This document shows, one piece after another, positions 1 through 64,000 of a stretch of 64,000 nt of DNA. Made by a program: the position numbers and the translations under genes. This stretch comes from Anaerolineae bacterium (GTDB taxonomy: Bacteria > Chloroflexota > Anaerolineae > 4572-78 > NAK82), in assembly GCA_034436775.1 (NCBI GenBank), contig DAOTVI010000067.1:9173-73172 (forward strand), in the 5' to 3' direction. Position 1 is the stretch's first letter. The number at the start of each line of letters is the position of its first letter. The notes beneath the pieces are model-generated. The model searched no databases, was not told the origin of the DNA, and worked only from the letters and a program-made list of their open reading frames with translations.

Positions 1-45
1 ACGCCCCATAGTTTCCTTTCACATCCCGCATCGCAATCGGGAAAG

Positions 46-80
46 CTCCCTTCTTCCCTTGCATCCTGGGAGGAAGGGAG
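46..80 (-). terminator. Hairpin downstream of the binding-protein gene ending at 119
   Basis: 13-bp stem CTCCCTTCTTCCC (46-58) / GGGAGGAAGGGAG (68-80) with one G-U pair and a 9-nt loop. On the minus strand it is followed by GCTTTCCC, only weakly U-rich. Confidence 0.35.
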
Positions 81-118
81 CCGGCGCTGCTACACGATGA
101 AATCTGCCCCCTGATCCC

Positions 119-1876
119 TCACTTATTGATCTTCCACTTCTCGTAGGCCTCGTGGCCACCGAGACCGTAGGTGCGCGTCACGTAGGGCTTGGTGACCTGG
201 ACGCGTGTGTACCAGTAAATGGGGATGATGGCCGCGTCCTCTTCCACCAGGATCTTTTCGGCCTGGACGTACAAATCGTGGCGCTTCTGCAGGTCGGTCT
301 CGACGGCCGCCTGGTCCACCAGCTGGTCGAATTTCTCGTTCTTCCAGCGGGTGTGGTTGTTGCCCGAGTCGGAGCGGAAGACACCGCGGGCGAAGTTGTC
401 GGCATCGGCATAGTCATAGCACCAGCCCAGCCGCCAGACTTGCGGCGGGTCGCTGTCCAGCGTATCCAGGTAGACCTTCCACTCCTGGGTGACCAGGTTC
501 ACTTTGACGCCGAGCGTCTCCTGCCACATCTGCTGGATCGCCTCGGCGATCTTCACGTGACCCTCCACCTGGTTGACCATCAGGGTGATCTCGGGCAGTT
601 TGTCGGCGCTGCCGTACTTGGAAGCGGCGAGGAACTCCTTCGCCTTGGCCGGGTCACCCGCAACGGGCGGGCCGAAGTCGTCCCCCCTAGCCGGGTCGGG
701 CGCAGCGGTCAGGCCAGGCCGCGAGAACCAGCGTGCCGGCTCCTGTCCACCCTTGGTCACGTTCTCCACGATGGCCTTGCGGTTGACCGCCCAAGAGAAC
801 GCCTTGCGCACGTTTACATCGTCGAAGGGTGGCTTGGTCACATTGAAGCCATAATAGTAAGTGCAGAATTCTGGGTTGATGCTGAGCTCCTTGGAGAGCA
901 CCGGGTCTGCCTTGACGCGATCCAGCTCGGTGAGCGGCACCCCCGCAACATCCGCCAGCCCGGCCTCATAGTTGGCAAAAGAGGGCGACTCGTCCAGCAT
1001 GGTGAAATGGATGTACTTGATGCTGGGCTTGGGCACCGAATCGATGCCGGGCCAGAAGGGGTTGGCCACCAGCGTGGCCGACACATCGTGTGTCCAGTCA
1101 CCCAGCACATAGGGACCATAGCTCTGGATATTTTCGGGCTCGATCCACTTGTCACCCTTCTCTTCGATCAGCCACCTAGGCTGCGCCCAGTTGATCCACA
1201 TGCTGGCGATGCCGGGGAAGAAGGAGGCCGGCTGGGTGAGGGTATATTCGATGGTGTAATCGTCCAGGGCGCGCACGCCGATCTCATCCACCTTGCCGTA
1301 CAGCGGATCCTGATCTCCCAGCTCGCTGCCGCCGTTGACCGCCTGCGCGTTCTTGATGATCCAGTTCATGTAGGCATAATTGGAGCCCGTCTTGGGGTCC
1401 AGTGTGCGCTTGACGCCATACACAAAGTCGTGCGCAGTGACGTAGCGAGGCTCACCCTTCTCATCCTTCACGACGACCACCTCGCCTGTTTCACGGTCGT
1501 AATGCACCCAGGGGATCCCTTTGCGCAGAGTGAAGGTGTACACCAGCCCATCGTCAGAAACCTTCCACTCTGTGGCCATCCCGGGCTCCACCTCGGCGGT
1601 CTGCTCGTTCAGGCGGGTCAGCCCGACAAAGAGCTCGAGTCCCATCTGGATGGAGGTGGTGTCCTCGGCCAATGAGGGATCGAGCGTGGGAATGTCACCT
1701 ACGCCAAATAGAGCGGTGTTAAGTGTCTCCTTGGCTGGTAGATTTGCAGGATCAATCTTGCCGATTTTCACAACGGTAGGAGCGCCAACACCCCTTATCA
1801 GAAAGAACCATGCGGCAATCACAATGATCACCACCAGCAATACTAACAATGCTGCAATCACTTTTCTTGAGGACAT
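119..1876 (-). CDS. ABC transporter substrate-binding protein, family 5 (peptide/nickel, OppA/DppA-like)
   Basis: 585-aa ORF with an N-terminal signal anchor (MSSRKVIAALLVLLVVIIVIAAWFF). Full-length resemblance to family-5 SBPs (e.g. FNVTKPPFDDVNVRKAF block). Confidence 0.9.
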   Translation of the reverse strand: MSSRKVIAALLVLLVVIIVIAAWFFLIRGVGAPTVVKIGKIDPANLPAKETLNTALFGVGDIPTLDPSLAEDTTSIQMGLELFVGLTRLNEQTAEVEPGMATEWKVSDDGLVYTFTLRKGIPWVHYDRETGEVVVVKDEKGEPRYVTAHDFVYGVKRTLDPKTGSNYAYMNWIIKNAQAVNGGSELGDQDPLYGKVDEIGVRALDDYTIEYTLTQPASFFPGIASMWINWAQPRWLIEEKGDKWIEPENIQSYGPYVLGDWTHDVSATLVANPFWPGIDSVPKPSIKYIHFTMLDESPSFANYEAGLADVAGVPLTELDRVKADPVLSKELSINPEFCTYYYGFNVTKPPFDDVNVRKAFSWAVNRKAIVENVTKGGQEPARWFSRPGLTAAPDPARGDDFGPPVAGDPAKAKEFLAASKYGSADKLPEITLMVNQVEGHVKIAEAIQQMWQETLGVKVNLVTQEWKVYLDTLDSDPPQVWRLGWCYDYADADNFARGVFRSDSGNNHTRWKNEKFDQLVDQAAVETDLQKRHDLYVQAEKILVEEDAAIIPIYWYTRVQVTKPYVTRTYGLGGHEAYEKWKINK

Positions 1877-2025
1877 GGGTTTCCTCCCTCCTGGTTATAT
1901 CTCCTTCTAAATCTGAGACTGGCAGGCACGCTGAAGCTTTGTCTAATCCTAGCGGTCTGTTGCATCCTCCTTGGACAAAAGGACAGTAAGGGGCGCCCTC
2001 GACCACCTCCTTTCCCATGGGTTTT

Positions 2026-3015
2026 CTAGTAGAGATAACACGCCACCCAGTGCCCACCACCCACATCCTTGAACGGCGGATCCACGGTGTGACAGATGTC
2101 CATCACACGCGGACAGCGCGTGTTGAAATTGCAGCCCTTGGGTGGATTGGCGGGGCTGGGCACATCACCCTGCAGAATAATGCGCTGACGACGTTCTTCG
2201 ACGAAGGGATCAGGGATCGGCACCGCACTCAACAACGCCTGGGTGTAAGGATGCAACGGATTATTGTACAGCTCATCCCGATCGGCCAGCTCCATCAGCT
2301 TGCCCAGGTACATCACCGCAATGCGATCGCTGATGTGGCGCACCACGCTCAAATCGTGGGCGATGAAGAGATAGGTCAACCCGAACTGCGCTTGCAAATC
2401 CATCAGCAAATTGATGATCTGGGCTTGGATGGACACGTCGAGCGCGGAGATGGGCTCGTCGCACACGATGAATTCCGGGTTGACCGCCAAAGCGCGCGCG
2501 ATGCCGATGCGCTGGCGTTGACCACCTGAGAACTCGTGCGGATAGCGGTTGATGAAATACGGGTTAAGACCCACCACCCGTAGCAGTTCCTGGACACGTT
2601 CCTGGCGCTCTTTGCGCGAGGGATAGATGTTGTGCACCTCCAGCGGCTCGCTGATGATGCTGCCCACCGTCATGCGCGGATTGAGCGAAGCGTAGGGGTC
2701 CTGGAAGATCATTTGCATCTCGCGTCGTTTGCGGCGCAGCGCTTCACCCTTCAACCGGGTCAGATCCTCGCCCTTGAAATAGACGTGCCCGGCGGTGGGC
2801 CGATAGAGCTGCAAGATGGCACGCCCGGCGGTGGACTTCCCGCAGCCCGACTCACCTACCAGGCCCAACGTCTCCCCCTTCTTGACCTGGAAGCTGATGT
2901 CGTCCACCGCTTTGATATCACCCACGTGGCGTTGGATCACAATGCCACGGGTGATCGGGAAGTACATTTTCAGGCCCTGTACATCGAGCAAAACATTGTT
3001 GTTGGCCATAGGCAT
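2026..3015 (-). CDS. Oligopeptide/dipeptide ABC transporter ATP-binding protein (OppF/DppF-like)
   Basis: Walker [10 protein letters not shown], signature [15 protein letters not shown], Walker [13 protein letters not shown], and a C-terminal oligopeptide-type extension. Start set at ATG 3015 ([15 protein letters not shown]), just after the upstream stop at 3033; the ORF-track start at 3126 would overlap the upstream gene. Confidence 0.9.
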
Positions 3016-3032
3016 CCGACACCTCGTCAGAT

Positions 3033-4016
3033 TTATATCCGCGGCCGGCCCGTGGTCACATCCACCCAACACGCCGCCTTGTGATTCGGAGCTACCGGTT
3101 CCAGCGGTGGGTTCTCGGCCAGGCAATGATCAATGCGATAATTACACCGTTCATAGAACGGGCATCCCTGCGGCAGTCCAATCAGATCGGGGGGTAAACC
3201 CTCGATGGAGGTCAAGCGGCGCCGGCGCGCCTCGTCCAGGCGTGGCAGAGAACCCAGCAGACCGATCGTGTAGGGATGACGCGGGTCCTTGTAGAGATCC
3301 TTAACAGGGGCTTCTTCCACGATGTAACCGGCATACATCACCGCCACACGGTTGGCCAATCCCGCTACCACGCCCAGGTCATGGGTGATCCAGATGATCG
3401 CCATGCCGATCTCATCGCGCAACTTCTTGACCAGGTCCACGATCTGCGCCTGGATGGTCACGTCCAGTGCGGTGGTCGGCTCATCGGCGATGAGCAGCTG
3501 GGGATTGCAGCTGAGCGCCATAGCGATCATAACACGCTGGCGCATGCCCCCGCTGAACTGATGCGGATAGTCGTCCACGCGTGCCGCGGCCATCGGGATG
3601 CCCACCATCTCCAACAGCTCGATAGTGCGGCGGCGTGCCTCACGCTTGCTCATGCCCAGATGCAGCTCCAGCGCTTCGCTGACCTGACGCCCGATGGTGA
3701 GCACCGGATTGAGCGAGGTCATAGGGTCCTGGAAAATCATAGCAATCTTATTGCCGCGCACCGAGCGCATTTCCTCGTCGCTGATGCGCATGAGGTCACG
3801 TCCCTGAAAGAGCACCTGTCCACTTACGATCTTGCCAGGAGGCATCGGGATCAAGCGCATGAGCGAGAGCACACCCACGCTCTTGCCACAGCCGCTTTCC
3901 CCTACGATGCCCAATGTCTCACCCTCATTCAGATGGTAGGAGATGCCGTTTACCGCATGAACCACACCATCCTGGGTGAAGAAATGGGTTCTTAAATCCC
4001 TCACTTCAAGCAACAT
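3033..4016 (-). CDS. Oligopeptide/dipeptide ABC transporter ATP-binding protein (OppD/DppD-like)
   Basis: Walker A GESGCGKS, signature [15 protein letters not shown], Walker [13 protein letters not shown], and a C-terminal Opp-type domain. Confidence 0.9.
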
Positions 4017-4184
4017 ATGTCAACCATCCCCCTATAGACGGAGAATCGAGCATGTCTGTAAATGCCAAAGGCCCCATGGGGATTGCACGGGGTACCGATA
4101 AGCACCATGCACCTCTGAGCAAGGCATAACGCGCCAGGGATGACACAGGGCAGATGAGTTCGCTCAGCGCAACAGTGCTCGTGT

Positions 4185-5909
4185 TTAGCGCTCCAGAGTG
4201 TAGTACTGAAACTTGGGCGCCACCATCGGCGGCAGCCAGACATTCTTCACATACGGTTTGACCAGCCAATATTGCACGTCGAAGAAAAGCGGCACCCATG
4301 GTGCGTCACTGATCACCATCTGTTCTACACGACGATACAGCGACTCGCGCGCCTGGGGATTTTGTTCTACTGCTGCCTGATCCAGCAGCTGGTCCACCTC
4401 TGGGTTGCAGTAGAAACTGTGATTTTGCCGGCTATTACAGCGGAACAACACGTCTAGGAAGTTATGGGGGTCAGGATAGTCGGCAATCCAGCCCGCCTCG
4501 CCACCCCACATCTGGTTGGTGTTGTTCGGATCGTTCAAATCACGCAAATAAGTTGCCCAATCGGTCTGCTGCACCTGGAGTTCCACCCCTAAGTTTTCCC
4601 GGTAGGAGGCGACGACGGCTTCGATGAGGCGTCCGGTCGCACCTCCCGCACCCAACACATGGAAAGTGATGTCAGGAAACTCGGTGACATCTTCATACTT
4701 CGACTCGGCAATTAGCTGGCGTGCCTTCTCCAGGTCGAAGCCCAACGGCTTGAGCTCCGGGTTACTATAATGAGGCATTGAAGGTGGAATAACCCCCCAA
4801 GCCACCTTCCTGGTCTTCTTGTACACCAGGTTGATAATGCGCTCGCGGTCCAGTGCATGGTTGAAAGCCTGGCGGACTTTTATATCATCAAACGGTGGCT
4901 GGCGCGTGTTCATTTCGATATAGTAAACACCCAAGCTTTCCACCGGCACCAACTCGCGGTTGAGCGGGTTGAGTGGGTCGGAGACCCGCTCGATGTCGTT
5001 CAGGCCTACCGGGGTCATGTCCAGAGCACCTTGTTCATACATCACCATCGCAGACCCGCCGCCCAGGACGAACTCGACGCGTTCCAGAAGTGGTTTGGGC
5101 TCACGATAGTAACGTTCGTTGCGCTCCAGCACGATGCGCTCGCCCGGCCTGAGCTCGGCCAGCTTGAAAGGTCCTGTGCCGTTGGGTGAAGCGGTCCATG
5201 TGCGACCCCCGCGCTCGACATTCTCCCGATCGAGAACAAAAGCGGCCGGGAAGCTCATCTTAGATATGAAATACACGCGCGGCCGATCAATGGTGATGCG
5301 CAGCGTGAAGTCATCGAGCACTTCCACGCCCTTTACCTGGTCGGCCCGACCACGGAGCTTATCGCGGCAGCCGAGGATATCGCCCAGGTAGGTGTCTGCC
5401 GTGATCGAGCGTGTCTGAGGGTCACAGGCGCGCTCAAAGGACCACTTGAAATCCTGCGCGCGTACCGGTTTGCTGTCATGGAAGGTAGCATCCTTGCGCA
5501 GGAAAAAGGTATATTGCGTGCCCGACGCGTCCACCTCCCAGCGCTCCGCCAGGTCAGGCACCAGGTTCAGATCGCGGTCGAAGGTTACCAAGCCGCTGAA
5601 GATCTCGACGATGTACTCCGCCGAGGTGGAATCGCCGCTCAACTGAGGGTCCAGGGTGGGGGGATCACCCCCCGGGAGGCGTAACACCAGCCGGCCCGAA
5701 AGGGAGGGGCGAGGGAGGTTTCCACCCTCTGCCCCGCGCGCCGACGGGGTGAGAGCGCGCTCGAACAATTGGGTGAACGTCGCCTCGGACGCCAGCTGTT
5801 GCACCAGAGACCGCCCACCCAATACCAGCACGGCACAAAAACCAACCAGACAGATCAAGGCCGCCACGACAACCACAGGCACCCAACGCTTGGATTGCGA
5901 CATGATCAA
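4185..5909 (-). CDS. ABC transporter substrate-binding protein, family 5 (second copy)
   Basis: 574-aa ORF with a signal anchor (VVVVAALICLVGFCAVLVLGG). Family-5 SBP blocks (MNTRQPPFDDIKVRQAFNHALDR). Confidence 0.9.
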   Translation of the reverse strand: MIMSQSKRWVPVVVVAALICLVGFCAVLVLGGRSLVQQLASEATFTQLFERALTPSARGAEGGNLPRPSLSGRLVLRLPGGDPPTLDPQLSGDSTSAEYIVEIFSGLVTFDRDLNLVPDLAERWEVDASGTQYTFFLRKDATFHDSKPVRAQDFKWSFERACDPQTRSITADTYLGDILGCRDKLRGRADQVKGVEVLDDFTLRITIDRPRVYFISKMSFPAAFVLDRENVERGGRTWTASPNGTGPFKLAELRPGERIVLERNERYYREPKPLLERVEFVLGGGSAMVMYEQGALDMTPVGLNDIERVSDPLNPLNRELVPVESLGVYYIEMNTRQPPFDDIKVRQAFNHALDRERIINLVYKKTRKVAWGVIPPSMPHYSNPELKPLGFDLEKARQLIAESKYEDVTEFPDITFHVLGAGGATGRLIEAVVASYRENLGVELQVQQTDWATYLRDLNDPNNTNQMWGGEAGWIADYPDPHNFLDVLFRCNSRQNHSFYCNPEVDQLLDQAAVEQNPQARESLYRRVEQMVISDAPWVPLFFDVQYWLVKPYVKNVWLPPMVAPKFQYYTLER

Positions 5910-5966
5910 ACTTCCTCAAACATGTAACACTAGGAATAATCCAATAAATCGGTTAAGGTTGGGCAC

Positions 5967-5995
5967 ATTCTAGCTGTAAAGTTCTCAAAAGTCAA
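5967..5995 (-). promoter_or_regulatory. Sigma-70-like promoter for the SBP/ATPase operon
   Basis: Minus strand reads TTGACT (5995-5990), a 17-nt spacer, then TAGAAT (5972-5967). It lies about 55 nt upstream of ATG 5909 in an AT-rich gap. Confidence 0.45.
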
Positions 5996-7557
5996 GGCCT
6001 GCGTTCCCGGAGAGGCAGGGTAAAGGAGAAAGTCGAGCCGCGGCCCAGCTGACTATCCACCCACACCCGCCCACCGTGGGCTTCGACGACCGACTTGACC
6101 AGGAACAGGCCCAACCCTGCCCCCGGTGTTTGCCGCGTCAGGCTGCTGTCCACCCGGCTGAAAGGTTCAAAGATGCGTTCTTGTTCGTCTTCCGGAATGC
6201 CCACACCCTCGTCGCTGACGCTGATCACCACCTCGTGGTCACGCACCGTGCCGCTGACCCGGATCAATCCTCCGGCAGGGGAGTACTTGATGGCATTGTT
6301 GATCAGATTGCTGAGCACTTCGCGGATGCGTTCATAGTCCGCCTGGACAGGGGGAAAATCGGGTGGAAAGTCCACCGAGAAGGTATGCTGTTGTGTCTGG
6401 GCACGCAGTTTTTGCACCACCTTTTCCACAAGCGAAGGCAGGTCGATGTAGGTGAACTGCAATTTCAAACCTCCCGCCTGCAAGCGGCTGGCATTCAGCA
6501 AATTGTCAATGAGCTCATTGAGCTTATCCGCTTCTTCTTCGATCACACGCAGCCCTTCGGTCAGGGTTTCACGGTCCCAGTTGGCGTCCTGGCGTGCCAG
6601 CGTGCCGGCATATCCTTTGATGACGCTCACCGGGGTCTTCAGTTCGTGCGAGATCACCGAGAGCAGCATATTCTTCATCTCCTCGGCATCGCGCAGGCGG
6701 CTCACATCACGCACATTGGCGATGACCTGGACGATGTTTCCTTCGCGGTCATACTGGGGTGAATAGTTGTCGGCCAGACTCACTTTGACGCCATCCACAC
6801 GACGGGTGTCGCCCTCGGCATACAAGCGCCCGTCCGGCGGCGGATGCACCAGGGGACACATAGTGTGGCATACGCTTATCCCCCCTCTGGTCTTCAGGTC
6901 CAGAACTTCATAGCAATGCCGTCCAATAGCATCCTCGGCGGGCACTCCGGTCATGTTCACCAAGGCTCGATTCCATATGCGGATGGTACGATCGGGGTCG
7001 AGGATCATCACACCATCACCGCTGTTCTCGATAATGGCATTCAGCCGCGCGCGTTCTGCTTCCACCTGCTGATAGAGTCGGGCGTTTTGCACGGTGATCG
7101 CCGCCTGATCCGCAAAATCGGCCAGCAGCTGGCGATCGTGGAGGGTGAAATCCGCACCGAATGCGCGGATGACATAGATAATGCCGATAACCTCATCGCC
7201 GATGACCATCGGCAACGCGATCACCTGGCGCAGGGGGACTCCTACCGCCGCCGAAGCGAGGTCAAGGCGAAACGAGAGGTCCGGGATATGCCAGTTGCGG
7301 CTGGTGGCATGACGGGGCAGATCGCGCCAGAGCGGCTCCAGCAGATGGATCGCTTGGATGGCCAAGCCATAGCTGGCACGCGGATAGAACGAGCCGTCCT
7401 CGCGCCGCAATACGATCAACCCGACCTGTCCACTCAACATCTCCACTGCACTTTGCAGAATCAGCTTGAGCAAGGAGGGCAAGTCGAGCTGGGCGGTCAT
7501 CGCGTGGATGATTTGCAGCAGATAATCGCGTTGTCGCAAACGATAATCTGAAAACAT
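5992..7557 (-). CDS. Cytoplasmic sensor histidine kinase (GAF-PAS-HisKA-HATPase_c)
   Basis: H-box [15 protein letters not shown] box [12 protein letters not shown] boxes DEGVGIPE and [19 protein letters not shown]-like segment [24 protein letters not shown]. No TM helices and no adjacent response regulator. Confidence 0.85.
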
Positions 7558-7603
7558 TATCCAAGGATGCCTTTCCTCATGTTGTAACGGACAGTTTTAC
7601 AGC

Positions 7604-7632
7604 ATTATAACACCTTGCCGTAAGAGTGTCAT
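7604..7632 (-). promoter_or_regulatory. Sigma-70-like promoter (extended -10) for the histidine kinase gene
   Basis: Minus strand reads ATGACA (7632-7627), a 17-nt spacer ending in TGt, then TATAAT (7609-7604). It lies about 45 nt upstream of ATG 7557. Confidence 0.5.
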
Positions 7633-7640
7633 CACAATTG

Positions 7641-7734
7641 GGGAGGGTTGTCGAAAAACTCTTGAGTTACCCGCGTTATCAGCCCATTATCCCACGAAAA
7701 TCTGATCCATTAAGGGGCTTTTTCAACTCCCTCC
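7641..7734. repeat. MITE-like 94-bp element, copy 1
   Basis: GGGAGGGTTGTCGAAAAAC...GCTTTTTCAACTCCCTCC, with imperfect terminal inverted repeats. About 75% identical to the copy at 7812-7904. Confidence 0.6.
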
Positions 7735-7736
7735 TC

Positions 7737-7765
7737 TTGACATTTTGAGCTGGGCGCGTTATAAA
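7737..7765 (+). promoter_or_regulatory. Near-consensus sigma-70 promoter between the two repeat copies
   Basis: TTGACA (7737-7742), a 17-nt spacer, then TATAAA (7760-7765). It points toward aroH, about 410 nt downstream. Confidence 0.35.
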
Positions 7766-7811
7766 GGTGATGATTCTGCCCGTATAGGTGGCTCTTCTCA
7801 AGAGGGAAAAA

Positions 7812-7904
7812 GGGAGGGTGTTGAAAAAAACCTTTAGTCACCCGCTTTATTGGCCCATTTTCCTACGAGAATATGAGCGGTTAAGGGACTTTTTCAACAT
7901 CCCC
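7812..7904. repeat. MITE-like 93-bp element, copy 2
   Basis: GGGAGGGTGTTGAAAAAAAC...GACTTTTTCAACATCCCC. The 9-bp perfect TIR core is GTTGAAAAA/TTTTTCAAC. Confidence 0.6.
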
Positions 7905-8042
7905 AAAAAGGGGTGATGCGCATTTCAGCGGTTGGGGTGCAGCAGGGCATGCCAACGTATAGCGGCGATTATTATTTTCAGCACCAAGCTCAGGTGCTGC
8001 CCTCACCCGAGTAGTGCTCTGTCAGGCGAGCGGTCGACTCAA

Positions 8043-8069
8043 GGGCGTGGAGCAGCTCGATCCACGCCC
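8043..8069 (+). terminator. Terminator-like hairpin in the aroH leader (possible attenuator)
   Basis: GGGCGTGGA (8043-8051) / TCCACGCCC (8061-8069), a 9-bp stem with a 9-nt loop, followed by TTACGTTTACT. It lies 110 nt upstream of the aroH start. Confidence 0.3.
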
Positions 8070-8178
8070 TTACGTTTACTGGCTCAAAGGGGCTTTCCGC
8101 AACTTGCTGTCGATGGCAGGAAATCCGACACTCCGAACCGAAAGCGTAGGGCCGCGAGATAACGTCAGGAGAGATATC

Positions 8179-8628
8179 ATGCCGGTTTGTCGAGGTGTAC
8201 GAGGGGCCACCACATGTGCAGCGAACACCCGCGAGGCGATCCTGACAGCCACGCGCGAATTATTAGTGCAGATGGTGGAACGTAACGGCATCGCCAGGAC
8301 GGACATCGCCAGCATATTCTTCACCACCAGCCCCGACCTCACGGCAGAATTCCCAGCCCTGGCAGCGCGCGAGCTCGGGTGGAACCACGTCGCTATGCTA
8401 TGCGCCCACGAGATCGCCGTGCCGCATGGATTGCCACGCTGCATCCGCGTGCTGATTCACTGGAACACCGACAAAGCCCCCGAAGAAATTCAACACGTCT
8501 ATCTGCACGATGCGGTGCATTTACGTCCCGATTGGTCAGAAGCAGGCAGTGAAGGATATCGCCTCCCAGATGAGGGCAAGGCTGTACTCGGATCCGCGGA
8601 TAGAAGTGAGGAAGAGGTGCCAAGATGA
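8179..8628 (+). CDS. aroH: Chorismate mutase, AroH class
   Basis: [24 protein letters not shown] and CIRVLIHW blocks typical of AroH-type monofunctional chorismate mutase. An AGGAGAG RBS precedes ATG 8179; the ORF-track start at 8014 adds 55 unrelated residues. About 25 extra C-terminal residues. Confidence 0.8.
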
Positions 8629-9638
8629 TCATTGTCATGCGTATGGGCGCTACCCAGCAGGAGATCGAAGGTGTGGTGGCCCGTGTCCACGAATTGGGCT
8701 TCCGCACCCATCTGTCAAAAGGCGAAGAACGGACCATCATCGGGATCATCGGTGATGAGCGTCCTTTGGACAAGGACGCCCTGGCACGAATGCAAGGGGT
8801 GGAGCGGGTTGTCCCCATCTTGCATCCATTCAAGCTGGCCAGTCGAGACTTTAAACCCCATGACACGATCATCGAGATCGCCGGACACCCGGTGGGCGGC
8901 AAACAGCTCACCATCATAGCCGGTCCATGTGCCGTTGAGAGCCGAGCGCAGATCCTGGAAACGGCCCAGCTGGTCAAAGAGGCCGGCGCCCATATGCTGC
9001 GCGGCGGCGCCTTCAAGCCGCGAACCTCCCCCTATAGCTTCCAAGGGCTGGGTGAGGAGGCCCTGGTGTATCTCGCTGAGGCACGGGAGCGCACCGGTCT
9101 GCCCATCGTGACCGAGGTGATGTCGCCCGAGCAAGTGCCGCTGGTCGCAAAGTATGCCGACATCTTGCAGATCGGCACACGCAATATGCAGAACTATGCC
9201 CTTCTCCACGCCGTTGGCGAAGCTGGTTTCCCGGTGCTGCTCAAGCGAGGCATGATGTCCACAATTGAGGAACTGCTGATGAGCGCGGAATACATATTGT
9301 CACACGGCAATCACAAGGTGATCCTGTGTGAGCGGGGCATCCGCACGTTTGAAACGTACACGCGCAACACGCTGGACATCAACGCCATCCCGGTGCTCAA
9401 GGAGCTGACCCACCTGCCCGTCATTGTGGATCCCAGTCACGCCACCGGCAAGTGGAGCTTGGTCAGTGCCGTCTCACGCGCTTCGATAGCTGCCGGCGCG
9501 GATGGATTGATCATCGAGGTGCACCCCAATCCGGAAAAAGCCCTCTCCGACGGTGGACAGTCCTTGCGCGCGGCGCGTTTCGCCGAATTGATGAAACAGC
9601 TCGCACGGGTGAGCGACGCGGTCGGACGCACGTTGTAA
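8625..9638 (+). CDS. 3-deoxy-7-phosphoheptulonate (DAHP) synthase, type I-beta, with an N-terminal ferredoxin/ACT-like regulatory domain
   Basis: Core blocks [27 protein letters not shown] and VDPSHATGK. About 75-aa N-terminal extra domain. ATGA overlap with the aroH stop. Confidence 0.9.
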
Positions 9639-9728
9639 GTGCGCAGCGCGTCCATTGGCTGGATCGTCTGTTTCCCACTACAATATGGGGAAAGCACATA
9701 GCGACACAACAGCCATTCTCAGGAGATC

Positions 9729-11534
9729 GTGATGGGCCGCTCGGATTACCCGGAGAGTCATTTATATCGTCTACGCCATTCCGCCTCCCATGTCATGGCG
9801 CAAGCGGTTTTGGAGATGTTCCCCGAGGGCAAGCTGGCCATCGGGCCGGCCATTGAGGACGGCTTCTACTATGATTTCGACCTTCCGCGCTCACTCAATC
9901 CAGACGACTTGGTCGCCATTGAGCGGCGCATGCGCGAGATCATCGCAGCTGATTACAAGTTTGTGCGCCGTGAGATCACACCCGATGAAGCCCGCCGCAT
10001 TTTCGCCAACCAACCCTACAAGCTGGAGCTGATCGAGGGTCTGGTGTCCGGCAATTTGGACGAGGACGGCGAGGCCTCTGGTGGCGGTGAAGCCACCGTG
10101 ACCCTGACAACGTACCGCCACGACAACTTCGAAGACCTCTGTCGCGGTCCGCACCTGGAAAGCACTGGGCAGATTAACCCCGACGGCATCAAGCTGCTCC
10201 GGGTGGCCGGCGCCTATTGGCGTGGCGACGAGCGCAACCCGATGCTGCAGCGCATTTATGGCACCGCCTGGGAGACGGCGGAGGAGTTAGCAGCCTATCT
10301 CAAGCGCCTGGCCGAGGCAGAAAAGCGCGATCATCGGCGTCTGGGCACCCAGCTGGACCTTTTCAGCATCCACCCCGATCAACTGGGAGGTGGTCTGATC
10401 CTCTGGCATCCCAAGGGCGCCTTGATCCGCCACCTGATCGAGGACTTCTGCAAGCGGGAACACCTGGCAAACGGCTATGACCTTGTCTATTCACCCCATA
10501 TCGGTCGCAGTGCCCTTTGGGAGACGAGCGGGCATCTGAGCTACTACCGCGAGAATATGTACGCCCCGATGGAAATCGAGGGGCAACAATATTACTTGAA
10601 GCCGATGAACTGCCCATTTCATATATTGATTTATAAGAGCGCCCTGCGCAGCTATCGCGACCTGCCGTTGCGTTTTGCCGAATGGGGCACCGTGTATCGT
10701 TACGAGCGCAGTGGGGTGCTGCATGGACTGTTGCGTGTGCGCGGATTCACCCAAGACGACGCGCACCACTTCTGTCGTCCCGACCAGATGCCTGCGGAGA
10801 TCGATTTTGTGCTCAATTTTTCCCTGTATTTGCTCCGCTCGTTCGGCTTTGAGGAGTTCAGCGCTTATCTGAGCACGCGCCCGGGTGAGCGCAAAGCGGT
10901 CGGCGCTATCGAACAGTGGCACGCTGCCGAAAAAGCGCTGGAAGACGCGCTGAAGCGCACCGGCATCCCCTATGAAATCGACGAGGGAGGCGGTGCTTTC
11001 TACGGTCCTAAGATCGACCTCAAGGTGAAAGACGCGCTCAATCGCGAGTGGCAGCTGACCACCATCCAGTTCGATTTCAACCTGCCGGAACGTTTTGACC
11101 TGACTTACATGGGTGAGGATGGACAGCCGCATCGCCCCTATATGGTGCACCGCGCGCTGCTGGGCAGCATGGAGCGCTTCTTCGGCATCCTAATCGAGCA
11201 TTACGGCGGGGCATTTCCCGTCTGGCTGGCACCCATCCAGGCGTTGCTCATCCCGATCGCCGACCGCCATCTTGACTTCGCCCGGCAGGTCGCTGCCCAG
11301 ATGAAATCCGCGGGTCTGCGCGCTGAGGTTGACGCGGGCAGTGACCGCATGGCCAATAAAATCCGCAAAGCCCAGGAACAGAAGATCCCCTATATGTTGG
11401 TGGTGGGCGATCGCGAGGTGGAAGCCGGCACGGTCGCCGTGCGGTTGCGCAGCGGACAAGATTTGGGCCCCAAGCCGGTCAATGAGCTCATTGCGATGAT
11501 TCAGGCAGCGATCGCTGCGAAATCAACTGTATAG
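9729..11534 (+). CDS. thrS: Threonine--tRNA ligase
   Basis: Full-length ThrRS similarity: editing-domain start RHSASHVMAQAV, class II core (e.g. HRALLGSMERFFGILIEHY) and a C-terminal anticodon-binding domain. It begins at the editing domain, so there is no N-terminal TGS domain. AGGAG RBS present; the start is GTG 9729 or ATG 9732. Confidence 0.95.
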   Translation: MMGRSDYPESHLYRLRHSASHVMAQAVLEMFPEGKLAIGPAIEDGFYYDFDLPRSLNPDDLVAIERRMREIIAADYKFVRREITPDEARRIFANQPYKLELIEGLVSGNLDEDGEASGGGEATVTLTTYRHDNFEDLCRGPHLESTGQINPDGIKLLRVAGAYWRGDERNPMLQRIYGTAWETAEELAAYLKRLAEAEKRDHRRLGTQLDLFSIHPDQLGGGLILWHPKGALIRHLIEDFCKREHLANGYDLVYSPHIGRSALWETSGHLSYYRENMYAPMEIEGQQYYLKPMNCPFHILIYKSALRSYRDLPLRFAEWGTVYRYERSGVLHGLLRVRGFTQDDAHHFCRPDQMPAEIDFVLNFSLYLLRSFGFEEFSAYLSTRPGERKAVGAIEQWHAAEKALEDALKRTGIPYEIDEGGGAFYGPKIDLKVKDALNREWQLTTIQFDFNLPERFDLTYMGEDGQPHRPYMVHRALLGSMERFFGILIEHYGGAFPVWLAPIQALLIPIADRHLDFARQVAAQMKSAGLRAEVDAGSDRMANKIRKAQEQKIPYMLVVGDREVEAGTVAVRLRSGQDLGPKPVNELIAMIQAAIAAKSTV

Positions 11535-11561
11535 CTTTTGGGCTTCGTTCCAGGCCGCATC

Positions 11562-12710
11562 TCACGGCAGGGGTAGAGAGACCCAACGACCTTCCCGAGC
11601 GGAACGATAGGCCGCTTCCATAATTTCCTGCACGCGCATCCCGTCTTCAAAATCGGGCGGTCCTGGCTGGCCCTTCACCAAGCTGGCGATAAAGTCGAAC
11701 TGGCTGGCGACGTGGTAGCGCAGCCAGCCGATGGCGAACTTGGGGCCGGGCAGTACCGCCGGCGCCGGATAGCGCTGGACACTCTCGACCGCCTTAAATC
11801 CGCGATTGCCGCCCAGAGGCGCTTCCGGATCGCGTGCGTCGAAGACGTATAGCCAGTTGGGATCCATCAAGTTGAAACGCAACGCCCCCTGCTGTCCGTA
11901 GATCTCGATGCGCATGTCATCATTCGTGCCCGTCGCCAGCCGGCTGGCCTCGACGGTGCCGAGGGCGCCGTTCACAGTGCGCAGAGTCAACATCGCCAGA
12001 TCGTCCACTGTCACCGCGGCACGGCGCTCGGGCTGGCTGGGAAGCGGACGCTCTTTGATAAAAGTCTCCGTGACGGCAAAAACTTCCGCGAAGTCGCCCA
12101 ACAGATAGCGCAACAGGTCGAGCACGTGGGATCCCAGGTCAACCAGCGCGCCACCCCCGGCCGCGGCATCCAGACGCCAGGACATCGGACGGTTGGGATC
12201 GACATATCCCGAGTGGAGATAACAGGCGCGGAAGCTGAACACCCGTCCCAAAAATCCTTCTTCGACCAGCTGCCGGGCGCGCATCAGCGCGGGCACGAAG
12301 CGCAGGTGAAAGGTCATCCGGTGTTGTTTGCCGGAGCGCCGCGCTTCGGCCAACATGTCGCGGGCCTGCTCCAGGCTCGCCGCCAGCGGTTTGTCGCAGT
12401 ACACATGCTTGCCCGCCCGCAGGGCTGCTATCACCACTTCATAATGCAGGTGATTGGGCACGCAACAATCGATGACGTCAATGTCCTCGCGCGCGACCAC
12501 CTCACGCCAGTCGGTGCTGCCAAACGCATATCCAGCCTGATCAATGGCCTTCTGCACCGACTCACGGCTGGCTGCACTCACGCCCACCAACCTGACCCGT
12601 GCCGGCATCGGGTCGTACATCAGCGGCAACGACTGATAGGCCAGGGTATGCACTTTGCCGATGAAACCATAGCCGATCAGCCCAATGCGGATCTCCGGAA
12701 GCGCACCCAT
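11562..12710 (-). CDS. Gfo/Idh/MocA family NAD(P)-dependent oxidoreductase
   Basis: N-terminal Rossmann motif IGLIGYGFIGKVH and a C-terminal alpha/beta domain typical of the family. Confidence 0.85.
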   Translation of the reverse strand: MGALPEIRIGLIGYGFIGKVHTLAYQSLPLMYDPMPARVRLVGVSAASRESVQKAIDQAGYAFGSTDWREVVAREDIDVIDCCVPNHLHYEVVIAALRAGKHVYCDKPLAASLEQARDMLAEARRSGKQHRMTFHLRFVPALMRARQLVEEGFLGRVFSFRACYLHSGYVDPNRPMSWRLDAAAGGGALVDLGSHVLDLLRYLLGDFAEVFAVTETFIKERPLPSQPERRAAVTVDDLAMLTLRTVNGALGTVEASRLATGTNDDMRIEIYGQQGALRFNLMDPNWLYVFDARDPEAPLGGNRGFKAVESVQRYPAPAVLPGPKFAIGWLRYHVASQFDFIASLVKGQPGPPDFEDGMRVQEIMEAAYRSAREGRWVSLPLP

Positions 12711-12776
12711 TCGTCATCACCTCGACAATTGAAAGCCCTATCCGATCGCTCACCCTGGTTGCAAACTTATTTCGGC

Positions 12777-14273
12777 TTATAAAGTCTTCAAGAGACCCGT
12801 GCGTTCGTTGAACTGCTTGATCAGCGCGTCAATCTGTTCCACCTGATTTTGGATATCCGTCCAATAATTCGGGTCGTACCACTGCGCCTGGAGCTCTTCG
12901 GCGCTCTTGCCCTGTTGCTCCACCCATGTGTAATACTTCAGGTTGTGAATGCGTTTGCGGCCGTAGTAGCTCAATTCTTCCATATACTCGATCCCCTGCC
13001 CGCGCAGATAGCGATGATACGCGACGATGGCATCCTCGCGGGTGAATGGGCCGCGCTCTGCGGTCAGCTCGCGCAGCCGGCTGGCATACATCTCCATCGA
13101 GTCGGTCAACACCGTCAGCACGACATCGTGGTTACCCAGCTCATAATACCGCGCAAACTTGATGCACGACAGCAGATTGGCCACCCCGGAAATGCCCAGC
13201 AGGGGCAGGCTCGCGATCGTCTGTTCGGGGACGCCCTGAGAGGCGAGATAAGCCTGCCCGGCCGGCTCGTTGAAGAGCCGAATCAGTTGCATGGTGGCTT
13301 CGTCGTCAATCGCCATCACCATATCGGTGTTCTTGACATTATGGATCCAGGGGACATGCTTGTCGCCGATGCCCTCAATGCGATGGGCGCCGAACCCGTT
13401 GTACAGCAACGTCGGGCACTGCAATGCTTCGCTGGCAGCGATTTTGCTGCTCGGGAAAACCTGCTTCAGATAATCCCCACAGCCGATGGTCCCGGCTGAA
13501 CCGGTGGTCAACACCACGCCGCGGTAGGTGTCCCCGGAGCGCAGCTCCCGCTGCAACACTTCCTCCATCGCGTGACCGGTGACATAATAATGCCACAGGT
13601 AATTGCCCATTTCATCGAACTGGTTGAAGATCACAATGTCCTCACCGGAGCGGCGCAGCTCCCAGCATTTGTCGAAAATCTCCTTGACGTTGCTCTCGGT
13701 GCCGGGTGTCTTGATCACCTCTCCCGCCACGGAAGCGAGCCACTCAAAGCGCTCCTGACTCATCCCTTCCGGCAGGATGGCGATCGAATCACAGCCCAAC
13801 AATGCGGAGTCATAGGCACCGCCCCGGCAATAGTTGCCTGTCGAAGGCCACGCGGCTTTTTGGCTGGTCGGGTCGAACTGACCGGTGACCAGGCGCGGCA
13901 CCAGACACCCAAACGCGGCACCCACCTTATGGGCACCTGTCGGGAACCATTTTCCCACCAAGGCGATGATGCGCGCCTCAACTCCGGTCAAAGAAGCGGG
14001 AAATTCGAGATAGTTCACCGCGCCAAAGCCGCCTCCCGTCGGCACCGGTTCATTCTTCCACGTGATGCGGAACAGATTGAGCGGCGTGATATCCCAGAGG
14101 CCGATGCTCGCGAGCCTGCGTCGGATCGCTTCTGGAACCGTCGTCGGATCGCGCTGTTGGGCCAAGGTGGGAATGATGATGCCACGCTCACGGGCACGTT
14201 GGACGGCTCGCGCCAGGCGATCTTCATAGATGGTCAAATCGATCATCTCGTTTCTCCGCGAAGTAGATTTCAC
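12777..14273 (-). CDS. Fold-type II PLP-dependent enzyme (cysteine synthase/Trp-synthase-beta-like) with a long C-terminal extension, function unknown
   Basis: Candidate PLP lysine in FPTGAHKVGAAF, glycine loop TTGSAGTIG, and HRIEGIGDKHVP. About 150-aa helical C-terminal extension. The start lies 3 nt after the upstream stop. Confidence 0.75.
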   Translation of the reverse strand: MKSTSRRNEMIDLTIYEDRLARAVQRARERGIIIPTLAQQRDPTTVPEAIRRRLASIGLWDITPLNLFRITWKNEPVPTGGGFGAVNYLEFPASLTGVEARIIALVGKWFPTGAHKVGAAFGCLVPRLVTGQFDPTSQKAAWPSTGNYCRGGAYDSALLGCDSIAILPEGMSQERFEWLASVAGEVIKTPGTESNVKEIFDKCWELRRSGEDIVIFNQFDEMGNYLWHYYVTGHAMEEVLQRELRSGDTYRGVVLTTGSAGTIGCGDYLKQVFPSSKIAASEALQCPTLLYNGFGAHRIEGIGDKHVPWIHNVKNTDMVMAIDDEATMQLIRLFNEPAGQAYLASQGVPEQTIASLPLLGISGVANLLSCIKFARYYELGNHDVVLTVLTDSMEMYASRLRELTAERGPFTREDAIVAYHRYLRGQGIEYMEELSYYGRKRIHNLKYYTWVEQQGKSAEELQAQWYDPNYWTDIQNQVEQIDALIKQFNERTGLLKTL

Positions 14274-14276
14274 GCG

Positions 14277-15308
14277 CTATTGGGCCGCTTGTCTCGCCGC
14301 TGGTGCCGACGCCTCCTCAAAGCCGATCGCCTCGCGCAGGACATAGAGGGGGCGTCCTTTCACTTCATCGTAGATGCGTCCCAAGTATTCGCCGATAATA
14401 CCCAGCGTGATCAGCTGCACGCCACCGATAAACAGGACACACACCAGCGTGGTTGCCTGTCCGTAAAAGGGGGCAGCTCCCATAAAGAGGCGGGTGAAGA
14501 TGACCACCACGGCGGCGACCGCGCTCAGCGCGGCGATCGTAAAGCCCAGGTAAGTGGCCAGCTGCAGGGGGAGATAACTGAACCCGGTGATGGCGTCCAG
14601 GGCGAATTTGAACATTTTCCGGAAGGGATAATGGGTCTGGCCGGCAAAACGCTCTTCGCGCACGTAGTAGACGCCGGTCTGGCGAAAGCCCACCCAACTG
14701 GTCATGCCCCGGATAAAGCGATGCCGTTCGCGCATCTGTTTGAGGGCATCCACCACCCGGCGGTCCATCAGGCGGAAGTCCCCCGTGTCCAGCGGAATCT
14801 TGACATCGGTGATGCGATAGATCAGGCGATAAAACAAGGAAGCGGTGAACTTCTTGAACCAGCTTTCGCCTTTGCGATGGGTGCGCACGGCATAAACGAC
14901 TTCGTAGCCCTCTTTCCATTTTTGCACCATGTCCAGGATGACCTGGGGAGGATCCTGGAGGTCGGCGTCAATAATCACCACGGCATCACCGCGGGCGAAA
15001 TCCAGGCCAGCTGTGACCGCGATCTGGTGGCCGAAGTTGCGCGCAAAGTCCACAATTTTGACCCGCGCATCCCGTTGATGGAGCTCGCGCATGATTTCAG
15101 GGGTGCGATCGTGACTGCCATCGTTGACCAGCACCAATTCCCACGGTTCACCCAGGCTGTCCATCACGGCACTGATGCGCTTGTGCAGCTCGTATAACAC
15201 CCCTTCCTCATTGTAACACGGGGCGACAATGGAGTAGCGTGGCCGTTCCGTCACAGAACACCTCCCTGTGGTATAGCTGGCGTTTCGTCCCCCGGGTGAC
15301 CTCCTCAC
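14277..15308 (-). CDS. Family 2 glycosyltransferase, polyprenyl-phosphate glycosyltransferase-like (GtrB/ArnC/DPM1 type)
   Basis: [20 protein letters not shown] and [10 protein letters not shown] motifs plus two C-terminal TM helices. GTG 15308 overlaps the upstream stop (GTGA); an alternative GTG start is at 15254. Confidence 0.85.
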
Positions 15309-16612
15309 ACCGAGGAGGACTCCTCAGCGCGGTTGAATTGTTGCACCACCCTCCTCACGTCCTCAAACGTCTTCTCGACGACGTGCGCACGCGTTCCCAC
15401 CTGTTCAACGGACCTCATCGCGCTTTGTACATCCTTGAGCCCATTGCCGGTGACCAGCACCACGATGCGCTCATCAGCGTGTACCTGCCCATTGTTTAGC
15501 GCTTTCAGCAATCCGGCATAGGCGGCGGCAGCGGCCGGCTCGGCAAAGACCCCACTGCCGCGTGCCAGCGCCGGTATCGCTGCCAGGATTTCGTCATCGC
15601 TCACACAGATGAAAGCGCCATTGGTATCGCACACCGCTGCCATGGCTTTCAGGCGGTCGCGCGGCAGGCCAGCGCTGATGCTATCCGCGACGGTATGGGC
15701 CTCAATGGGCGGTTTGGTGAGCACATCTTCGCGGTTGATCCAGGCTTCGTAGAGGTAAGCAGAACCCGCGGCTTGTACACCCATCAAGCGCGGTATATGG
15801 TCGATCCATCCCAGATGATATAAATCCCGGAAGCCCTTGTGCAGCCCACCGATGATACAACCATCGCCAACGCTGACAAAAACCGCATCGGGCGCCTGCC
15901 ATCCCATCTGTTCACAGATTTCCAAGGCGACCGTCTTTTTGCCTTCGGTCATATAGGGATTGTAAGCGGTGTTGCGATTGTACCATCCATACTCTTGAGC
16001 AGCAAGGAGACACAGCTCAAAGGCGTCATCGTAGCTGCCTCGCACCAACAGGACCTGGGAACCGAACACCAGCAGCTGGGCGATCTTGGCCGGCGGCGCA
16101 CTCTGAGGCACGAAAATGACATTGCGTTGCCGTACACTGGCACATAAGCCGGCGAGGGCGGCGGCAGCGTTGCCCGTGCTGGCCGTCGTGATCACGTCCG
16201 CCCCCTTCTCACGGGCTTTCACGACGGCGATGGCACTGGCCCGGTCCTTCAGGGAACCGGTGGGTTGTCGGCCATCGTCCTTGATCCACAAGCCCTTGAG
16301 CCCCAGCTCGGCCGCGAGGTGGTTTGCGCGCATCAGCGGCGTCCATCCGACCGGCAACGGTGGCACCGGTGCGTCGGCGCGGATCGGCAACAGCGGTTTG
16401 TAGCGCCACATGGAATAGTCGGTGCTATGCAGCAAATCTCCTTGGCTGATGCGTCGCGCGATCAACGCATAGTCGTACTGGACATCCAAGATGCCTTCGT
16501 CTCCGTGGTGCGGGCAGACGTATTCCACCTCATCGGGTCGGTACTCTCGCCCACAAATCAGGCATCTCAAACCTGCGATGTGTTCCAGGCCCGATCTTGG
16601 TTGGGCTGGCAT
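15305..16612 (-). CDS. Threonine synthase family PLP enzyme with an N-terminal zinc ribbon
   Basis: CLICG...CPHH ribbon, PLP-lysine motif TGSLKDRAS, and [10 protein letters not shown]. Start moved to ATG 16612 (MPAQPRSG), which is preceded by GAGGAGAG. Confidence 0.8.
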
Positions 16613-16701
16613 AGATCTCTCCTCACAATCACAAACTGCCAAGAAACTGGCCAAGTGATGTTCTGCGCAGGCCTCATAGAGGGTTCTTTCCTGAGCGGGG
16701 G

Positions 16702-17388
16702 TCAGGCGGAGGCATCAGCTGTGGATGGAGATCTTCGGCGATATTCCTCGATCATGGTGCGCAGCTGGGCGATATGCTCACGTTCGTGTTCAAGCATGCG
16801 CCGGATCACCTTACGCATTGTCCACTTCTCACCCTGATGGTGAACGATTTTGCCGCGCTCAGCTTCGGGCACGGCGCGCAGCCGCTCCAGCGCGATGCCA
16901 CGCGTCGCCGCCAGGCGGTATAACGGTGCCTCGGGCCATTGCTTGAGACGCTCCGTGTACCACAGATCGGATTCGGCCAGATGACACACGATCTGGGCGA
17001 CCGACCAGGCGTCCTCGGATGGCCGCCAATCCCACATCTCCTGAGGCATGCAACGCAACAAGTCCATCAGCTCCTGGCGCGAAATCGCCATCCAGCGGAA
17101 CATGGTCTCCAGCTCATTGGGCTGAACGGGGTCATAGTCGGTGACAAAAGTGGTGTCTTCGGTCTCTTCGAATTCCAACAAGATCGGTTCATCAGCCTTA
17201 GGCACAGGCTCCCCGACATCCCGCAACAGGGAGAGGTACTGCTCAATGGCAACGCGGATGTTCGCTTTGGCTTCCTCAACGGTCCTGCCTCGCGCCGAGG
17301 CACCGGGCAGGGCCGGCACATGCGCCACCGGTCCTTGCACCGTGATCGGGTCGCCACGTGTTTCGATATACACCAGATATCTGGCCAT
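16702..17388 (-). CDS. HicB-like (UPF0150) N-terminal domain fused to a DinB-family four-helix-bundle domain
   Basis: N-terminus ARYLVYIETRGD...VPALPGASARGRTVEEAKANIRVAIEQYL is HicB-like. The C-terminus carries DinB histidines (CHLAESDLWY, HEREHIAQL). ATG 17388 is preceded by GGAGGAG; the ORF-track start is a TTG at 17400. Confidence 0.7.
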   Translation of the reverse strand: MARYLVYIETRGDPITVQGPVAHVPALPGASARGRTVEEAKANIRVAIEQYLSLLRDVGEPVPKADEPILLEFEETEDTTFVTDYDPVQPNELETMFRWMAISRQELMDLLRCMPQEMWDWRPSEDAWSVAQIVCHLAESDLWYTERLKQWPEAPLYRLAATRGIALERLRAVPEAERGKIVHHQGEKWTMRKVIRRMLEHEREHIAQLRTMIEEYRRRSPSTADASA

Positions 17389-17460
17389 GTGCTCCTCCAA
17401 AATATCGAAGAGGGCCTTATAGAGTGTGCCCCAAGGCGGCTCAATATCGGGAAGACCCCG

Positions 17461-18420
17461 CTAATCGGGGGTGATATGCGTGCCGGTCTCACCGTTCAGG
17501 GCACGTTCGATGTTCTCCGGGTTGGTGATAATGGCATACCGACCGCCTTGCTCCAGGTAGTTGATGATCGCCTCGATCTTAGGCGCCATGCTTCCCCTCT
17601 TGAAGTGGATTCCCTCGGCGAGATAGCGCTTTGCCTCGCTCAAGGTCATGTGATCCAGCCAGCGTTGGTTCGGTGTGCCGAAGTGAAGCGCCACCTTTTC
17701 CACGGCCGTGCTGATCAGCAACAAATCGGCGTTGAGAGATGCGGCGAGCAACCCAGAGGCATAGTCCTTGTCAATGACGGCAGCCACCCCTTTGAGGTGG
17801 CCCTTTTCATCGGCCACCACCGGGATGCCACCTCCCCCCACGGTGATCACCACGGCGCCGGCATCCAGCAGCAGCTGGACCACATCCAGCTCGACCACCC
17901 GCTGGGGCAAGGGAGAGGCGACCACACGGCGCCAGCCGCGGCCGGCATCTTCGATCACGTTCCAGCCGTCCTTCTCGCGTCGTTCCCGGGCCAACTCTTC
18001 GGTCATAAACGAGCCGATCGGCTTTGAAGGGTTCTGCCAAGCCGGGTCATTCGGGTCCACTTCCACCTGAGTCACCACCGTCACCACCGGCTTGGCGATG
18101 CGCATGTCCAGGAGGTGGTTGCGCAGGGTCTGTTGGAGCGCATATCCAATGGCGCCCTGCGTGTCGGCACCACACACATCCAGCGGGACTTCGTGCAATT
18201 CGTGGCGCGCCAGTTCGGAACGTCGCAGGATAAAACCTACCTGGGGGCCATTTCCGTGGGTGAGGGCAATTTCCCATCCCATCCGCACCATTTGGGCGAT
18301 GTGATAGGTGGTCTCGTTGGCGGCTGCATACTGGTCCTCCACGGTTTGGTGCGCCGAATCTTTGATGAGCGAATTGCCACCAATCGCCACCACCGCAACC
18401 TTGCGACCTGTACGCTTCAT
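17461..18420 (-). CDS. arcC: Carbamate kinase
   Basis: VVAIGGNSL N-terminus, GHGNGPQVG-type loop (THGNGPQVG) and GGGGIPV. Start moved to ATG 18420 (MKRTGRKV) behind AGGAGAG. Confidence 0.9.
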   Translation of the reverse strand: MKRTGRKVAVVAIGGNSLIKDSAHQTVEDQYAAANETTYHIAQMVRMGWEIALTHGNGPQVGFILRRSELARHELHEVPLDVCGADTQGAIGYALQQTLRNHLLDMRIAKPVVTVVTQVEVDPNDPAWQNPSKPIGSFMTEELARERREKDGWNVIEDAGRGWRRVVASPLPQRVVELDVVQLLLDAGAVVITVGGGGIPVVADEKGHLKGVAAVIDKDYASGLLAASLNADLLLISTAVEKVALHFGTPNQRWLDHMTLSEAKRYLAEGIHFKRGSMAPKIEAIINYLEQGGRYAIITNPENIERALNGETGTHITPD

Positions 18421-18432
18421 CTCTTTCTCTCC

Positions 18433-18481
18433 TGCACGCGATGCGCGTGCATCCGGGCGGCGCTTCCTACCGCCCGGATGC
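18433..18481 (-). other. Two overlapping strong hairpins in the carbamoyltransferase-carbamate kinase intercistronic gap
   Basis: GCATCCGGGCGG (18449-18460) / CCGCCCGGATGC (18470-18481) form a perfect 12-bp stem. TGCACGCG..CGCGTGCA (18433-18451) overlaps it and abuts the arcC RBS. No U-tract. Confidence 0.5.
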
Positions 18482-18507
18482 ACTTTGGCTACCCTCCTTC
18501 AGACGGG

Positions 18508-19545
18508 TCACAAATTGCCCATGGTCAGGGCCATCACCGCTTTTTGCACGTGCAAACGGTTCTCGGCCACTATATAAATCACCGAGTTAGGGCCGCTGGC
18601 GACTTCGTCGGTCACTTCATTGCCGCGATCGACCGGCATGGGATGGGTGAAGATAGCGTTGTCGGTGCGGGCCATCTTCGCGGCATCCAATGTCCAACCC
18701 TGATACGAGAGGGCCTTGGCGATCTCTTCCTGTTTCTTAAATTGGCCGTCCTGGTATGCGTGGGGGCTCATCCAGTTCCGCGCGTAGACGATATGCGCAC
18801 CGTCCATGCAGCGCACCGGATCGTTGGTGATCTCCAGCGAGGTGCCCCACGCTTGGCAGTTCTGCCTGGTCCATTCGATCACTTCAGGGTCGAGGTCATA
18901 GCCCTCGGGGCGCGCGATGGTGATATGCATCCCGAAGCGGCTGGCGATCAAGAGCGCTTCCTGGACGCTGCACCAGCTGCGTGCGAGAGCACCTTGTGCC
19001 CAGGTGAGCACGAACTTCTTGCCCTGCAGGCGGCTGTAGTCCGGCCGGCCCGGGCCGCCACCGAACCATTCGGCCCAACCCATCACATCCGCCAGGCCCT
19101 GGAAGGGGTGAAAGCGGTCGTCGGCCATGTTGACGACCGGCACATCCGCCCAATAGGCATACTCGCGCAGCAGCTCGGTGCCGGCACCGTAATAGGGGAC
19201 TTTGTCCTCCAAGATGCGGATGCCGATCCCACAGGCATAGCGTGACATCACCTTGGCCGCATCTTCGATCGTCTCCCCCGCCGTGGTGGCCGTCTTGAGG
19301 CGCATGCTTTCCGGCACCAAGAATTGCGCATGGCCACCCAGCTCGGTAGCCGCACACTCAAACGATTGCCGGGTGCGCACCGAAGGGTTGTAGAAGAACA
19401 TGAAGAACGTCTTGTGGGCCAGGATCTTGGTCCAGCGCTCGGAAAAGCGATCCCGTTTCATCCGCACGGCCAGATCCAGCACCGCGTCGAGCTCCGGTTT
19501 GCTCCACTCCTGGGTGGTGATCAGATCGCGCCCGTAAAGGTCCAT
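18508..19545 (-). CDS. Aspartate/ornithine carbamoyltransferase-superfamily enzyme, unassigned subfamily
   Basis: Carbamoyl-phosphate motif SVRTR and HPFQ are present. The third motif is THPMPVDR (ATCase-like HPxP) rather than HCLP. The start lies 2 nt after the upstream stop. Confidence 0.8.
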   Translation of the reverse strand: MDLYGRDLITTQEWSKPELDAVLDLAVRMKRDRFSERWTKILAHKTFFMFFYNPSVRTRQSFECAATELGGHAQFLVPESMRLKTATTAGETIEDAAKVMSRYACGIGIRILEDKVPYYGAGTELLREYAYWADVPVVNMADDRFHPFQGLADVMGWAEWFGGGPGRPDYSRLQGKKFVLTWAQGALARSWCSVQEALLIASRFGMHITIARPEGYDLDPEVIEWTRQNCQAWGTSLEITNDPVRCMDGAHIVYARNWMSPHAYQDGQFKKQEEIAKALSYQGWTLDAAKMARTDNAIFTHPMPVDRGNEVTDEVASGPNSVIYIVAENRLHVQKAVMALTMGNL

Positions 19546-19547
19546 GC

Positions 19548-20621
19548 TTAGAGTCGCCCTCCCATGGTCAAAGTCATCACCGCTTTCTGCACGTGCAAGC
19601 GATTTTCGGCCTGCTCATACACCGCAGAGCGCCATCCCCGTTGGACATCGGTGTGGTCAATCACGTCGTTGTCAACTTCCCAGCCGCGGTCGGCCGGCAG
19701 ACAATGGAGATAGATCGCCTCGTGATCGGCGGTTTCCATCAAACGACGGGTCATCTTCCAGTGCTTGTAGCTTTCGTTGATCGCTTTGGCCTTCTGTTCG
19801 TCTCCCTCACCCACCGGGGGTTTGAAGAAGCATTTTGGCGCCCATGCCTTGGGGTATACCACGTGGGCATCCTTAAAGGCGCTTTCGAAATCGTGGGTGA
19901 TGGTGAAAGAAGCGTTGTTCATCCGGGCGTTGGCCTGACATGCCGCGATCACTTCGGGATCGAGTTCGAACTCGGGCGGATGGCATAGCACGGTGTCACA
20001 ACCCATCATCGAAGCGGCGATGATGGCGCTTTGCGGCACGGCGCGCGGCTTATGAATGCTGGGCGAGTAAGCCCAGCTCATCACGAATTTGATGCCCTTG
20101 AAGGTGCCGAAACGCTCCCAGGTGGTCAGAATATCGGCCAGAGCCTGGAAGGGGTGGTACTTATCGTCCTCCATATTCAACACGGGGATGTCGGCCCAGC
20201 GAGCGAACTCGCGGATGAGCATATTCGCGGCGCCATACACCCAGTCCACCGGATCTCCATAACAGCGGATCGCGATGCCATCCCCCATACGACTCAGCAC
20301 GCGCGCAACGTCGGAGACGCGTTCAGTGGAGTAGGCTACCTCTTTGCCTTCCAGCGCCGGCGTGTAAATCTTCTCCGGGTCGAGATAGTGGGCGTGGCCA
20401 CCCAGCTGGGTCATGCCGGCCTCGAAGCTGTTGCGCGTCCGCAAGCTCTGATTGTAGAAGATCATAAACAGGGTCTTGGCACGCAGCAGGTGATCGTGCA
20501 ACTCCCCCATCGCATAGCGTCTCTTCAGATCGCGGGCGCAATCAAGGATGGTTTCGACTTCCTCTTTGCTCCATTCCAGCAGTGTGATGAAATCCTTGCC
20601 CTTGAAGCTATCGGTTCTCAT
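19548..20621 (-). CDS. YgeW-like (knotted) carbamoyltransferase
   Basis: SLRTR, HPFQ and HCLPADR motifs. Blocks MSWAYSPSIHKPRAVPQS and YPKAWAP match my recollection of E. coli YgeW (MTWAYSPSYGKPLSVPQ, YPKSWAP). Confidence 0.8.
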   Translation of the reverse strand: MRTDSFKGKDFITLLEWSKEEVETILDCARDLKRRYAMGELHDHLLRAKTLFMIFYNQSLRTRNSFEAGMTQLGGHAHYLDPEKIYTPALEGKEVAYSTERVSDVARVLSRMGDGIAIRCYGDPVDWVYGAANMLIREFARWADIPVLNMEDDKYHPFQALADILTTWERFGTFKGIKFVMSWAYSPSIHKPRAVPQSAIIAASMMGCDTVLCHPPEFELDPEVIAACQANARMNNASFTITHDFESAFKDAHVVYPKAWAPKCFFKPPVGEGDEQKAKAINESYKHWKMTRRLMETADHEAIYLHCLPADRGWEVDNDVIDHTDVQRGWRSAVYEQAENRLHVQKAVMTLTMGGRL

Positions 20622-21088
20622 AGATCGTTCTCCTCAAAAGATGGGATGATAACATCCTGGTTGTTTTGCTCATTTTTCTCCAATCCAATACTGGGACGGG
20701 TGTTCTTTGGGAACATTCCGTTCTCCTCCGGTAGAGTTTTCCAGAACTATACCAGAATTCAGCCGTTTGCGCGAAAACGCTCAGGCTCAAATCCCTGCCC
20801 TTTTTGCGGTGGACTCAATACGGGTCTCTATCAAACCCACCACCTCCGTACCTCGTCCGGCTCGGCGTGGATGGAGGCGCCCGGGTCGGCATCTTTGCGG
20901 CGCATCTCCGGCAACCGCATCGCGCGCAGGGCGGCGGCCAGCTTTTCGGCGGTCCGTTTGGGGCGCGGGCCGGCGCCCAACTGCGCTGCCTGGCTGCCCC
21001 AGACGATTTTTATTTCCGCAACGCCCGGAAGATCTCCAGGGCGCGGAAACCTTTCAAGAGTTTTGGGCGACGTCCAGGGGAAGCGAAA

Positions 21089-21583
21089 CTATTCGCGGTC
21101 GGCCACCATTGTCTGCAATATGGTCAGGTAACGCTCAGCGTCCGACCGGGATCGGAATTCGCCAAACCTCATTTTAGGTCCGCCTGCAATTTTGAGAGCA
21201 ATACCGTAAGTGTCCGGTCCACTTTCCCATTCTATTACCCTGATTTTGAGCGACTCGATCTGGTCAAAAGAATAAATTTTCTGACCTGCGGTGAAAGCCG
21301 ATTTGAATTGGTGTGTGAGTTGACGTTCCGAAGCATCGAATAGAAGACGATGGCTGGAGAGCAAGAGAGCCACCGCAATCGAGCTCAACACGGCAAGCAC
21401 AATCCAAATCGCATAAGAGATGCTCGCGTCAAACTCGAACACTTTCTCCTGAATGAACGCGATGAGCAGTCCATAGACTGCCGTGAACCCGATTAACGCG
21501 GCCAACCAAACAAGGAAACGTTTCAGCGGCGGATAGGAATCGGTGAATTCGATGGTATGAGATGTTTGTTTTACGGTGTCCAT
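21089..21583 (-). CDS. Hypothetical membrane protein (2 TM plus a small C-terminal domain) in a low-GC patch
   Basis: 164-aa ORF with two hydrophobic helices (FLVWLAALIGFTAVYGLLIAF, AIWIVLAVLSSIAVALLL). It is the only long ORF in a region of about 45-48% GC. Weak RBS. Confidence 0.5.
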   Translation of the reverse strand: MDTVKQTSHTIEFTDSYPPLKRFLVWLAALIGFTAVYGLLIAFIQEKVFEFDASISYAIWIVLAVLSSIAVALLLSSHRLLFDASERQLTHQFKSAFTAGQKIYSFDQIESLKIRVIEWESGPDTYGIALKIAGGPKMRFGEFRSRSDAERYLTILQTMVADRE

Positions 21584-21656
21584 GGTAGCAAACAGCCTTT
21601 CCGTGTTTTGGGAGTCATCGGCGCGCCGGTAGCCAGGTCAGCCACGTCAGCCACGC

Positions 21657-21680
21657 CGACAAAATTGTGGAATTTTGTCG
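21657..21680. promoter_or_regulatory. Perfect 9-bp inverted repeat (candidate operator or hairpin)
   Basis: CGACAAAAT tgtgga ATTTTGTCG, 75-100 bp upstream of the 21583 start. It is immediately preceded by the tandem 9-mer GTCAGCCAC x2 (21638-21655). Confidence 0.3.
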
Positions 21681-21857
21681 TAGGACGGCACCACAGCGAC
21701 GATGGCAGGCAGGCCACCTTTGCCGACCTGGAAATTCAACAAGGATTGTCGTTTTTTTGGTGTTGTCGGTCACAGTGATACCGTTCTGGGTGGTGTTCGT
21801 CTCGAGCAATCAGCGCCAGTACGCTCGGCGCGAGATACCCGTGGTTACGGTCTCGGA

Positions 21858-22838
21858 TTAAAATCGCTTGATGATCGGGTCATACGTCGGCGCGTTATTG
21901 GGCCCGCCCACGCGACGCTGGCCGTGACTGGGGCCGCCGGACGCGCCGGACATATCCCGTACCGTCGTACCGCTCCCCTCGTCCAGGGGATACAGCCCTA
22001 CCGTGTTCCCGTCGGGTACGAAAGGTGTGCTGGGCGGCGTAAAGTCGCCCGTGTAGCGCACCACGTTGGAGATGCGCACCTCATCCACCCAGCCGCTGAA
22101 GGAGGGATAGGTGCTCGGGTCATAGTCGTGCTTCTCCGCGCCGATGACCAGGAACGGTTCGTTGACCCAGCCGCCAGTGATGGGGCGGCCGACGCGGTAG
22201 GAGATGTTGCCCGTTGGGCCGCTATGTTGGCGATCCAGCACACCGTTGACAAAAATGCACATCTCGCCGTTGGTGCGGCGGGTCACAGCGACGTGGTGCC
22301 AGGTATTGGCACTCAGCGTCGTGTTCCCGCAGATGGTGTAGCCGCTAGTGCCGTTGTGTGCGCCGAAGGCGATCCGTCCGCCGTAGAGGGAGAGGCCGTA
22401 GTCGCCGTAATCGGGCACACCGAAGATGTCGCGGTCAAAGATGATGTTGCCGTTGATCCAGGTGTCGTTGCCCTCGGTGCAGGGGCCGCTGGCATTTTGC
22501 CCCGGCGCAAAGCGCAGCCAGAACTCCAGGGTGAAGTCCGTCGCGCCGACGTTGACCGGCAGCGAAATGCCCAAGGTGTTGCTCATCGGGATTTTGACCC
22601 GGTCAATGTCGCCGCTGCCGGTGCCGTAGAAACGAAGGGAGTAGGTATTGGGAACGGGCGAGGTTGGCGTGGACGGTGCCCGCAACACCACCGGCAGGTA
22701 GGCGCGCGGAGTGAGCGATGGAGCAGTCTGCAGAACGTTCAAAGGGGACGAAGCCAGGGCAACCAGCGTCAATGCCGCGCCGGTCAAAACGGTCACCCAT
22801 CCGCGCATCACCGATGATGGAAATGGTGTTTGTTTCAT
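21858..22838 (-). CDS. Secreted LamG/concanavalin-A-like lectin domain protein
   Basis: Signal peptide ([18 protein letters not shown]). The LamG-type core includes [25 protein letters not shown] and [13 protein letters not shown] 22838 is preceded by AGGAG; the ORF-track start at 22955 overlaps the upstream gene. Confidence 0.8.
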
Positions 22839-22848
22839 TATGGATCTC

Positions 22849-25734
22849 CTATCGGTCCCCCCGCAGCACCAGCGGCAGCCAGAGGCGCGGGGTGATCCGT
22901 TCGTTGTCAAAGGCCTGGATGGTGGCCACGATCTTCTGGATGGAATACAGGTCACCCCGCCCCCAGGGGCGGTCCAGCCAGCGGCGCAACTGGCTGCGCC
23001 CCTCGCCCAGGATGTAGGCGTGGGCCATAAAGTGCGACCAGCCGGCGATCGGCGCCGTGTAAGCCGTCTCGCCCTCCTCGGCGTGGGCGCCGGCGCGCGT
23101 CAGATACCACCAGCGCAGGCCGTCGCCCGTCTCGCGCGAAAGCACGTGCGCGGCGGCCAGGCCGTCGGTCTGCTCGCGCAGGTACAGTCCGATCTCCGGC
23201 GTGATCCCGAAGAAGACCGGCAGGTACCAGCCCTCAAAGTTGCCCCACTCCGGCTGGTTGTCGCGCGGCGTCCAGTACTGGGTGATGGATTTGGCATAGG
23301 TGATGTAGGGCGTGATGACCCGCCCGGCGGTCAGCGCGCTCACGGCGGTGCTCACGGCCTGGGTGTAGGTGATCGAGGTCTGGCCGAAGAGTTGCCACGC
23401 CATGCGCGCGTAGCCGATCACACCGGCGATGTCGGCGTAGTAGGGCAGGTCGTTGGCCCGCGCGTTGTAGAGGGCAGTCAGGTCGGTCCAGTTGTTCTGT
23501 ACCAGCGCCCAGTCGCCGGTATTCTTCGCCCACAGCCAGACGGCGTACAGGGAGATGGGGCTGGCGGCCGGCGGCGGCCAGTTGTTCAGGTTCCGGCGGA
23601 TGTCGTCGGGCACGGGGTAGAGTTCGCGCGGCGCGCTGTTCTTCAGCCAGTCCCCGCCCCAGGGCATGCCCTGCCAGGGCGGATAGCGCGCGATCACGCC
23701 CGAGACGTACTGCCTCACGCTCACCTGCAGAGTCGGGTCCAGGTAGGGATAGGCCATTGCCAGCGTGAGCAGGAGTTCGCCGGAGTCGTGCCAGACGGCG
23801 TTGCCATGGCTGTCGTAGGTGACCGAGGGCGGTTCCGGCGGCTGCGTGGAATTGTGCGGCCACATGGCCGGGTTGCTGAAGCCGCGCTCAAAGTAGTAGG
23901 GCATCGGGTAGGGCGTCAGCGCGATCAGCGCGCGCACCTCGGCGTGCAGGCGCGCCACCAGGTCGGCCGGAGGGTTGGGCGCCGGGGTGGTCAGGTCCAG
24001 CGTCACGTAATCGGTGAGCGGGCGGGTGGTGGTCACGACGGGCGGCGTGGGCGGGGGCGGCGGGGGCAGGGTCCGGGTGTAGACCCGCGGCGCGGGGCAG
24101 GCGCTGCCAGGACGCGTAGCGATGCCGGCCAGCCCGCCCTCAATCACGCGCCAGTAGATCATGTTGTTCGCCACCACCGCACCGGCGCGCGAGTGGCCCT
24201 CGTTCACGCGCGGCGAGGGGAAGGGATAGGCCGGGTCGCGGGGATTGCCACTCAGGGGAAAGAAGGGGTTGGGACCATCTGGACCACAACCAGAACCGGG
24301 CCCGCCGCCGCACTCGGGCCAGATGTTGGAGACGTTGCCGATGTGCACCAGCGACCCGCTGATGGCGTTCGTCAGACTGATGCCGCCCAGGCGTTCCCAG
24401 TTATCCACCAGCAGGATGTTACCGCCCATTGTCAGCACCGCTGGCTCGTCGGAAGTCAGGCGAAATTCATAGTTGAAGTAGGAGCGCGGATAGTCGCGCG
24501 TGCGCAGGCCGATGATCTGAGTGAGCATTTGCGTGTTCAGCAGACCCAGCTCGGCATCATATTGCGAGGAAACGTGCACCGATGAGCCGGTAGTCTGAAT
24601 GCCCTGGCGGGCGCGGTACATCACGTAGGCCGTGTACGGCGCGCTCGCCCGCACCACCGGCATTGCGGGCACATCGCTGTTGCCGAAGGTGTAGAGCACC
24701 GGCGCCACTCCGCGCGTGATGCCGGTGGTCGCGTCCAGCACAAAGAGCGTCTGCTTGTGCGGGTTAGAGGCCAGGTAGTTCTGGATATGCGGCCGGATGG
24801 CGTTCCAGTCGGCGTCCCAGTCAGAGTTAACGGCGCCGGCCCGGTTCATCACCTCGTCGCCTTCGTGCAAAAGTTGCCAGAGGGCGTAGAGCGGCTGCGA
24901 GCGATAGATCACCGTGTCGCTGAGCACCACCGGGTAGCGATCGGTCAGGCTCTGGCCGTAGAGTTGCGTCTGCCAGACCCACGCGCCGGTCTCGGCGTTC
25001 ACGGCGAAGGCGCGGATGGCCTCGTCCCCGGCAAAGATCAGCCGTCCATCGCGGCTGAGAGCCGGCGTGGTGAGGATGGGGGCGTCGGACTGGTATTGCC
25101 AGATCACCGCGCCGTCGCGCAGGTTCAGCGCGGTCAACCGGCCATCGGTGGCCGCGACGACGACGTGGCCGCGCGCCGCGTCCATCAGCGGGGCAGTGGC
25201 GCTGCGGCCGGTGAAGCGCTGCCAGCGCAGCGCGCCGGTGGCGGCGTCCAGGGCGAAGGTGTTGCCCCCGTGTGTGCTGAAGACCACCGTGCCGCTCATC
25301 ACGCCCGGGGAATGGCGGATCGGGCTGCCGTCGCCGGCAAAGGTCCACAGCGAGGCGCCGGTGCTGGCGTCCCGCGCGTAGAGCACGCCGTCCAGCCCGC
25401 CGATGAAGAGCCGGCCGGCGGCCACCACCGGCTGGGCGCGTGAGGCGAAGGGCACCTCGTACCATTTCCAGATGTAGCAGTACGGTGGATTGACCTGAAG
25501 GGGCGAGTAGTTGCTGCGCTGTGCGTCGCGGCCCAGTTGCGGCCAGTCCCGGTCAGGGATCGTCTCCTGCCCGGCGATGCCGGGCGTAGAGAGCAGGCCG
25601 GCAGAGGGGGCAGCGGAGAGCGTTTGGGGGGAGTCGCCGTCAGAGGACAGGGCGAGGGCCCACGCACCCAGTCCGCTGACGAGCGCCATTAGGATGCGTG
25701 CGAGAGTTGACCGGTAAAAGTTGCCGGATACCAT
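22849..25734 (-). CDS. Secreted 961-aa protein: N-terminal PQQ-like beta-propeller plus a large C-terminal, probably all-alpha, domain
   Basis: N-terminal signal anchor. Repeated propeller blades ([41 protein letters not shown], ...). The C-terminal half is rich in W/Y helix-repeat-like blocks. It ends ...[12 protein letters not shown]. Confidence 0.8.
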
Positions 25735-25820
25735 GTTGATTTCTCTCCAGACGACGTAGCATAGGATTCATCCGGTGCTACAGAACTTCTATCCAAGAGT
25801 ACCCCATCACCTTGCTCTTT

Positions 25821-26057
25821 TCAATGGGAATCTTCTCCTACGGCCATTCCGCCGCCAGCCAGCCGTTGGGCGGCAGAACGGAAGTACAACGCCATAGAGG
25901 TGACGGCCGGCGGATATGCGCGCACCCCCGGGGGCGGGTAGGCGCGCGGGGCGGGCGTAACCTGCTGGACGTTGAGATAAGGGGAATGAATTGCAGATAC
26001 ATCGATCAATCCGAGCAGGACGAAGATGGGCAGGAGCGCAAAGTTTTGGGGTTTCAT
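25821..26057 (-). CDS. Small secreted protein (78 aa), paralogous to the N-terminal leader of the LamG protein
   Basis: AGGAGA RBS and signal peptide MKPQNFALLPIFVLLGLIDVSA. SPYLNVQQVTPAPRAYPPPGVRAYP aligns with Lam[26 protein letters not shown]. Confidence 0.45.
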   Translation of the reverse strand: MKPQNFALLPIFVLLGLIDVSAIHSPYLNVQQVTPAPRAYPPPGVRAYPPAVTSMALYFRSAAQRLAGGGMAVGEDSH

Positions 26058-26082
26058 CGTTTCATCTCCTGCCTGAAGTTCT

Positions 26083-29000
26083 CTATTGGTTCCGGAGAAT
26101 CAACGGTAAAAATATCGGGTAAATCCACTCCCACTGGAGCGCGACGTCTGTGGCCAGCGGCGTCGGGAGGGATATCGTCAGCGTGCTGCCGGTCGTGGTG
26201 ACCAGCTGGCGGGTGGTCGGCGCGCCGGCCCAGGTGTCCCACCAGGTGACCCGATACGTGCCCGTCACCAGATCGGGAACGGTGATCTGGCCGGAGACGG
26301 GTGGAATCGTCACCCCTTCCACCACGTTGCGCCAAGTGTATCGCCGATGGCGAATCCAGAGATGGCCGCGCCCGGCCAGGCGATCGGCCTGGCCCAGCAC
26401 GATCAGGTCGGGATGGGAGGCCGTCGCCCGCGCGTCCTGGTAGCGCCCGTTGTTGAGCGGGATGCCCTCCATAAAGTTGCGGAAGGCGCGGAAGTGGAAG
26501 TACAGATTGTCGCGGCGGATATTGGTCTGGTCCCAATAGAGTTCGTACAGGCCACCGGGGTTGACCTGCGCCCAGAGGAAGTTGTGCAGCCAGACGCCCC
26601 GGGTGTCTTGGTTCTGGGCATGCTTGCTGTCGCCGCGGTACTCCGCGTCGTCGCCGATGGCGACTTCGCCGCGGGTGACCGGCTTGCGCGGTCCGGTGAG
26701 GGCGCGTCCCCCAATTTGCAGACTCAGCGATGCGTGCAGATGCGCCGAGTCCGAGATGACCGAAGTGAGGTCAAATTCGCCGTTCAGGTAGGCCCGCTGT
26801 CCGTCCGGTGCAATCAGTTCCACGTTGTCTATCCACGCATATCCCCCCGTGCCAAAGCCGTTCTGGAAGGCGATGTACAGCGTGTGTACGGCGTCATCGT
26901 TCAGGATGAGCCGCTCACTGGCTGGCGCCGGTTGTCCAGCGTGGGTATAGCGACTGTCAAAGGTGCGCCAGTCGTAGGTGCCAGCCGGCGCGGTGCAGAG
27001 CCAGCCCTTGCCCTCTTCGGATGGCGGCGGCACGACGCTGCCGCGCGAGTCGCTCTCCCCGTGATCCAGTATCCACATCAGGCGCGGGCCGGCCAGTGTA
27101 TGGGGGATGTCGAACTCGCACCTGCCGGTGAAATTCTCGGCTTTCATCCTGTAGCGGATCACCCATTCGCCCCGCCCACGGATGATGAGGTGGCGCGGGG
27201 TACTGCCGGCGTTGTTGAACTGCGTCGCGCCGGGGATGCGCACCGAATGGCCCTGGCCGCCCACGACATAGGCCGGGCGATTCTCAAAGGCCAGCGGTCT
27301 AGCGATGTTCTGCGCCCAGCCGGCGTAGCGGTTGCCGCAGCAGGCGTATTCGTGAACGTCGGCATAGTCCACGCCGCTGTACTGCGGGTTGGCCCAGAAC
27401 TCGGCCTGGGGGAAACTGTGCCAGTGGGAGGTGGTAACCAGATGGCGATGGGGGTCGTTCTCGCGCATAAAGCGGCCAAAGGCGTCGGCCATGGCGTAGT
27501 GATTGCCGTTGTAGGGGTCACCCTCGTTCATCAGTTCCCAAGAATGGACGGCGCGCGAATAGCCCCAGCGTGCGATCAGGTAGCGCCAAAAGTACTCGTG
27601 CAGGCGGCGCACCGCCGTGTTCGGCGCCGCGTAGAAGCGGTTGTTGTCCAGATCGTAGTAACCGCCCACCGGGTTGCCGTTCGCATCCAGATGGTTGGCG
27701 ATCCAGTCGTTTTTCTCCAGCACAACGGGACGGATGGTCACTTCGCCCTGTTCGGCCCGCTGGAAAAGATAATCCCACTGCCAGGAGGGTTGCTGGTCAA
27801 AATAGAGGTGGTAGGCGAAGCGGTTCTTGCGCAGGATTTCCGGGCCGGTCGGCGCGCCGTTGCGCAGTTCGCGCAGCGAGACTTCGTCCACGTAGGCATC
27901 TCCGCCGGTGGTGTTCTCCAGGATCAGGTAAAAGTTATCCAGGAAGTACTGGTTCAGGCCGGTGGTGAAGGTACCGGTGACCGTCACCCAGCCGGGCGTG
28001 GTGTCGCTGACGTGGTTCAGCAAGCGGCGGCTGGCGTTGTAGGTAGCGGCGGGGTTGGCGCAATCCTCGCCCAGCCAGCCGCCGGTGCGGACGGTGAAGC
28101 CGTAGGGATAGCGGCCATCGCGCGGTCCGGTCACGCTGACGGTCTTCAGGCGCACGCTCAGGTGATAGGTCGTGTTGGGCTTGACGGCGACGTTGTTGCT
28201 GAAGCCCTGGAACATGCACGGGTTGCGCCGCCTTTCCATAGACGGGTCGGCATAGTCCCACAGGCGCAGGGAGACCAGGTGGCCGGTGTAGGCGTGGGTG
28301 TAGGTCAGGCTGGTCGGGTTAAAGTAGCCGCCCTCGCCGGGCAGATGGTGGGAGTGCCAGGGGTTCCACGGCGCCATAAAGATGCTGCTGCCGATCATCC
28401 ACATCCGCACAAAGTTCACGCGGCCGGCCTTCAGCCGCGCCAGCGTGTCGTCGGCATCGTAGGTAAAGCGCCAGCCGGAGAATCCCTCGCCGTGCCCGAC
28501 GCCGATGAAGGGCGTGCCATCGGAATATTCAAAGTAGCCGGGATCGGTCGGGCTGATGCGGATAAAGCCGTGGTTGTGCGGCAGGGTGGACGGCACGACG
28601 GTGAATCTTCCCTCGGCGGTCTGGACCGTGCCGGAGGCATCGGTGGCGCGCACGCGATACTTCCAGTCGCCCAGTTGTTGGGGTGCAAAGCGCACCTTCC
28701 AGACCGGGTCGCCCGTCGGATAAAGCCACTCCTCACCGTCAGCTGGACAGTCAGTCACAATCGCGTTGTTGACGATGCACCGGCGCTCGTAGGGCTGGTA
28801 GAGGAAGGCCGGCTGGGTGATGACGCTGGTCCAGTTGTCGGGGCTGAACAGCGCGTCCACGGTGATGCCCACGCTGGCGGGGACGCCGGGCGGCGGCGCG
28901 GGGTCGTAGGGAAAGTAGGGGTTGGTCGCCCCGCTGCCGGTAATGGTGAAGGTCAATTCAAATTTTTCGTACAGGCCGACGGTGGCGGCACTGGCCCGCA

Positions 29001-29124
29001 GGTTCTCGATCTGCAACGCGGTGGGCGCTGCGTCGGCGCAGGGCACGACGCGGCCGATGCCGATTCCCAGGGTCAACAGCCCCAGGAGCGCGATCCAGAA
29101 AACGGGACGGGAAAGAGCAATCAT
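26083..29124 (-). CDS. Secreted about 1010-aa glycoside hydrolase-like protein (DUF5060-like N-domain plus GH5/cellulase-like TIM barrel plus C-terminal beta domains)
   Basis: Signal peptide MIALSRPVFWIALLGLLTLGIG. N-domain YEKFELTFTITG...VDALFSPDNW. GH5-like NE motif in HSWELMNEGDPY. ATG 29124 is preceded by AGGAGG. It ends ...IYPIFLPLILRNQ. Confidence 0.7.
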   Translation of the reverse strand: MIALSRPVFWIALLGLLTLGIGIGRVVPCADAAPTALQIENLRASAATVGLYEKFELTFTITGSGATNPYFPYDPAPPPGVPASVGITVDALFSPDNWTSVITQPAFLYQPYERRCIVNNAIVTDCPADGEEWLYPTGDPVWKVRFAPQQLGDWKYRVRATDASGTVQTAEGRFTVVPSTLPHNHGFIRISPTDPGYFEYSDGTPFIGVGHGEGFSGWRFTYDADDTLARLKAGRVNFVRMWMIGSSIFMAPWNPWHSHHLPGEGGYFNPTSLTYTHAYTGHLVSLRLWDYADPSMERRRNPCMFQGFSNNVAVKPNTTYHLSVRLKTVSVTGPRDGRYPYGFTVRTGGWLGEDCANPAATYNASRRLLNHVSDTTPGWVTVTGTFTTGLNQYFLDNFYLILENTTGGDAYVDEVSLRELRNGAPTGPEILRKNRFAYHLYFDQQPSWQWDYLFQRAEQGEVTIRPVVLEKNDWIANHLDANGNPVGGYYDLDNNRFYAAPNTAVRRLHEYFWRYLIARWGYSRAVHSWELMNEGDPYNGNHYAMADAFGRFMRENDPHRHLVTTSHWHSFPQAEFWANPQYSGVDYADVHEYACCGNRYAGWAQNIARPLAFENRPAYVVGGQGHSVRIPGATQFNNAGSTPRHLIIRGRGEWVIRYRMKAENFTGRCEFDIPHTLAGPRLMWILDHGESDSRGSVVPPPSEEGKGWLCTAPAGTYDWRTFDSRYTHAGQPAPASERLILNDDAVHTLYIAFQNGFGTGGYAWIDNVELIAPDGQRAYLNGEFDLTSVISDSAHLHASLSLQIGGRALTGPRKPVTRGEVAIGDDAEYRGDSKHAQNQDTRGVWLHNFLWAQVNPGGLYELYWDQTNIRRDNLYFHFRAFRNFMEGIPLNNGRYQDARATASHPDLIVLGQADRLAGRGHLWIRHRRYTWRNVVEGVTIPPVSGQITVPDLVTGTYRVTWWDTWAGAPTTRQLVTTTGSTLTISLPTPLATDVALQWEWIYPIFLPLILRNQ

Positions 29125-29199
29125 CCGAGCACCTCCTGAATGGGTTATGCCTCCCCTGCAAAAAGGTCTCCTCATCACAGAGTGTACTCATGGGTTAAG

Positions 29200-29224
29200 A
29201 AAAAAGCTATGCCCCCGGCGTAGC
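29200..29224 (-). terminator. Rho-independent terminator after tRNA-Leu
   Basis: Minus strand reads GCTACGCC ggg GGCATAGC (7 of 8 bp paired) followed by TTTTTT. It lies 19 nt downstream of the tRNA 3' end. Confidence 0.5.
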
Positions 29225-29242
29225 TTAGCCTCTTAGAAATCA

Positions 29243-29325
29243 TGCCCCGGAGTGGACTCGAACCACCACGCCCATTCGGGCACAGGCCCTCAACCTGCTG
29301 CGTATGCCAATTCCGCCACCGGGGC
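29243..29325 (-). tRNA. tRNA-Leu (anticodon GAG), type II with a long variable arm
   Basis: GCCCCGGTGGCGGAATTGGCATACGCAGCAGGTTGAGGGCCTGTGCCCGAATGGGCGTGGTGGTTCGAGTCCACTCCGGGGCA. 7-bp acceptor stem, anticodon loop TTGAGGG, variable stem GCCC/GGGC, T-loop TTCGAGT. CCA is not encoded. Confidence 0.9.
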
Positions 29326-29345
29326 GCCACTGAACTCCATAAATC

Positions 29346-29375
29346 ATTATAACGCCAAACCCCCTCGCCTGTCAA
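29346..29375 (-). promoter_or_regulatory. Consensus sigma-70 promoter for tRNA-Leu
   Basis: Minus strand reads TTGACA (29375-29370), an 18-nt spacer, then TATAAT (29351-29346). The mature tRNA 5' end lies 21 nt downstream of the -10 element. Confidence 0.55.
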
Positions 29376-29394
29376 AGTTGCGCGAGCGAGGGGG
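29360..29394 (-). terminator. Hairpin terminator after the CcsA-like gene, overlapping the tRNA promoter
   Basis: CCCCCTCGC / GCGAGGGGG form a 9-bp stem with a 17-nt loop. On the minus strand it is followed by TTTGGCGTT. The loop contains the tRNA -35 box. Confidence 0.4.
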
Positions 29395-29461
29395 TGCCTT
29401 TCGACCCCGGTGCGGGGGATGTATAGACCCTTTTGGTCGCCCTGCGCACCCCCACCGGGAT

Positions 29462-30238
29462 TCAGGCGGTGACGAGGAACATCGCGCCCAGCAGTACCAG
29501 TGCCGCCAGTGCCAACCCATGCACCATGCGCGTCATGGACATGCCGGTCATCATCTGCCACAACGATGCCGCCATGATAAACGCCCAGGCGATGAACAAC
29601 GTGACGACATCCGCCCGCGCCACCTCACCCCACACCAACCAGGCACGCCCCGCCGCAGCGGCCAACGCCAGCAGCGTGCCCCAGAGAGCGATGCGTAGCG
29701 TCCCATCGCCCAGCTGTTCCGCCCGAGAAGCTGCAAGCGCCGGGGTCGGACGCAGCCGGATGAGCAGTCCGGCGCCATATGTCAGGAGTGTCCCGGCAGC
29801 GACCACTGCGGCGAGCTCGCGGATCGCGATCAGAGGCCATGCCCGTGGGTTGCCGGTCAGCGCCTCGCCGTTCCCTGCCCCCCAGGATGCCAGGGCAACC
29901 CCATAGGCGACCACCGCGCAACCGTACAGGCAGGGACTTACGGGGGATTTGGACACGCGTCGCGCCAAGAGGGTGTAGATCGCCAGTGCAGCCAGCGCCA
30001 GCGGGGGCAACCACGCCGCGCGCCACGGGAGTGGCGGCCACGTCAATGCCACATAGCCCGCCCATCCCGCCGTGCCGATCAACAGCCCCAGACGCGTGAG
30101 CAGCCTGGCCATCTGGAGGTGCCCGGCGGTCTCCTCCACCCGGAGCGCGTCCGCTACGTACAGGCCGAAGGCCACCAGCCACATCAGCACCGTGGCCGTC
30201 CCACAGGCCTGAAGCATCAGAGGCGCTTGCGCGGTCAT
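29462..30238 (-). CDS. Polytopic membrane protein, cytochrome c assembly CcsA/HemX (YpjD)-like
   Basis: 258 aa with about 8 TM helices. The C-terminal region WLVWGEVARAD sits where CcsA has WGxxWxWD, and the Trp residues are not conserved. It lies directly downstream of a ResB-like gene. Confidence 0.45.
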   Translation of the reverse strand: MTAQAPLMLQACGTATVLMWLVAFGLYVADALRVEETAGHLQMARLLTRLGLLIGTAGWAGYVALTWPPLPWRAAWLPPLALAALAIYTLLARRVSKSPVSPCLYGCAVVAYGVALASWGAGNGEALTGNPRAWPLIAIRELAAVVAAGTLLTYGAGLLIRLRPTPALAASRAEQLGDGTLRIALWGTLLALAAAAGRAWLVWGEVARADVVTLFIAWAFIMAASLWQMMTGMSMTRMVHGLALAALVLLGAMFLVTA

Positions 30239-30264
30239 CTGTCCCGACCCTCCTCACCGACGGA

Positions 30265-31779
30265 TCAACCGCCCAGGGTGCGCAATCGCTCGAGCGGAGG
30301 CGAATGGGGGGCCAGGGTGTCCACCCAGATGGTCATGCGACAGCCACCTGCCGCGTCCTCCGTCCGCACGACCAACCATATCGGGCGGCACCACGTCAGC
30401 GACCCACCGCCGAGGGCGACGCCCAGCCATCCCAATGCTGCCATGATCCACCACGCGCCTTGCTGGACGCGCAGCTGGACATCGTGGCTCAGAGAAGCCT
30501 GATACCGTACCCCGTCAAAGAGGACTTCATCCCCATCGCTGAGGGTGGCGGTCCCCATGGGGGCTGTCTCGACCCCGCGGAAGAAACTCAGCGTCAACTG
30601 GCCCGGCGATGCATGGGGCTCCGAAGCACGTCCGAAGCGCAAGGTGACATTTCGGGCAGGAAGGCTGACAAAACTGGCATCCTCCTCGTCCGCAAGGGAC
30701 AGGCGTGCGCGCGGCCGGGCATGCGCACGAGGCACAAAGGACCACAGCTCCAACGTCTCGCCGTCCTGGGCATCCTGGGCGGTCACTTCCACCATCGGGG
30801 TGATGTCCACCACCGTCCACCACATCCCGCCGATCATCCTTCCGGCGTGCAGCGGCAGGGTGATCGGCGCACCGCCGGATTCCGCCTCGCCATGGCGCAC
30901 CTGCACCACGCCCTCCGACGGAGCGAGCGGGTCGCCGACGATCCGGGTGTCCTCCAGCCAAAGGACCAGCTCTGGAAGGCCCGGCACCGTAGTTGCTTGA
31001 CCGGGTTGTAGTCTCAGGACATAGGCCCGGCCCAGCCAGCTGTGCAACAATAACCCCATAGCCAGCAGGGCCAGGCCGACGTAAAGGCTGCACAGTGCCC
31101 ACCAGCCCAGGTGTCGGCGCCACGCCAATCCCACCTGCGCGCGCGGATCGCCGCGCACCGTGTATCCATCCTGTGCCAGCTGTTGCATCGTGTGCGCAAA
31201 CACGTGTTCGGCCGCTGCAGCGCGCCACACAGCCAGTCCCAACGGACGACCGAGTGCCGGGGGTGTCTCATCCGGGCTTCTCGCGAGCAATCTGGCCGGC
31301 TCCGAACGCGCCCTGGTGCGCTGCCACGCCACCGGCAATGCCGAAGTGCACACAGCCAATGCGTGGAGGAGCAGCACCGCCAACGGCAGCCGTAACCATG
31401 CCGAAGTGCGCAGCTGGAAAAAACCCAGTGCCCGCAGATCGTCCACCAACGGCCACAGAAACGGGGGCATCTTTGCGAACCACTGGCTATACACCAACGG
31501 TTCGTCCAGAGAATAGGGGGATTGTGGGATGATTTGGCTGAGGCCAATGAGGCCACTCAGCCAGAGCAAAGCCACCATAGTCACATGTGGGCTGGTCCAC
31601 ACGCGCCATACCAGGGCAGGCCAGTCGGTCGCCCGGGTGGGGCGTGCGGATCTTCCCTCTTCGATGGACACTTCGCTGGACACGTCCGTACGCCTTTCTG
31701 TCGCGGAGAGCAGGGCAAGAGGACGGTTCGAAGAAGGGATGGTTTCCTTCACGAGATCCCGCAGGCCGGGCGCCGGCAT
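30265..31779 (-). CDS. ResB/Ccs1-like cytochrome c biogenesis membrane protein
   Basis: N-terminal TM ending ...GLIGLSQIIPQ and a second TM (LGFFQLRTSAWLRLPLAVLLLHALAVC) match the ResB pattern. It also has a large extracytoplasmic domain and a C-terminal TM. The exact start is uncertain. Confidence 0.6.
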   Translation of the reverse strand: MPAPGLRDLVKETIPSSNRPLALLSATERRTDVSSEVSIEEGRSARPTRATDWPALVWRVWTSPHVTMVALLWLSGLIGLSQIIPQSPYSLDEPLVYSQWFAKMPPFLWPLVDDLRALGFFQLRTSAWLRLPLAVLLLHALAVCTSALPVAWQRTRARSEPARLLARSPDETPPALGRPLGLAVWRAAAAEHVFAHTMQQLAQDGYTVRGDPRAQVGLAWRRHLGWWALCSLYVGLALLAMGLLLHSWLGRAYVLRLQPGQATTVPGLPELVLWLEDTRIVGDPLAPSEGVVQVRHGEAESGGAPITLPLHAGRMIGGMWWTVVDITPMVEVTAQDAQDGETLELWSFVPRAHARPRARLSLADEEDASFVSLPARNVTLRFGRASEPHASPGQLTLSFFRGVETAPMGTATLSDGDEVLFDGVRYQASLSHDVQLRVQQGAWWIMAALGWLGVALGGGSLTWCRPIWLVVRTEDAAGGCRMTIWVDTLAPHSPPLERLRTLGG

Positions 31780-31789
31780 CCGGAGCGGT

Positions 31790-32011
31790 CTACTCGCTGC
31801 TCTCGGATGCTTTCAACTCGGCCAGGCGGATATACGCTTGCCGGCGCGTTTCCTCGGCCGCGCTGCGCGCCTCTTCCAGGGTTCTCGCCCAGCGTTCCTG
31901 CAGACGGCGTCGCACTTCGCGACCGGATTGGGGCACAAGCAAGATGGCCAGAGCCCAACCCAGCGCCAGCCCGATGCCGAAGCCCGCCATAAATCGGAAA
32001 AAACGCATCAC
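31790..32011 (-). CDS. YtxH domain-containing small membrane-anchored protein
   Basis: FMAGFGIGLALGWALAILLVPQSGREVRRRLQE is a typical YtxH N-terminus, followed by a charged helix. Confidence 0.7.
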   Translation of the reverse strand: MMRFFRFMAGFGIGLALGWALAILLVPQSGREVRRRLQERWARTLEEARSAAEETRRQAYIRLAELKASESSE

Positions 32012-32035
32012 CGCCGCTCCTCAAAAGCGGTGCCT

Positions 32036-32683
32036 TCAGCGGCCAATGCCGAACAGCCCTCCCAGGCACCCAGAACGCGATTGCAACATGACCATCCGCT
32101 GCAGATCCTGCATCCTGGCTTCGAGCTCGGCACGCAGGGCCTCACGACGTGCTTCCTGCTCGCGTCCCAGTTGCGCCATCTGACGTTCCAATTCCAGCAT
32201 GCGCTCCCGCAGACGGGCATTCTCCTCTTTCAGGTTGAAGTTGTCCTGCAACACCACCCCGAGCAGCTCGCGGTTTGCCGCCTGACTGTTGAGGACGGCC
32301 TGCTGACTGGTCGCGACATTATGCAAAGTATCGCTGATGAAGGCAATTGCCGGCGCAATCGGCAGGGCCGGCGGACCGACCACCGGCGTCTCGGGCTGCT
32401 CCGGTGTAGGAGACTCTGGGGACGGTTGTGCGGCAGTGCGCAGGGCGTCGAGGCGCTGGCGCACCTCATCGTGGCTGAGACCCTCGCTCAGCAACCCCTT
32501 TACCATGATCAGCGTCGCCAGGTCCTCGTCGGTGTAACGGCGGGGATGCTCCGCGTCATTGGAGCGCGCCGCCTGCGACAGGAAGTCGGCAAACTGCTCC
32601 GTCCATTGATGCAGCGTGAACGCCGAGACCTCCAGACGCGCCGCTACCTCTTGCGGATGGCGATAACGGATCGAATCGGCCAT
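32036..32683 (-). CDS. MerR-family HTH protein with a C-terminal coiled coil
   Basis: HTH region QEVAARLEVSAFTLHQWTEQF...RRYTDEDLATLIMVKGL, a Pro-rich linker, then heptad-rich LKEENARLRERMLELERQMAQL. Confidence 0.75.
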   Translation of the reverse strand: MADSIRYRHPQEVAARLEVSAFTLHQWTEQFADFLSQAARSNDAEHPRRYTDEDLATLIMVKGLLSEGLSHDEVRQRLDALRTAAQPSPESPTPEQPETPVVGPPALPIAPAIAFISDTLHNVATSQQAVLNSQAANRELLGVVLQDNFNLKEENARLRERMLELERQMAQLGREQEARREALRAELEARMQDLQRMVMLQSRSGCLGGLFGIGR

Positions 32684-32734
32684 ACCTCATTCCACCTTTC
32701 CCTTGGAAGTGAGCGGCTCCCTGACGCCGCTCCT

Positions 32735-33073
32735 TTAATCGTCCAGCACACGGTAGGTCGTGTCAATCACCTCTGCCTCGGAATCGGGTGTGCTCTCGCG
32801 CTTGGTTCCCCGGCGCAGCTGCTCCACCACCTCACGCGGACATAGCGCCAGGAACAGGTTCAGTCCAACCAGCAAGGCAAGTGTGTCGTCCAGCTGACCC
32901 AGTCCAAAGATAGGGTCGGGACTTATGTCAATAGGCGACAGGATATACAGCACGGTGAGCAGGGGGATGAACTTCATCCACAAGGGCACACGGCGGTCGA
33001 ACAACAGCCGTATGATCAGAAAGATCTCTTGCAACAGCCGGGTCAAAAGAGCCGCTTTATGGTGGACGCCCAT
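32735..33073 (-). CDS. DUF1232 (YkvA-like) membrane protein
   Basis: Contains the LYILSPIDISPDPIFGLGQLDD signature typical of DUF1232. Confidence 0.75.
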   Translation of the reverse strand: MGVHHKAALLTRLLQEIFLIIRLLFDRRVPLWMKFIPLLTVLYILSPIDISPDPIFGLGQLDDTLALLVGLNLFLALCPREVVEQLRRGTKRESTPDSEAEVIDTTYRVLDD

Positions 33074-33292
33074 CCTTTACCGGTTGAACTCCATTGCCGT
33101 TCTGTCAGGGTATACCCTTCGAATCCGTCTCTTGCCCACAACCTGAGCTCCCATTATAGACGAGGCCATCCCAAAGGGCAAAGTCAGTGCGCACCTGCGC
33201 CCAGCAGAGCGCTTGCCCTTCCCCCCAAGGGCTGCTACAATCTCTCGCAAAAGGCTCTCTCAAAAGAAATTGAAGCAGGGTGCCTACGAGCG

Positions 33293-33565
33293 ATGGACAG
33301 ACGAAATCTCTGGCAGCGTATGAATGGCCCTACGAAGGTGGGAATCGTGTTTGCCGCCCTGGGGATCATCCTCACCATCATTGGGGTGATACGAGATCCC
33401 ACGACACCGGTGACCGCCTGGTCGCTTGGCGTGGGGGCGCTTATTTCCGGCGCCACATGGGGGCTGGTCAGCTGGGCGATTGCCACCGCCGCCGTCGAGG
33501 TGGAACGCGATTTAGCGCGCCAGACCGCGGACGAACCCGATCACCCCGAAAAGCATGCCACGTAA
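33293..33565 (+). CDS. Small membrane protein (90 aa), hypothetical
   Basis: Two hydrophobic helices (VGIVFAALGIILTIIGVI, GVGALISGATWGLVSWAIATAAV). Start taken at ATG 33293; the upstream part of the ORF-track frame overlaps the divergent gene region. Confidence 0.5.
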   Translation: MDRRNLWQRMNGPTKVGIVFAALGIILTIIGVIRDPTTPVTAWSLGVGALISGATWGLVSWAIATAAVEVERDLARQTADEPDHPEKHAT

Positions 33566-33956
33566 GTTGTTGATGCTCGCCGCGTTGGGGGGCATAGCCG
33601 CCGCAGCCGTGCTCACCGGGCTCACCGTATACCTCACGGTGAGCCATCGCGTGCCCCGCCTGATACCTCCAGGCCTGGCCAGTTGGCTTTTGTTGCTTTT
33701 TGTGTTGGTATTCTCATTGGGTGAACTGCCGCCTATGATCCTGGCATTGCGCCGTATGGTGCGTCGCGCTTCAGATCCTCTCGGCAGCGCTTTAGCTATG
33801 CTCACGACCGCTGCCTTTGTGTTCTTTGCGGCCTTCTATGCCGCCCCCTTCACCGTGCTGACGGGCCAGGTCGTGGTCGGCATCGCATTGGCAGCATTGT
33901 GTTTGCTGCGCTTGCTCTGCGTGTGGCTGTTTGTGCCCACGCATAAAGCTTGCTAG
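33555..33956 (+). CDS. Membrane protein (133 aa, about 4 TM), hypothetical
   Basis: Strongly hydrophobic ORF overlapping the preceding gene by 11 nt. No recognisable family. Confidence 0.55.
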   Translation: MPRKLLMLAALGGIAAAAVLTGLTVYLTVSHRVPRLIPPGLASWLLLLFVLVFSLGELPPMILALRRMVRRASDPLGSALAMLTTAAFVFFAAFYAAPFTVLTGQVVVGIALAALCLLRLLCVWLFVPTHKAC

Positions 33957-33980
33957 ACTGCAATCCGAGGTGATGACCCG

Positions 33981-34799
33981 ATGGCCGATGTACAACGCAC
34001 AACCTACCGATCTCCTGAAGAGCTGCGCGCGATCCACGCGTTGGTGATCGATATGGACGGCGTGCTCTGGCGTGGCGATATCCCTGTGCCGGGCCTGCAT
34101 GCCCTCTTTGAGCTGCTGCGCAGCCGTCCGATTCGCTTCCGCCTGGCGACCAACAACCCCACCCGTACCCCGGAGCAGTATGTCGCCAAGCTGGCGCGTA
34201 TGGGGGTACAGGTGGCGCCGGAGGAAATCCTCACCTCCGCGATCGTCACAGCACGCTATGTGGCCGGCCACATGCCGGGAGCACGCGTCTACGTGATCGG
34301 CATGGACGGTCTGCGTCAGGCGCTGATCGATCACGGCTTGCAGCTCAGCGACGGCGACGCAGCGGACTATGTGGTGGTGGGGCTGGACACGCAGCTGACC
34401 TATGCCAAACTGGCCGAAGCCACCTTGCTCATCCGTGCCGGCGCGCGTTTCATCGGGTGTAACCCGGACGTCACCCTGCCGAGCGAGCGCGGTTTGATGC
34501 CCGGCAACGGCGCGACACTGGCCTACCTGCAGGCGGCAACCGGTGTCGCCCCGCTGATCATCGGCAAGCCGGAACGGGCCATCTTCGACGCGGCGTTAGA
34601 GGCGATGCAAGTGCCTGCCGAACAAGCCGCCACGCTGGGCGACCGCCTGGAAACCGACATCCTGGGTGGCCAACGGGCCGGGATGCGCAGCATTCTGGTG
34701 CTCAGCGGCGCCACCGATGCCAGCCAGCTCGCCCACAGCCCGATCCAGCCCGACTGGGTGTTCGAAAGCATTCAGGAGCTGGCAGCGGCCTGGCCATGA
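33981..34799 (+). CDS. HAD-IIA family hydrolase (NagD/sugar-phosphatase-like)
   Basis: Motif I VIDMDGVLW, ATNNPTRT, and C-terminal GDRLETDILGG. Confidence 0.85.
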   Translation: MADVQRTTYRSPEELRAIHALVIDMDGVLWRGDIPVPGLHALFELLRSRPIRFRLATNNPTRTPEQYVAKLARMGVQVAPEEILTSAIVTARYVAGHMPGARVYVIGMDGLRQALIDHGLQLSDGDAADYVVVGLDTQLTYAKLAEATLLIRAGARFIGCNPDVTLPSERGLMPGNGATLAYLQAATGVAPLIIGKPERAIFDAALEAMQVPAEQAATLGDRLETDILGGQRAGMRSILVLSGATDASQLAHSPIQPDWVFESIQELAAAWP

Positions 34800-35908
34800 A
34801 CGCGTTCTCGCAAGCGCCATCCTCCCCCGCCGCCGAGAAGAGTGCACTTCCACAGCGCCTCAGCGTGCTCGATCTGGAGCAGCTCCAGCTCCAGCAGCTC
34901 CTGCAAGCGTGGGGCGAGCCCGCCTATCGCGCCAGACAGGTGTGGCACGGCCTCTACCGCCAGCTGGCGGCCACGCCTGAGACGCTGAGCGACCTGCCCA
35001 AGGCACTGCGCGTCCGGCTCAGCGAGGAGACCGTCTGGGATCCACTCCTTCCACTGGCAACCTTGCGCTCGCGGGATGGACAGACACACAAGGTGCTTTT
35101 CGCCCTGCCCGATGGTGCTCAAGTGGAAGCCGTGCTGATGAATTATGCCCGGCGGCACACCGTCTGTCTGAGCACTCAAGCGGGCTGCGCCATCGGATGT
35201 CCCTTCTGTGCCACCGGGCAGAGCGGTTTCCAGCGCAATCTGAGCGTGGGCGAGATCGTTGCCCAGGTGCTCTATTTCGCCCGTCAGGTCGCCGCTCAGG
35301 GAGCGCGCATCACCAACGTGGTGTGGATGGGAATGGGCGAACCGCTGGCGAATTATGAAGCGACCTGGGCCGCCATCCGCCGTCTGAACGACCCGGAGGG
35401 ATTTGGCTTGGGAGCACGCGCGATGACCCTGTCCACGGTGGGGCTCGTGCCCGGCATCCGCCGCATGGCCCACGAGCCGGAACAGGTGAATCTGGCCGTT
35501 TCGCTGCACGCCGCCAACGACGCGTTGCGCGACCAACTGGTGCCGATCAACCGGCGCTTCCCGCTGGCCGAGCTGCTGGAAGCATGTCGCTATTACATCG
35601 CCCAGACCCACCGGCGTGTCTCGTTCGAGTACGCTCTGATCGCCGATGTGAATGACCGCGACGAGGATGCCCACCAACTGGCGGAGCTGCTGGGCGGCCT
35701 GTTGGCTCACGTGAACCTGATCCCCCTCAACCCCACGCCCGACAGTTCTCTGCGCCCCTCTCCGCGTGCGCGCGTCCAAGCTTTCCAGCGCATCCTGCAC
35801 CATCATCATATCCCCTGTACTGTGCGGCTGCGCCGCGGTCTGGACATCCAGGCCGGTTGCGGTCAGCTGCGTTTGCACCAGAAGCGGACAGGGAACGCCA
35901 CCACTTAG
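34796..35908 (+). CDS. rlmN: 23S rRNA/tRNA (adenine-C2)-methyltransferase, radical SAM
   Basis: Radical-SAM cluster CAIGCPFCATG, MGMGEPLANY and EYALI blocks. ATGA overlap with the upstream gene. Confidence 0.92.
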   Translation: MNAFSQAPSSPAAEKSALPQRLSVLDLEQLQLQQLLQAWGEPAYRARQVWHGLYRQLAATPETLSDLPKALRVRLSEETVWDPLLPLATLRSRDGQTHKVLFALPDGAQVEAVLMNYARRHTVCLSTQAGCAIGCPFCATGQSGFQRNLSVGEIVAQVLYFARQVAAQGARITNVVWMGMGEPLANYEATWAAIRRLNDPEGFGLGARAMTLSTVGLVPGIRRMAHEPEQVNLAVSLHAANDALRDQLVPINRRFPLAELLEACRYYIAQTHRRVSFEYALIADVNDRDEDAHQLAELLGGLLAHVNLIPLNPTPDSSLRPSPRARVQAFQRILHHHHIPCTVRLRRGLDIQAGCGQLRLHQKRTGNATT

Positions 35909-35969
35909 GCCACACCCGGTGGCGTCGTGCGCCCAGAACGTCTCCACCTGAACAGCTTTTCCATCACTC

Positions 35970-35987
35970 CTTAACACTTTCTTAACC
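35970..35987 (+). promoter_or_regulatory. Direct repeat CTTAAC-N5-CTTAAC (11-bp phasing), candidate OmpR-family response-regulator site
   Basis: CTTAACActttCTTAACC, with a TATGCT -10-like hexamer 10 nt downstream (35998-36003). It lies upstream of the 36079 gene and next to an OmpR-type RR. Confidence 0.3.
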
Positions 35988-36078
35988 GACCATGATGTAT
36001 GCTGGAGATGCATCCCAACGATCGGTTTACCGATCCGGATGACACCGATCCATTGAGGAACGAAAGGAGAAAGGAACG

Positions 36079-36714
36079 ATGTGGAGGACGGTTAAGTTTG
36101 CTCTGGCAGGTGTGTTGGTAGTCGGAATACTGGCCACGCTCGTGGCGACCGGCAGTGCGCTGGCACAGGAAATGGCGCCCTCCGAGACGCCGCAGACGCC
36201 TGGCATAGGGTGGGGACGCGGCTGGCCGGGTGGCTTCCGGTTGGGCATATGCGGCCAGGCGGGCCTCGAAGCCGCCGCAAAGGCGCTCAACCTCACCACC
36301 GAGCAGCTGATGGCGGAGCTGTGGGGTGGCCGTACCCCAGCCGAGCTGGCCGACCGCGCCGGCGTGTCTCTGACGGCGGTGCGCGATGCCGTACAAGCCG
36401 CGTGCCGGGACGCGCAGAAGCAGATGATCGAACAGGCTGTCCAGAACGGCCGCCTCAGCCGTGAGAAAGCGGACTGGCTCATCGAAGGCCTGGAGAAAGG
36501 CTTCTGGGGATTGGGTTCAGGCGCATGGCGGGATGGTTGCAGCTGCTTCTGTCGCGGAGCCGGCATGGGCTGTGGCATGGGCACCTTCTGGGACGAGGGA
36601 CCTCGAGGGCCGATGGGACCACGGGGCAAGTTCGGCGGCTTTATGTGTGGTCCGGGCGGGATGCAGGATTGGTCGAGCCGCCCTAGGGGCGGCTGGCAAC
36701 AGTGCCCACAGTAG
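36079..36714 (+). CDS. Secreted protein with a DUF2680-like helical segment and a Cys/Met/Gly-rich tail
   Basis: Signal peptide VKFALAGVLVVGILATLVATGSALA. LTTEQLMAEL...QKQMIEQAVQNGRLSREKADWLIEGLEKG resembles DUF2680 (recalled). Tail reads GCSCFCRGAGMGCGMG...FMCGPGGM. Confidence 0.6.
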   Translation: MWRTVKFALAGVLVVGILATLVATGSALAQEMAPSETPQTPGIGWGRGWPGGFRLGICGQAGLEAAAKALNLTTEQLMAELWGGRTPAELADRAGVSLTAVRDAVQAACRDAQKQMIEQAVQNGRLSREKADWLIEGLEKGFWGLGSGAWRDGCSCFCRGAGMGCGMGTFWDEGPRGPMGPRGKFGGFMCGPGGMQDWSSRPRGGWQQCPQ

Positions 36715-36910
36715 CCCACCGCGTAGGGTAGTCGTGACGCCCGCCAGCATAGCGCTGGCGCACAGGATGAAGATCGGGATGTTCTGGATGCTCTGCAGGG
36801 TGTCCGGAACATCCCCTTTGTTTATCCCATGCCGCCTAGGACTTTAGTGGCAATTTGGACTATCATAGGACAGTGAGTTCAAGCCCTGTCGTATTGGGGG
36901 GGATGCAAAC

Positions 36911-37603
36911 ATGGGCAAAACCATCCTGGTGGTGGACGACCAAGCCAATGTGCGCCGGCTGTTGCGCGAATATCTCGAGGAAGAGGGCTTCCACGTGGTC
37001 GTTGCCGAGAACGGGCGGGATGCGCTCTATGCAGCGCGGCGGGAAAAACCCGACCTGATTCTGCTCGACCTCATGATGCCGGAAATGAGCGGCTACGAGT
37101 TCATGCGCACGTTCACCAAGGAACAGGACACCCCGATCATCCTCCTCACCGCCAAGCTGGAGGAATCGGACAAGGTGTTAGGGTTGGAGCTGGGCGCCGA
37201 TGACTACATCACCAAGCCTTTCAGCATGCGCGAGCTGGTGGCGCGCATCCGTGCCGTGCTGCGGCGCGTGGAGAAGGGGGCTTCTGATTCGGAAGTGTTG
37301 CGTGTCGCGGATATCACCCTGGACCGCGGTGCGCGCACGGTCACAGTGGGCGGGCGCAACGTGCGCCTGACACCCACTGAGTTCGAGCTGCTGGCCACGC
37401 TGATGGCAGCACCAGGACGCGTCTTCTCGCGCGCTGCCCTGTTGGAGGCGATACAGGGCGTCTCGATCGAAACTATGGAGCGCGCCATTGACGTGCACAT
37501 CCGCAACTTGCGCACCAAGATCGAACCGGACGCGAGCCATCCACGCTATGTCGAAACGGTCTTCGGGGTGGGTTATCGCGTGCGCCCTCCGGAAGAAGGA
37601 TGA
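36911..37603 (+). CDS. OmpR/PhoB-family response regulator
   Basis: Receiver domain (ILVVDD, phospho-Asp in LILLDLMMP, TAK) and a winged-helix output domain (LTPTEFELLATL, VFGVGYR). Confidence 0.92.
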   Translation: MGKTILVVDDQANVRRLLREYLEEEGFHVVVAENGRDALYAARREKPDLILLDLMMPEMSGYEFMRTFTKEQDTPIILLTAKLEESDKVLGLELGADDYITKPFSMRELVARIRAVLRRVEKGASDSEVLRVADITLDRGARTVTVGGRNVRLTPTEFELLATLMAAPGRVFSRAALLEAIQGVSIETMERAIDVHIRNLRTKIEPDASHPRYVETVFGVGYRVRPPEEG

Positions 37604-39042
37604 AGAGCAAGGCCATGTTCCGTTCGCTGACCTTTAAGCTGGTGTTAGCCTTCATAGCGGTGAGCGTCGCCGGGGTGATGTTGAGCACTTTGTTTGCCCG
37701 CTGGGTGATCCTGCGCGAGTTCGACCGGCTGGTGGCCGAACGGGTGGAAAACACCTTCGTGGCCGCGGTGCAGAGCTACTATGAGATCACCGGCTCGTGG
37801 CAGGGGGTCGAGGTTTTCCTGCGCACCCGCGGGCCGATGTTGCTCGCTCCGCCCAGGCAGGCGATGACGCACCGTCAGATGGCCCGGTGTGGGCCAATGT
37901 GCGAGATGATGCCCGTGGTGTTTGCCCTGGCGGACCGCGCTGGCGTCGTGGTGCTGCCGGCCGGACCGTACCAAGCTGGCGAGCGTGTCGACGCCGAGGT
38001 CTTACGTCAGGGCATCCAGATCATGGTGGACGGACAGGTGGTGGGCACGGCGTTACCGACAGGACTCCCTCCCGAGATGGCGCCGCGGGAAGTTCGCTAT
38101 CTGAGGCGCATCAATTATGCCTCGTTCCTGGCGGCGTCGCTCGCGATGGTGATCGCCGCCGTCTTGGGTATCTTCCTGGCACGACGGTTGTCCCGGCCAC
38201 TGCGCGAGCTGACTGCCGCCACACGGGCGATGGCGCGTGGTGAGCTGGAGCAACGCGTGCCCATCCGTTCGCGTGATGAGCTGGGCGAGCTGGCAATCGC
38301 GTTCAACCAGATGAGTGCCGATCTCGCGCGGGCGCACGAGATGCGGCGGCAAATGACCGCCGACATCGCACACGAACTGCGCACACCGCTCACCGTCATG
38401 CTCGGCTACCTGGAAGCACTGAGCGACGGGGTGCTGAAGCCGAATTCCGAGCGCTTCGAGGCGATGTATCAGGAGGCACGCCATTTGGAGCGCCTGGTGG
38501 AAGACTTGCGCATCCTTTCTCTGGCCGACGCAGGAGAACTCTCGCTGAATCGGGAAAAGGTGTCACCCCGCCTGGTGCTGGAAGAGGCAGCTGCGATCTA
38601 CCGCCACCAGGCGGAACAGCGCGGCATTGCACTGGAAGTATCGCTGGAGGAAGGTCTACCCGACATCTACGTGGATCCGGATCGCATCGCCCAGGTGCTG
38701 GGCAACCTGATCACGAACGCCATCCGCTATACGCCCACCGGTGGACGCATCACCATGTCGGCGGCACACCGGGGGGATGACGTGGTGTTGCGCGTGCAGG
38801 ACACCGGCAGTGGAATTGCACCTGAAGACCTGCCCTACGTGTTCGATCGTTTCTACCGTGGCGATCGGGCTCGTCAATCTCCGGGAGGTGAATCGGGGCT
38901 GGGGTTGGCCATCGCGCGTTCCATCGTGGAAGCGCACGGAGGAAAGATCGCGGTGACAAGTGCACTGGGCCAGGGCAGCACTTTTACCATTACGTTGCCA
39001 CGTGCGGATCAGCCACCGGCCACCGGACATGCCCGATCGTGA
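37600..39042 (+). CDS. Membrane sensor histidine kinase (2 TM, HAMP, HisKA, HATPase_c)
   Basis: HAMP segment (RRLSRPLRELTAATRAMARGELEQ), H-box IAHELRTPLTVMLGYLEAL, N box NLITNAIRYTP, and G box GLGLAIARSIVEAHGG. ATGA overlap with the RR gene. Confidence 0.9.
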   Translation: MKSKAMFRSLTFKLVLAFIAVSVAGVMLSTLFARWVILREFDRLVAERVENTFVAAVQSYYEITGSWQGVEVFLRTRGPMLLAPPRQAMTHRQMARCGPMCEMMPVVFALADRAGVVVLPAGPYQAGERVDAEVLRQGIQIMVDGQVVGTALPTGLPPEMAPREVRYLRRINYASFLAASLAMVIAAVLGIFLARRLSRPLRELTAATRAMARGELEQRVPIRSRDELGELAIAFNQMSADLARAHEMRRQMTADIAHELRTPLTVMLGYLEALSDGVLKPNSERFEAMYQEARHLERLVEDLRILSLADAGELSLNREKVSPRLVLEEAAAIYRHQAEQRGIALEVSLEEGLPDIYVDPDRIAQVLGNLITNAIRYTPTGGRITMSAAHRGDDVVLRVQDTGSGIAPEDLPYVFDRFYRGDRARQSPGGESGLGLAIARSIVEAHGGKIAVTSALGQGSTFTITLPRADQPPATGHARS

Positions 39043-39232
39043 CGATGCGCTTACCCTGGCCCTCCGTCGCTTCCGGCACGCCTCGCTCTCCTTGATCACG
39101 GTGCCCGCACCCGCAGCTCCGAAGTGAGTGCCGAACTCCGCGCTAACCGTCGGTGCGCCGCATTGCCGCTGCAGGGACAGGGCACTGCCCTTCGCACTCC
39201 CATCCCGTTGCGCGCTGCGACGGGATAAAGCG

Positions 39233-39263
39233 AACAGGGGCCATGGAATCTCATGCCCCTGTT
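39233..39263. terminator. Hairpin between convergent genes
   Basis: AACAGGGGC / GCCCCTGTT form a 9-bp stem with a 13-nt loop, between the HK stop (39042) and the ABC ATPase stop (39305). No clear U-tract. Confidence 0.35.
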
Positions 39264-39304
39264 GCATAAGCGATGGTGGGTGTTTCGGTGGTCTCGGTGC
39301 GTGA

Positions 39305-40429
39305 TTACGCCCCCGTTCCCGGCTTCAGCAGAGCCGGTTGACCCTCGACATCGGCGTCGAAGAGGTGGATCTTATCGGCGTTGAAGATCATCTTGATCTT
39401 ATCGCCGACGTGGGTACGCACGTGCGGGTCCACACGTGCAATGTAGGAATGGTTCCCCGTCACCATATACAGGAAGATTTCGTTACCCATCAACTCGGTG
39501 ACGTCCACCACCGAATCCACGTCCACCGCGGTGACGCCTGGCGTCACAAAGCCCGGGAAGTAGATGTCCTCCGGTCGGATGCCCAAGATGACCCGCTTGC
39601 CCGCTCCGTCTTTGAGGCGTGCTTTGATCGAGGGCGTGATCGGGATGCGGAACGAACCGGCGTCGACGTAGAGCTGGTCACCTTCGCCGGTGATAGTGGC
39701 ATTGAAGAAGTTCATGCTCGGCGAGCCGATGAACCCGGCCACGAAGAGATTGCCCGGGTAGTCGTAGAGATTCTGCGGGGTGTCCAGCTGCTGGAGCACG
39801 CCATCCTTGAGCACCGCGATGCGGTCCGCCATGGTCATCGCTTCCATCTGGTCGTGGGTCACATAGATGAAGGTGGTGCCCAAGCGCTGGTGCAGTTTGA
39901 TCAGCTCGGCGCGCGTCTGTACACGCAGCTTGGCGTCCAAGTTGGACAGCGGCTCGTCGAGCAGGAAAACCGAGGGTTCACGGACAATTGCGCGTCCCAG
40001 GGCGACACGCTGGCGCTGACCACCCGACAGCTGCTTGGGCTTGCGGTCCAACAGATTCTCGATGCCCAGGATCTTCGCCGCCTCTTGCACCCGGCGGTTG
40101 ATCTCCTCCTTGGGTGTCCGGCGCAGCTTGAGGCCAAATGCCATGTTATCGTAGACCGACATGTGAGGGTACAGTGCATAGCTCTGGAACACCATCGCGA
40201 TGTTGCGATCCTTGGGTGGGACGTCGTTCACCACACGGTCGCCGATCAGGATGCGCCCTTCTGTGACTTCCTCCAGACCTGCCAGACACCGCAACGCGGT
40301 GCTTTTGCCGCAGCCTGAGGGCCCCACCAGTACCAGGAATTCCTTGTCCTGGACCTCGAGGCTCAGATTATTGAGCGCCACCACATCCCCAAACTTCTTT
40401 GTCACATTCTCATACGTCACACTGGCCAT
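39305..40429 (-). CDS. Sugar ABC transporter ATP-binding protein (MalK/MsmX/UgpC type)
   Basis: Walker [34 protein letters not shown], and a C-terminal TOBE-like domain. Confidence 0.92.
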
Positions 40430-40484
40430 TTGGACTGATCCCTCCTTTATTTATCAGTGAGTGAAATTTTTGCTTTCTCCCAAT

Positions 40485-41507
40485 TCACAGCCACAGATCC
40501 AGATCGGTGGACTGACGGATGATGAGCTCCGGCTGCAGGAGCACGTAAGGATTGGGGATCTCCTGCCCCTGCGCGCACATCACCAACATCTGTCCCACCG
40601 CTTTGCCCATCTGTTGGGCTGGTACGCGCACCGTGGTCAGGGTGGGATGGGACGTCTCGGCCAACGGGACGTCTCCAAAGCCGGCGACGGCCACATCGCT
40701 GCCCACTTCCAGTCCTTGATCCTGAACGGCACTCATAATCCCCAAAGCCATCAGGTCGTTACCGGCGATGATGGCGGTGGGCGGCTCCCTGCGGCTGAGC
40801 AGCATCTGTGCGGCATCATACCCCCCCCGCTGAGTCGGATTGCTTTCCACGATCCAGTCTTCGCGAACCACCAGGCCATGCTCTTGTAGGGCATTGCGAA
40901 ATCCTTCGCGCTGATAGTGTACAGCGGTGAGCTCGGCCGATTCGCCGACGAACGCGATCCGCCGATGCCCCAGCTGGATCAGGTGGGCCACCAAGCTGTG
41001 CATCCCACGCGCATAATCCACGTCCACGTAAGGAAAAACCCAATCTTCCAGCACACGGCCGCCGGCCACGAAGGGGATGCGCCGCTCCAGGAGATAGGCG
41101 ATGCGTCGGTCGTGACACCGCGGATGCACCACCCAGACACTGTCCACACGCCGTTCGCCGACGCGCTGGTAATAGGGTGCGACTTCGTCTTCGGGACGAT
41201 GGGCGATGCTCACCAGCAGATCCAGCCCGGCGCGCGTGATCTCGTCGGCAGCGGCCGAAAGGATGTCACCGAAGAGGGGATCAGAGAGACGCGGTCCATA
41301 GCTCGGCAAGATCAACCCGATCGCGTCGGCGCGCTGCTTCTGAAGGCGTCGCGCGACCACGTTGGGAACATAGCCCAACTGCTCTGCCGTGCGCCGCACC
41401 AGAGCACGCGTCTCCGGGCTCACATCCGCATAATCGTGCAGGGCGCGTGACACCGTCGTGACAGAACGATTGACCTGGCGCGCAATGTCCTTCAGGGTAA
41501 CGGTCAC
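40485..41507 (-). CDS. LacI-family transcriptional regulator
   Basis: N-terminal HTH TLKDIARQVNRSVTTVSRAL and a periplasmic-binding-protein-like core. GTG start. Confidence 0.9.
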   Translation of the reverse strand: MTVTLKDIARQVNRSVTTVSRALHDYADVSPETRALVRRTAEQLGYVPNVVARRLQKQRADAIGLILPSYGPRLSDPLFGDILSAAADEITRAGLDLLVSIAHRPEDEVAPYYQRVGERRVDSVWVVHPRCHDRRIAYLLERRIPFVAGGRVLEDWVFPYVDVDYARGMHSLVAHLIQLGHRRIAFVGESAELTAVHYQREGFRNALQEHGLVVREDWIVESNPTQRGGYDAAQMLLSRREPPTAIIAGNDLMALGIMSAVQDQGLEVGSDVAVAGFGDVPLAETSHPTLTTVRVPAQQMGKAVGQMLVMCAQGQEIPNPYVLLQPELIIRQSTDLDLWL

Positions 41508-41520
41508 CTTTGACGGCCAT

Positions 41521-41534
41521 CCAAAACGTTTAGG
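41521..41534. promoter_or_regulatory. LacI-type operator O1 (CCAAAACGTTTAGG)
   Basis: 12/14 palindrome with the AAACGTTT core typical of LacI/GalR operators. It lies between the predicted TSS and the lacI-family start codon. Confidence 0.55.
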
Positions 41535-41544
41535 TCACAGTGCT

Positions 41545-41573
41545 ATTATAGGCCAAAACGTTTTGGCTGTCAA
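41545..41573 (-). promoter_or_regulatory. Consensus sigma-70 promoter with LacI-type operator O2 as its spacer
   Basis: Minus strand reads TTGACA - GCCAAAACGTTTTGGCC (17 nt) - TATAAT. The spacer contains the perfect 16-bp palindrome GCCAAAACGTTTTGGC (about 41552-41567). Confidence 0.7.
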
Positions 41574-41655
41574 GCTTTGCCTATGGAACGGGTGCATTTC
41601 CTTTGTGGGAAGAGATGGGGCGTTAAACCGAACCGCGCGCACCCGCAAGTGGACT

Positions 41656-41703
41656 CTTCCCCCGTGGACGGGCAGGGCCGGGGTGGCGGCTATTTCTGAA
41701 ATA
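41656..41703 (-). repeat. Dispersed GC-rich repeat, third copy of the 48.3/48.6-kb family
   Basis: The reverse complement TATTTCAGAAATAGCCGCCACCCCGGCCCTGCCCGTCCACGGGGGAAG matches 48631-48678 (GAAATAGCCCCCATCCCTGGCCCTGCCCATCCACGGGGC) at about 35/39 positions. Confidence 0.7.
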
Positions 41704-41721
41704 CATCCAACCCAGCCGCGT

Positions 41722-42246
41722 TCACTCCGCCTCGAGCGCGGCGCGCAACGCACGCAGCGAGATCTTCAGTTCCAGCAGGTGCACCAGCTGGTCGCCCACG
41801 AAGCTGGCGTAGGCACGCTGGTAGCGAAAGCCAAAATGCTGATAGAAGGCGATCGCCGGCGCGTTGTCCACTTCCACCGAGACATAGCAACGGTGGATGC
41901 CCGCCCTCGCCATGGCATGCACGCCGGCCTGCAACAGCGCGCGCCCGATGCCCCGGCGTTGGTGCGCCGGCAGGACATAGATGCGCACCAGCTCACCATG
42001 GCCATCGCCACGGCGCAGGAACTGGGCGAACCCGAGCACTTCTTCCCCGCTCACCGCGACGAAGAACCAGCTCTGGGCCATCTGCAGCGCCGCGACGAGC
42101 GCCGCATCGGTATAGGAACGCTCTAATACGCGCTGTTGGTTGTGCGGTGCAATGCTCTGCGCATAGGTGATGCGCCAGGTCTCACGCGCCACCCGACCGA
42201 TGGCCGGCACGTCGGCAGATGTGGCAGGCCGGACGTAGTACTCCAC
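41722..42246 (-). CDS. GNAT-family N-acetyltransferase
   Basis: Acetyl-CoA motif VLPAHQRRGIGRALL and a typical approximately 175-aa length. Start placed at GTG 42246 (VEYYVRPATSADV) because the ORF-track start at 42612 lies inside the upstream gene. Confidence 0.7.
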   Translation of the reverse strand: MEYYVRPATSADVPAIGRVARETWRITYAQSIAPHNQQRVLERSYTDAALVAALQMAQSWFFVAVSGEEVLGFAQFLRRGDGHGELVRIYVLPAHQRRGIGRALLQAGVHAMARAGIHRCYVSVEVDNAPAIAFYQHFGFRYQRAYASFVGDQLVHLLELKISLRALRAALEAE

Positions 42247-42339
42247 AACACCCCCACGGCGGGCATAGAGTGTGTGTTCAGTATAGGACGGCGGGCCGCA
42301 AGAGGCAATTCGGAGGGGTGGAACAAGCAATAATAAGGG

Positions 42340-42370
42340 AAAAAAGACTGAGGGGCGCTTGTCGCACCCC
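42340..42370 (-). terminator. Terminator-like hairpin after the peroxiredoxin gene
   Basis: Minus strand reads GGGGTGC gacaa GCGCCCC (7 bp including one G-U), then TCAGTC, then TTTTTT. Confidence 0.4.
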
Positions 42371-42407
42371 CCAGTCGCTGGCCGTGATGAAAATTTCCCC
42401 CAGACGC

Positions 42408-43163
42408 CTATTTCAGCAGCAGTTCGGTGAGCTTGGCGACATCGAAGTCCAGCACAATGGTGCCGTTGATGTCGAAGGTGGGCGTCACCAGGTTGCCGCC
42501 CGCCCACTGGCGCACCTTGCGCGCTGCCGCCGGGTTGGCATTCACATCCACCTCGGTGTACTTGATCCCGTGCTCCTGCAACCAGATGCGTGCCCGCTGA
42601 CAGTCGCCACACCAGCGCGTGCAGTACAGCACAACACCCCCAGCGGGCGGCGATGCGGCCGGCACCTCCGCCTCGCCGGGCAGGCGCGCCGCCAGCTCCG
42701 GCTCCAACTTGCGCAACTCGGCCAACAGCACCTCGTTCTGCGGCTGGTCGTTGATGTCGTGCACGTCAATGTAGCGGATGATCCCCTGCTTATCAACCAG
42801 GAAGATCGCCCGCTCGGAATAGCCCTCCGCACGCAGCACGCCGTACTTCCTCGCCACCTCGCCGTGCGGCCAGAAGTCGCTGAGCAGCGGATAGCTGATG
42901 TTGCCCAGACTTTCCGCCCACGCCTTCAGACAGGGAACATGATCCACGCTTATGCCCAGAACCTGGGCATCTAATGCCCCAAACTTGGCCATGTCGGCCT
43001 CGTAAGCGGGCATCTGGTTCGTTCAGACGGGTGTCCAGGCGAGCGGGAAGAAGACCAGCACGACGTTCTTGCTGCCGCGCAGGTCGCTGAGCGTGACCTT
43101 CTTGCCCAGATGGCTCGGCAGGGTGAAATCAGGTGCCGGGTCTCCTACTCTCAGATGGGTCAT
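42408..43163 (-). CDS. AhpE-like 1-Cys peroxiredoxin fused to a glutaredoxin/mycoredoxin-like CxxC domain, with an in-frame TGA (43023-43025) at the peroxidatic position: candidate selenoprotein
   Basis: From ATG 43163 (AAGGAGG RBS) the frame reads [77 protein letters not shown]... and continues into the 201-aa ORF-track entry. [19 protein letters not shown] is AhpE-like. The C-terminus reads [15 protein letters not shown]...GGNLVTPTF. Confidence 0.65.
42974..43013 (-). other. SECIS-like extended hairpin downstream of the in-frame UGA
   Basis: The mRNA reads UGA-acgaaccag-AUGCCC g cuuacga GGCC gacau GGCC aaguuug GGGCAU. It has a 6-bp basal stem, internal loops and a 4-bp apical stem with a 5-nt loop, and begins 9 nt after the UGA. 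Confidence 0.4.
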
Positions 43164-43374
43164 ATCCACACCTCCTTAAGATCGCAGAATGGGCGGCGCA
43201 AAACCCGATGGCGGTAGCCCCAGGGCTGCACCGCATGCTGTAAACTAATTCGATACATATAGCACAATTCCCTGCAATGCGCAAATCCGGAAGGTGAGAC
43301 GGAACGCCCTGGCGCTGGTGAAATTGCGTGGGAAGGCGATCGTGTACGATGCGTGCCGACGGCGCGGCAGGCAT

Positions 43375-43938
43375 TCACCCGGTCGCGCGGCGGGCTCGGT
43401 AGCGCAGCCGCTGCACCAGCCACGCCAGTACCCCCAACACCAGGAAGGCGATGACGATGGGCACCAGGATGGCGAGCAAGGAGGTGATGAACGCGAGGAT
43501 GTCCTCGATCGTGCTGACCAGCCAGTTGCCCATGCCACCCGTGCCCGCGGTGATGAACGGCCGTGCGGTTGCCTTGACGGCGTGCACCCCGCCCGCCACC
43601 ACCAGGCCGCAGATGAGCGCCAACACGGGGTGGAACTCGCCCAGCGTGCCCGAATTGGCGGCGAACAGGATGGCACCCGCGGCGGGACGGATGGCCGTGT
43701 TGATGACGTCGTTGACCGTGTCCACCGCCGGCACCTTGTCCGCAACGATCTCGATGACCAGAAGCAGGCCTAGGATGCCAAGCGCCCACCAGCTGCTCAG
43801 CGCGTCCCAGGGCGGGCGCAGCTGCACCAGGTCGGTGCAGCGCGCCAACAGTCCGACGATGAGCAGCGGCAGATAGGCGTTCAGCCCCGCTGCCGAGGAG
43901 AGCCCCAGCGCCGAAAACAGCTGCAGCAGCAGCTCCAT
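43375..43938 (-). CDS. DUF4126 family membrane protein
   Basis: 187 aa. The N-terminus ALGLSSAAGLNAYLPLLIVGLL and IEIVADKVPAVD are typical of DUF4126. The overlapping 275-aa ORF (43160-43987) is in another frame and has Arg/Gly/Pro-rich low-complexity composition. Confidence 0.75.
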   Translation of the reverse strand: MELLLQLFSALGLSSAAGLNAYLPLLIVGLLARCTDLVQLRPPWDALSSWWALGILGLLLVIEIVADKVPAVDTVNDVINTAIRPAAGAILFAANSGTLGEFHPVLALICGLVVAGGVHAVKATARPFITAGTGGMGNWLVSTIEDILAFITSLLAILVPIVIAFLVLGVLAWLVQRLRYRARRATG

Positions 43939-43979
43939 CGTCCGTCCGCTCCTCTAAAGGGAAACCCACTCCTGTATGC

Positions 43980-44357
43980 TCAGCCACGCTGTTGCTGCAA
44001 GGCAGCCGCCGTGGCGCGCGTGTTCTCCTCCAATGCCAGCAACACGTGGATCAGCTCGCCGAAGCCATAGAACATCAGCGCTTGCAATCCCCCGCCCAGG
44101 AGGATCAGCCCCGCCAGGATGAGGCCCAACCCTGTCCGGGGCAGCATCCAGAAGCTCGGCCCGCTCCACCACGGGGTGATGTCGGGTCGACTCCACCAGG
44201 GGCGCTGCGCCCCAAACTCCGCCAGGCCACCCGTGCCCCAGACGAGATTGAGGCAGATGCCCAGCGCTGCCAGCACAACCAGCACGCCCAGGAGCGCCCC
44301 GGCCACCCGGCAGATGGTGGCGATCACCCGCAGCGCACGATACCGCTGCTCCACCAC
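43980..44357 (-). CDS. Hypothetical membrane protein (125 aa)
   Basis: GAGGAGG RBS. Two or three hydrophobic helices and a Trp-rich loop (RPWWSRPDITPWWSGPSFW). Confidence 0.55.
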   Translation of the reverse strand: MVEQRYRALRVIATICRVAGALLGVLVVLAALGICLNLVWGTGGLAEFGAQRPWWSRPDITPWWSGPSFWMLPRTGLGLILAGLILLGGGLQALMFYGFGELIHVLLALEENTRATAAALQQQRG

Positions 44358-44396
44358 AGCACACCTCCTCGCAGCATATCCGTTGCCGGCTCACGT

Positions 44397-44457
44397 TCAC
44401 CGCCGAGAACGCCGAGCCCGCAGAGATTTTGGTGATTCTCGGTGCGCTCGGCGGTGA
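44397..44457. other. Long intercistronic hairpin
   Basis: TCACCGCCGAG aa CGCCGAG ...loop... CTCGGTG cg CTCGGCGGTGA: an 11-bp outer stem plus a 7-bp inner stem. It lies between the DUF4013 stop and the next gene. No U-tract. Confidence 0.5.
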
Positions 44458-44549
44458 CGGCGTTCCTGCTCCCTGACGGTCGCAGCTCGGCAATCCTCCG
44501 ACAATCCCCCGGCAATTTTCCTATGGAAGCCAACACCCCGGCGCAGCCT

Positions 44550-45229
44550 CTATGCGTACGCTTCGGTCGGTTGATAGGCGCCCGCCGCGGCAGCCGCCAG
44601 CTGGCCGTACAGGTGGCCCGACACCAGATAGGCCCAGAACTGGGTGAAGATGACACCCACGACACAGGCGATCACCCCCAGCGGCGCCAGAAAACCGAGC
44701 ACCAGCCAGTTCAGGATCAGCACGATGAGATAGGCGCCCAGGTCGGCGCGCAGCACCCCCAGCCAGCCACCGATGCTCAACGTGGCGCCGAAGCTGCCCG
44801 TCTCGGCGAAGCGCACGAACAGCGCCGGGCTGATCACCCCGATGAACAACCCCCACAAGCCCGTCAGACAGCTGAGACAGATGCTGGCGACGGCATAGGC
44901 GCTCGCCAGGTCCTCAGCGCTCCGACTGTTGCCCGCTGCGCCCAGCATCGCACTGGCAGCGATCTGCAAACACGCCAGCAGGAGGATGGGGATGGCATAC
45001 ACCAGATAGACCAAGAAGAGATACAGGCCGCTGACGAAGTACTCCCCGAACGCATCCCACTCCGGCAGCGGCAGGTCCTGGCCATCGCGCACGTTGCGCA
45101 CCACCTGCACCGTGTATCCCAACGCGGCGAAGTTGACGATGGGGATGAGCGAGATCACGCCACCGATGAGGATTTTCTTGAGCCAGTCCCTGTCCTGGAA
45201 CATGTACGTGAATGCGATTCCGATATCCA
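44550..45229 (-). CDS. DUF4013 family membrane protein
   Basis: MDIGIAFTYMFQDRDWLKKILIGGVISLIPIVNFAALGY is a typical DUF4013 N-terminus. AGGAGG lies upstream of ATG 45229. The ORF-track N-terminal extension to 46064 is low-complexity. Confidence 0.7.
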
Positions 45230-45397
45230 TGCTGAAAGGGCCTCCTTGTGTGGTTACGCGGTTGATATGTTTCCCTGCCGGCGTGCCACGACGGACAGGG
45301 CGGCGGTGCGGCGAGAGCACACCGGCGTGTCCGCCCGCCGGTATCGCAGGGATTATAGCAGCTGGCAAAGGTGTTTGCCAATCAGGGCGGGCGCTTG

Positions 45398-45453
45398 CAC
45401 CGCAGAGAGAAAAACGGAGAAAAATCTCTGTGACCTCCGTGCCCTCTGCGGTG
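45398..45453. other. Nested hairpin in a 524-bp divergent intergenic region
   Basis: CACCGCAGAG (45398-45407) / CTCTGCGGTG (45444-45453) enclose ACGGAG (45414-45419) / CTCCGT (45435-45440). Confidence 0.5.
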
Positions 45454-45520
45454 AAAAGAGACCGTTGCACCCCACGGCGGATGGGACGTCCGCGCTCCCG
45501 GGGGAAAACGTCCGGCTGGA

Positions 45521-45552
45521 CCGTAGGAACACGGCCTGTCGTGCTCCTACGG
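45521..45552. other. Strong 12-bp hairpin in the same intergenic region
   Basis: CCGTAGGA a CACG gcctgt CGTG c TCCTACGG. A further stem, GGACGT/ACGTCC, lies at 45484-45513. Confidence 0.5.
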
Positions 45553-45753
45553 GGTCTGAATAGCTGCGGGGCATTATGACGCGCGATGGTAGGGGCAGTC
45601 CGGCGGATCGCCCCTGCCACTCGGTGCGGGCATCGGACCAAAAAGGTTGCAGGGGTATTCCGCCAGCCATGCGCCCCTCCGACAGCGCAATGATGCAGCG
45701 GCGCGGGTTCTCCGCTACAATAAGCGGCAGATTGGCTGAGATGGAGAGGCAAG

Positions 45754-46848
45754 ATGCAACATTGTGTGCCATCTGATCCGAATCGCGTCCGTCGCCCCAT
45801 CCCAGGGGGCATCTTCCGACAGGCGCTGGCGCTGGTGCTGACATTTCTGGGCCTGCTGAGCGGTTGGAGCGGGACTGTGGTTTCGCGTGCCGCCGAGGCG
45901 GTGCCCGTCGCTGCGTCGCCATCCTCCACACCCAGCCCGCAAGCGATGGAGACGCCGGAGCCTTTCATGCCTGTCATCGAGGAATTCCGTTGTGACCCGT
46001 GTGTCATCGATCCGGGCGGGTCGGCCACGCTGCACTGGGACGTGCGCGGCGCGCGCTGGGTCACCCTGGACGGGCGCGGGGTCGCGGCGCCGGGCTCGCT
46101 GCAGGTGCGCCCCGATCAGACGACCACCTATCGCCTGGTGGCGGCCAATCCGAACGGGCGCAGCGAAAAAGCGGTCACCATCGAAGTACGTGGCCTGCCG
46201 GTGATTCACCACTTCAGCTGTTCGCCGTGCCAGGTGCGCGCCGGCGAGCCGGCCACGCTCAGCTGGGATTTGAGCGGCGGCGTGGCGGCCTATCTGGACG
46301 GCCAGGGGGTCACGGCGCCCGGCAGCACCGTGGTCTATCCGCAAAAGACCACCACCTATCGCCTGGAAGCGGTGGGCGAACGGGGCAGCGTCGAACGATT
46401 GGTGACGGTGACCGTCCTGGAGGGGGTGCGGCCCGAGGCCATCCGCCTGGCTTTGCAGCAACTGGGTTACCACGTGCAGGCCGTGCAGTTGCATCCGCTG
46501 GCCAGCGGCGGGCGCTCATGGACGGTGGTGATGACGGCGGCGTGCCCCCATGCCCAGGGATGTGAACAGGCTATAGCCAATCAGTTCTACTGGGGTCTCA
46601 AGGTGCTCTACGACAGCGGCGCGAGCGAGCCGCTCACGGTCGGCCTGTTCGACGGCATGCGCTATACCACCTTCCTGACCGTGACGCCGGCGACACTCGA
46701 GGCATTTCTGCGCGGCGAGAGCGACGGGCACACGCTCTGGCGCTCCGGGCGCTGGAACGTCTGGGATGACTGGAGCGGCCGCTGGCAGAGCCTGGAACAC
46801 CCCGCTTTCACGGCGAAGCGCTTCACCACACCGCGCTTTGTGTATTAG
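45754..46848 (+). CDS. Secreted protein with two tandem Ig-like 73-aa repeats plus a C-terminal domain, hypothetical
   Basis: Signal peptide (ALALVLTFLGLLSGWSG). Repeat 1 (45970-46188) PVIEEFRCDPCVIDPGGSATLHWD...TTTYRLVA and repeat 2 (46198-46416) PVIHHFSCSPCQVRAGEPATLSWD...TTTYRLEA. Confidence 0.65.
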   Translation: MQHCVPSDPNRVRRPIPGGIFRQALALVLTFLGLLSGWSGTVVSRAAEAVPVAASPSSTPSPQAMETPEPFMPVIEEFRCDPCVIDPGGSATLHWDVRGARWVTLDGRGVAAPGSLQVRPDQTTTYRLVAANPNGRSEKAVTIEVRGLPVIHHFSCSPCQVRAGEPATLSWDLSGGVAAYLDGQGVTAPGSTVVYPQKTTTYRLEAVGERGSVERLVTVTVLEGVRPEAIRLALQQLGYHVQAVQLHPLASGGRSWTVVMTAACPHAQGCEQAIANQFYWGLKVLYDSGASEPLTVGLFDGMRYTTFLTVTPATLEAFLRGESDGHTLWRSGRWNVWDDWSGRWQSLEHPAFTAKRFTTPRFVY

Positions 46849-48170
46849 CTGCACCCGACGTCGGGGAGGATCGCGTAGATATGGGGCGCCGGTGGCGGCG
46901 GGGAATCGCTCCAGCGCCACGCGTCGCGCAGCATCTCCCGCGCGGTGGCCAGCCGATCTGCGCGATTGGCATACAACGTGAGCAGCGGCTCGCCCTGCGC
47001 CACCGCGTCGCCGACTTTCTTGTGCAGCATGATGCCCACGGCGTGATCAATCGGGTCGCCCTTCTTCTCGCGGCCCGCGCCCAGCACCACGCTCGCCTGG
47101 CCGATCAGCTGGGCATCGAGGGCGGTGATATAGCCGGCGCGCGGGGCGGGCATCACTTCCACCAGGGCTGCTTGCGGCAGCCGCTCGGGATGCTCGAGCA
47201 CGTCTGCGTCACCCCCCTGGGCGGTGATCCACGTGACAAACTGGCGCCAGGCGGCGCCGCTCTCCAGATGGCGCGTCAGGAGCGCCCGTCCCTCGGCCAG
47301 CTGGGCGACGCGCCCCGCCAGGACGAGCATCAGCGCCCCAATGGTCAGACAATGGTCGCGCACATCGCTCGGACCTTCACCTCGGAGCACGCGGATCGCT
47401 TCGTGCACTTCAAGGGCATTGCCGACCGCCTGGCCGAGTGGCTGGTCCATGGCAGCGAGGACGGCGGCCACGCGGCGACCGGCCGCTTCTCCGATGGCGA
47501 TCATCAGCCGGGCCAGCTCGCGCGCCGCCTCCAGCGTCTTCATAAAGGCGCCGCGGCCCACCTTGACGTCCAGGACGATGCCGGTGGCGCCGGCGGCGAT
47601 CTTCTTGCTCATGATGCTGCTGGCGATGAGGGGGATGCTCTCCACCGTGGCGGTCACATCGCGCAGCGCGTAGAACTTGCCATCGGCAGGCGCCAGCTCG
47701 GCGGACTGCGCGGCGACGACGATGCCGTGTTCCCCCAATTGTCGGATGAACTCCGCGTGGCTGAGCTCTACCCGATAGCCGGGGATGCTCTCCAGCTTGT
47801 CAACGGTGCCGCCCGAGTAGCCCAGCCCGCGACCGCTCATTTTGCCCACCGGCACGCCGGCGCTGGCCACCAGAGGTGCCACCACCAGGGTGGTCTTGTC
47901 TCCCACGCCGCCGGTGGAGTGCTTGTCCATCACCCATTCGGCCACCGTGCGCAGGTCGAGCACTATGCCCGAACGGGCCATCGCGAACGTCAGGTCGGTG
48001 ACTTCGCGCGCGCTCATGCCGCGCAACAGCACCGCCATGCACCAGGCCGCCGCCTGGTAATCCGGGATGCGCCCCTCGGTGTAACCCTGGACAAAGAACT
48101 CGATCTCGGCCTTGGACAGCTCGAGCCCATCACGCTTCTTGGCGATGATGTCCACCGCACGCAACGTCAT
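46845..48170 (-). CDS. pdp: Pyrimidine-nucleoside (thymidine) phosphorylase
   Basis: MTLRAVDIIAKKRDG start, KHSTGGVGDKT, SGRGLGYSGGT, and a C-terminal alpha/beta domain. Start moved to ATG 48170 (441 aa). The stop codon overlaps the convergent gene's stop. Confidence 0.9.
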   Translation of the reverse strand: MTLRAVDIIAKKRDGLELSKAEIEFFVQGYTEGRIPDYQAAAWCMAVLLRGMSAREVTDLTFAMARSGIVLDLRTVAEWVMDKHSTGGVGDKTTLVVAPLVASAGVPVGKMSGRGLGYSGGTVDKLESIPGYRVELSHAEFIRQLGEHGIVVAAQSAELAPADGKFYALRDVTATVESIPLIASSIMSKKIAAGATGIVLDVKVGRGAFMKTLEAARELARLMIAIGEAAGRRVAAVLAAMDQPLGQAVGNALEVHEAIRVLRGEGPSDVRDHCLTIGALMLVLAGRVAQLAEGRALLTRHLESGAAWRQFVTWITAQGGDADVLEHPERLPQAALVEVMPAPRAGYITALDAQLIGQASVVLGAGREKKGDPIDHAVGIMLHKKVGDAVAQGEPLLTLYANRADRLATAREMLRDAWRWSDSPPPPAPHIYAILPDVGCS

Positions 48171-48278
48171 GGCGGCATGATGCTCCATCCCGATGAAGAC
48201 CGAAAGTGATGATGCAGACTCCAGGCCGATTATACCCCGATCGCCGCCGATTGTCATCTGGACAGGTGAGGGAGGTGT

Positions 48279-48760
48279 ATTTCAAATCAAAGGCGAGTTG
48301 AAATAGCCCCCACCCCCGCCCTCCCCGTGGACGTGGAGGGAGATGCCCCCACCCTGGCCCTCCACGTGGACGGGACGGGAGACAAAAACCCCCTCGCCCG
48401 CCGCGCCGGGAGAGGGGGTTGGGGGATATGGAGGGGCGAAAAATCTTTCGCCCCTCCCCGTAATGCCCCGAAGGACTTTCGCATCCAAGGTGCACGCCAG
48501 TTTGAACGCAGAGGTGGAGATGAGAATGGATACATCGTAATGCCCCGAAGGGCTTTCGCACTATTCTAACACTGGTTACGAGGATTGGCAAGAAACGGGC
48601 TTTTGGGGGTGCATTTCAGCTTGGGGGCACGTTGAAATAGCCCCCATCCCTGGCCCTGCCCATCCACGGGGCGGGAGATATGGAAGGGCGAAAAATCTTT
48701 CGCCCCTCCCCTGCGCCCGCCGCCGCGGGAGAGGGGGGCGGGGGTAGGGGAGATGCAGCT
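48279..48760. repeat. Cluster of modular GC-rich hairpin repeats (REP/MITE-like)
   Basis: GTTGAAATAGCCCCCA occurs at 48297 and 48631. A 33-mer, TATGGA(G/A)GGGCGAAAAATCTTTCGCCCCTCCCC, occurs at 48427-48459 and 48679-48711 and contains a 9-bp hairpin. A 24-mer, GTAATGCCCCGAAGG(A/G)CTTTCGCA, occurs at 48460 and 48537. CGCCCGCCGCGCCGGGAGAGGGGG-type modules occur at 48389-48425 and 48707-48745. Confidence 0.8.
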
Positions 48761-48884
48761 CGCTTGCCGACGCGCGCAGCCCGGTTTGACCCCCCATCCC
48801 CAACATGCAACACGCCCTGACCCCCGCGGCAGAATGCCACCCCGGCGGTAGAAGTTGACGATTTACATCAACCAATGATCCCGT

Positions 48885-48913
48885 TTGACTCTGGCGTGCC
48901 GATGTAGTATATT
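48885..48913 (+). promoter_or_regulatory. Sigma-70-like promoter for the URO-D-like/sugar ABC operon
   Basis: TTGACT (48885-48890), a 17-nt spacer, then TATATT (48908-48913). It lies about 78 nt upstream of ATG 48991. Confidence 0.45.
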
Positions 48914-48990
48914 ATCCCCAGGTATCCCGCCCTTTTCAGGGCATCCATCAGTTTCCAGCAAAAGCAGCCAAAGAAGGAAAGGTTTCGACG

Positions 48991-50262
48991 ATGATCACTT
49001 CTCGAGAACGCGTCCGTATGGCGCTCGAGCATCGTGAGCCCGACCGGGTGCCGCTCGATTTGGGAAGCACGCCGGTCACGGGCATGCACGTGAGCGCCGT
49101 CTACCGCTTGCGTCAGGCACTGGGTCTGGATGCGCCGGGCACGCCGGTCAAAGTGATCGAACCCTTTCAGATGTTGGGTGAGATCAAGCCGGACCTGATC
49201 GAAGCGCTCGGTGTGGATGCCGTCCCGCTGACCAGCCCCAAGACTTTCTTTGGTTTCCGCAACGAAAACTGGAAACCCTGGACCACCTTCGACGGCACAC
49301 CTGTGCTGGTGCCCGAGGGGTTCAACACCGATCCGGAGCCCAACGGGGACATCCTGCTGTATCCCGAAGGCGATAAATCCGCTCCCCCCAGTGGCCGTAT
49401 GCCGCGCGGCGGCTGGTACTTCGACGCCATCATCCGCCAACCCCCGATTGATGAATCCAAACTGAACGTGGAAGACAATTTGGAAGAGTTCGGGCCGATC
49501 TCGGAGGAAGATCTGGCCTATTTCGCGGCCGAGGCCGATCGGCTGTATCGGGAGACCGACAAAGCCATCGTGGCCAATTTTGGCGGCACCAGTTTCGGAG
49601 ACATCGCCCTGGTGCCGGCGCCCTGGCTGAAACATCCGCGCGGCATTCGCGACGTCGAAGAGTGGTACATCAGCACGGTCACCCGTCGGGATTATGTCTA
49701 CCGCGTGTTCGAGCGCCAGTGCGAGATCGGATTGGCCAACCTGGAGCGCCTGCATCAGGTCGTCGGCGACAAGGTGTCGGTCATCTTCGTGACCGGCACC
49801 GACTTCGGGGCACAAAACGGCCCGTTTATCTCCCCGCAAGTGTACCGCGAGCTGTACGCGCCCTTCCACCGTCAGGTCAACGATTGGGTACACCGCAACA
49901 CCTCGTGGAAGACTTTCATCCATTCGTGTGGTGCCGTCGAACCGCTGATCGAGGACTTCATCGCCGTCGGATTCGACATCCTGAACCCCGTACAAACCTC
50001 CGCAGCCGGCATGGTGCCGAGCGTGCTCAAACAACGCTATGGCGACCGCATCGCCTTCTGGGGCGGCGGCGTGGACACCCAACGCACGCTCCCCTTCGGC
50101 ACTCCGGATGAGGTGCGGGAACAGGTGCGTGAGCGCATTCGCATCTTCGGCAAGGGCGGCGGCTTCGTGTTCAACACGGTGCACAACGTGCAGGGCAATG
50201 TCCCGGTCGAGAATCTGCTCGCCATGTACGAGGCCGTGCGCGAATACGGTGTCTACGCATGA
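48991..50262 (+). CDS. Uroporphyrinogen decarboxylase (URO-D) family protein, non-heme-pathway type
   Basis: 423 aa. N-terminus ERVRMALEHREPDRVPLD and a C-terminal TIM-barrel region (HSCGAVEPLIEDFIAVGFDILNPVQ) are typical of URO-D/MtaA-like proteins found in sugar clusters. Confidence 0.75.
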   Translation: MITSRERVRMALEHREPDRVPLDLGSTPVTGMHVSAVYRLRQALGLDAPGTPVKVIEPFQMLGEIKPDLIEALGVDAVPLTSPKTFFGFRNENWKPWTTFDGTPVLVPEGFNTDPEPNGDILLYPEGDKSAPPSGRMPRGGWYFDAIIRQPPIDESKLNVEDNLEEFGPISEEDLAYFAAEADRLYRETDKAIVANFGGTSFGDIALVPAPWLKHPRGIRDVEEWYISTVTRRDYVYRVFERQCEIGLANLERLHQVVGDKVSVIFVTGTDFGAQNGPFISPQVYRELYAPFHRQVNDWVHRNTSWKTFIHSCGAVEPLIEDFIAVGFDILNPVQTSAAGMVPSVLKQRYGDRIAFWGGGVDTQRTLPFGTPDEVREQVRERIRIFGKGGGFVFNTVHNVQGNVPVENLLAMYEAVREYGVYA

Positions 50263-50434
50263 CCCCACCTGTCCCCTCCTCTGCCGCAGCCGGATGATTC
50301 AGGGTGTAGTCGGAACGCGAAAGGAGGTGGTCATCCAGCGACGCTGATCGGTTCGAAAGACGTCCATCTGAGTATCCTGAGAGAAGTGGACCAATCTGTA
50401 AGAAGCTGATCAATCGGTAAAAGGAGGGTTTGCA

Positions 50435-51463
50435 ATGAACCGCAGGGATTTGCTCAAATTGATGGCAGCCGGTGCCGGGGCAGCTGCATTTGCACCGATG
50501 TTTGCCGGCATGCCCTCTCCGGCCTTCGCACAGCGCAAGAAGCGCAAGGTGATTTTCGTCACCCATGACCTCAACCCCTTCTTCGTCCCCGCGATTGTCG
50601 GTTTGAAGGACTTCGGGGCCTTGGCCGGCTGGGACACCGAGTTCATCGGGCCGCCGGTGCACGACACCCAAAAGACGGTCGAGTTGCAATACAATGCCAT
50701 TGCTGCCAAGCCGGATGCCGTCGGCTTCACCGCCGTGGACAGCGAGGCCTTCATTGACCCGATCAAGGCAGCTCAGGAAGCGGGCATTTTTGTCGTGCTG
50801 TACAACACCCGCGCTCCGGGCGTGAAGGAGGCCACCGGCTGCGCCTATGTCGGCCAGGACTTTATCGTGGCGGGCAACGTCGCCGGCTATGAAATCTGCA
50901 AATACATCACCAAGAAGACCGGCCGCAAAGAGGGCAAAATCATCATGCCCATCATCGCACCCGGCCACTTCGCCCTTGAGACGCGCAATCTCGGTGGCAC
51001 CCAGGGTGTCGAGCGCTACAACAAGGAATTCGGCACCAACTTCACCACCGAGCCGCTGGCCGTCACCACCAACGAGGCGGAGGCGGTCGCCAGGTTCGAG
51101 GCCAAGTGGGCCGCCGAGGGCGATCAGATCGTCGGCTGGCTGGCCTCTGACTTCACCCATGGCTTCGTCGGGCATATGGCCGTGGACAAGGGCCTGGTGG
51201 GCAAGTTCGCCGTCGGTGGCTACGACCTGGTGGACTTCGTCCTGGAGGGCATCAAGAACGGCTCGGTGGACTTCACGATCGGGCAGAACCCCTATGCCCA
51301 GGGCTTCCTGACCTCGGCGCTGATCTATCAGGGACTCGAGGTCGGCTATCCCGCCAGCGACATTGACACCGGCGCCGAGCTGGTGGACGCCACCAACATT
51401 GACAAAGTGATGGCGCGTGAGCAGCTCTGGAAAGAGAAGGCCAAGGAGTTCGGCCTCGGCTGA
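50435..51463 (+). CDS. Sugar ABC transporter substrate-binding protein (PBP1/RbsB-FrcB-like) with a Tat-type signal
   Basis: MNRRDLLKLMAAGAGAAAFAPMFAG (RR motif plus an h-region), a periplasmic-binding-protein type I fold, and an AAGGAGGG RBS. Confidence 0.85.
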   Translation: MNRRDLLKLMAAGAGAAAFAPMFAGMPSPAFAQRKKRKVIFVTHDLNPFFVPAIVGLKDFGALAGWDTEFIGPPVHDTQKTVELQYNAIAAKPDAVGFTAVDSEAFIDPIKAAQEAGIFVVLYNTRAPGVKEATGCAYVGQDFIVAGNVAGYEICKYITKKTGRKEGKIIMPIIAPGHFALETRNLGGTQGVERYNKEFGTNFTTEPLAVTTNEAEAVARFEAKWAAEGDQIVGWLASDFTHGFVGHMAVDKGLVGKFAVGGYDLVDFVLEGIKNGSVDFTIGQNPYAQGFLTSALIYQGLEVGYPASDIDTGAELVDATNIDKVMAREQLWKEKAKEFGLG

Positions 51464-51487
51464 TAGGTAGCGAGACCCTGCCGACGA

Positions 51488-51534
51488 CCCCCTTCCCCTG
51501 GGAAGTTCGGAAAGGGGAAGGGGGTTCTGCTTTG
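51488..51534 (+). terminator. Rho-independent terminator/attenuator after the SBP gene
   Basis: CCCCCTTCCCCT / AGGGGAAGGGGG form a perfect 12-bp stem with a 13-nt loop, followed by TTCTGCTTTG. Confidence 0.55.
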
Positions 51535-51576
51535 CAGACGACAAGGTCTCGACGGAACTGTGAGGGTGCATAAACA

Positions 51577-52371
51577 ATGGAACGTTCAGAAATCCTTTCT
51601 ACGGTAACGGAAACGACCACCCCTGGGACGACCGGTGTAATCCCCCTCGTGGAGCTGCGCGGCATCAGCAAGGCATTCGGCCACGTGCAGGCCCTGCAGC
51701 GGGTGGACTTCTGCGTCTTTCCCGGTGAGGTGGTGGGGCTGGTCGGCGACAACGGCGCAGGCAAGTCCACCCTGATCAAAATTATCTCCGGGGCGTACCA
51801 GCCGGACAGCGGCACGATCCTGATCGACGGCCGGCCTGTCACCTTTCACAGCCCCCGCGATGCGATGATGATGGGCATTGCCACCGTCTATCAGAACTTG
51901 GCGCTGGTGGATCAGCGTGACGTCGCCGCCAACATCTTCCTGGGGCGCGAACCGAGCAAGGGGATCGTCATTGACCGACGTCGTATGGTGGAAGAATCGG
52001 TGCAGGTGCTCCAGCAGCTGCGCAGCGACATCCCATCCGTTGACGTGCCGGTGGGTTTGCTGTCAGGTGGTCAGCGCCAGGCGGTGGCCATTGCCCGTGC
52101 TGTGCACCAGGCTGCCGCGCGGTTGGTCATCATGGATGAGCCCGTGGCCGCGCTGGGCATCGAGGAATCCCGCAAAGTGTTGCGCCTGATCAAACAGCTG
52201 AAGGCGCAAGGACGGGCTGTCATTGTCATCAGCCACAACCTGGAACATGTATTCTCCGTGGCGGACCGCATCGTCGTGTTGCGCCGCGGGCGACTGGCAG
52301 GGGTGCGTCGTCGCGAAGACACCAATGCGGCCGAAATCGTCCGGCTCATCGTCGGCGCGGAACATCTCTAA
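51577..52371 (+). CDS. Sugar ABC transporter ATP-binding protein (single NBD, FrcA-like)
   Basis: Walker A GDNGAGKST, signature LSGGQRQAVAIARA, Walker B LVIMDEPVAALG. 264 aa. Confidence 0.9.
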   Translation: MERSEILSTVTETTTPGTTGVIPLVELRGISKAFGHVQALQRVDFCVFPGEVVGLVGDNGAGKSTLIKIISGAYQPDSGTILIDGRPVTFHSPRDAMMMGIATVYQNLALVDQRDVAANIFLGREPSKGIVIDRRRMVEESVQVLQQLRSDIPSVDVPVGLLSGGQRQAVAIARAVHQAAARLVIMDEPVAALGIEESRKVLRLIKQLKAQGRAVIVISHNLEHVFSVADRIVVLRRGRLAGVRRREDTNAAEIVRLIVGAEHL

Positions 52372-52402
52372 ACCGGAAAAGGAAAGGAGCGCTGCGAGAT
52401 TT

Positions 52403-53500
52403 ATGGAACAGGATTTGCGATCGCAAAACGTGCTGTCCGAAGCACCGGGATGCGGCACCAATAGCGTGGACGCCATTCTCGATGAGCTGGAGAGCGCCGG
52501 TGCTCCGGAGTTGCTGACCCGTGCCGGACCGAGGGGCTTGCGCGGTTCCTTGCAAGCTTTGCTGCGGATGCGCGAGTTCAGCGTATTGAGTGCCACTATC
52601 CTGCTGTTCATCGCGCTTTCTCTGGCGACCCCCCTCTTCCCCCAGCTGGATAATATCTTGCTGGTGGCGCGCCAGATTTCCATCCTGGCCATCATCGCCA
52701 CCGGTGTGACCTTTCTGTTCATTTCGGGCGAAATTGACCTGTCCATCGGTTCCATCTATGGGTTCTTGGGCATTGTACTGGCTTCGCTCATTGCCAAGTT
52801 TGGGTTTGACCCGTGGCTGGCGCTCCTCGTCGTGGTGATCATGGGGGCGGCGATCGGCCTCGTCAACGGCACGGTGACCACGCGCTTTGGCATCCCCTCG
52901 TTCATTGTCACCCTGGGTATGTTGAGCATCCTGCGCGGCGGTGCGCTGCTCGCTAGCGGCGGCTGGCCGGTGATGATCAAGCTGCCCCGCGATGACCCGT
53001 TTTTGAACATCACCTCTGGCCACGTCGGCGGCCTGGTGCCCACTCAGGTGTTCTGGATGATCGGGATCATGGCGATCGGCGGTTTTGTCTTGAGCAAAAC
53101 GCGTTTTGGCGCGCACGTGTATGCCACCGGGGGCAACCAGGAAGCGGCCATCCTAGCCGGTATCAACACCAAATGGGTCAAGACGATTAACTTCATGATC
53201 ACCGGTGCATTGTGCGGCATTGCCGCCGCTTTGCTCCTGGGGCAGCATCGCAACGCATTCCCGTTGACGGGCACCGGCTATGAGCTGGACATCATCGCCG
53301 CGGTGGTGATCGGTGGCACGCCGCTCTTCGGTGGTGCGGGCAGCATCCTGGGCACCTTCCTCGGCGCCGCCGTGCTGGGCATGATCACCAACGGCCTGGT
53401 GCTCTTGGGGGCAAGCGCCTACTTCGAGCCGGTGGCGAAAGGCTCCATCATCGTGGCAGCCATCCTGGTGGACACTATGATCCGCAAACGACGCGTGTGA
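52403..53500 (+). CDS. Sugar ABC transporter permease (RbsC/FrcC-like)
   Basis: About 10 TM helices with the family-typical GEIDLSIGS and GGxxxxGGxGS (GGTPLFGGAGSILG) motifs. Start moved to ATG 52403, after the ATPase stop. Confidence 0.85.
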   Translation: MEQDLRSQNVLSEAPGCGTNSVDAILDELESAGAPELLTRAGPRGLRGSLQALLRMREFSVLSATILLFIALSLATPLFPQLDNILLVARQISILAIIATGVTFLFISGEIDLSIGSIYGFLGIVLASLIAKFGFDPWLALLVVVIMGAAIGLVNGTVTTRFGIPSFIVTLGMLSILRGGALLASGGWPVMIKLPRDDPFLNITSGHVGGLVPTQVFWMIGIMAIGGFVLSKTRFGAHVYATGGNQEAAILAGINTKWVKTINFMITGALCGIAAALLLGQHRNAFPLTGTGYELDIIAAVVIGGTPLFGGAGSILGTFLGAAVLGMITNGLVLLGASAYFEPVAKGSIIVAAILVDTMIRKRRV

Positions 53501-53529
53501 AACATTCCCCTCCAGAACGCGGATGACCG

Positions 53530-53979
53530 ATGTATCCCGAAGATCGGGTCCTGATCGCGGTGGTGCCCCATCCGCGCGATTGGGAAATCGTACAGTCTGA
53601 GCGGTGGTATCGGGTGCCGGTCAAATATGCGCCGCCCGGCACCCCCGATTTTGACTGGCTGGCATTTTATTTCACCCGCGCCTTTGGGGAAGACCGCTGG
53701 GCGATCCACTACTATTGTGCGGTCCTCGGCCACGAGCTGGTCACACGCCGTGACTTGATCCCCTCCGAACCCGACCATCCCCGTGCCTGCGATTGGTATT
53801 ACAAGCTGCAGCTGGGGCCATTGCAACACAAAATACCGCCCATCGTCAGCCCGCGCTGGCGTCGCATCACGTTCATCGTCACCACCGGCGACCGGTTTAT
53901 GCACGCCACCGCGGTCACGGAGCTGTTCGATCCGGCCAGCCCCTGGGGGAGGCGATTCGTCGCGTTAAAGGAGATATAG
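53530..53979 (+). CDS. Hypothetical cytoplasmic protein (149 aa)
   Basis: Clean ORF with genome-typical codon bias. I recognise no motif (WYRVPVKYAP, DWYYKLQLGPLQH). Confidence 0.55.
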   Translation: MYPEDRVLIAVVPHPRDWEIVQSERWYRVPVKYAPPGTPDFDWLAFYFTRAFGEDRWAIHYYCAVLGHELVTRRDLIPSEPDHPRACDWYYKLQLGPLQHKIPPIVSPRWRRITFIVTTGDRFMHATAVTELFDPASPWGRRFVALKEI

Positions 53980-54060
53980 GATTCACCCGCAACCGGCCCA
54001 TCCCGACGGTGGGCTTGTGCATGGGAGGAGAGGCAGGGTCACACCGCGCCCATACACCCT

Positions 54061-55089
54061 TTAGCGGACGCGCAACACCTTGGCGCCACGCACCCCTTTG
54101 GTCTTGATGTCCACCAGGGCACGATTGGCTTCGGCAAAGGGATACTCCTGAACCTCCGGTTTGAGCCCCATCTCCGCGGCCAGGGTCAGGAATTCGCGTA
54201 TGTCCTGTCGCGTCACATTCGCGACACTCTTGATCTCCTTCTCCATCCACAGATGGGTGGGATAGTCCAGGCGCAGCCAATAATCCTTGTCGCGATCCTC
54301 CTTGCGGATGGCGTTGATCACCAGGCGACCTCCTGGCGCCAGGTTCTTCAGCGCCTCCACGACCGGCCGCCACACCGGTGTCGTGTCAATGATGGCGTGC
54401 AATGGCGCCGGGGCAATATCGCCGATGTCGCCCGCCCAGACGGCGCCCAGTTCCAGGGCAAAGGCGCGCTCATTTTGGGCGCGGGCGAAGACGTAAACGG
54501 AGGTGTTCGGATATCTGTGCCGCACCATCTTGAGCACCTGGTGTCCTGAGGCGCCGAACCCGACCAACCCCAGGTTCTGGCCGTCTTGCAAGTTACACAG
54601 ACGCAGCGAGCGATAGCCGATCGCGCCGCCACACAACAAGGGGGCTGCCTCGGTGTCCGAGAACACCTCCGGGATGGGATGGACGAATGCCTCCAGCGCC
54701 ACCATGTACTCCGCATATCCGCCGTGGACGTCCCGGCCGGTTGCCTTGAAGTCGGGGCACAGGTTTTCATTGCCGCCGCGGCAGAATGCGCAATGGCCAC
54801 ACGCGGAATAGATCCACGCCACCCCAACCCGCTCTCCCTCGGAGAACCGACCGGTATCCGGCCCTTTCGCCACGATCTGGCCGACCACCTGATGGCCCGG
54901 CACAACCGGCAGGTGCGGCGGAGGTGTACGGCCCTCGATCTCATCCAGTTCCGTGTGGCACACCCCACATGTGGAGACACGCAGCAAGACCTCACCCACG
55001 CCCGGTGTGGGAGTGGGCAGGTCCACCATACGCAGCGGGGTGCTTCCCTCAGCCACCGGAGAAATCCGTTCCAAAACCCAGGCCTTCAT
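54061..55089 (-). CDS. Zinc-dependent alcohol dehydrogenase (MDR family)
   Basis: Catalytic zinc GVCHTE and structural zinc CGHCAFCRGGNENLC. Rossmann motif GLVGFGASGH. Confidence 0.9.
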   Translation of the reverse strand: MKAWVLERISPVAEGSTPLRMVDLPTPTPGVGEVLLRVSTCGVCHTELDEIEGRTPPPHLPVVPGHQVVGQIVAKGPDTGRFSEGERVGVAWIYSACGHCAFCRGGNENLCPDFKATGRDVHGGYAEYMVALEAFVHPIPEVFSDTEAAPLLCGGAIGYRSLRLCNLQDGQNLGLVGFGASGHQVLKMVRHRYPNTSVYVFARAQNERAFALELGAVWAGDIGDIAPAPLHAIIDTTPVWRPVVEALKNLAPGGRLVINAIRKEDRDKDYWLRLDYPTHLWMEKEIKSVANVTRQDIREFLTLAAEMGLKPEVQEYPFAEANRALVDIKTKGVRGAKVLRVR

Positions 55090-55132
55090 CGCAGTATCCT
55101 CTCCATACAGATGATCAGGTCCAAAAAGAAGG

Positions 55133-56065
55133 TCATCCCCCGATCAGGGCGCGGGTGATAAACAAGACGTTTGCCGGGCGCTCTGCCAGGCGCCGCATAA
55201 AATAGGGATACCACTGCGTCCCGTAGGGCACATAGACGCGCACCCGATAGCCATCCATGGCCAGGCGGCGTTGCCAGTCTCGCCTCACCCCGTATAACAT
55301 CTGAAACTCGAATTGCTCCTTGGCGATGTTCCGCCGCAGCGCTTCGCGTTCGGCCTGCAGGATGAGCTGGTGATCATGGGTGGCCAGCGCCGGGTAGAAG
55401 CCGTTCTGGAGCGCCTGTTCGCTCAACATCATGAGCATAAGACGTGCGTAGCTGGCGTCCACCTGCTTTTTGCTGCGCCATGCGATGGTGGACGGTTCGT
55501 CGTAGGCACCCTTGCATAGACGCACACTGCCACCCCGCATGATCAGCTGCTTCAGATCCTCTTCGGTGCGATAGAGATACGCCTGCAGGGCCACCCGCAG
55601 ATTGCGATGATGCTCCAGCAGCCGGTGGACGATGTTCAGGGTGGCCTGCGTGTAGGCGGATGCCTCCATGTCCACCTCAACCGTCAGATCGAATTGCTGG
55701 GCGGTGCGCACAATCGCACGCAGCTGATCATAGCAGAAATCCTCGCCGAAAGCGAGGCCTAAATGGGTCGGCTTGACCGAGATCGAGGATTGGAGAGATT
55801 CCTGGGCAATGCGTTGGACGAGCTGTTGATACTCTTCGGTGGCACGTCGCGCGTCTTGCGCACTGGCCACGTTCTCCCCCAGATGGTCCAACGTGGCCAG
55901 GATGCCGCTCCGGTTCAGATCTTTGACTACCGCAACGGCCTCGTCCAGCGTCTCACCGGCGATGAACCGCCGCGCCAGCCGGCGCATCGGGCCATAACGG
56001 ATGACCAGCCGGCGGGCACGCGCGCTCTGGGACAATGCAATGAAGACAGGACGCAACGGGTTCAT
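55133..56065 (-). CDS. Proline dehydrogenase (monofunctional PutA-type)
   Basis: 310 aa. Blocks RFIAGETLDEA, LDHLGE, SVKPTHLG, LCKGAY and ATHD. ATG 56065 overlaps the upstream stop (ATGA). Confidence 0.85.
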   Translation of the reverse strand: MNPLRPVFIALSQSARARRLVIRYGPMRRLARRFIAGETLDEAVAVVKDLNRSGILATLDHLGENVASAQDARRATEEYQQLVQRIAQESLQSSISVKPTHLGLAFGEDFCYDQLRAIVRTAQQFDLTVEVDMEASAYTQATLNIVHRLLEHHRNLRVALQAYLYRTEEDLKQLIMRGGSVRLCKGAYDEPSTIAWRSKKQVDASYARLMLMMLSEQALQNGFYPALATHDHQLILQAEREALRRNIAKEQFEFQMLYGVRRDWQRRLAMDGYRVRVYVPYGTQWYPYFMRRLAERPANVLFITRALIGG

Positions 56066-56394
56066 GGGGTTTCTCGCACAACGGAGGTGATCACCTCTTC
56101 TGAGATCAGGAAGACGGGGTCGGCGATCATCTTCAGCCACTCCCGAAGCTTCGCCTGGTAGTCCGGGTCATAGAAGAAGGCGCGCAGGGTCGCCATATCG
56201 GGAAAATATGCCTCGGTCATATAGCGATAAGGGGGTGTCGGTTGCTGCCAGGCCTCCTGGATGATGTAGAAATCGGTCTTGATCAGACCCGGGATCGCCA
56301 GGTTCTCCTGTTGATGTTCCGTGGTACGCCAGCGCAGAAATGCCTCGTGGTCGGCGTCCGGAGGCAAGTTGTACATTACGGTGAGCTTGACCAT
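56062..56394 (-). CDS. EthD-family (dimeric alpha/beta barrel) protein
   Basis: The 110-aa MVKLTVMYNLPPDADHEAFLRWRTTEH pattern is typical of the EthD/TIGR02118 family. Confidence 0.65.
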   Translation of the reverse strand: MVKLTVMYNLPPDADHEAFLRWRTTEHQQENLAIPGLIKTDFYIIQEAWQQPTPPYRYMTEAYFPDMATLRAFFYDPDYQAKLREWLKMIADPVFLISEEVITSVVRETP

Positions 56395-56460
56395 TGTGTC
56401 GTTCTCCTCATTTGTGCCTGACTTTGTTCGCAGGGCGAGCCCATCGTTGCAAGCAAGTAC

Positions 56461-57573
56461 CTACGCCTTCACCACCAATCGTCGATCGAAACCGGTCAAA
56501 GTGCGGGCACCCGAAGCGGTGACCACAACGATGTCCTCGATCCGGATGCCGAATTGTCCGGGGAAGTAGACACCGGGCTCGATGCTGAACACCATGCCCT
56601 CTTCGAGCAGCTGCTCATTGCCGGCCATAATCCAGGGAGGTTCGTGCACGCTCAGTCCCAGACCGTGACCGGTGCGGTGGATGAAACGCTCTGCGCAGCC
56701 GGCGGCCTCCAGCACAGCTCGGGCCGCGCGATCAACCGACGCGGCGGTCACCCTGGGTCTGACGGCGGCACGGGCCTGTTCATTGGCCTGCAAAACAGCC
56801 TCATAAGTGCGCAGAAAGGCCAGCGGCGGCTCGCCCAGGTAGACCACCCGCGTGATATCCGACTTGTAGTGGTTGAGCGAAGCCCCAATGTCAATGATGA
56901 CCGCATCTCCATGCTGGAGCGGGCGCTGTCCGCTGCGATGATGGGGAAAGGCGCTGTTGGGACCGGAGGCAACCAGGGTGAAACAAACGTAGTCCGCACC
57001 ATCCATGCGGAACGCCTGTTCCGCCGCCCATGCCACTTGGGCCTCGGTGACGCCGGGCCGGCATGCTTCGATGGCGGCCTGCATCGCGCGGTCGGCCTGC
57101 GCCGCCGCGGCTTGCAACAGCGCGATCTCGGAGGGCGATTTGCGCAATCTCAGGGGAGCGCCCAACGCTGCCAGCGTGATGACTTCTGGACCACCAGTCG
57201 TCTCGAGCAGGTGGAGCAGGAAGTCCGCCCGCATCTCGCCGTCCACAGCCAACCGTCGCAACGGCGCGACCTCAAGGGACGACAGGGCAGCCTGCAAGGC
57301 CGCGCGAGGACCTTCCGCATCTGCCCAGGTGTAGAGGGGCAGGGTGGTGTGGGTTTGCCACTCCGCCGCGTTGAGCGCCGGAGCCACCACCGCCACTTTG
57401 GCTGCCGCGATCAGCAGGAGGCAGAGGCGTTCATCCGGATAAGACGCATAGCCGGCCAGGTAGCGCATCATGTCACCGGGAGCCACTGCCGTCAGCGCCA
57501 CATTCGAGTGCGCCATCGCATCGCGCAGGATTTTCAGCCGTTGTTCGATTTCCACCGGTTCAATCGAGCTCAT
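56461..57573 (-). CDS. M24-family Xaa-Pro peptidase (creatinase/prolidase N-domain plus pita-bread domain)
   Basis: Metal ligands in DAVIIDIG, DITR, HRTGHGLG, VFSIEPG and IRIEDIV. Confidence 0.88.
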   Translation of the reverse strand: MSSIEPVEIEQRLKILRDAMAHSNVALTAVAPGDMMRYLAGYASYPDERLCLLLIAAAKVAVVAPALNAAEWQTHTTLPLYTWADAEGPRAALQAALSSLEVAPLRRLAVDGEMRADFLLHLLETTGGPEVITLAALGAPLRLRKSPSEIALLQAAAAQADRAMQAAIEACRPGVTEAQVAWAAEQAFRMDGADYVCFTLVASGPNSAFPHHRSGQRPLQHGDAVIIDIGASLNHYKSDITRVVYLGEPPLAFLRTYEAVLQANEQARAAVRPRVTAASVDRAARAVLEAAGCAERFIHRTGHGLGLSVHEPPWIMAGNEQLLEEGMVFSIEPGVYFPGQFGIRIEDIVVVTASGARTLTGFDRRLVVKA

Positions 57574-57642
57574 CCAATCTCCTCGCCTTGTTCATCATTT
57601 TGCCGGGGAGACACACCTCCTCCGCTGCCGGCCAGACGGATT

Positions 57643-59364
57643 TCAGTCAAGCCGTACCCGATCAAGCGGTTCATCGGGAAGCGGGACGCCATACAGGATG
57701 CGCGCCTGGTCAACGGTCAGGAAACCGTTGCGCACGTCCGCATAAACGCTGGCCGGATCCCGTTGTCGCGGATCGCCGTAACCGCCCCCGATGCCGGTCA
57801 CCAGGCGCACGATGTCACCGCGTTTCAGGGGATAGCGCGCCAGCTTGCCCTTCCACAGCACAGGCTCCGACGCACCTGCAGGGATGACCGCCACACCGTT
57901 GGGCGACCCCGGATGCCCTCCCATTGCGCCCCACGGGACGTACTTGTGCCGGCCAAAGGTGGTGGTGAGCTGGGCGGCAGCGCACAGGATCTGGTAGTCG
58001 CGGATCAGCCCAAATCCGCCGCGATACCGACCGGCACCGGCCGGCTGCACATTGAATGTGAACTGCTTCACCAGCAGGGGATAACGGGCCTCACACACTT
58101 CCACCGGCATAATGTACGTCTCGCCATCGCCGACGACCACCAAGCCGCTCTCGCCGTCCTTGGTTGCCCCGGCGCCCCAGCCACCCGCCTGCGGCTCCAC
58201 CAGGATGAAATACCCGCCATCCTCGTCGCGGCCACTGATCACCGTGCCACAGACGCTCAAAGAATGGCCTGCGGTCAGGCGGTCTGGCAAGACCGGAAAG
58301 AGCGCACGCCATAGCAGATCCACGGCATAGGCGCCGGTCTCCCAGTACGTTGAGACCGGCGCGGGGCGCTGCGCGGTGAAGACGGTGCCCTCCGGACAGA
58401 TCACCTGTATCGGGCGAAACCACCCTTCGTTGACAGCAGCTTGCGGGTCGGTGATGGCCTTGAATATTGTCCGGCACGCGGAGTGCAGGCGGGTGCGGGT
58501 GCAATTGATCGGCCCGGGCACCTGCGGCGCCGAACCGGTGAAATCGGCGATGAAAGCGCGGTCGGTGATGGTCACGCGCGCGCAGACGTATACCGGCTCA
58601 TCGGACAGCCCATCGTCGTCCATCCAATCCTCGGCGAAAAACGTTCCCTTGGGCAGCTGCATCAGAGCCTGGCGTGCCAGCCGCTCGCCGTGATCGAGGA
58701 TGGCCTGCATACTCCGGCACACTGTCTCCACGCCATAACGTTGGCAAATCTCCACAACACGGCGCTCGGCGCACCTCAGGGAGGCGATGCCGGCGTAGAG
58801 GTCACCCAGGGTGCGTTCCGGGGTGCGTACATTCGCCGCAATCAGCTCGATCAGCCCTTGCTCAGCCCTGCCGTTGCGGTAGATATGGATGGCGGGGAAC
58901 TGCAGTCCCTCCTGGAAGATCTCCCGGCTGTCGGTGGTCCAGCTGCCGGCGGCCATGCCCCCCACTTCGGTCCAGTGCGCCTTGTTGACCCCAAAAGCGA
59001 CCAGCCGGTCGTGGCAGAAAATCGGTGCGATCAACGCCACGTCGGAAAGGTGGTTTCCGCCACCTTGGTAGGGATCGTTGGTGATGAAGATGTCGCCGGG
59101 CTGGATCAAATGGGGAGGGAATTTTTGAAGGATGGCCTTCACCGCGAAGGACAGGGTGCCCAAGAAGCCGGGCACACCGTTCGCCTGTGCGATCAAGTCG
59201 CCCTTGCTGTCCGTGATGGCACAGGCATAATCCAATACTTCATAGATGATAGGACTTTGGCTGCTCCGTCCGAGCACGACAAAGCTTTCCTCCGCGGCGG
59301 CAATCAGCTGCTCGCGGACGATCTCCACGGTGAAAGGGTCGAGATGGGGTTCCGGCATGTTCAT
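57643..59364 (-). CDS. hyuB: Hydantoinase B/oxoprolinase family protein, paralogue 3 of 3
   Basis: DPFTVEI..., SPIIYEVLDYACAITD, ITNDPYQGGGNHLSDV and NKAHWTEVGG blocks. ATGA overlap with the upstream paralogue. Confidence 0.9.
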   Translation of the reverse strand: MNMPEPHLDPFTVEIVREQLIAAAEESFVVLGRSSQSPIIYEVLDYACAITDSKGDLIAQANGVPGFLGTLSFAVKAILQKFPPHLIQPGDIFITNDPYQGGGNHLSDVALIAPIFCHDRLVAFGVNKAHWTEVGGMAAGSWTTDSREIFQEGLQFPAIHIYRNGRAEQGLIELIAANVRTPERTLGDLYAGIASLRCAERRVVEICQRYGVETVCRSMQAILDHGERLARQALMQLPKGTFFAEDWMDDDGLSDEPVYVCARVTITDRAFIADFTGSAPQVPGPINCTRTRLHSACRTIFKAITDPQAAVNEGWFRPIQVICPEGTVFTAQRPAPVSTYWETGAYAVDLLWRALFPVLPDRLTAGHSLSVCGTVISGRDEDGGYFILVEPQAGGWGAGATKDGESGLVVVGDGETYIMPVEVCEARYPLLVKQFTFNVQPAGAGRYRGGFGLIRDYQILCAAAQLTTTFGRHKYVPWGAMGGHPGSPNGVAVIPAGASEPVLWKGKLARYPLKRGDIVRLVTGIGGGYGDPRQRDPASVYADVRNGFLTVDQARILYGVPLPDEPLDRVRLD

Positions 59365-61121
59365 CGCCCCACGAGTTTGCCCTTTCTGCGCGCCGCGCGC
59401 AAGGCAGCGGTAGCGGCCACGTCCACCCCCTGGCCATCTGGGCCAAACACGACGCCGAACAAGCGGGTGGCCTCCTCAGGTTCGAAGAAGCCGTTGCGCA
59501 CATCCTCCCACACGCGCCGGACCTCGCGCGCCAGGGGATCTCCGTATCCGCCTCCCACGCCGGTGATCAGACGCACCCGGTCATTGCGCTGCAATCGGTA
59601 ACGCGCCAGCTTGCCGGCCCGGATTGTCGGCTGTTCGGCACTTCCGCCGTGTGGGTAGACTTCAATGGCGTTGGGCGAGCCGTCTGCACCGCCGGCATAT
59701 CCCCACGGAGGGAAACGATGTCGGCCGAACGTCGCAGTGAGCTCGGCCTGGGCACACAGGATGCGATACTCGCGCACCAGGCCAAAGCCACCCCGGAAGC
59801 ACCCCGCGCCGGCCGGGACTGTGTTCAAGCGATACTGCTCTACCAACAGCGGATAGCGCTGTTCACACACCTCAACCGGCATCACATAGGTCTCGCCGTC
59901 GCCGGCCACCACCAGTCCCGACTCGCCGTCGCGATCGTGGGTCGCCCCCCATCCCCCGGCCTGGGGCTCGACCAGCACAAACGGGCCGCGTTCTTCGTCC
60001 ACCCCGCTCAGGATGGTGCCGCAAACGCTCAAGGAGTGCCCCACCGGCAGGCGGTCACGCGCCACCGGATAGAGGGCGCGCCAGATCAGCTCGCTGGCAT
60101 AGGCGCCGGTTTCCCAGTATACGGAAACCGGCGCCGGACGCTGAGCAGTAAAGATCGTACCATCGGGACAGACGACCCGCAAGGGATCAAACAGCCCCTC
60201 GTTGTTCGGTTCGTGGGGGGCGACAATCGCCTTGAAGATCTCACGACATGAGACTTCCAGTCCCACGCGGGTGGTGTTGATCGGACCGAGCGTCTGAGGT
60301 GGCACGCCGGTGAAGTCGGCGGTGAACCCCTCCTCGCCGACGGAGACATGCACCCGCACATGCAAGGGCTGTTGACCGATGCCATCGTCGTCAATCCAGT
60401 CCTCGGCACTGTAGTGACCATAGGGTATCTGCCGCAAGGCGGCCCAGGCCACCGCGCGACCGTGCTCTAAGATACTCTGCATGGTGTGATGCACGGCCTC
60501 GCGGCCATATTTGTGGCATAGCTCCAGGACGCCCGCCTCGCCGGCCCGCAGCGAAGCCACGCCCGCATAGATATCTCCCAAGGTCATCTCCGGGAGGCGC
60601 ACGTTCGCCGCGATGAGGTCAAGCAGCGCCGCATCGGGCCGACCACGGTGGTAGAGGCGCAGTCCGGGCAGCTGCAGACCCTCTTGAAAGATCTCAGTGG
60701 AGTCGACAGTCCAGCTGCCCGCTGCCATGCCTCCCATCTCCGTCCAGTGCGCTTTGTTGGCTGCGAACGCGACCAACCGTCCTTCGTAAAAGATCGGAGC
60801 GATCAGCGTCACGTCCGAAAGATGGGTGCCACCGCCCTCGTAGGGATCATTGGTGACAAAGATATCCCCCGGTGCGATCTGCTCCGGACCGAACTTGCGC
60901 AGGATCGCGCGCACCCCGAAACCAAGACACCCGATGAAACCTGGGATGCCCTCCGCCTCGGCCACTAAACTGCCGTCCGGTGCGGTCAAGCCACAGGCGC
61001 AGTCGAGCACCTCGTAAATGATGGGGCTCTGGCTGGTGCGCTTCAACGTGAGGAACATCGCCTCCGCTGAAGCCCGCAGCGCCTCGGCGATGACCTCAGT
61101 GGTGAACGGATCGGCTCGCAT
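59361..61121 (-). CDS. hyuB: Hydantoinase B/oxoprolinase family protein, paralogue 2 of 3
   Basis: Same conserved blocks (VTNDPYEGGGTHLSDV, NKAHWTEMGG). Roughly 55-60% identical to its neighbours by eye. Confidence 0.9.
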   Translation of the reverse strand: MRADPFTTEVIAEALRASAEAMFLTLKRTSQSPIIYEVLDCACGLTAPDGSLVAEAEGIPGFIGCLGFGVRAILRKFGPEQIAPGDIFVTNDPYEGGGTHLSDVTLIAPIFYEGRLVAFAANKAHWTEMGGMAAGSWTVDSTEIFQEGLQLPGLRLYHRGRPDAALLDLIAANVRLPEMTLGDIYAGVASLRAGEAGVLELCHKYGREAVHHTMQSILEHGRAVAWAALRQIPYGHYSAEDWIDDDGIGQQPLHVRVHVSVGEEGFTADFTGVPPQTLGPINTTRVGLEVSCREIFKAIVAPHEPNNEGLFDPLRVVCPDGTIFTAQRPAPVSVYWETGAYASELIWRALYPVARDRLPVGHSLSVCGTILSGVDEERGPFVLVEPQAGGWGATHDRDGESGLVVAGDGETYVMPVEVCEQRYPLLVEQYRLNTVPAGAGCFRGGFGLVREYRILCAQAELTATFGRHRFPPWGYAGGADGSPNAIEVYPHGGSAEQPTIRAGKLARYRLQRNDRVRLITGVGGGYGDPLAREVRRVWEDVRNGFFEPEEATRLFGVVFGPDGQGVDVAATAALRAARRKGKLVGR

Positions 61122-61146
61122 GAAAGTCAGGATACGAGGGTGAAGG

Positions 61147-62901
61147 TCAGGCGCTCTCTTTCACCTTTTGTGCGCGTTTGCCCACCAGCTCCAGGACCTG
61201 CAACGTCTCCGGATCAACCACCACGCCGTATTGGTCGCGCGCCATTTCGGGGGTGATATAGCCGTCCCGGACGTCCTCGACCACCTTTTCGATGGGCCGC
61301 TCATAGGGGTCGCCATAGCCTCCTCCGGTGCCGGTCACGAGACGCACCAGATCCCCCTTCTTCACCGGCAGTCGGGCGATCTTGCCCACGACGAGCGGTT
61401 CACGCCCATCGGCCCAGATGATCTTCATGTAGTTGCGAGATCCAGGGCTGCCACCCGCCATGCCCCAGGGCAGGAATTTGAAACGTCCGAAGGTGCCGGT
61501 ATGCTGGGCGCTGTCGGCCAGGATGCGATAATCGCGCACCATGCCACGGCCGCCTCGGAACTTGCCTGCACCCCCCTCGGTGATGTCGTAGGCATACTGT
61601 TCGACCAGCACGCCATAACGCTGCTCACATACTTCCACCGGCACATTGTAGGTCTCGCCGTCCCCCACGCAGAACATGCCGTTCTCGCCGTCTTTGGTTG
61701 CGCCGGCACCCCAGCCGCCCGCGCTCGGCTCCACCAGGATGAACAACGCGCCCGTGTCGGGATGCAGGCCGGCGATGATCGGAGCACATACGCTGAGGAA
61801 GTGGCCTGCCGGCAGCCGATGGGGCAGCACCGGCGCCATGGCTTTCCAGATCAGATCGGCTGCGTACAACATCGTCTCCCAATAGGTGGACACCGCTGCG
61901 GGCCGTTCTGCGGTGAAGATGGTGCGCGGCGGGCAGATGATCTCCAACGGGCGGAAACAGCCATCGTTGGTGGGGATGGAAGGATCGGTCAGGGCGAGGA
62001 AGATGGCGCGCGCCGCGGCCACGAGCGCCGTCCAGCCCGCATTCACCGGCCCCAGCACTTGGGGATGGCTGCCCGTGTAATCGCAGATGAGCTTGTCGGG
62101 GGTGACGGTGACCTTCACCTGCACCTTGAAAGGCCCCTCTGAGATTCCGTCGTCATCAATGTAATCCTCTGCCTCATAGACACCCGGCGGGATCTTGCGC
62201 AACTCCTGGCGGATCAGCGTTTCGCTGTCGTTCATCAGCTTCTCGATGCCCGCCGTGACGGTTTCAACCCCATATTTGTCGCACAGCTCGCGAAAGCGCC
62301 GCTCGGCAATGCGCAGGGAAGCCGCCTGCGCCATCATATCGCCGATGCTCATGTCCGGCGTGCGCACGTTCGCGCGGATCAAGTCCACCAGGCCCTGGTT
62401 GATCTTCCCCTCTTCGAAGATTTTGATGACCGGGAACTGCAACCCTTCCTGGTAGATTTCGGTGGAGTCGGTGGTCCAGCTGCCCGCCGCCATTCCACCC
62501 ACTTCCGTCCAGTGCCCTTTGTTGGCGGCAAAGGCAACGATCTTCCCGTCGTAGAAGATAGGCATAATCAACGAGACATCCGAAAGATGGGTGCCTCCGC
62601 CGCCGTAAGGGTCATTGGTGATCACGATGTCACCGGGTTTCAGCCCATCGTAGCCGAACTTCTCGAGCACACTGCGCACTCCATAATCGAGCGTGCCGAG
62701 GAACAGTGTGACCCCATTGCCCTGGGTGATGAGGCGTCCTTGGGCATCGGTCAAACCGGTGGCATAGTCGAGGGTCTCGTAGATGATGACGCTCATGCTG
62801 GTGCGCTGCATGGTGACGAACATCTCGTCTCCGATTGCGCGCAAGCTCTCGCTTATGATCTCAAGGGTGAAGGGATCAACCCCGTTTCCGTTGCGTGCCA
62901 T
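61147..62901 (-). CDS. hyuB: Hydantoinase B/oxoprolinase family protein, paralogue 1 of 3
   Basis: Same conserved blocks (ITNDPYGGGGTHLSDV, NKGHWTEVGG). Confidence 0.9.
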   Translation of the reverse strand: MARNGNGVDPFTLEIISESLRAIGDEMFVTMQRTSMSVIIYETLDYATGLTDAQGRLITQGNGVTLFLGTLDYGVRSVLEKFGYDGLKPGDIVITNDPYGGGGTHLSDVSLIMPIFYDGKIVAFAANKGHWTEVGGMAAGSWTTDSTEIYQEGLQFPVIKIFEEGKINQGLVDLIRANVRTPDMSIGDMMAQAASLRIAERRFRELCDKYGVETVTAGIEKLMNDSETLIRQELRKIPPGVYEAEDYIDDDGISEGPFKVQVKVTVTPDKLICDYTGSHPQVLGPVNAGWTALVAAARAIFLALTDPSIPTNDGCFRPLEIICPPRTIFTAERPAAVSTYWETMLYAADLIWKAMAPVLPHRLPAGHFLSVCAPIIAGLHPDTGALFILVEPSAGGWGAGATKDGENGMFCVGDGETYNVPVEVCEQRYGVLVEQYAYDITEGGAGKFRGGRGMVRDYRILADSAQHTGTFGRFKFLPWGMAGGSPGSRNYMKIIWADGREPLVVGKIARLPVKKGDLVRLVTGTGGGYGDPYERPIEKVVEDVRDGYITPEMARDQYGVVVDPETLQVLELVGKRAQKVKESA

Positions 62902-62932
62902 GTCAAAAATCCTCCTTCAACCAGAGCGGGTA

Positions 62933-64000
62933 TCAGGCGTATGCCGTGTGGATGTGCAGGAAGCCGTATTCATCCCGATATACTGTTTGATCGGGAAAGA
63001 CCACCGTCGTGGATGCCGGCTCCTCAATCACCAAGGGGCCTGGGATGCGAACGCCAACCGGCAGGAGGCTGCGTTCATAGATGGGGGCTTCGTGGTAACC
63101 CAGCTCATCGAAGTTGACGCGCCGCGTGCCCTTCCGCGCGGCCTCCAAGCTGCCTTGGGTGCCGTCCAGCTTCTTGAGCTGGGGCTTTTCGACGATGCCA
63201 AAGCCGGTTACATGGTAATTGACAAACTCGATCAGGGTGTCCAAACGGAAGGTGTAAGTATGCTCATGCAAGCGGTGGAAACGCTCGCAGATCTCCGGCA
63301 TCATGGCGTCGGTGATGACCCCACCCGGGATGGGCACCTTGACCGTGTGCTCCTGGCCCAGATAACGCATATCCGCAAAGCGCTGGAACATCATGCGCTC
63401 TTCCGGGATATGCTGATCCAGCAAGTTTTGTCGGGCAACCGCCTCCATCCCACAGTAGATTTCCGTCAGTGTCGCCGCAGAAATCTGGTCGGCGCGCCGG
63501 ATGGTGGTGCGGATGAAGTCATAGCGCAGATCGGTCATTAGCATGCCCCAGGCGGAAAAGACAGCCGGCTCGTTGGGGATGAGCACCTCTTTGACCCGCA
63601 ACTCGCGCGCCAACGCACCGGCATGCATAGCGCCGCCACCGCCGAACGCGATCAGCACAAAATCACGCGGGTCATAACCACGCCGCACCGACACCAGCTT
63701 CAGCGCGTTGATCATGTTGGCATCGGCCAGGCGGATGACACCCATTGCGGCCTCTTCCACGCTGACTTTGAAGTGGTCGGCGATGGGTTTCATCGCGCGT
63801 TGCGCATTTTCCACATCCAGCTTTATTTCGCCTCCGAGGAAGTAGTCCGGGTTGATGCGGCCTGCCAAGACATTCGCGTCCGTCACCGTGGGTTTGTCGC
63901 CGCCGCGGCCATAACACGCCGGTCCGGGGACGGCGCCCGCGCTCACCGGTCCGACCTTGAGGGCGCCGGCATTATCCACCCAAGCAATGGAACCACCCCC
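62933..64000 (-). CDS. hyuA: Hydantoinase A/oxoprolinase family protein, C-terminal part (gene continues beyond the window)
   Basis: The frame stays open to position 64000 (…GGGSIAWVDNAGALKVGPVSAGAVPGPACYGRGGDKPTVTDANV…). The 'M' in the ORF track is an internal GTG. Confidence 0.85.
   Translation of the reverse strand, partial: GGGSIAWVDNAGALKVGPVSAGAVPGPACYGRGGDKPTVTDANVLAGRINPDYFLGGEIKLDVENAQRAMKPIADHFKVSVEEAAMGVIRLADANMINALKLVSVRRGYDPRDFVLIAFGGGGAMHAGALARELRVKEVLIPNEPAVFSAWGMLMTDLRYDFIRTTIRRADQISAATLTEIYCGMEAVARQNLLDQHIPEERMMFQRFADMRYLGQEHTVKVPIPGGVITDAMMPEICERFHRLHEHTYTFRLDTLIEFVNYHVTGFGIVEKPQLKKLDGTQGSLEAARKGTRRVNFDELGYHEAPIYERSLLPVGVRIPGPLVIEEPASTTVVFPDQTVYRDEYGFLHIHTAYA

Follow-up and report, generated by a model that had tools for sequence, protein, structure and literature searches.

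Paired carbamoyltransferases, a carbamate kinase and two PLP enzymes of Chloroflexota and Acidobacteriota: a possible lower module of reductive uric-acid degradation

The reductive urate cluster and its transcarbamylase YgeW

The reductive urate pathway was worked out in 2025, in gut bacteria only, and its cluster in E. coli and Clostridium sporogenes comprises XdhD-YgfM, YgfK, SsnA, HyuA, YgeW, YqeA, YgeY as well as YgeX (PMC12507026; bioRxiv 10.1101/2025.04.24.650524). In the gut pathway, opening of the reduced purine ring yields 2,3-diureidopropionate (DUPA) (PMC12507026; bioRxiv 10.1101/2025.04.24.650524; PMC12990295), which two studies of 2025 identified as the substrate of the transcarbamylase YgeW (PMC12507026; bioRxiv 10.1101/2025.04.24.650524); which of the ureido groups YgeW attacks is disputed (PMC12990295). 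The YgeW residues assigned to the second substrate (Q160, K270, D124, S200, K203, D334 and E344) were proposed rather than observed in a complex (PMC4581275). An earlier note on the DNA analysed here called the substrates of YgeW poorly defined; that description is now out of date (PMC12507026; bioRxiv 10.1101/2025.04.24.650524), and with DUPA identified, a substrate can be proposed for the module described below.

The gene string and its two carbamoyltransferases

The window, meaning the whole 64-kb stretch of Anaerolineae DNA that was analysed, carries a string of eight open reading frames on the minus strand, each lying at its stated coordinates and each agreeing in family with Pfam. From the upstream end these are:

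19548..20621, minus strand: CT1, a 357-aa carbamoyltransferase (Pfam OTCace_N+OTCace)
18508..19545, minus strand: CT2, a 345-aa carbamoyltransferase (Pfam OTCace_N+OTCace)
17461..18483, minus strand: carbamate kinase (Pfam AA_kinase; TIGR00746, NF009007)
16702..17400, minus strand: HicB-like/DinB_2 fusion protein (Pfam DinB_2, 52 bits; HicB-like match below the cut-off)
15305..16654, minus strand: ThrC-fold PLP enzyme (Pfam PALP, 252 bits)
14277..15308, minus strand: GT2 polyprenyl-phosphate glycosyltransferase, PgfS/ArnC-like (Pfam Glycos_transf_2; NCBIfam PgfS 281.9 and ArnC-like 195.7, both below the cut-off)
12777..14273, minus strand: CysK/CBS-fold PLP enzyme with N- and C-terminal helical extensions (Pfam PALP, 53.6 bits)
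11562..12710, minus strand: Gfo/Idh/MocA oxidoreductase, last in the string (Pfam GFO_IDH_MocA; NCBIfam levoglucosan-dehydrogenase-like model 311.9 against a cut-off of 650)

The start of CT2 lies 2 nt downstream of the CT1 stop codon (TAA-GC-ATG) and the carbamate kinase gene is directly downstream of the pair, so the arrangement first described, two distinct carbamoyltransferases followed by a carbamate kinase, is borne out in its motifs, its gap and its TIGR00746 match. CT1 carries SLRTR, HPFQ and HCLPADR; CT2 carries SVRTR, HPFQ and HPMPVDR, with HPMP at the HxLP position. Both domains (PF02729 and PF00185) are found in each protein at E ≤ 1e-33, placing CT1 and CT2 in the aspartate/ornithine transcarbamylase superfamily. 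The S/R/T, R, H..Q and late Arg positions that bind carbamoyl phosphate are invariant in 68 CT1 and 84 CT2 sequences. The two proteins are 41% identical, and each forms its own clade within the knotted group of transcarbamylases.

The description of CT1 as YgeW-like holds for its substrate-side loops and pocket but fails for family membership. Taking membership as a score of at least 453 with NF005538 or at least 500 with TIGR03316, CT1 (159.6 and 151.3) and CT2 (108.9 and 106) both fall short, and the overall identity of CT1 to YgeW is 34%. Aligned with YgeW, both proteins lack its 13-16 N-terminal residues, its 240's insertion and its C-terminal tail; CT1 is without the extra N- and C-terminal helices and has an 80's loop of AOTC length. 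Against these differences, CT1 shares with YgeW (YTCase; PDB 3Q98, 2YFK) six of the seven proposed second-substrate residues, the counterparts of D124, S200, K203, K270, D334 and E344, the exception being E151 where YgeW has Q160. Five of the six are invariant in 68 CT1 orthologues, and the remaining one, D126, is present in 56 of the 68. The proline loop (WAYSPS..KP..VPQ) and the start of the 240's loop (VYPKxWAP) are also YgeW-like, as is the catabolic context near a carbamate kinase, and the C-terminal domain of CT1 is 41% identical to that of YgeW and 32% to that of AOTC. The pocket thus resembles that of a "mini-YgeW", with the proviso that the pocket residues in YgeW are themselves proposals.

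CT2 has a short 80's loop and a "proline-rich" loop that contains no prolines. Its carbamoyl-phosphate-binding residues (S55, R57, T58, R110, H146, Q149 and R330) do not vary across 84 orthologues, in which the pocket residues A141, A186, R189, R256, D306 and E310 are also invariant or nearly so. Only D306 and E310 match the proposed YgeW second-substrate residues, and lysine is replaced by arginine at two sites. These residues point to a CT2 pocket that is related to that of CT1 yet distinct, and invariant.

The transferases could alternatively belong to arginine metabolism, either as catabolic ornithine carbamoyltransferase (OTC) acting with carbamate kinase in the arginine deiminase (ADI) route or as an anabolic OTC/AOTC variant, a reading that we regard as highly improbable. 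Source annotations do name them "ornithine" or "N-acetylornithine carbamoyltransferase", and a Thermoflexus genome paper places two ornithine carbamoyltransferase genes in the ADI pathway, one of them numbered consecutively with a carbamate kinase gene (PMC8129789). AOTC is moreover the top-scoring curated model, AOTCase (3KZC) and SOTCase (2FG6) are the top PDB sequence matches (~37-39% identity) with similar lengths, and CT1 has the extended 120's loop and the K at the start of the 240's loop that mark the knotted group. However, both proteins score below every NCBIfam cut-off, those for OTC, AOTC, PTC and ATC included (CT1: AOTC 270.4/288, OTC 236.8/280.85, YgeW 159.6/453; CT2: AOTC 241.9/288, OTC 196.3/280.85). 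The DxxxSMG motif is missing, with K/R-x-W in place of the D-x-W-x-S-M-G ornithine loop of OTC. At the AOTC markers Glu92, Asn185, Lys302 and Trp77, CT1 has T, P, E and T and CT2 has G, S, E and a gap; the diagnostic R278 of SOTCase is likewise absent. Model scores and diagnostic residues therefore agree in placing the pair outside OTC and AOTC. No arginine deiminase or arginine biosynthesis genes occur among the gene families present in at least four related loci, nor beside solitary CT2 genes, and no arginine-pathway synteny was found.

Carbamate kinase and the two PLP enzymes

The carbamate kinase exceeds the equivalog cut-offs of both TIGR00746 (366.8 against 358.25) and NF009007 (397.4 against 266), and its true start is probably Met22 at 18420. 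Its identity to YqeA, which fills the kinase position in the E. coli urate cluster, is 51%, and in that cluster too the carbamoyltransferase gene stands directly upstream of the kinase gene. Fold-type II PLP enzymes are a further point in common, although a ThrC-fold and a CysK/CBS-fold enzyme are found here where YgeX stands in the gut cluster.

The ThrC-like enzyme is ~40% similar to solved threonine synthases (E = 1e-60), retains the PLP lysine and the STGN motif, and scores above the cut-off of TIGR00260 (198.4 against 167.1) and just below that of NF006050 (301.3 against 303). It shares the fold of threonine synthase (1UIM, 6CGQ, 2D1F), but T88, S155, R160, N188 and R242 of the Thermus thermophilus enzyme are replaced by A, A/G, M/T, D and V/S/C in every one of 29 family members, whereas three solved threonine synthases have T, S, R and N at the first four sites, which we take to be the substrate-phosphate contacts in the T. 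thermophilus complex structures. Function as a threonine synthase is judged unlikely, the phosphate-site residues being gone throughout the family; the gene also sits inside a ureido-catabolic operon, unlike that of threonine synthase.

The second enzyme was first described as a 498-aa protein of cysteine-synthase fold. The fold is upheld but the length is not: its homologues (75-92% identical) are 486-490 aa long, so translation probably begins at Met10 (14246), giving 489 aa. The AF2 model (pLDDT 75.6) has CBS/CysK proteins as its top Foldseek matches at ~23% identity. A role as cysteine synthase CysK/CysM was rejected (TIGR01139 85.2 against a cut-off of 350.95), only the fold being common to them.

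Neither enzyme is a recognisable YgeX. The ThrC-like enzyme fails the YgeX models (NF006058 62.1, cut-off 276; TIGR03528 49.7, cut-off 532) and is 25% identical to E. coli YgeX over 204 aa by BLAST; the 489-aa enzyme gives no match to E. coli YgeX, and a YgeX homologue is present in 0 of 83 related loci. The ThrC-fold enzyme is nevertheless a candidate stand-in for this diaminopropionate ammonia-lyase, and is favoured over the 489-aa enzyme because of the invariant Asp at its former phosphate site.

Neighbourhoods in relatives and a proposed lower module

CT2 relatives are encoded in 536 species genomes, mostly of Chloroflexota along with Acidobacteriota. CT1 and CT2 occur together in 69 of 85 related loci, which puts the arrangement far beyond chance. 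Every OTCase-family protein in the related loci is CT1 or CT2 (152/152), and no true YgeW is found in them. Out of 83 related loci, the kinase is present in 69, the ThrC-like enzyme in 34 (22 of the 41 loci that reach 15 kb), the 489-aa enzyme in 30 (24 of those 41), a GntR/UTRA regulator in 35 and the substrate-binding protein of a Bmp-type ABC transporter in 20. CT1, CT2, the kinase and both PLP enzymes co-recur across Chloroflexota and Acidobacteriota, which upholds the earlier note's idea of a variant ureido-catabolic system built on a pair of transferases and a pair of fold-type II PLP enzymes; the 489-aa enzyme is a conserved companion of CT1 and CT2. That two PLP enzymes are conserved sits less easily with the known pathway, which requires a single one. 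Of the relatives that the note had proposed for comparison, Deinococcota are absent from the 80 best loci. The HicB/DinB protein, the GT2 and the Gfo oxidoreductase, which the note had listed on the same strand, are found in only 5 (all close relatives), 3 and 3 of the 83 loci and are lineage-specific passengers outside the conserved system.

Kinship to the purine clusters of YgeW and carbamate kinase, also suggested at the outset, is supported in relatives. Markers of the reductive urate (2,8-dioxopurine) route are encoded no more than 10 kb away in 22 of 83 loci (16 of those 41 longer loci), namely SsnA (566 bits, cut-off 444), YgfK or a DPD-like reductase, an XdhD-like protein, a HyuA-like hydrolase and YgeY (441, cut-off 321). 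YgfK reaches 666 bits in a truncated copy and shares 40% identity with the E. coli protein over ~1,050 aa. PreT/PreA-fused reductase genes also lie near the pair, and in one locus (L089) adenine deaminase adjoins it. In four loci CT1 and CT2 are separated by pyruvate:ferredoxin oxidoreductase genes, which is consistent with pyruvate being the end product. Roughly one in four of the longer loci has no informative neighbours. In the window itself no upper-pathway genes were found within the 64 kb, so that the lower module alone is present there.

Compared with the gut urate cluster, the system has two short transferases of separate clades in place of one 396-aa YgeW, lacks YgeY in most loci, and has a GntR/UTRA regulator rather than sigma-54 YgeV and Bmp-type ABC uptake rather than UacT; its hosts are Chloroflexota and Acidobacteriota, and in the window the upper pathway is unlinked. 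That the Bmp transporter encoded in the operon could bring in a ureido compound of non-purine origin counts against a substrate derived from purines.

Such a compound is the basis of a reading that we consider unlikely, in which the module degrades another imported ureido compound outside reductive purine breakdown and the purine genes reflect general catabolism of nitrogen heterocycles. Candidates would be N-carbamoyl-beta-alanine from pyrimidines, allantoate/ureidoglycine, and N-carbamoyl or ureido amino acids. Many loci contain only the regulator, CT1, CT2, the kinase, the Bmp ABC transporter and the PLP enzymes, with the ring-opening enzymes absent; the DPD-like reductase and the dihydropyrimidinase-like hydrolase are types also used in reductive pyrimidine degradation; and L090 combines CT1 with PreA-like proteins, a creatininase-fold protein and an ADI-like protein. 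However, the recurrent neighbours SsnA, YgfK and XdhD-like are specific markers of the purine route, the CT1 pocket matches YgeW, and fold-type II PLP enzymes suit beta-elimination of diaminopropionate and not beta-alanine metabolism.

A further alternative, rather improbable in our view, makes CT1 and CT2 the subunits of one hetero-oligomeric transcarbamylase catalysing a single YgeW-type step, with hydrolysis of the other ureido group left to YgeY or a different amidase, its gene lying nearby or elsewhere. In transcarbamylases the 80's loop of the adjacent subunit takes part in the active site (PMC4581275). The genes are adjacent on the same strand, with at most 20 nt between them in 26 of 64 pairs, and YgeY accompanies both transferases in three Acidobacteriota loci (L063, L064 and L066). 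These same three loci indicate that CT2 is not simply a substitute for YgeY. Against a hetero-oligomer, CT2 occurs without CT1 in four loci with ample flanking sequence (L016, L045, L058 and L079), CT1 without CT2 in L090, unrelated genes separate the two in nine loci, and each protein has the full invariant set of catalytic residues. To our knowledge, no heteromeric transcarbamylase of two catalytic paralogues is known.

The explanation that we prefer, and would accept about as readily as doubt, assigns the five members of the conserved core (both transferases, the carbamate kinase, the ThrC-fold PLP enzyme and its 489-aa CysK/CBS-fold counterpart) to an environmental version of reductive uric-acid (2,8-dioxopurine) degradation, of which they would form the lower module that yields ATP. 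We infer its substrates, the order of its steps and the division of roles between the PLP enzymes as follows. CT1 would release one ureido group of DUPA as carbamoyl phosphate by phosphorolysis, and CT2 would act likewise on a second ureido substrate, the simplest choice being the ureido group still left on the mono-ureido intermediate. The kinase would convert each carbamoyl phosphate with ADP into ATP, NH3 and CO2, and one PLP enzyme, for which the ThrC-fold protein is favoured, would take the place of YgeX in converting 2,3-diaminopropionate into pyruvate and ammonia. A bolder version, which we put forward only tentatively, is that the two transcarbamylases serve one DUPA ureido group each and so yield two ATP per purine ring instead of one, with a ThrC-fold enzyme recruited as diaminopropionate lyase; this more productive form of anaerobic purine fermentation would be widespread among Chloroflexota and Acidobacteriota of sediments, digesters and soils.

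The annotations in use for these proteins are ornithine or N-acetylornithine carbamoyltransferase, cysteine synthase and threonine synthase, and thousands of metagenomic records are probably misread as arginine, cysteine or threonine metabolism or as the ADI pathway. If CT1 and CT2 are regiospecific, they would offer an obvious means of resolving the dispute over YgeW's target ureido group (PMC12990295). If the proposal is true, the reductive urate pathway would extend to abundant environmental phyla, with another solution to ureido cleavage that is possibly more energy-efficient.

Organisation of the operon

The module comprises eight open reading frames arranged in series on the minus strand, from 20621 down to 11562, and convergent with thrS.

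Features of the operon and its surroundings (Pfam assignments in brackets)
19548-20621, minus: CT1, carbamoyltransferase of 357 aa (OTCase family)
18508-19545, minus: CT2, carbamoyltransferase of 345 aa (OTCase family)
17461-18483, minus: carbamate kinase (amino-acid kinase)
16702-17400, minus: HicB/DinB protein (HicB-like/DinB_2)
15305-16654, minus: ThrC-like fold-type II PLP enzyme (PALP)
14277-15308, minus: GT2 (GT2)
12777-14273, minus: CysK/CBS-fold PLP enzyme (second PALP, weaker)
11562-12710, minus: Gfo (Gfo/Idh/MocA oxidoreductase)
8625-11534, plus: DAHP synthase and threonyl-tRNA synthetase, convergent with the operon end
18115-19245, plus: antisense ORF of 376 aa, overlapping real genes
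13572-15197, plus: antisense ORF of 541 aa, overlapping real genes
16939-18027, plus: antisense ORF of 362 aa, overlapping real genes
46845-48257, minus: pyrimidine-nucleoside phosphorylase
within 22000-31000: 961-aa protein with a PQQ-like beta-propeller
within 22000-31000: 1031-aa protein with only a trace of DUF5060
within 22000-31000: 365-aa Laminin_G_3 protein

Every motif quoted for the two carbamoyltransferases in the earlier note was found in CT1 and CT2, the CT1 stop lies 2 nt from the CT2 start as it had claimed, and its carbamate kinase assignment holds, with the protein passing the curated carbamate-kinase cut-off and sharing 51% identity with E. coli YqeA. The true start of the kinase is likely Met22, and that of the large PLP enzyme is likely Met10, which would give 489 aa as in its homologues. 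The three antisense ORFs, some of which exceed the overlapped genes in length, encode His/Arg/Gly-rich products with poor codon-model scores and are artefacts of the high GC content (60%). An Rfam scan of 11000-23000 gave no match, and promoter and terminator scans performed no better than shuffled sequences.

The DAHP synthase and threonyl-tRNA synthetase flank is retained in the closest relatives, L006 and L008, and the CT2 of L006 (Ardenticatenia MAG Nak82) is 99% identical to that of the window. The region from 22000 to 31000 has a GC content of 0.63-0.67, compared with ~0.59 across the operon, and encodes very large, probably secreted proteins.

Identity and pockets of the two carbamoyltransferases

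Neither CT1 nor CT2 reaches any curated NCBIfam cut-off; both score highest with the N-acetylornithine carbamoyltransferase model (270.4 for CT1 and 241.9 for CT2 against a cut-off of 288), while the YgeW models give only 160 and 109, respectively, against 453. Their closest solved relatives are the Xanthomonas AOTCase and Pyrococcus OTCase (E ~1e-55). A neighbour-joining tree left short, unresolved internal branches among CT1, CT2, AOTC and YgeW; the placement of the transferases rests on HMM cut-offs and residues, not topology.

Diagnostic residues from a 2015 transcarbamylase review (PMC4581275) were mapped onto 68 CT1 and 84 CT2 orthologues, and the carbamoyl-phosphate-binding residues are all retained in both clades. 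The AOTC markers W77, E92, N185 and K302, the SOTC arginine and the OTC DxxxSMG loop are missing from both. Of the seven residues proposed for the second-substrate site of YgeW, CT1 has six (D126, S188, K191, K258, D311 and E315), together with the YgeW-like loops WAYSPS..KP..VPQ and VYPKxWAP; it lacks the extra terminal helices and long 240's insertion of YgeW. In the C-terminal domain CT1 shares 41% identity with YgeW and 32% with AOTC, and in the N-terminal domain it is nearer to OTC and AOTC. The pocket of CT2 differs but is invariant (A141, A186, R189, R256, D306 and E310). CT2 is further set apart by its HPMP motif, its short 80's loop and a "proline-rich" loop without prolines. CT1 and CT2 share 41% identity with each other and at least 65% within each clade, and are two old, separately constrained, apparently catalytic paralogues.

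Linkage and conserved neighbours of the pair

Metagenomes are rich in homologues of each protein, with identities of 72-94%, and those with organism names belong to Anaerolineae or other Chloroflexota. With each species represented by a single genome, 536 genomes were found to encode CT2 relatives; the best 80 consist of several Chloroflexota classes and nine Acidobacteriota. Look-ups seeded with CT1 also gave contigs coding for T9SS-type proteins.

By tblastn, both transferases are present in 69 of 85 loci; the other 16 have CT2 only, several of them at contig ends, although genuine CT2-only loci were found. The gap between CT1 and CT2 is at most 20 nt in 26 of 64 pairs, and NYN, 23S-rRNA-IVP or PFOR genes lie between them in nine, with pyruvate:ferredoxin oxidoreductase genes separating the two in four loci. 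In some relatives the CT1/CT2 or CT2/kinase junction holds small, selfish-looking genes or a whole PFOR operon, and the junction therefore tolerates insertions.

Genes at the junctions of related loci
L018, L037, L044: 23S rRNA-IVP four-helix-bundle gene, at CT1/CT2 or CT2/kinase
L055, L056, L083: NYN-domain gene, at CT1/CT2 or CT2/kinase
L004/L005: PIN gene, at CT1/CT2 or CT2/kinase
L014, L050, L053, L061: PFOR subunit genes, of a pyruvate:ferredoxin oxidoreductase operon
L056, L057, L060, L062, L073, L083, L088: MBL-fold hydrolase and/or M55 homologue, between the PLP genes

That CT1 and CT2 form a heteromer performing one step is rather improbable, given their solo occurrences and the full catalytic set in each. 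The one CT1-only locus, L090 (JGI 3300037245 contig, 1-21074), also lacks the kinase and encodes PreA-like DHO_dh+Fer4 proteins, a creatininase-fold protein, a GntR-FCD regulator, enolase, a glycerate-kinase-like protein, a Bmp ABC transporter and a faint ADI-family protein; it may represent another variant pathway.

Neighbouring genes were predicted by codon log-odds scoring, with confirmed genes as the training set, since longest-ORF calling takes antisense ORFs at 60% GC; 1,016 proteins from 86 loci were clustered, and partners were counted over 83 non-redundant loci. Carbamate kinase occurs in 69, a GntR/UTRA regulator in 35, the ThrC-like enzyme in 34, the 489-aa PLP enzyme in 30 and a Bmp/PnrA-type ABC transporter in 20, and the canonical order was recovered in L088 when genes were called independently and labelled by Pfam. 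The neighbourhood described in the earlier note recurs in its transferases, kinase and PLP enzymes, but HicB/DinB (5 loci), GT2 (3) and Gfo (3) are confined to close relatives. All 152 OTCase-family proteins across the loci are CT1 or CT2, and arginine-pathway genes were found neither among families present in at least four loci nor beside solitary CT2. A role in arginine metabolism, sought as OTC/AOTC membership with arginine synteny, conflicts with the motifs, the scores and the gene context, and is very improbable.

Two 2025 studies of gut bacteria (PMC12507026; bioRxiv 10.1101/2025.04.24.650524) describe reduction of urate to 2,8-dioxopurine by XdhD/XdhAC, dearomatisation by YgfK or UacX, and ring opening by SsnA and HyuA to 2,3-diureidopropionate; one ureido group is phosphorolysed by YgeW, with YqeA forming ATP from the carbamoyl phosphate, the other is hydrolysed by YgeY, and YgeX turns diaminopropionate into pyruvate. 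Which ureido group is attacked by YgeW is a point of disagreement between the studies (PMC12990295). Markers of this reductive urate pathway lie within 10 kb in 22 of the 83 loci, and in 16 of the 41 that span at least 15 kb. The markers are SsnA (566 bits, cut-off 444), YgeY (441, cut-off 321), YgfK (40% identical to its E. coli counterpart across ~1,050 aa), a DPD-like reductase of fused PreT/PreA type, proteins resembling XdhD and XdhA, and a hydantoinase-like hydrolase; in L089, adenine deaminase and two more amidohydrolases lie directly upstream of CT1. No YgeX homologue occurs in any of the 83 loci. CT2 was considered as a replacement for YgeY when YgeY loci were thought to be single-transferase, and this was rejected after tblastn found CT2 genes missed by the gene caller; in three loci from Acidobacteriota, YgeY accompanies the two transferases.

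Within the window, searches for SsnA, XDH, YgfK, HyuA, YgeY and Bmp homologues found none, hydantoinase is likewise absent, and pyrimidine-nucleoside phosphorylase is the sole nucleobase-related gene seen elsewhere; the upper pathway is absent from the window. A different, imported ureido compound as the substrate is unlikely.

PLP enzymes and the predicted pathway

The ThrC-like protein matches solved threonine synthases (E = 1e-60) and passes TIGR00260. At T. thermophilus positions 88, 155, 160, 188 and 242 (numbering checked against the PDB alignment), all 29 family members examined carry A, A/G, M/T, D and V/S/C, versus T, S, R, N and R in three solved threonine synthases, where these residues presumably surround the substrate phosphate. 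The invariant Asp at the former phosphate site would suit a positively charged group, for example the beta-amino group of diaminopropionate. The 489-aa enzyme retains the lysine motif and STGN loop, and in its model (pLDDT 75.6) helical extensions flank a CBS/CysK-type core; the best-matching structures are ~23% identical, and a fold search gave generic CBS/CysK matches only. Either PLP gene can occur near the pair without the other. Between them there is often an MBL-fold hydrolase and/or a DppA-like M55 D-aminopeptidase homologue, a slot filled by GT2 in the window. The D-aminopeptidase fold is a hint that intermediates may have the D configuration.

The module is real, strongly conserved and uncharacterised. 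Its best-supported reading, with about an even chance of being right, is the lower, ATP-yielding part of a variant reductive purine pathway, in which CT1 would perform a YgeW-type step, CT2 would cleave a second ureido substrate, the kinase would harvest ATP and a PLP enzyme would convert diaminopropionate to pyruvate; the substrates are predicted solely from gene context and the resemblance of the pockets. The main doubts are the upper pathway missing from the window, YgeY beside both transferases, and a pair of PLP enzymes where a single such step is known.

A literature search found no description of paired transferases. One of the two 2025 studies recorded variant clusters in Chloroflexota with neighbours scored by Pfam only (PF00185, PF00291), a scheme in which CT1 and CT2 would be lumped together with YgeW, and the two PLP enzymes with YgeX. 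The Thermoflexus genome paper placed two ornithine carbamoyltransferase genes in the ADI pathway, one numbered consecutively with a carbamate kinase gene, and reported that, of the medium compounds, only adenine and adenosine were consumed (PMC8129789). Public names (P0001-P0360) include "ornithine/N-acetylornithine carbamoyltransferase" and "cysteine synthase A"; together with the threonine-synthase match of the ThrC-like enzyme, these probably mislead pathway reconstruction in Chloroflexota MAGs.

Follow-up and report, generated by a model that had tools for sequence, protein, structure and literature searches.

A short peptide, the YLP-box, marks three secreted proteins of one Chloroflexota operon and may act as an envelope-tethering or sorting tag

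Four open reading frames (ORFs) lie in tight succession on the minus strand of the window, by which we mean the whole 64 kb stretch of DNA that was analysed. The gaps along the operon (GH giant, 78-aa ORF, PQQ giant and LamG protein, in this order) are 25, 86 and 10 bp, and the following features were recognized.

26083..29124, minus strand: GH5-like secreted giant; signal peptide, DUF5060, GH5-type barrel with inserted beta-sandwich domains, and a C-terminal tail with the YLP-box
26092..26112, minus strand: YLP-box of the GH giant, FLPLILR, two residues (NQ) before the stop codon
25821..26057, minus strand: 78-aa ORF, 5' remnant of a PQQ2-type gene; ribosome-binding site, signal peptide and leader
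25920..25940, minus strand: decayed YLP-box in the 78-aa remnant, YPPPGVR (YLPLVMR in the ortholog)
22849..25734, minus strand: PQQ/BamB-like propeller giant; large C-terminal domain of unknown family and C-terminal YLP-box
22861..22881, minus strand: YLP-box of the PQQ giant, WLPLVLR, three residues (GDR) before the stop codon
21858..22838, minus strand: LamG protein, secreted and concanavalin-like; signal peptide, about 18 aa, YLP-box, short P/T linker and jelly-roll domain
22680..22700, minus strand: N-proximal YLP-box of the LamG protein, YLPVVLR, after the signal peptide (residues 47-53)

The close spacing of these ORFs, and the coordinates of all but the 78-aa one, had been given in the initial annotation and are borne out, as are its domain assignments. 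The first giant contains the Pfam domain DUF5060 and has sequence matches in the PDB (9gmj/9gpc), and the top Foldseek match of its AF2 model (pLDDT 88, pTM 0.87) is ManDH5, a GH5 mannanase (beta-mannanase), with a TMt of 0.81. The second giant contains PQQ_2, shows propeller matches in the PDB, and has 75%-identical orthologs in six loci (L007, L012, L015, L017, L018 and L024), and the LamG protein contains Laminin_G_3 and has 951 homologs. Signal-peptide-like N-termini were recognized in all three proteins by a hydrophobicity heuristic and inspection.

The terminal sequences of the four products also match those read earlier, including WIYPIFLPLILRNQ, which runs up to a stop codon, and the internal APRAYPPPGVRAYP. 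A six-frame scan of the window with LP[LIV][LIV][LM][RK] gave exactly three matches, all inside this operon, whereas 0.22 matches are expected from composition, or 0.013 if an aromatic residue must precede the pattern; with the aromatic residue required, three matches were reached in none of 300 shuffles. Because the codons differ synonymously among the copies (TTA CCG TTG ATT CTC CGG, CTG CCG CTG GTG CTG CGG and CTG CCG GTG GTG TTG CGG), the motif exists at the level of the peptide and is not a DNA repeat. The earlier statement that a short hydrophobic peptide recurs at the termini of otherwise unrelated secreted proteins thus describes a genuine, selected feature, and the YLP-box is a real, conserved tag of 7-8 residues on three secreted proteins of one operon.

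All four products had been thought to be tagged, which holds for the two giants and the LamG protein and fails for the 78-aa ORF. A tblastn search with the latter against 80 loci found no homolog. In locus L081, the gene downstream of the GH giant has a leader with which the ORF aligns, both as protein and as DNA, until about codon 57, beyond which the likeness disappears. This ortholog carries an intact AYLPLVMR, and the 15 nt encoding LPLVM have undergone five nucleotide changes in the remnant. By this alignment, the 78-aa ORF represents the 5' end of a PQQ-type gene that has decayed; as a conserved fourth tagged gene it was rejected.

The box is under purifying selection. Its strict core is kept within 10 aa of the C-terminus in 66 of 120 GH-giant homologs, at identities down to 39%, and 117 of the 120 members of a small-protein family terminate in YLPLVLRN[YF]. 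In the leaders of 25 LamG homologs, L48 and P49 are the sole invariant residues and the rest of the leader is variable. The consensus is [LVAI]-[YFW]-L-P-[LIV]-[VI]-[LVM]-[RK], often with T-P-R ahead of it; besides basic residues, N, Q, S and G are found at its last position, and many carriers have R or K as their final residue. Three positions are occupied by the box: near the mature N-terminus (about 8-12 residues past a PhixA|Q signal-peptidase site), at interdomain junctions of natural fusions, and at the C-terminal end with 0-6 residues after it. In most cases a flexible stalk, often rich in Pro/Thr, carries the box at its far end; P/T-rich linkers come after the N-proximal boxes and before some of the C-terminal ones. 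Orthologs of the PQQ giant that exist as separate genes end in VVYLPIVLRSPIR and LPRLWLPLILRTRQ, and in fused PQQ giant-LamG orthologs the same box is located between the two parts; where the pair is split into two genes, each product retains a box of its own. Tandem boxes exist, as in the protein end AFIPIAMRPPELTPRVYLPVVLRPMQ, and in large carriers with several domains the box is present once, at a terminus, rather than at every domain boundary.

The tag is not a peculiarity of this operon. In the Chloroflexota loci, the motif has 49 matches and the reversed pattern seven, of which 14 and none, respectively, lie at most 6 aa from a stop; in other phyla the corresponding totals are four and five. 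For the 5-mer core, C-terminal matches number 28, against one for the reversed pattern. An excess at termini over the compositional expectation had been set beforehand as a test, and was found: of the 123 YLPLVLR sites in an unbiased scan of metagenomes, 47 (38%) lie within 8 aa of a stop, compared with 3.1% of random positions, which is a 12-fold terminal placement. The carriers span about 70 Pfam families, among them unrelated enzymes, lectin-like domains and adhesin-like repeats. When they were tested for signal peptides, as had been proposed, one was recognized (by the same heuristic and inspection) in every complete C-terminal carrier of the related loci, the four without one being cut at the 5' side by the contig end. 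In short, the YLP-box is a short linear tag typical of the Chloroflexota lineage, in which it marks surface proteins and exo-proteins that are exported by Sec and are not lipoproteins.

These counts also bear on the possibility that the pattern merely reflects composition, or is a repeat at the level of DNA, with no peptide function. Codons for L, P, V and R are abundant in high-GC genomes and short hydrophobic strings are common; however, the numbers expected in the window fall far below the three observed, and the reversed pattern, identical in composition, is 7-fold rarer and, in its strict form, never stands at a stop. The synonymous codon variation, the 12-fold terminal excess and the conservation down to 39% identity oppose it as well, and we give this explanation practically no chance; it is refuted by the shuffle, reversed-pattern, codon, placement and homolog controls.

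The initial annotation stated that the peptide matches no named C-terminal signal. This is out of date, as NCBIfam holds two models of exactly this box, NF050076 (sort_motif_YLP; 11 positions, cut-off 15 bits) and NF053834 (ultrashort_CTERM; 10 positions, cut-off 10 bits), described as a "YLP-box putative sorting motif" of Chloroflexota surface proteins. Both consist of YLPLVLR and 3-4 further residues. The tail of the GH giant (a 24-aa peptide) scores 12.0 bits with NF053834, above the cut-off, and is the one copy of the three in the window to do so; with NF050076 it scores 12.6 bits, below the cut-off. Its 86%-identical ortholog P0121 passes both (16.1 bits with NF050076 and 12.7 with NF053834), and five orthologs (P0121, P0169, P0200, P0163 and P0161) score 12.6-14.1 bits with NF053834, so that the link of the GH tail to the NF050076 family runs through its orthologs. 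Boxes elsewhere in the protein are also recognized by NF050076, an internal one in L096 with 18.3 bits and an N-proximal one in L150 with 15.9 bits. The tail of the PQQ giant and the leader of the LamG protein gave no reportable score with either model, and their membership therefore rests on positional orthology. The catalogued peptide is the same and likewise occurs on signal-peptide proteins of Chloroflexota-type contigs, whereas the copies in the window are divergent from the models (F or W for Y, and I or V variants), two of the three not scoring. The operon copies are new instances of an already catalogued motif. The name ultrashort_CTERM implies a C-terminal location, but here the box is also found directly after the signal peptide and between domains. 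As the label of a C-terminal sorting signal it may in addition imply enzymatic processing, which counts against the reading of the box as a tether, given below. In a search of the literature on the two models, we could not find a paper or a mechanism.

According to the AF2 monomer models of the LamG protein and the GH giant, the box is predicted to lie outside the folded domains, in disordered tails. In the GH giant, the last confident strand comprises residues 993-1000 and the pLDDT of residues 1005-1013 is below 50, which suggests a free tail past that strand; in the LamG protein, modelled with alignment A1, residues 33-65 have a pLDDT of about 30, which suggests that the box is not docked on the jelly-roll domain. 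In orthologs of the LamG protein elsewhere, the place of the box is taken by a T9SS Por_Secre_tail (Saprospiraceae; 35.7 and 41.5 bits in L066 and L070, with a cut-off of 23), by Dockerin_1 or by a C-terminal transmembrane anchor, and in one homolog of the GH giant by three SLH repeats. Comparison of the sequences, with disordered tails or ends of P/T stalks, an equivalent anchor slot and the NCBI label, is compatible with a role in sorting or anchoring.

Such a role might be exerted through a dedicated sorting enzyme, a protease or transpeptidase as in LPXTG/sortase and PEP-CTERM/exosortase, which would cleave at the box and release the protein or join it covalently to an envelope polymer. 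The box begins with LP as does LPXTG, stands on surface proteins behind P/T-rich stalks, and has a conserved basic residue followed by small ones (R/K and then G, S, A or N), a possible P1-P1' site; the NCBIfam labels point in the same direction, and in one metagenomic gene call (P0213) a CPBP/CAAX-type intramembrane protease is directly upstream of a GH-giant ortholog. However, the box is followed by only 0-6 residues, often by none, with no transmembrane segment or basic tail, so nothing would retain the substrate at the membrane, and at N-proximal or interdomain boxes an acyl-enzyme chemistry would release the cargo instead of attaching it. Genes for sortase, exosortase, rhombosortase and CPBP proteins were not seen in the annotated parts of the window, and a search of the window and the 80 loci with the CPBP sequence gave no homolog. 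The earlier remark that sortase- and exosortase-like genes are absent remains valid among the annotated window ORFs (the annotation being partial) and beside the carriers in about 0.8 Mb of related loci, in which we also found no partner gene conserved near the carriers. We regard a dedicated sorting enzyme as unlikely.

The box could instead be a maturation site with no role in localisation, at which a short N-terminal leader is trimmed or polyproteins are cut between domains. Interdomain boxes do occur in natural fusions (PQQ giant-LamG, the C1 peptidase in L042, and L096/L157), and proteins terminating in R resemble the products of a cut after R. Nevertheless, most multidomain carriers have one box, which is terminal, and about 80% of the canonical boxes judged credible in the unbiased scan stand at the very C-terminus, where a cut would gain nothing; if the cut fell behind an N-proximal box, the protein would then begin with a long P/T stalk that serves no purpose, and the final position is not invariably basic. 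This explanation seems quite improbable to us.

A further explanation, which we consider very improbable, is that the box is not an address label but a transient docking site during or just after Sec export, for a foldase, a chaperone or a glycosyltransferase acting on the P/T linkers. It agrees with the position of the box, which is in the segment that emerges from the translocon first or last and lies beside P/T-rich linkers, typical targets of O-glycosylation, and in L042 and L040 at least five box-bearing genes surround a 668-aa multi-pass membrane protein. Against this, the 668-aa protein has no Pfam assignment and was not found near other carriers in the examined loci, many carriers (including the GH giant and those with DUF11-type tails) have no P/T linker near the box, and the equivalence of the slot with a T9SS C-terminal domain (CTD), SLH, dockerin and transmembrane anchors indicates localisation.

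We lean towards another reading, to which we give slightly less than an even chance: the box is an exposed, orientation-independent envelope-tethering or sorting tag that is retained on the mature protein and docks non-covalently to a common acceptor. Tethering is preferred here over cleavage on account of the single terminal boxes, the box on each split product, the tandem boxes and the ends at R/K, since in the many proteins that end exactly there nothing is left to cleave. The box would stay on the mature protein as a docking peptide usable in either orientation and would hold the protein non-covalently, via a putative common acceptor, in the multilayered Chloroflexota envelope. In Caldilineae, the envelope has additional layers whose composition is unknown (PMC13319060). 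Six hydrophobic residues are probably insufficient to anchor a protein by themselves, which counts against a tether, as does the result that no conserved partner gene was found near the carriers in about 0.8 Mb of loci. Binding might occur by beta-strand insertion or augmentation, as in donor-strand systems, an idea that draws solely on this analogy and on the likeness of a small YLP-box protein to PamT, which at 26.8 bits is far below the cut-off of 240. As a result, the GH5-like hydrolase, the propeller protein and the lectin-like LamG protein would be held together at the cell surface. Doubtful, in our estimate, is the more specific proposal that the box is not a sortase-type C-terminal signal but an orientation-independent docking strand, usable at either end of the mature protein or between domains; through it, dozens of exoenzymes and adhesins that are otherwise unrelated would bind non-covalently to one putative acceptor, shared by all, in the outer envelope layers. 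One candidate acceptor would be a fibre or layer of abundant YLP-box proteins of about 70 residues ('GGGY...GGFWGG') joined by donor-strand exchange. If true, the docking strand would represent a new principle of protein sorting and surface display for a major phylum.

The LPXTG/sortase system resembles the YLP-box in having a short LP motif on surface proteins that are secreted, where a Pro/Thr-rich stalk that spans the wall often precedes it. However, the YLP-box lacks the T-G, the hydrophobic membrane segment and the basic tail and is not confined to the C-terminus; the form found is [FYW]LP[LIV][VI][LVM][RK] with 0-6 further residues, and no sortase was seen in the annotated window ORFs or the loci. 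PEP-CTERM/exosortase, PGF-CTERM/archaeosortase, GlyGly-CTERM/rhombosortase and MYXO-CTERM are likewise lineage-specific tags on many unrelated exported proteins in a many-to-one relationship. These tripartite signals require a motif, a transmembrane helix and a basic (Arg/Lys) cluster, whereas the YLP-box has 0-6 trailing residues and also occurs N-proximally, and the four window proteins gave no match to the NCBIfam models of such signals at E-values up to 1 and have no transmembrane segment after the box.

In orthologs of the LamG and GH-giant families, the terminal position of the box is filled by the T9SS CTD, dockerin or SLH modules, through which exoproteins are fixed to the cell surface. 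Each of these is a folded domain of 55-100 residues whose partner is known (PorU/V, cohesin and a pyruvylated wall polymer), whereas the YLP-box is a disordered peptide of 7-8 residues, and the T9SS sorting domain (Por_Secre_tail; TIGR04183/PF18962; a beta-sandwich of about 70-100 aa) has no match in the window proteins. The lipoprotein export signal of Bacteroidota is a short motif right behind the signal-peptide cleavage site that decides surface exposure. It is exclusively N-terminal, acidic and tied to a lipidated cysteine, whereas the YLP-box combines hydrophobic and basic residues, contains no cysteine and is found mostly at the C-terminus. Donor-strand peptides (the N-terminal extension of chaperone-usher systems, the C-terminal strand of type V pili, TasA and the Pam pili of CPR bacteria) are also short, hydrophobic, terminal and strand-like on Sec-exported proteins, and Pam pili work without an outer-membrane machine in monoderm-like cells (bioRxiv 10.64898/2026.03.03.709456). 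In donor-strand exchange, the terminal strand fills a gap in the incomplete Ig-like fold of a partner subunit. Unlike in these systems, the carriers of the YLP-box are enzymes and adhesin-like proteins and not only fibre subunits, and the proline at position 3 of the box is unusual for a donor strand; as with the YLP-box, donor strands are N- or C-terminal, depending on the system.

The operon comprises four open reading frames on the minus strand, separated by intergenic gaps of 25, 86 and 10 bp:

26083-29124, minus strand: GH giant, 1013 aa, Pfam DUF5060
25821-26057, minus strand: 78-aa ORF, no Pfam assignment
22849-25734, minus strand: PQQ giant, 961 aa, Pfam PQQ_2
21858-22838, minus strand: LamG protein, 326 aa, Pfam Laminin_G_3

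For the GH giant, a confident AlphaFold2 (AF2) model was obtained (pLDDT 88, pTM 0.87; 50 homologs used). Its top match, recovered also by sequence, was ManDH5, a DUF5060-GH5 beta-mannanase of Dictyoglomus (Foldseek E-value = 6e-31, target TM 0.81), and the label "GH5-like" in the initial annotation is thus justified. The PQQ giant combines a PQQ/BamB-type propeller (about residues 90-260) with a large C-terminal region whose family was not recognised, and the LamG protein is a concanavalin/LamG jelly-roll. These three genes form a recurrent cluster in Thermoflexales and Anaerolineae MAGs (loci L012, L024 and L081), often joined by a second PQQ protein and a CBM96-like protein; the window is most closely related to hot-spring MAGs of Thermoflexus, Thermoflexales and Anaerolineae.

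Upstream of the operon, two membrane proteins of 258 and 504 aa (29462-31779, minus strand) have no Pfam match at E-values up to 1e-4, and by eye they are candidate cytochrome c biogenesis proteins of the CcsA/ResB type. Three successive hydantoinase B/oxoprolinase paralogs of 573, 586 and 584 aa are found at 57643-62901 (minus strand), and two neighbouring carbamoyltransferase paralogs lie beside an amino-acid (carbamate-type) kinase and PLP-dependent enzymes at 17461-20621 (minus strand). These genes suggest a region of nitrogen-heterocycle or ureide catabolism, separate from the matter treated here.

A six-frame scan of the window for LP[LIV][LIV][LM][RK] yielded exactly three matches, every one in the operon. 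One of them ends its protein as ...IYPIFLPLILRNQ, and the LamG copy is situated 47 residues into the protein, downstream of the signal peptide. From composition, 0.22 matches are expected, or 0.013 with the preceding aromatic residue, and none of 300 residue shuffles gave three copies of the aromatic-included pattern, so that the terminal tag noticed at first reading holds. Because synonymous codons differ among the three copies, the conservation acts at the peptide level, and a DNA repeat or recombination site was rejected.

The peptide had been thought to match no named signal, a claim that is out of date. An NCBIfam scan of 47 metagenome carriers returned two models, both named "YLP-box putative sorting motif-containing protein": NF050076.1 (sort_motif_YLP; 11 positions, cut-off 15 bits) and NF053834.1 (ultrashort_CTERM; 10 positions, cut-off 10 bits), each of which spans 3-4 residues plus YLPLVLR. 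Weak short matches of this type are removed by the HMMER filters.

Scores of individual boxes against the two models (bits; NF050076, then NF053834)
Tail of P0121, a GH-giant ortholog of 86% identity: 16.1; 12.7
Tails of four other GH-giant homologs: below cut-off; 12.6-14.1
Tail of the window GH giant (24-aa peptide): 12.6; 12.0
Tail of the window PQQ giant (W variant): no reported hit with either model
Leader of the window LamG protein: no reported hit with either model
Internal box of locus L096: 18.3; 13.3
N-proximal box of locus L150: 15.9; 15.8
Fusion junction of locus L007: 13.6; no reported hit

The scores of L096 and L150 show that the same box is recognised away from C-termini. The window copies are new, somewhat divergent members of the catalogued motif, the basic discovery of which belongs to the database curators. 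A literature search (motif strings, YLP-box, Chloroflexi sorting signals) found no relevant paper, and the function of the box appears to be undescribed in the literature. What is added here to the catalogue name is the N-proximal and interdomain use of the box, its equivalence in position to four types of anchor, and a relic box in the 78-aa ORF.

The 78-aa ORF has no homolog in 80 related loci and is missing between the two giants of L024. In L081, the closest relative, where the GH giant is 86% identical to that of the window, the gene after it (13199-15247) encodes an intact PQQ-type protein starting MKSKVLIILLILVLLGLIGISTVHPPHLNAQQTTPTPQAYLPLVMRAYPPSVASQEW..., and the 78-aa ORF matches the leader of this gene at both the protein and DNA levels from the ribosome-binding site to about codon 57, beyond which similarity is lost. 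The 78-aa ORF is therefore what is left of the 5' end of a lost PQQ2-type gene, a stump made up of ribosome-binding site, signal peptide and leader, and the operon is rearranged relative to L081 and L024. A small tagged protein in its own right is rejected on the same match to a PQQ2-type leader; it is not the lost leader of the PQQ giant either, since the PQQ giants of relatives lack an N-proximal box and possess a signal anchor of their own. Its AYPPPGVR is the decayed counterpart of AYLPLVMR (five changes in 15 nt). The degenerate motif had therefore been placed correctly in the initial annotation, but it marks a 5' relic and not a fourth tagged product. The fast decay of the box after gene breakage is a further addition to the catalogue entry.

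Within the cargo families the box is conserved and mobile. Across 25 LamG homologs, L48 and P49 are invariant in the local consensus [YWF]LP[LIV][IV][LMV][RKNQS], after which comes a Pro/Thr-rich linker; the signal peptide and linker vary freely. Further LamG homologs have neither the N-proximal box nor the linker, and in others the box stands at the very C-terminus (LPLILR at 306 of 311; ...KIYLPLVRR at the stop in Bellilinea). In several MAGs the PQQ giant and LamG protein are fused in one ORF with the box between them (...TPRVWLPMVLRGSGASSPTPTPT...):

L007:6821-10780, L015:7046-10795, L017:6968-10795, L018:1894-5673, and proteins P0013 and P0014: PQQ giant-LamG fusions of Anaerolineae and Caldilinea MAGs, with the box and P/T linker as joint

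In the window, L012 and L024 these are separate genes with a box on each, and the arrangements are a natural fusion/fission series. Among GH-giant homologs, the strict core is found within 10 residues of the stop in 66 of 120, at identities down to 39%, with typical tails such as ...QVYLPLILKGW and ...YLPIVLRGE, and many additional homologs carry near-variant boxes. Homologs lacking a box stop immediately behind their final domain; in one, three SLH repeats take its place. The LamG C-termini of L037, L041 and L052 (...PCQGICIYLPLVRR, ...CAPDCRFLFLPLVRR and ...CVPHCRHLFLPLVRR at the stop) show a P/T linker and a conserved Cys pair before the box, which suggests a small disulfide loop directly preceding it in this subgroup.

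The distribution of the box was examined in ORFs of at least 100 aa from 80 GTDB loci around LamG homologs (about 0.8 Mb of Chloroflexota and 0.42 Mb of other phyla). In Chloroflexota, [FYW][LI]P[LIVM][LIVM][LIVMA] had 49 matches against 7 for the reversed pattern, including 14 against 0 within 6 residues of the stop and 22 against 2 at 30-150 residues past the upstream stop; for the C-terminal 5-mer core the counts were 28 and 1. In other phyla they were 4 and 5. Both genuine matches there come from L040, a probably mis-binned "Ignavibacteria" contig whose sequence runs colinear with that of the Anaerolineaceae contig L042 (80-90% nucleotide identity). Every C-terminal carrier that is complete has an N-terminus resembling a signal peptide. 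Carriers of the box include DUF11/SdrD-B repeats, Golvesin_C+PA14, CBM96, propellers, cadherin-like Ig domains, subtilase S8, M23+LamG, PPC and papain C1. When public metagenomes were scanned in an unbiased way for YLPLVLR-encoding DNA, 123 sites were found on 120 contigs, and 47 of these (38%) lie within 8 residues of a stop, versus 3.1% for random positions on the same contigs; about nine others look like true internal or N-proximal boxes. The C-terminal position is thus dominant for the canonical sequence. The 47 C-terminal carriers matched 70 Pfam families, among them PKD, beta-helix, S8, C25, C11, Sortilin/BNR, NHL, LVIVD and FG-GAP. The box appears to mark a large share of the Chloroflexota non-lipoprotein exoproteome; not all exported proteins are carriers, since two solute-binding proteins in the window have no box.

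Two DUF11/SdrD-B giants of Candidatus Roseilinea (L004:16-3174 and L005:4117-9453) end in tandem boxes (...AFIPIAMRPPELTPRVYLPVVLRPMQ). In L042 (932-16682) and L040, a 668-aa multi-pass membrane protein (L042:10569-12575) that has no Pfam match is encoded with at least five box genes on its flanks: subtilase S8, LamG, M23+LamG, a PPC-domain protein, and papain C1, in which the box is internal.

In the AF2 models the box is predicted to be outside the folded domain. The pLDDT is about 30 for residues 33-65 of LamG, which hold the box, and in the GH giant the final confident strand stops at residue 1000 and values drop below 50 for residues 1005-1013, so that an edge strand docked on the protein's own domain was rejected. 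The box is the outer tip of a flexible stretch that is often rich in P and T. It lies either about 8-12 residues past a PhixA|Q signal-peptidase site of typical form or within 0-6 residues of the C-terminus, and nothing like a membrane segment was seen downstream of it. Our preferred reading is a non-covalent tether that stays on the protein, and not a signal for cleavage or transpeptidation. The reasons are that the box works in both orientations as well as between domains, that a large multidomain protein carries a single terminal box and not one at each boundary, that each product of gene fission keeps it, and that tandem boxes exist and many proteins end exactly at the basic residue with nothing cleavable. 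A common acceptor is implied, since six hydrophobic residues are insufficient to anchor a protein alone.

All-against-all clustering of 602 ORFs from the Chloroflexota loci gave no conserved neighbour near the carriers except cargo genes. Those window neighbours that were annotated are metabolic or unassigned, and comprise carbamoyltransferases, an amino-acid kinase, PLP-dependent enzymes, hydantoinase B, solute-binding proteins, a tRNA synthetase, a histidine kinase and a MerR regulator; a dedicated enzyme or receptor next to the carriers was rejected on the basis of these gene sets. The gene call P0213 (ENA contig, 2.9 kb) runs a CPBP/CAAX-type intramembrane protease (PF02517; motifs EExxxR, FxxxH and HxxxN) straight into the signal peptide of a GH-giant ortholog, which makes the two genes neighbours on that contig. 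It is kept as a lead only, since a tblastn search of the window and L001-L080 gave no homolog of the protease portion.

A family of tiny exported proteins makes up 7 of the 47 metagenome carriers and has 2729 database matches, the named members being from Anaerolineae and Thermoflexales:

L197:3603-4073, L152:1420-1770, L154:429-719 and L123:3917-4510, all minus strand; also L137, L139 and L163, and P0241-P0360: small YLP-box family

They consist of a signal peptide, QSGGGYDLSWSTIDGGGYTWSEGGGYSLGGTVGQPDAGVLSGGGYTLAGGFWGGAAARYGV and then YLPLVLRN[YF] at the stop; the mature form of about 70 residues has three GGGY-type repeats and ends ...GGFWGGAAARYGVYLPLVLRN[YF], and 117 of 120 end in the box. 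Tandem-domain members have a single box at the very end, and the module is also N-terminal in larger proteins (L085 and L134). The family has a weak, far sub-threshold match (26.8 bits; cut-off 240) to PamT, the tip protein of the recently described CPR Pam pili and a truncated Ig-like donor-strand acceptor (bioRxiv 10.64898/2026.03.03.709456). This similarity makes the family a candidate for the acceptor: it raises the possibility, but is no demonstration, that the box is a donor strand and that such small proteins assemble into a fibre or layer in which tagged enzymes would be lodged. Beside the small genes, proteins of 600-780 aa end in a conserved tail of another kind, ...GT[VI][IL]GKALEGL.E.TGVI..LVML[RH], which may be another terminal module:

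L123:4710-6497, minus strand: GT[VI][IL]GKALEGL-tail protein
L163:153-2480, plus strand: GT[VI][IL]GKALEGL-tail protein
L134:11642-13717, minus strand: GT[VI][IL]GKALEGL-tail protein

The LamG ortholog in L038, from a Fraserbacteria MAG, finishes with a tail resembling this one.

Chloroflexota are abundant in hot springs, sediments and wastewater. The identity of the box partner would explain surface display in this phylum, would allow better prediction of localisation for thousands of proteins from metagenomes, and could give a very small display tag of 7-8 residues. Chloroflexota envelopes are unusual and multilayered, and the additional inner and outer layers of Caldilineae, like these envelopes in general, are of unknown composition (PMC13319060); such extra layers would be plausible destinations of tagged proteins.

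The slot of the box is occupied in orthologs by known anchors: a T9SS sorting domain, above cut-off, in those of L066 and L070, Dockerin_1 in L054 and L063, a C-terminal TM anchor in L044 and L076, and SLH repeats in P0144. From this we infer that the box is a cell-surface address or anchor, and most likely it is an envelope-tethering or sorting tag of Chloroflexota exoproteins. The original sorting or anchoring proposal is supported in part, by the predicted disorder of the tags and this equivalence of slots, and fails in its novelty and its fourth product. The YLP-box thus stands where orthologs from other lineages have T9SS sorting domains, dockerins, SLH repeats or TM anchors.

What the first reader, a model, noticed from the sequence alone, without database searches (positions are those of the whole stretch)
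42408..43163. In-frame TGA at the peroxidatic-cysteine codon of an AhpE-like peroxiredoxin fused to a mycoredoxin-like domain (candidate selenoprotein missed by ORF calling)
The ORF track starts this gene at ATG 43013, which leaves a peroxiredoxin lacking its N-terminal half and its catalytic residue. The same frame upstream, from ATG 43163 behind AAGGAGG, reads [57 protein letters not shown]... This is a complete Prx N-terminus in which the TGA (43023-43025) replaces the Cys of the FFPLAFTxxC motif. Downstream blocks ([19 protein letters not shown]) resemble mycobacterial AhpE. The last approximately 75 aa ([15 protein letters not shown]...GGNLVTPTF) resemble mycoredoxin/NrdH-type CxxC redoxins. 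Mycoredoxin-1 is a reported reductant of AhpE, so this would be a natural fusion of a peroxidase with its reductant, with Sec as the catalytic residue. Sec-peroxiredoxins exist (PrxU of Eubacterium acidaminophilum), but I do not know of this fused architecture.
Basis: partly seen in the sequence, partly recalled or inferred. Interest (0 to 1): 0.8.

Follow-up and report, generated by a model that had tools for sequence, protein, structure and literature searches.

The report
Unannotated selenocysteine peroxiredoxin–redoxin fusion gene
This is very probably a real selenoprotein gene that gene callers cut in two: an AhpE-like peroxidase whose catalytic residue is selenocysteine (encoded by UGA), fused to a mycoredoxin-like domain; selenocysteine peroxiredoxins are already a known family, so it is a solid annotation fix and not a new kind of system.

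Summary
On the minus strand, 43163..42408 is one 251-codon frame with a single in-frame TGA (43025-43023) at the peroxidatic position of a complete AhpC/TSA domain. A glutaredoxin-fold CxxC domain follows. The TGA is very probably a selenocysteine codon, for five reasons. (1) 27 of 80 homologous genome loci carry TGA at exactly this codon, including all 17 fused Anaerolineae orthologues (53-87% identity); 50 carry TGC/TGT. (2) Protein conservation is equal on both sides of the TGA. (3) A hairpin starting 11 nt after the U of UGA meets all four published bacterial SECIS criteria. It covaries (88% paired; 8 of 15 pairs with double changes) and is absent from Cys-form genes of the same fused family. 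(4) TGA is the commonest normal stop codon in the window. (5) The real start has AAGGAGG; the ATG of the 201-aa call has no ribosome-binding site, lies inside the hairpin, and is Ile in most orthologues. The Prx half is closest to M. tuberculosis AhpE and the C-terminal half to mycoredoxin-1. Not shown: selA/selB/selC/selD in this genome (none in the window; the rest of the contig was out of reach) and selenium incorporation. "Prx, PF00578, TxxU" is an established selenoprotein family, and Cys forms of this fusion are abundant, so novelty is modest.

The parts
42408..43163 (-). Complete coding sequence of the Sec-peroxiredoxin/redoxin fusion (251 aa including U47; stop TAG 42410-42408)
   Evidence: tblastn alignments to 17 fused orthologues run across the TGA.
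43171..43177 (-). Shine-Dalgarno AAGGAGG, 7 nt before ATG 43163-43161
   Evidence: Read directly from the sequence. ATG 43013, the start of the 201-aa call, has no such motif.
43023..43025 (-). UGA codon 47, proposed selenocysteine at the peroxidatic position of P40-x3-T44-x2-U47
   Evidence: TGA at the same codon in 27 of 80 homologous loci and TGC/TGT in 50. Aligned to the peroxidatic Cys of AhpE.
42973..43014 (-). SECIS-like hairpin. The stem starts 11 nt after the U of UGA; upper stem GGCC/GGCC; apical loop GACAU at 42995-42991, 27 nt after the UGA
   Evidence: MFE -22 to -23.6 kcal/mol. 88% paired across 20 homologues, 8 of 15 pairs with double changes, 0 of 500 shuffles reach the observed score. 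Absent from Cys forms. A leave-out covariance model scores 74.6 bits against 49.9 for sequence alone.
42768..43148 (-). AhpE-like peroxiredoxin domain (aa 6-132), with invariant P40, T44 and R118
   Evidence: Pfam PF00578 E 1.6e-41. Best PDB match AhpE Rv2238c. Fold match TM 0.90-0.92. Invariant columns in alignment A2.
42417..42635 (-). Glutaredoxin-fold, mycoredoxin-like domain (aa 177-249)
   Evidence: Pfam PF00462. TIGR02196 and TIGR02200 match below their cut-offs. Best PDB match Mrx1 2LQO, E 1.2e-8.
42600..42623 (-). Cysteine cluster C181-x3-C185-G-D-C188. C185 is invariant; C181 and C188 are at least 90% conserved.
   Evidence: Aligns with the CGYC active site of Mrx1.
42336..42376 (-). 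Intrinsic-terminator-like hairpin (13 pairs, 9 G-C) followed by a T run, 32 nt after the stop codon

Best explanation
The gene encodes one 251-residue selenoprotein. During translation, the hairpin at 42973-43014 acts as a bacterial SECIS element. It recruits SelB-GTP-Sec-tRNA(Sec) so that UGA-47 is read as selenocysteine and not as stop (inferred from the anatomy and from comparative evidence). Sec47 sits in the P40xxxT44xxU47 active site with R118 and reduces a hydroperoxide, becoming a selenenic acid (inferred from the established Prx mechanism). The fused mycoredoxin-like domain then recycles it. The invariant C185 attacks to form a selenenylsulfide, either directly or after a low-molecular-weight thiol has added. 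C188 resolves this to a C185-C188 disulfide, which an external reductant clears (inferred; the external reductant is unknown). Shown here: the reading frame, the Sec/Cys pairing, conservation on both flanks, and a covarying hairpin specific to the TGA forms. Inferred: Sec insertion, peroxidase activity, and electron transfer between the two domains.
For: TGA sits at the homologous codon in 27 of 80 genome loci, including all 17 fused Anaerolineae orthologues down to 53% identity; 50 loci have Cys. Of the 120 closest protein clusters, 72 have Cys and 47 are TGA forms: 21 truncated calls and 26 translated as Trp. An NJ tree needs at least 7 Sec/Cys switches, and the window lies in a pure-TGA clade of at least 22 clusters. 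In 14 orthologues, amino-acid identity is 69.5% for the 36 codons upstream and 71.4% downstream; substitutions by codon position are 681/761/2090 and 702/544/1561. The hairpin meets the published bSECIS criteria (PMC13188914): 5-nt loop starting with G, 4-bp upper stem, 27-nt spacing, -22 kcal/mol. Covariation: 88% paired against 25-45% when partners are slid. In the model structure, fused Sec forms average -12.9 kcal/mol and fused Cys forms +4.3. Structure adds about 25 bits for TGA forms and -5 to +3 bits for Cys forms. TGA ends 24 of 42 long ORFs in the window. AAGGAGG precedes ATG 43163. The two domains best match AhpE and Mrx1, and Mrx1 reduces AhpE in vitro (PMC6178380, citing Hugo et al. 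2014). Anaerolineales genomes carry SelB and Sec-type formate dehydrogenases (PMC4959059).
Against: No tRNA-Sec, selA, selB or selD was found in the 64-kb window or in about 578 kb of related loci. The rest of the 481-kb source contig and the rest of the genome could not be read. No Rfam SECIS family matches, and RNAalifold returned no consensus structure on the alignment. The hairpin lies in coding sequence, so part of its conservation reflects protein constraint. The loop's G is the first base of an Asp/Glu codon, and only 15 of 20 homologues keep a G there. There is no experimental evidence for selenium incorporation or for electron transfer between the domains. Atomic coordinates of the predicted structure were not available, so the distance between residue 47 and C185 is unknown.
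Confidence: 0.88

Rival explanations
1. The TGA is a genuine stop. The locus is a pseudogene or a split gene, and only the 201-aa C-terminal product (and perhaps a 46-aa fragment) is made.
For: Gene callers produce exactly this split. No Sec machinery was seen in the window.
Against: The 201-aa product would lack the catalytic residue and the first three strands of the Prx fold. Its ATG (43013) has no ribosome-binding site and lies inside the hairpin stem. That codon is Ile (QIP) in 16 of the 17 fused orthologues; only L001 keeps QMP, so the start is not conserved. The upstream 46 codons are as conserved as the downstream ones, with mostly third-position changes and no stops or frameshifts. 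A nonsense mutation would not persist at one codon across 27 genomes from several phyla.
Confidence: 0.04
2. The UGA is recoded to something other than selenocysteine, by genome-wide TGA=Trp/Gly reassignment or by near-cognate read-through that inserts Trp or Cys.
For: 26 database homologues are translated with Trp at this position. Cys insertion at Sec codons is known when selenium is scarce (general knowledge).
Against: TGA is the commonest ordinary stop in the window's long ORFs, 24 of 42. The Trp translations come from short contigs where a caller chose code 4. Trp at the peroxidatic position would abolish catalysis, whereas homologues have Cys there. The hairpin, which is specific to TGA forms and covaries, is what SelB-dependent decoding requires and what plain read-through does not.
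Confidence: 0.05
3. Sequencing or assembly error created the TGA from TGC or TGT.
For: A single-base change would be enough.
Against: The identical gene appears on two independently assembled metagenome contigs, from samples 3300066320 and 3300064102. The TGA is present in 27 other assemblies.
Confidence: 0.01

Closest known systems
Sec-containing peroxiredoxin selenoprotein family (Prx, PF00578/COG1225, TxxU motif; prototype PrxU of Eubacterium acidaminophilum)
   Same: AhpC/TSA domain with Sec replacing the peroxidatic Cys in PxxxTxxU, a bacterial SECIS directly downstream, and Cys homologues. This is one of the more widespread bacterial selenoprotein families: 78 organisms and 91 proteins in PMC5029168.
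   Different: It is not a PrxU orthologue (NF040737: 62.8 bits against a cut-off of 270). The Prx domain is AhpE-like, and a C-terminal CxxC redoxin domain is fused to it. The reviews I read do not mention such a fusion.
Mycobacterium tuberculosis AhpE (Rv2238c) with mycoredoxin-1 (Rv3198A)
   Same: The N-terminal domain is closest to AhpE by sequence and by fold. The C-terminal domain is closest to Mrx1, and its CGDC aligns with the Mrx1 CGYC. AhpE is a 1-Cys Prx reduced by Mrx1.
   Different: Here the two are one polypeptide, the catalytic residue is Sec, and the host is a Chloroflexota (Anaerolineae-type) bacterium, in which mycothiol is not expected (general knowledge, not tested). The mycoredoxin model TIGR02200 scores 45.7 against a cut-off of 89.5.
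Bacterial Prx5-glutaredoxin hybrid peroxidases (e.g. Haemophilus influenzae PGdx)
   Same: A peroxiredoxin domain followed by a glutaredoxin-fold domain that recycles it. PREX lists these as the known Grx-Prx fusions.
   Different: Those belong to the Prx5 subfamily, use Cys, and depend on glutathione. Here the Prx domain is AhpE-like, and no Prx5 or PGdx structure appears among the top fold matches.

Membership tests
Bacterial selenoprotein gene (Sec-UGA decoding) | In-frame UGA aligned with a conserved, redox-active Cys in homologues (Sec/Cys pair) | tested here: met
Bacterial selenoprotein gene (Sec-UGA decoding) | Coding conservation on both sides of the UGA, and TGA-containing orthologues in other organisms | tested here: met
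Bacterial selenoprotein gene (Sec-UGA decoding) | bSECIS stem-loop directly downstream: 3-9 nt loop, upper stem of at least 4 bp, G in the first two loop positions, 16-37 nt from the UGA, MFE of -7.5 kcal/mol or lower | tested here: met
   Criteria from PMC13188914. Window element: loop GACAU, stem GGCC/GGCC, 27 nt, -22 kcal/mol. Covariation and Cys-form controls.
Bacterial selenoprotein gene (Sec-UGA decoding) | selA, selB, selC (tRNA-Sec) and selD present in the same genome | not testable with these tools
   None in the window or the fetched loci. Lineage-level support comes only from the literature.
Bacterial selenoprotein gene (Sec-UGA decoding) | Selenium actually incorporated (75Se labelling or mass spectrometry) | not testable with these tools
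   Needs an experiment
Prx selenoprotein family (PF00578, TxxU) | AhpC/TSA domain with PxxxTxxU and the conserved catalytic Arg | tested here: met
   PF00578 matched over 1-124 of 124. P40, T44 and R118 are invariant.
PrxU equivalog (NCBIfam NF040737) | Score at or above the curated cut-off of 270 bits | tested here: not met
   62.8 bits
AhpE subfamily of peroxiredoxins | Nearest characterised relative is AhpE by sequence and by fold | tested here: met
   E ~1e-30, against 1.9e-23 for the next subfamily. TM 0.90-0.92, rmsd 1.4 A.
AhpE subfamily of peroxiredoxins | PREX/DASP active-site profile assignment; 1-Cys type with no resolving Cys in the Prx domain | tested here: inconclusive
   The PREX profile could not be run. 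C78 (VPCLKAW) is common but is replaced by V, T, A or S in several orthologues.
Mycoredoxin (TIGR02200) / YruB glutaredoxin-like (TIGR02196) | Score at or above the curated cut-off (89.5 / 88.55 bits) | tested here: not met
   45.7 and 58.2 bits. Mrx1 is nevertheless the closest solved structure, and the CxxC motifs align.
Prx5-Grx hybrid peroxidases | Prx domain belongs to the Prx5 subfamily | tested here: not met
   Top sequence and fold matches are AhpE, then BCP and Prx1 types. There is no Prx5 or PGdx among the best 60 sequence hits or 50 fold hits.

The most novel reading that the evidence does not exclude
Sec-AhpE-like/Mrx-like fusions may form a distinct, so far undescribed subfamily of bacterial selenoproteins that is widespread in Anaerolineae. 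In this reading the peroxidase and its dedicated reductant work as one self-recycling unit through a U47-C185 selenenylsulfide. That would give Rosetta-stone evidence that the AhpE-mycoredoxin partnership is ancient and does not depend on mycothiol. It might also account for 'orphan' Sec machinery such as the SelB of Anaerolinea thermophila, which has no annotated selenoprotein dehydrogenase.
Probability: 0.4. Interest if true: 0.55.

Novelty: new member of a known kind. Interest (0 to 1): 0.4.

Why it matters
There are three practical consequences. First, it corrects a systematic annotation error. In public data this gene and dozens of orthologues are stored as 46-aa plus ~200-aa fragments, or with Trp at the catalytic residue. 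This hides a likely front-line peroxide-defence enzyme of Anaerolineae and under-counts their selenoproteome. Second, the natural fusion of an AhpE-like peroxidase to a mycoredoxin-like domain, found in both Sec and Cys versions with at least 7 interconversions, is a ready-made comparative system for asking what Sec adds to a peroxiredoxin and how 1-Cys Prxs are recycled. Third, the SECIS alignment built here could be used to find and correct further members.

Tried and rejected
- RNAalifold on the 20-sequence alignment returned an empty structure. I used explicit pair counting with shuffle and slide controls instead.
- Rfam at gathering threshold over the window found nothing. At E<=10 on 42850-43200 it found only a chance Rubella_3 hit.
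- ARAGORN and motif searches for SelA (SGDKLLGGPQ), SelB (GHVDHGKT) and SelD (GxGC/UxxK) over the window and about 578 kb of loci gave no tRNA-Sec and one junk-frame hit.
- A window-wide scan for other TGA-bridged ORFs, as independent evidence of Sec use, gave 133 candidates. Inspection of the ten best after the target showed junk frames or adjacent-gene artefacts.
I modelled the closest natural Cys form, P0008, instead.
- I considered chasing the Sec machinery through further database scans and dropped the idea.
- The BSepDB paper holds no searchable supplement, so I could not check whether these orthologues are already catalogued there.

Full report
**Observation**

The minus strand of 42408-43163 is one reading frame of 251 sense codons plus TAG, broken only by a TGA at 43025-43023 (codon 47). 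ATG 43163 follows AAGGAGG (43177-43171) after a 7-nt spacer. ATG 43013 has no such motif.

With codon 47 read through, Pfam AhpC-TSA covers residues 6-132 over the entire model (1-124 of 124, E 1.6e-41), and Glutaredoxin covers 177-235. A terminator-like hairpin with a T run lies 32 nt after the stop (42376-42336), so the gene looks like a self-contained unit.

The exact 201-aa product occurs on two independently assembled JGI metagenome contigs, of 481 kb and 69 kb. On both, the gene caller produced a 46-aa Redoxin/AhpC-TSA fragment followed by the 201-aa protein. That is the classic split of a selenoprotein gene.

**Is the TGA a Sec codon? Comparative evidence**

A scan of one genome per species returned 80 related loci. 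I read the codon aligned to position 47 in each.
- 27 loci have TGA. These include all 17 full-length fused orthologues from Anaerolineae/Chloroflexota MAGs (53-87% identity). They also include unfused relatives in Bacilli, Sulfobacillus harzensis, Acidobacteriota and Limnocylindria.
- 50 loci have TGC or TGT.
- 3 loci have Ser.

Among the 120 closest protein clusters, 72 have Cys. Another 21 are truncated to 192-202 aa, starting just after the TGA. 26 have Trp at that position, which is TGA translated under code 4 on short contigs. One has Arg. A neighbour-joining tree needs at least 7 Sec/Cys changes, and the window lies in a pure-TGA clade of at least 22 clusters.

In 14 orthologues that share a register, the 36 codons upstream of the TGA are as conserved as the 36 downstream (69.5% against 71.4% amino-acid identity). 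Substitutions fall mostly at third positions on both sides (681/761/2090 and 702/544/1561), with no stops or frameshifts. The Met that starts the 201-aa call is Ile in 16 of the 17 fused orthologues (QIP instead of QMP; only L001 keeps QMP), so that start is not conserved.

TGA ends 24 of 42 long ORFs in the window, so there is no genome-wide reassignment.

**SECIS element**

The RNA downstream of the UGA folds into a hairpin whose stem begins 11 nt after the U of UGA (42973-43014, -22 to -23.6 kcal/mol). The published bacterial SECIS constraints are a 3-9 nt apical loop on an upper stem of at least 4 bp, G in the first two loop positions, 16-37 nt between UGA and loop, and MFE of -7.5 kcal/mol or lower (PMC13188914). 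All four are met: loop GACAU, stem GGCC/GGCC, 27 nt.

Twenty TGA homologues align without gaps (A1). On that alignment the 15-pair structure shows the following:
- 88% of cells are paired, against 25-45% when partners are slid by 1-3 columns.
- 8 pairs carry changes on both sides (36 cells).
- None of 500 shuffles reaches the observed covariation score.

The best control is the Cys form of the same fused protein. Five such genes were fetched (L083-L087). They pair only 55% of the model positions and have +4.3 kcal/mol in the model structure (MFE -11.1). The 18 fused TGA forms pair 88% and have -12.9 kcal/mol (MFE -21.7).

I built a covariance model without the window and without its near-identical relative L001. 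It finds the window's site as the only hit in 64 kb (74.6 bits, E about 3e-16). A sequence-only model from the same alignment gives 49.9 bits. Structure therefore adds about 25 bits for the window and for L001, but only -5.4 to +3.3 bits for the five Cys forms. These bit-score differences are approximate, because the two models have different effective sequence numbers. The hairpin tracks the UGA, not the protein sequence.

Some caveats apply. RNAalifold returned no structure. No Rfam family matches. The element lies in coding sequence. Only 15 of 20 homologues keep G at the first loop position.

**What the protein is**

The best solved relative of the N-terminal domain is M. tuberculosis AhpE (Rv2238c, E about 1e-30). 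U47 aligns with the AhpE peroxidatic Cys in VFFPLA[WF]T..C. An AlphaFold model of the closest natural Cys form (P0008; pLDDT 91.9, pTM 0.80) superimposes on AhpE with TM 0.90-0.92 and rmsd 1.4 A. P40, T44 and R118 are invariant.

The best solved relative of the C-terminal domain is mycoredoxin-1 (Rv3198A, 2LQO, E 1.2e-8), with TRWCGDC aligned to TSWCGYC. C185 and W184 are invariant, and C181 and C188 are at least 90% conserved. One homologue (P0011) keeps only the C185 equivalent, which points to C185 as the essential nucleophile.

Curated family cut-offs are not reached for PrxU (62.8 against 270), mycoredoxin (45.7 against 89.5) or YruB (58.2 against 88.55). So these are nearest neighbours, not memberships.

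Mrx1 reduces AhpE in vitro (Hugo et al. 2014, as summarised in PMC6178380). PREX lists glutaredoxin fusions only for the Prx5 subfamily.

**Mechanism**

I commit to the following.
1. SelB-dependent insertion of Sec at UGA-47, directed by the 42973-43014 hairpin.
2. Peroxide reduction by the Sec47 selenolate, giving a selenenic acid.
3. Attack by C185 of the fused redoxin domain, in the same or a partner subunit, possibly after a small thiol has added. This gives a selenenylsulfide that C188 resolves.
4. Reduction of the C185-C188 disulfide by an unidentified cellular reductant.

Step 1 rests on strong comparative evidence. Steps 2-4 are inferred from the established Prx and AhpE/Mrx1 chemistry and from residue conservation.

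Gene neighbourhoods differ between loci. In the window the neighbours are DUF4126, DUF4013, a GNAT acetyltransferase and a LacI-type regulator; other loci have other neighbours. This fits a stand-alone, self-recycling enzyme.

**What is missing**

No tRNA-Sec, selA, selB or selD lies in the window or in any fetched locus. I could not reach the rest of the contig or the genome. The Sec-decoding trait is documented in the class: Anaerolineales single-cell genomes carry SelB and Sec-type formate dehydrogenases, and A. thermophila UNI-1 encodes SelB (PMC4959059). That is lineage-level support only.

**Novelty**

"Peroxiredoxin (Prx), PF00578/COG1225, TxxU" is an experimentally anchored and widespread prokaryotic selenoprotein family. 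Under the reviews' own rule of domain plus Sec motif, this gene belongs to it. A 2026 database (BSepDB; 57,630 entries from 16,621 species) may already list the orthologues. I could not check.

The fusion architecture is common, and JGI names its Cys forms 'peroxiredoxin/glutaredoxin'. I found no description of a Sec-containing AhpE-like/Mrx-like fusion in the searchable literature.

I therefore rate it as a new member of a known kind, with a modestly distinctive architecture. Interest is 0.4.

Noticed in passing
Protein clusters P0006, P0014, P0018, P0019, P0025 and 21 others: 26 public protein entries of this family carry Trp at the catalytic position. Gene callers on short contigs translated the Sec-TGA under genetic code 4. 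This is a systematic database artefact, separate from the truncation artefact.
   Followed up: partly
Protein P0023; placement in the tree: One homologue has Arg (WTPVRTGQ) at the Sec position and is nested among TGA forms in the tree. CGA is one nucleotide from TGA, so this is either an inactivated variant or a sequencing error.
   Followed up: no
Protein P0011: This is a Cys-form fusion whose redoxin motif is S-T-S-W-C-P-D-S, so only the invariant C185 equivalent remains. That suggests a monothiol mode is enough in some members.
   Followed up: no
L023:3127-3129 (Sulfobacillus harzensis DSM 109850, NZ_JABBVZ010000003.1): A cultured isolate carries an unfused homologue with TGA at the same codon (SYPLAWTPV*TKEMPAF). 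Its downstream hairpin is different. It could serve as an experimental system for Sec incorporation in this Prx clade.
   Followed up: partly
L047, L058, L063 (Terriglobia MAGs), codon aligned to position 47: Three homologues have Ser (AGC/AGT) in place of Cys/Sec, in an altered motif (FYPMNWEPVS). They are probably catalytically inactive Prx-like paralogues. Other Acidobacteriota loci (L039, L041, L042) have TGA.
   Followed up: no
window 43190-43290 (- strand), upstream of the gene: An AT-richer patch (ggaattgtgctatatgtatcgaattagtttacagc) lies in the ~210-nt intergenic region before the Shine-Dalgarno sequence. It probably holds the promoter or an operator. The sigma-70 scan found no match there.
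   Followed up: no
window 42219-42974 (+ strand): A 251-aa ORF runs antisense across the gene. It is a shadow ORF of the kind common in 62% G+C DNA, not a gene.
   Followed up: no
window 29243-29325 (- strand): tRNA-Leu (GAG), the only tRNA in the window.
   Followed up: no
Literature, PMC4959059: Anaerolinea thermophila UNI-1 is reported to encode SelB but to have no annotated selenoprotein dehydrogenase. Unannotated selenoproteins such as this Prx fusion might be what that machinery serves. I did not check whether UNI-1 carries this gene.
   Followed up: no
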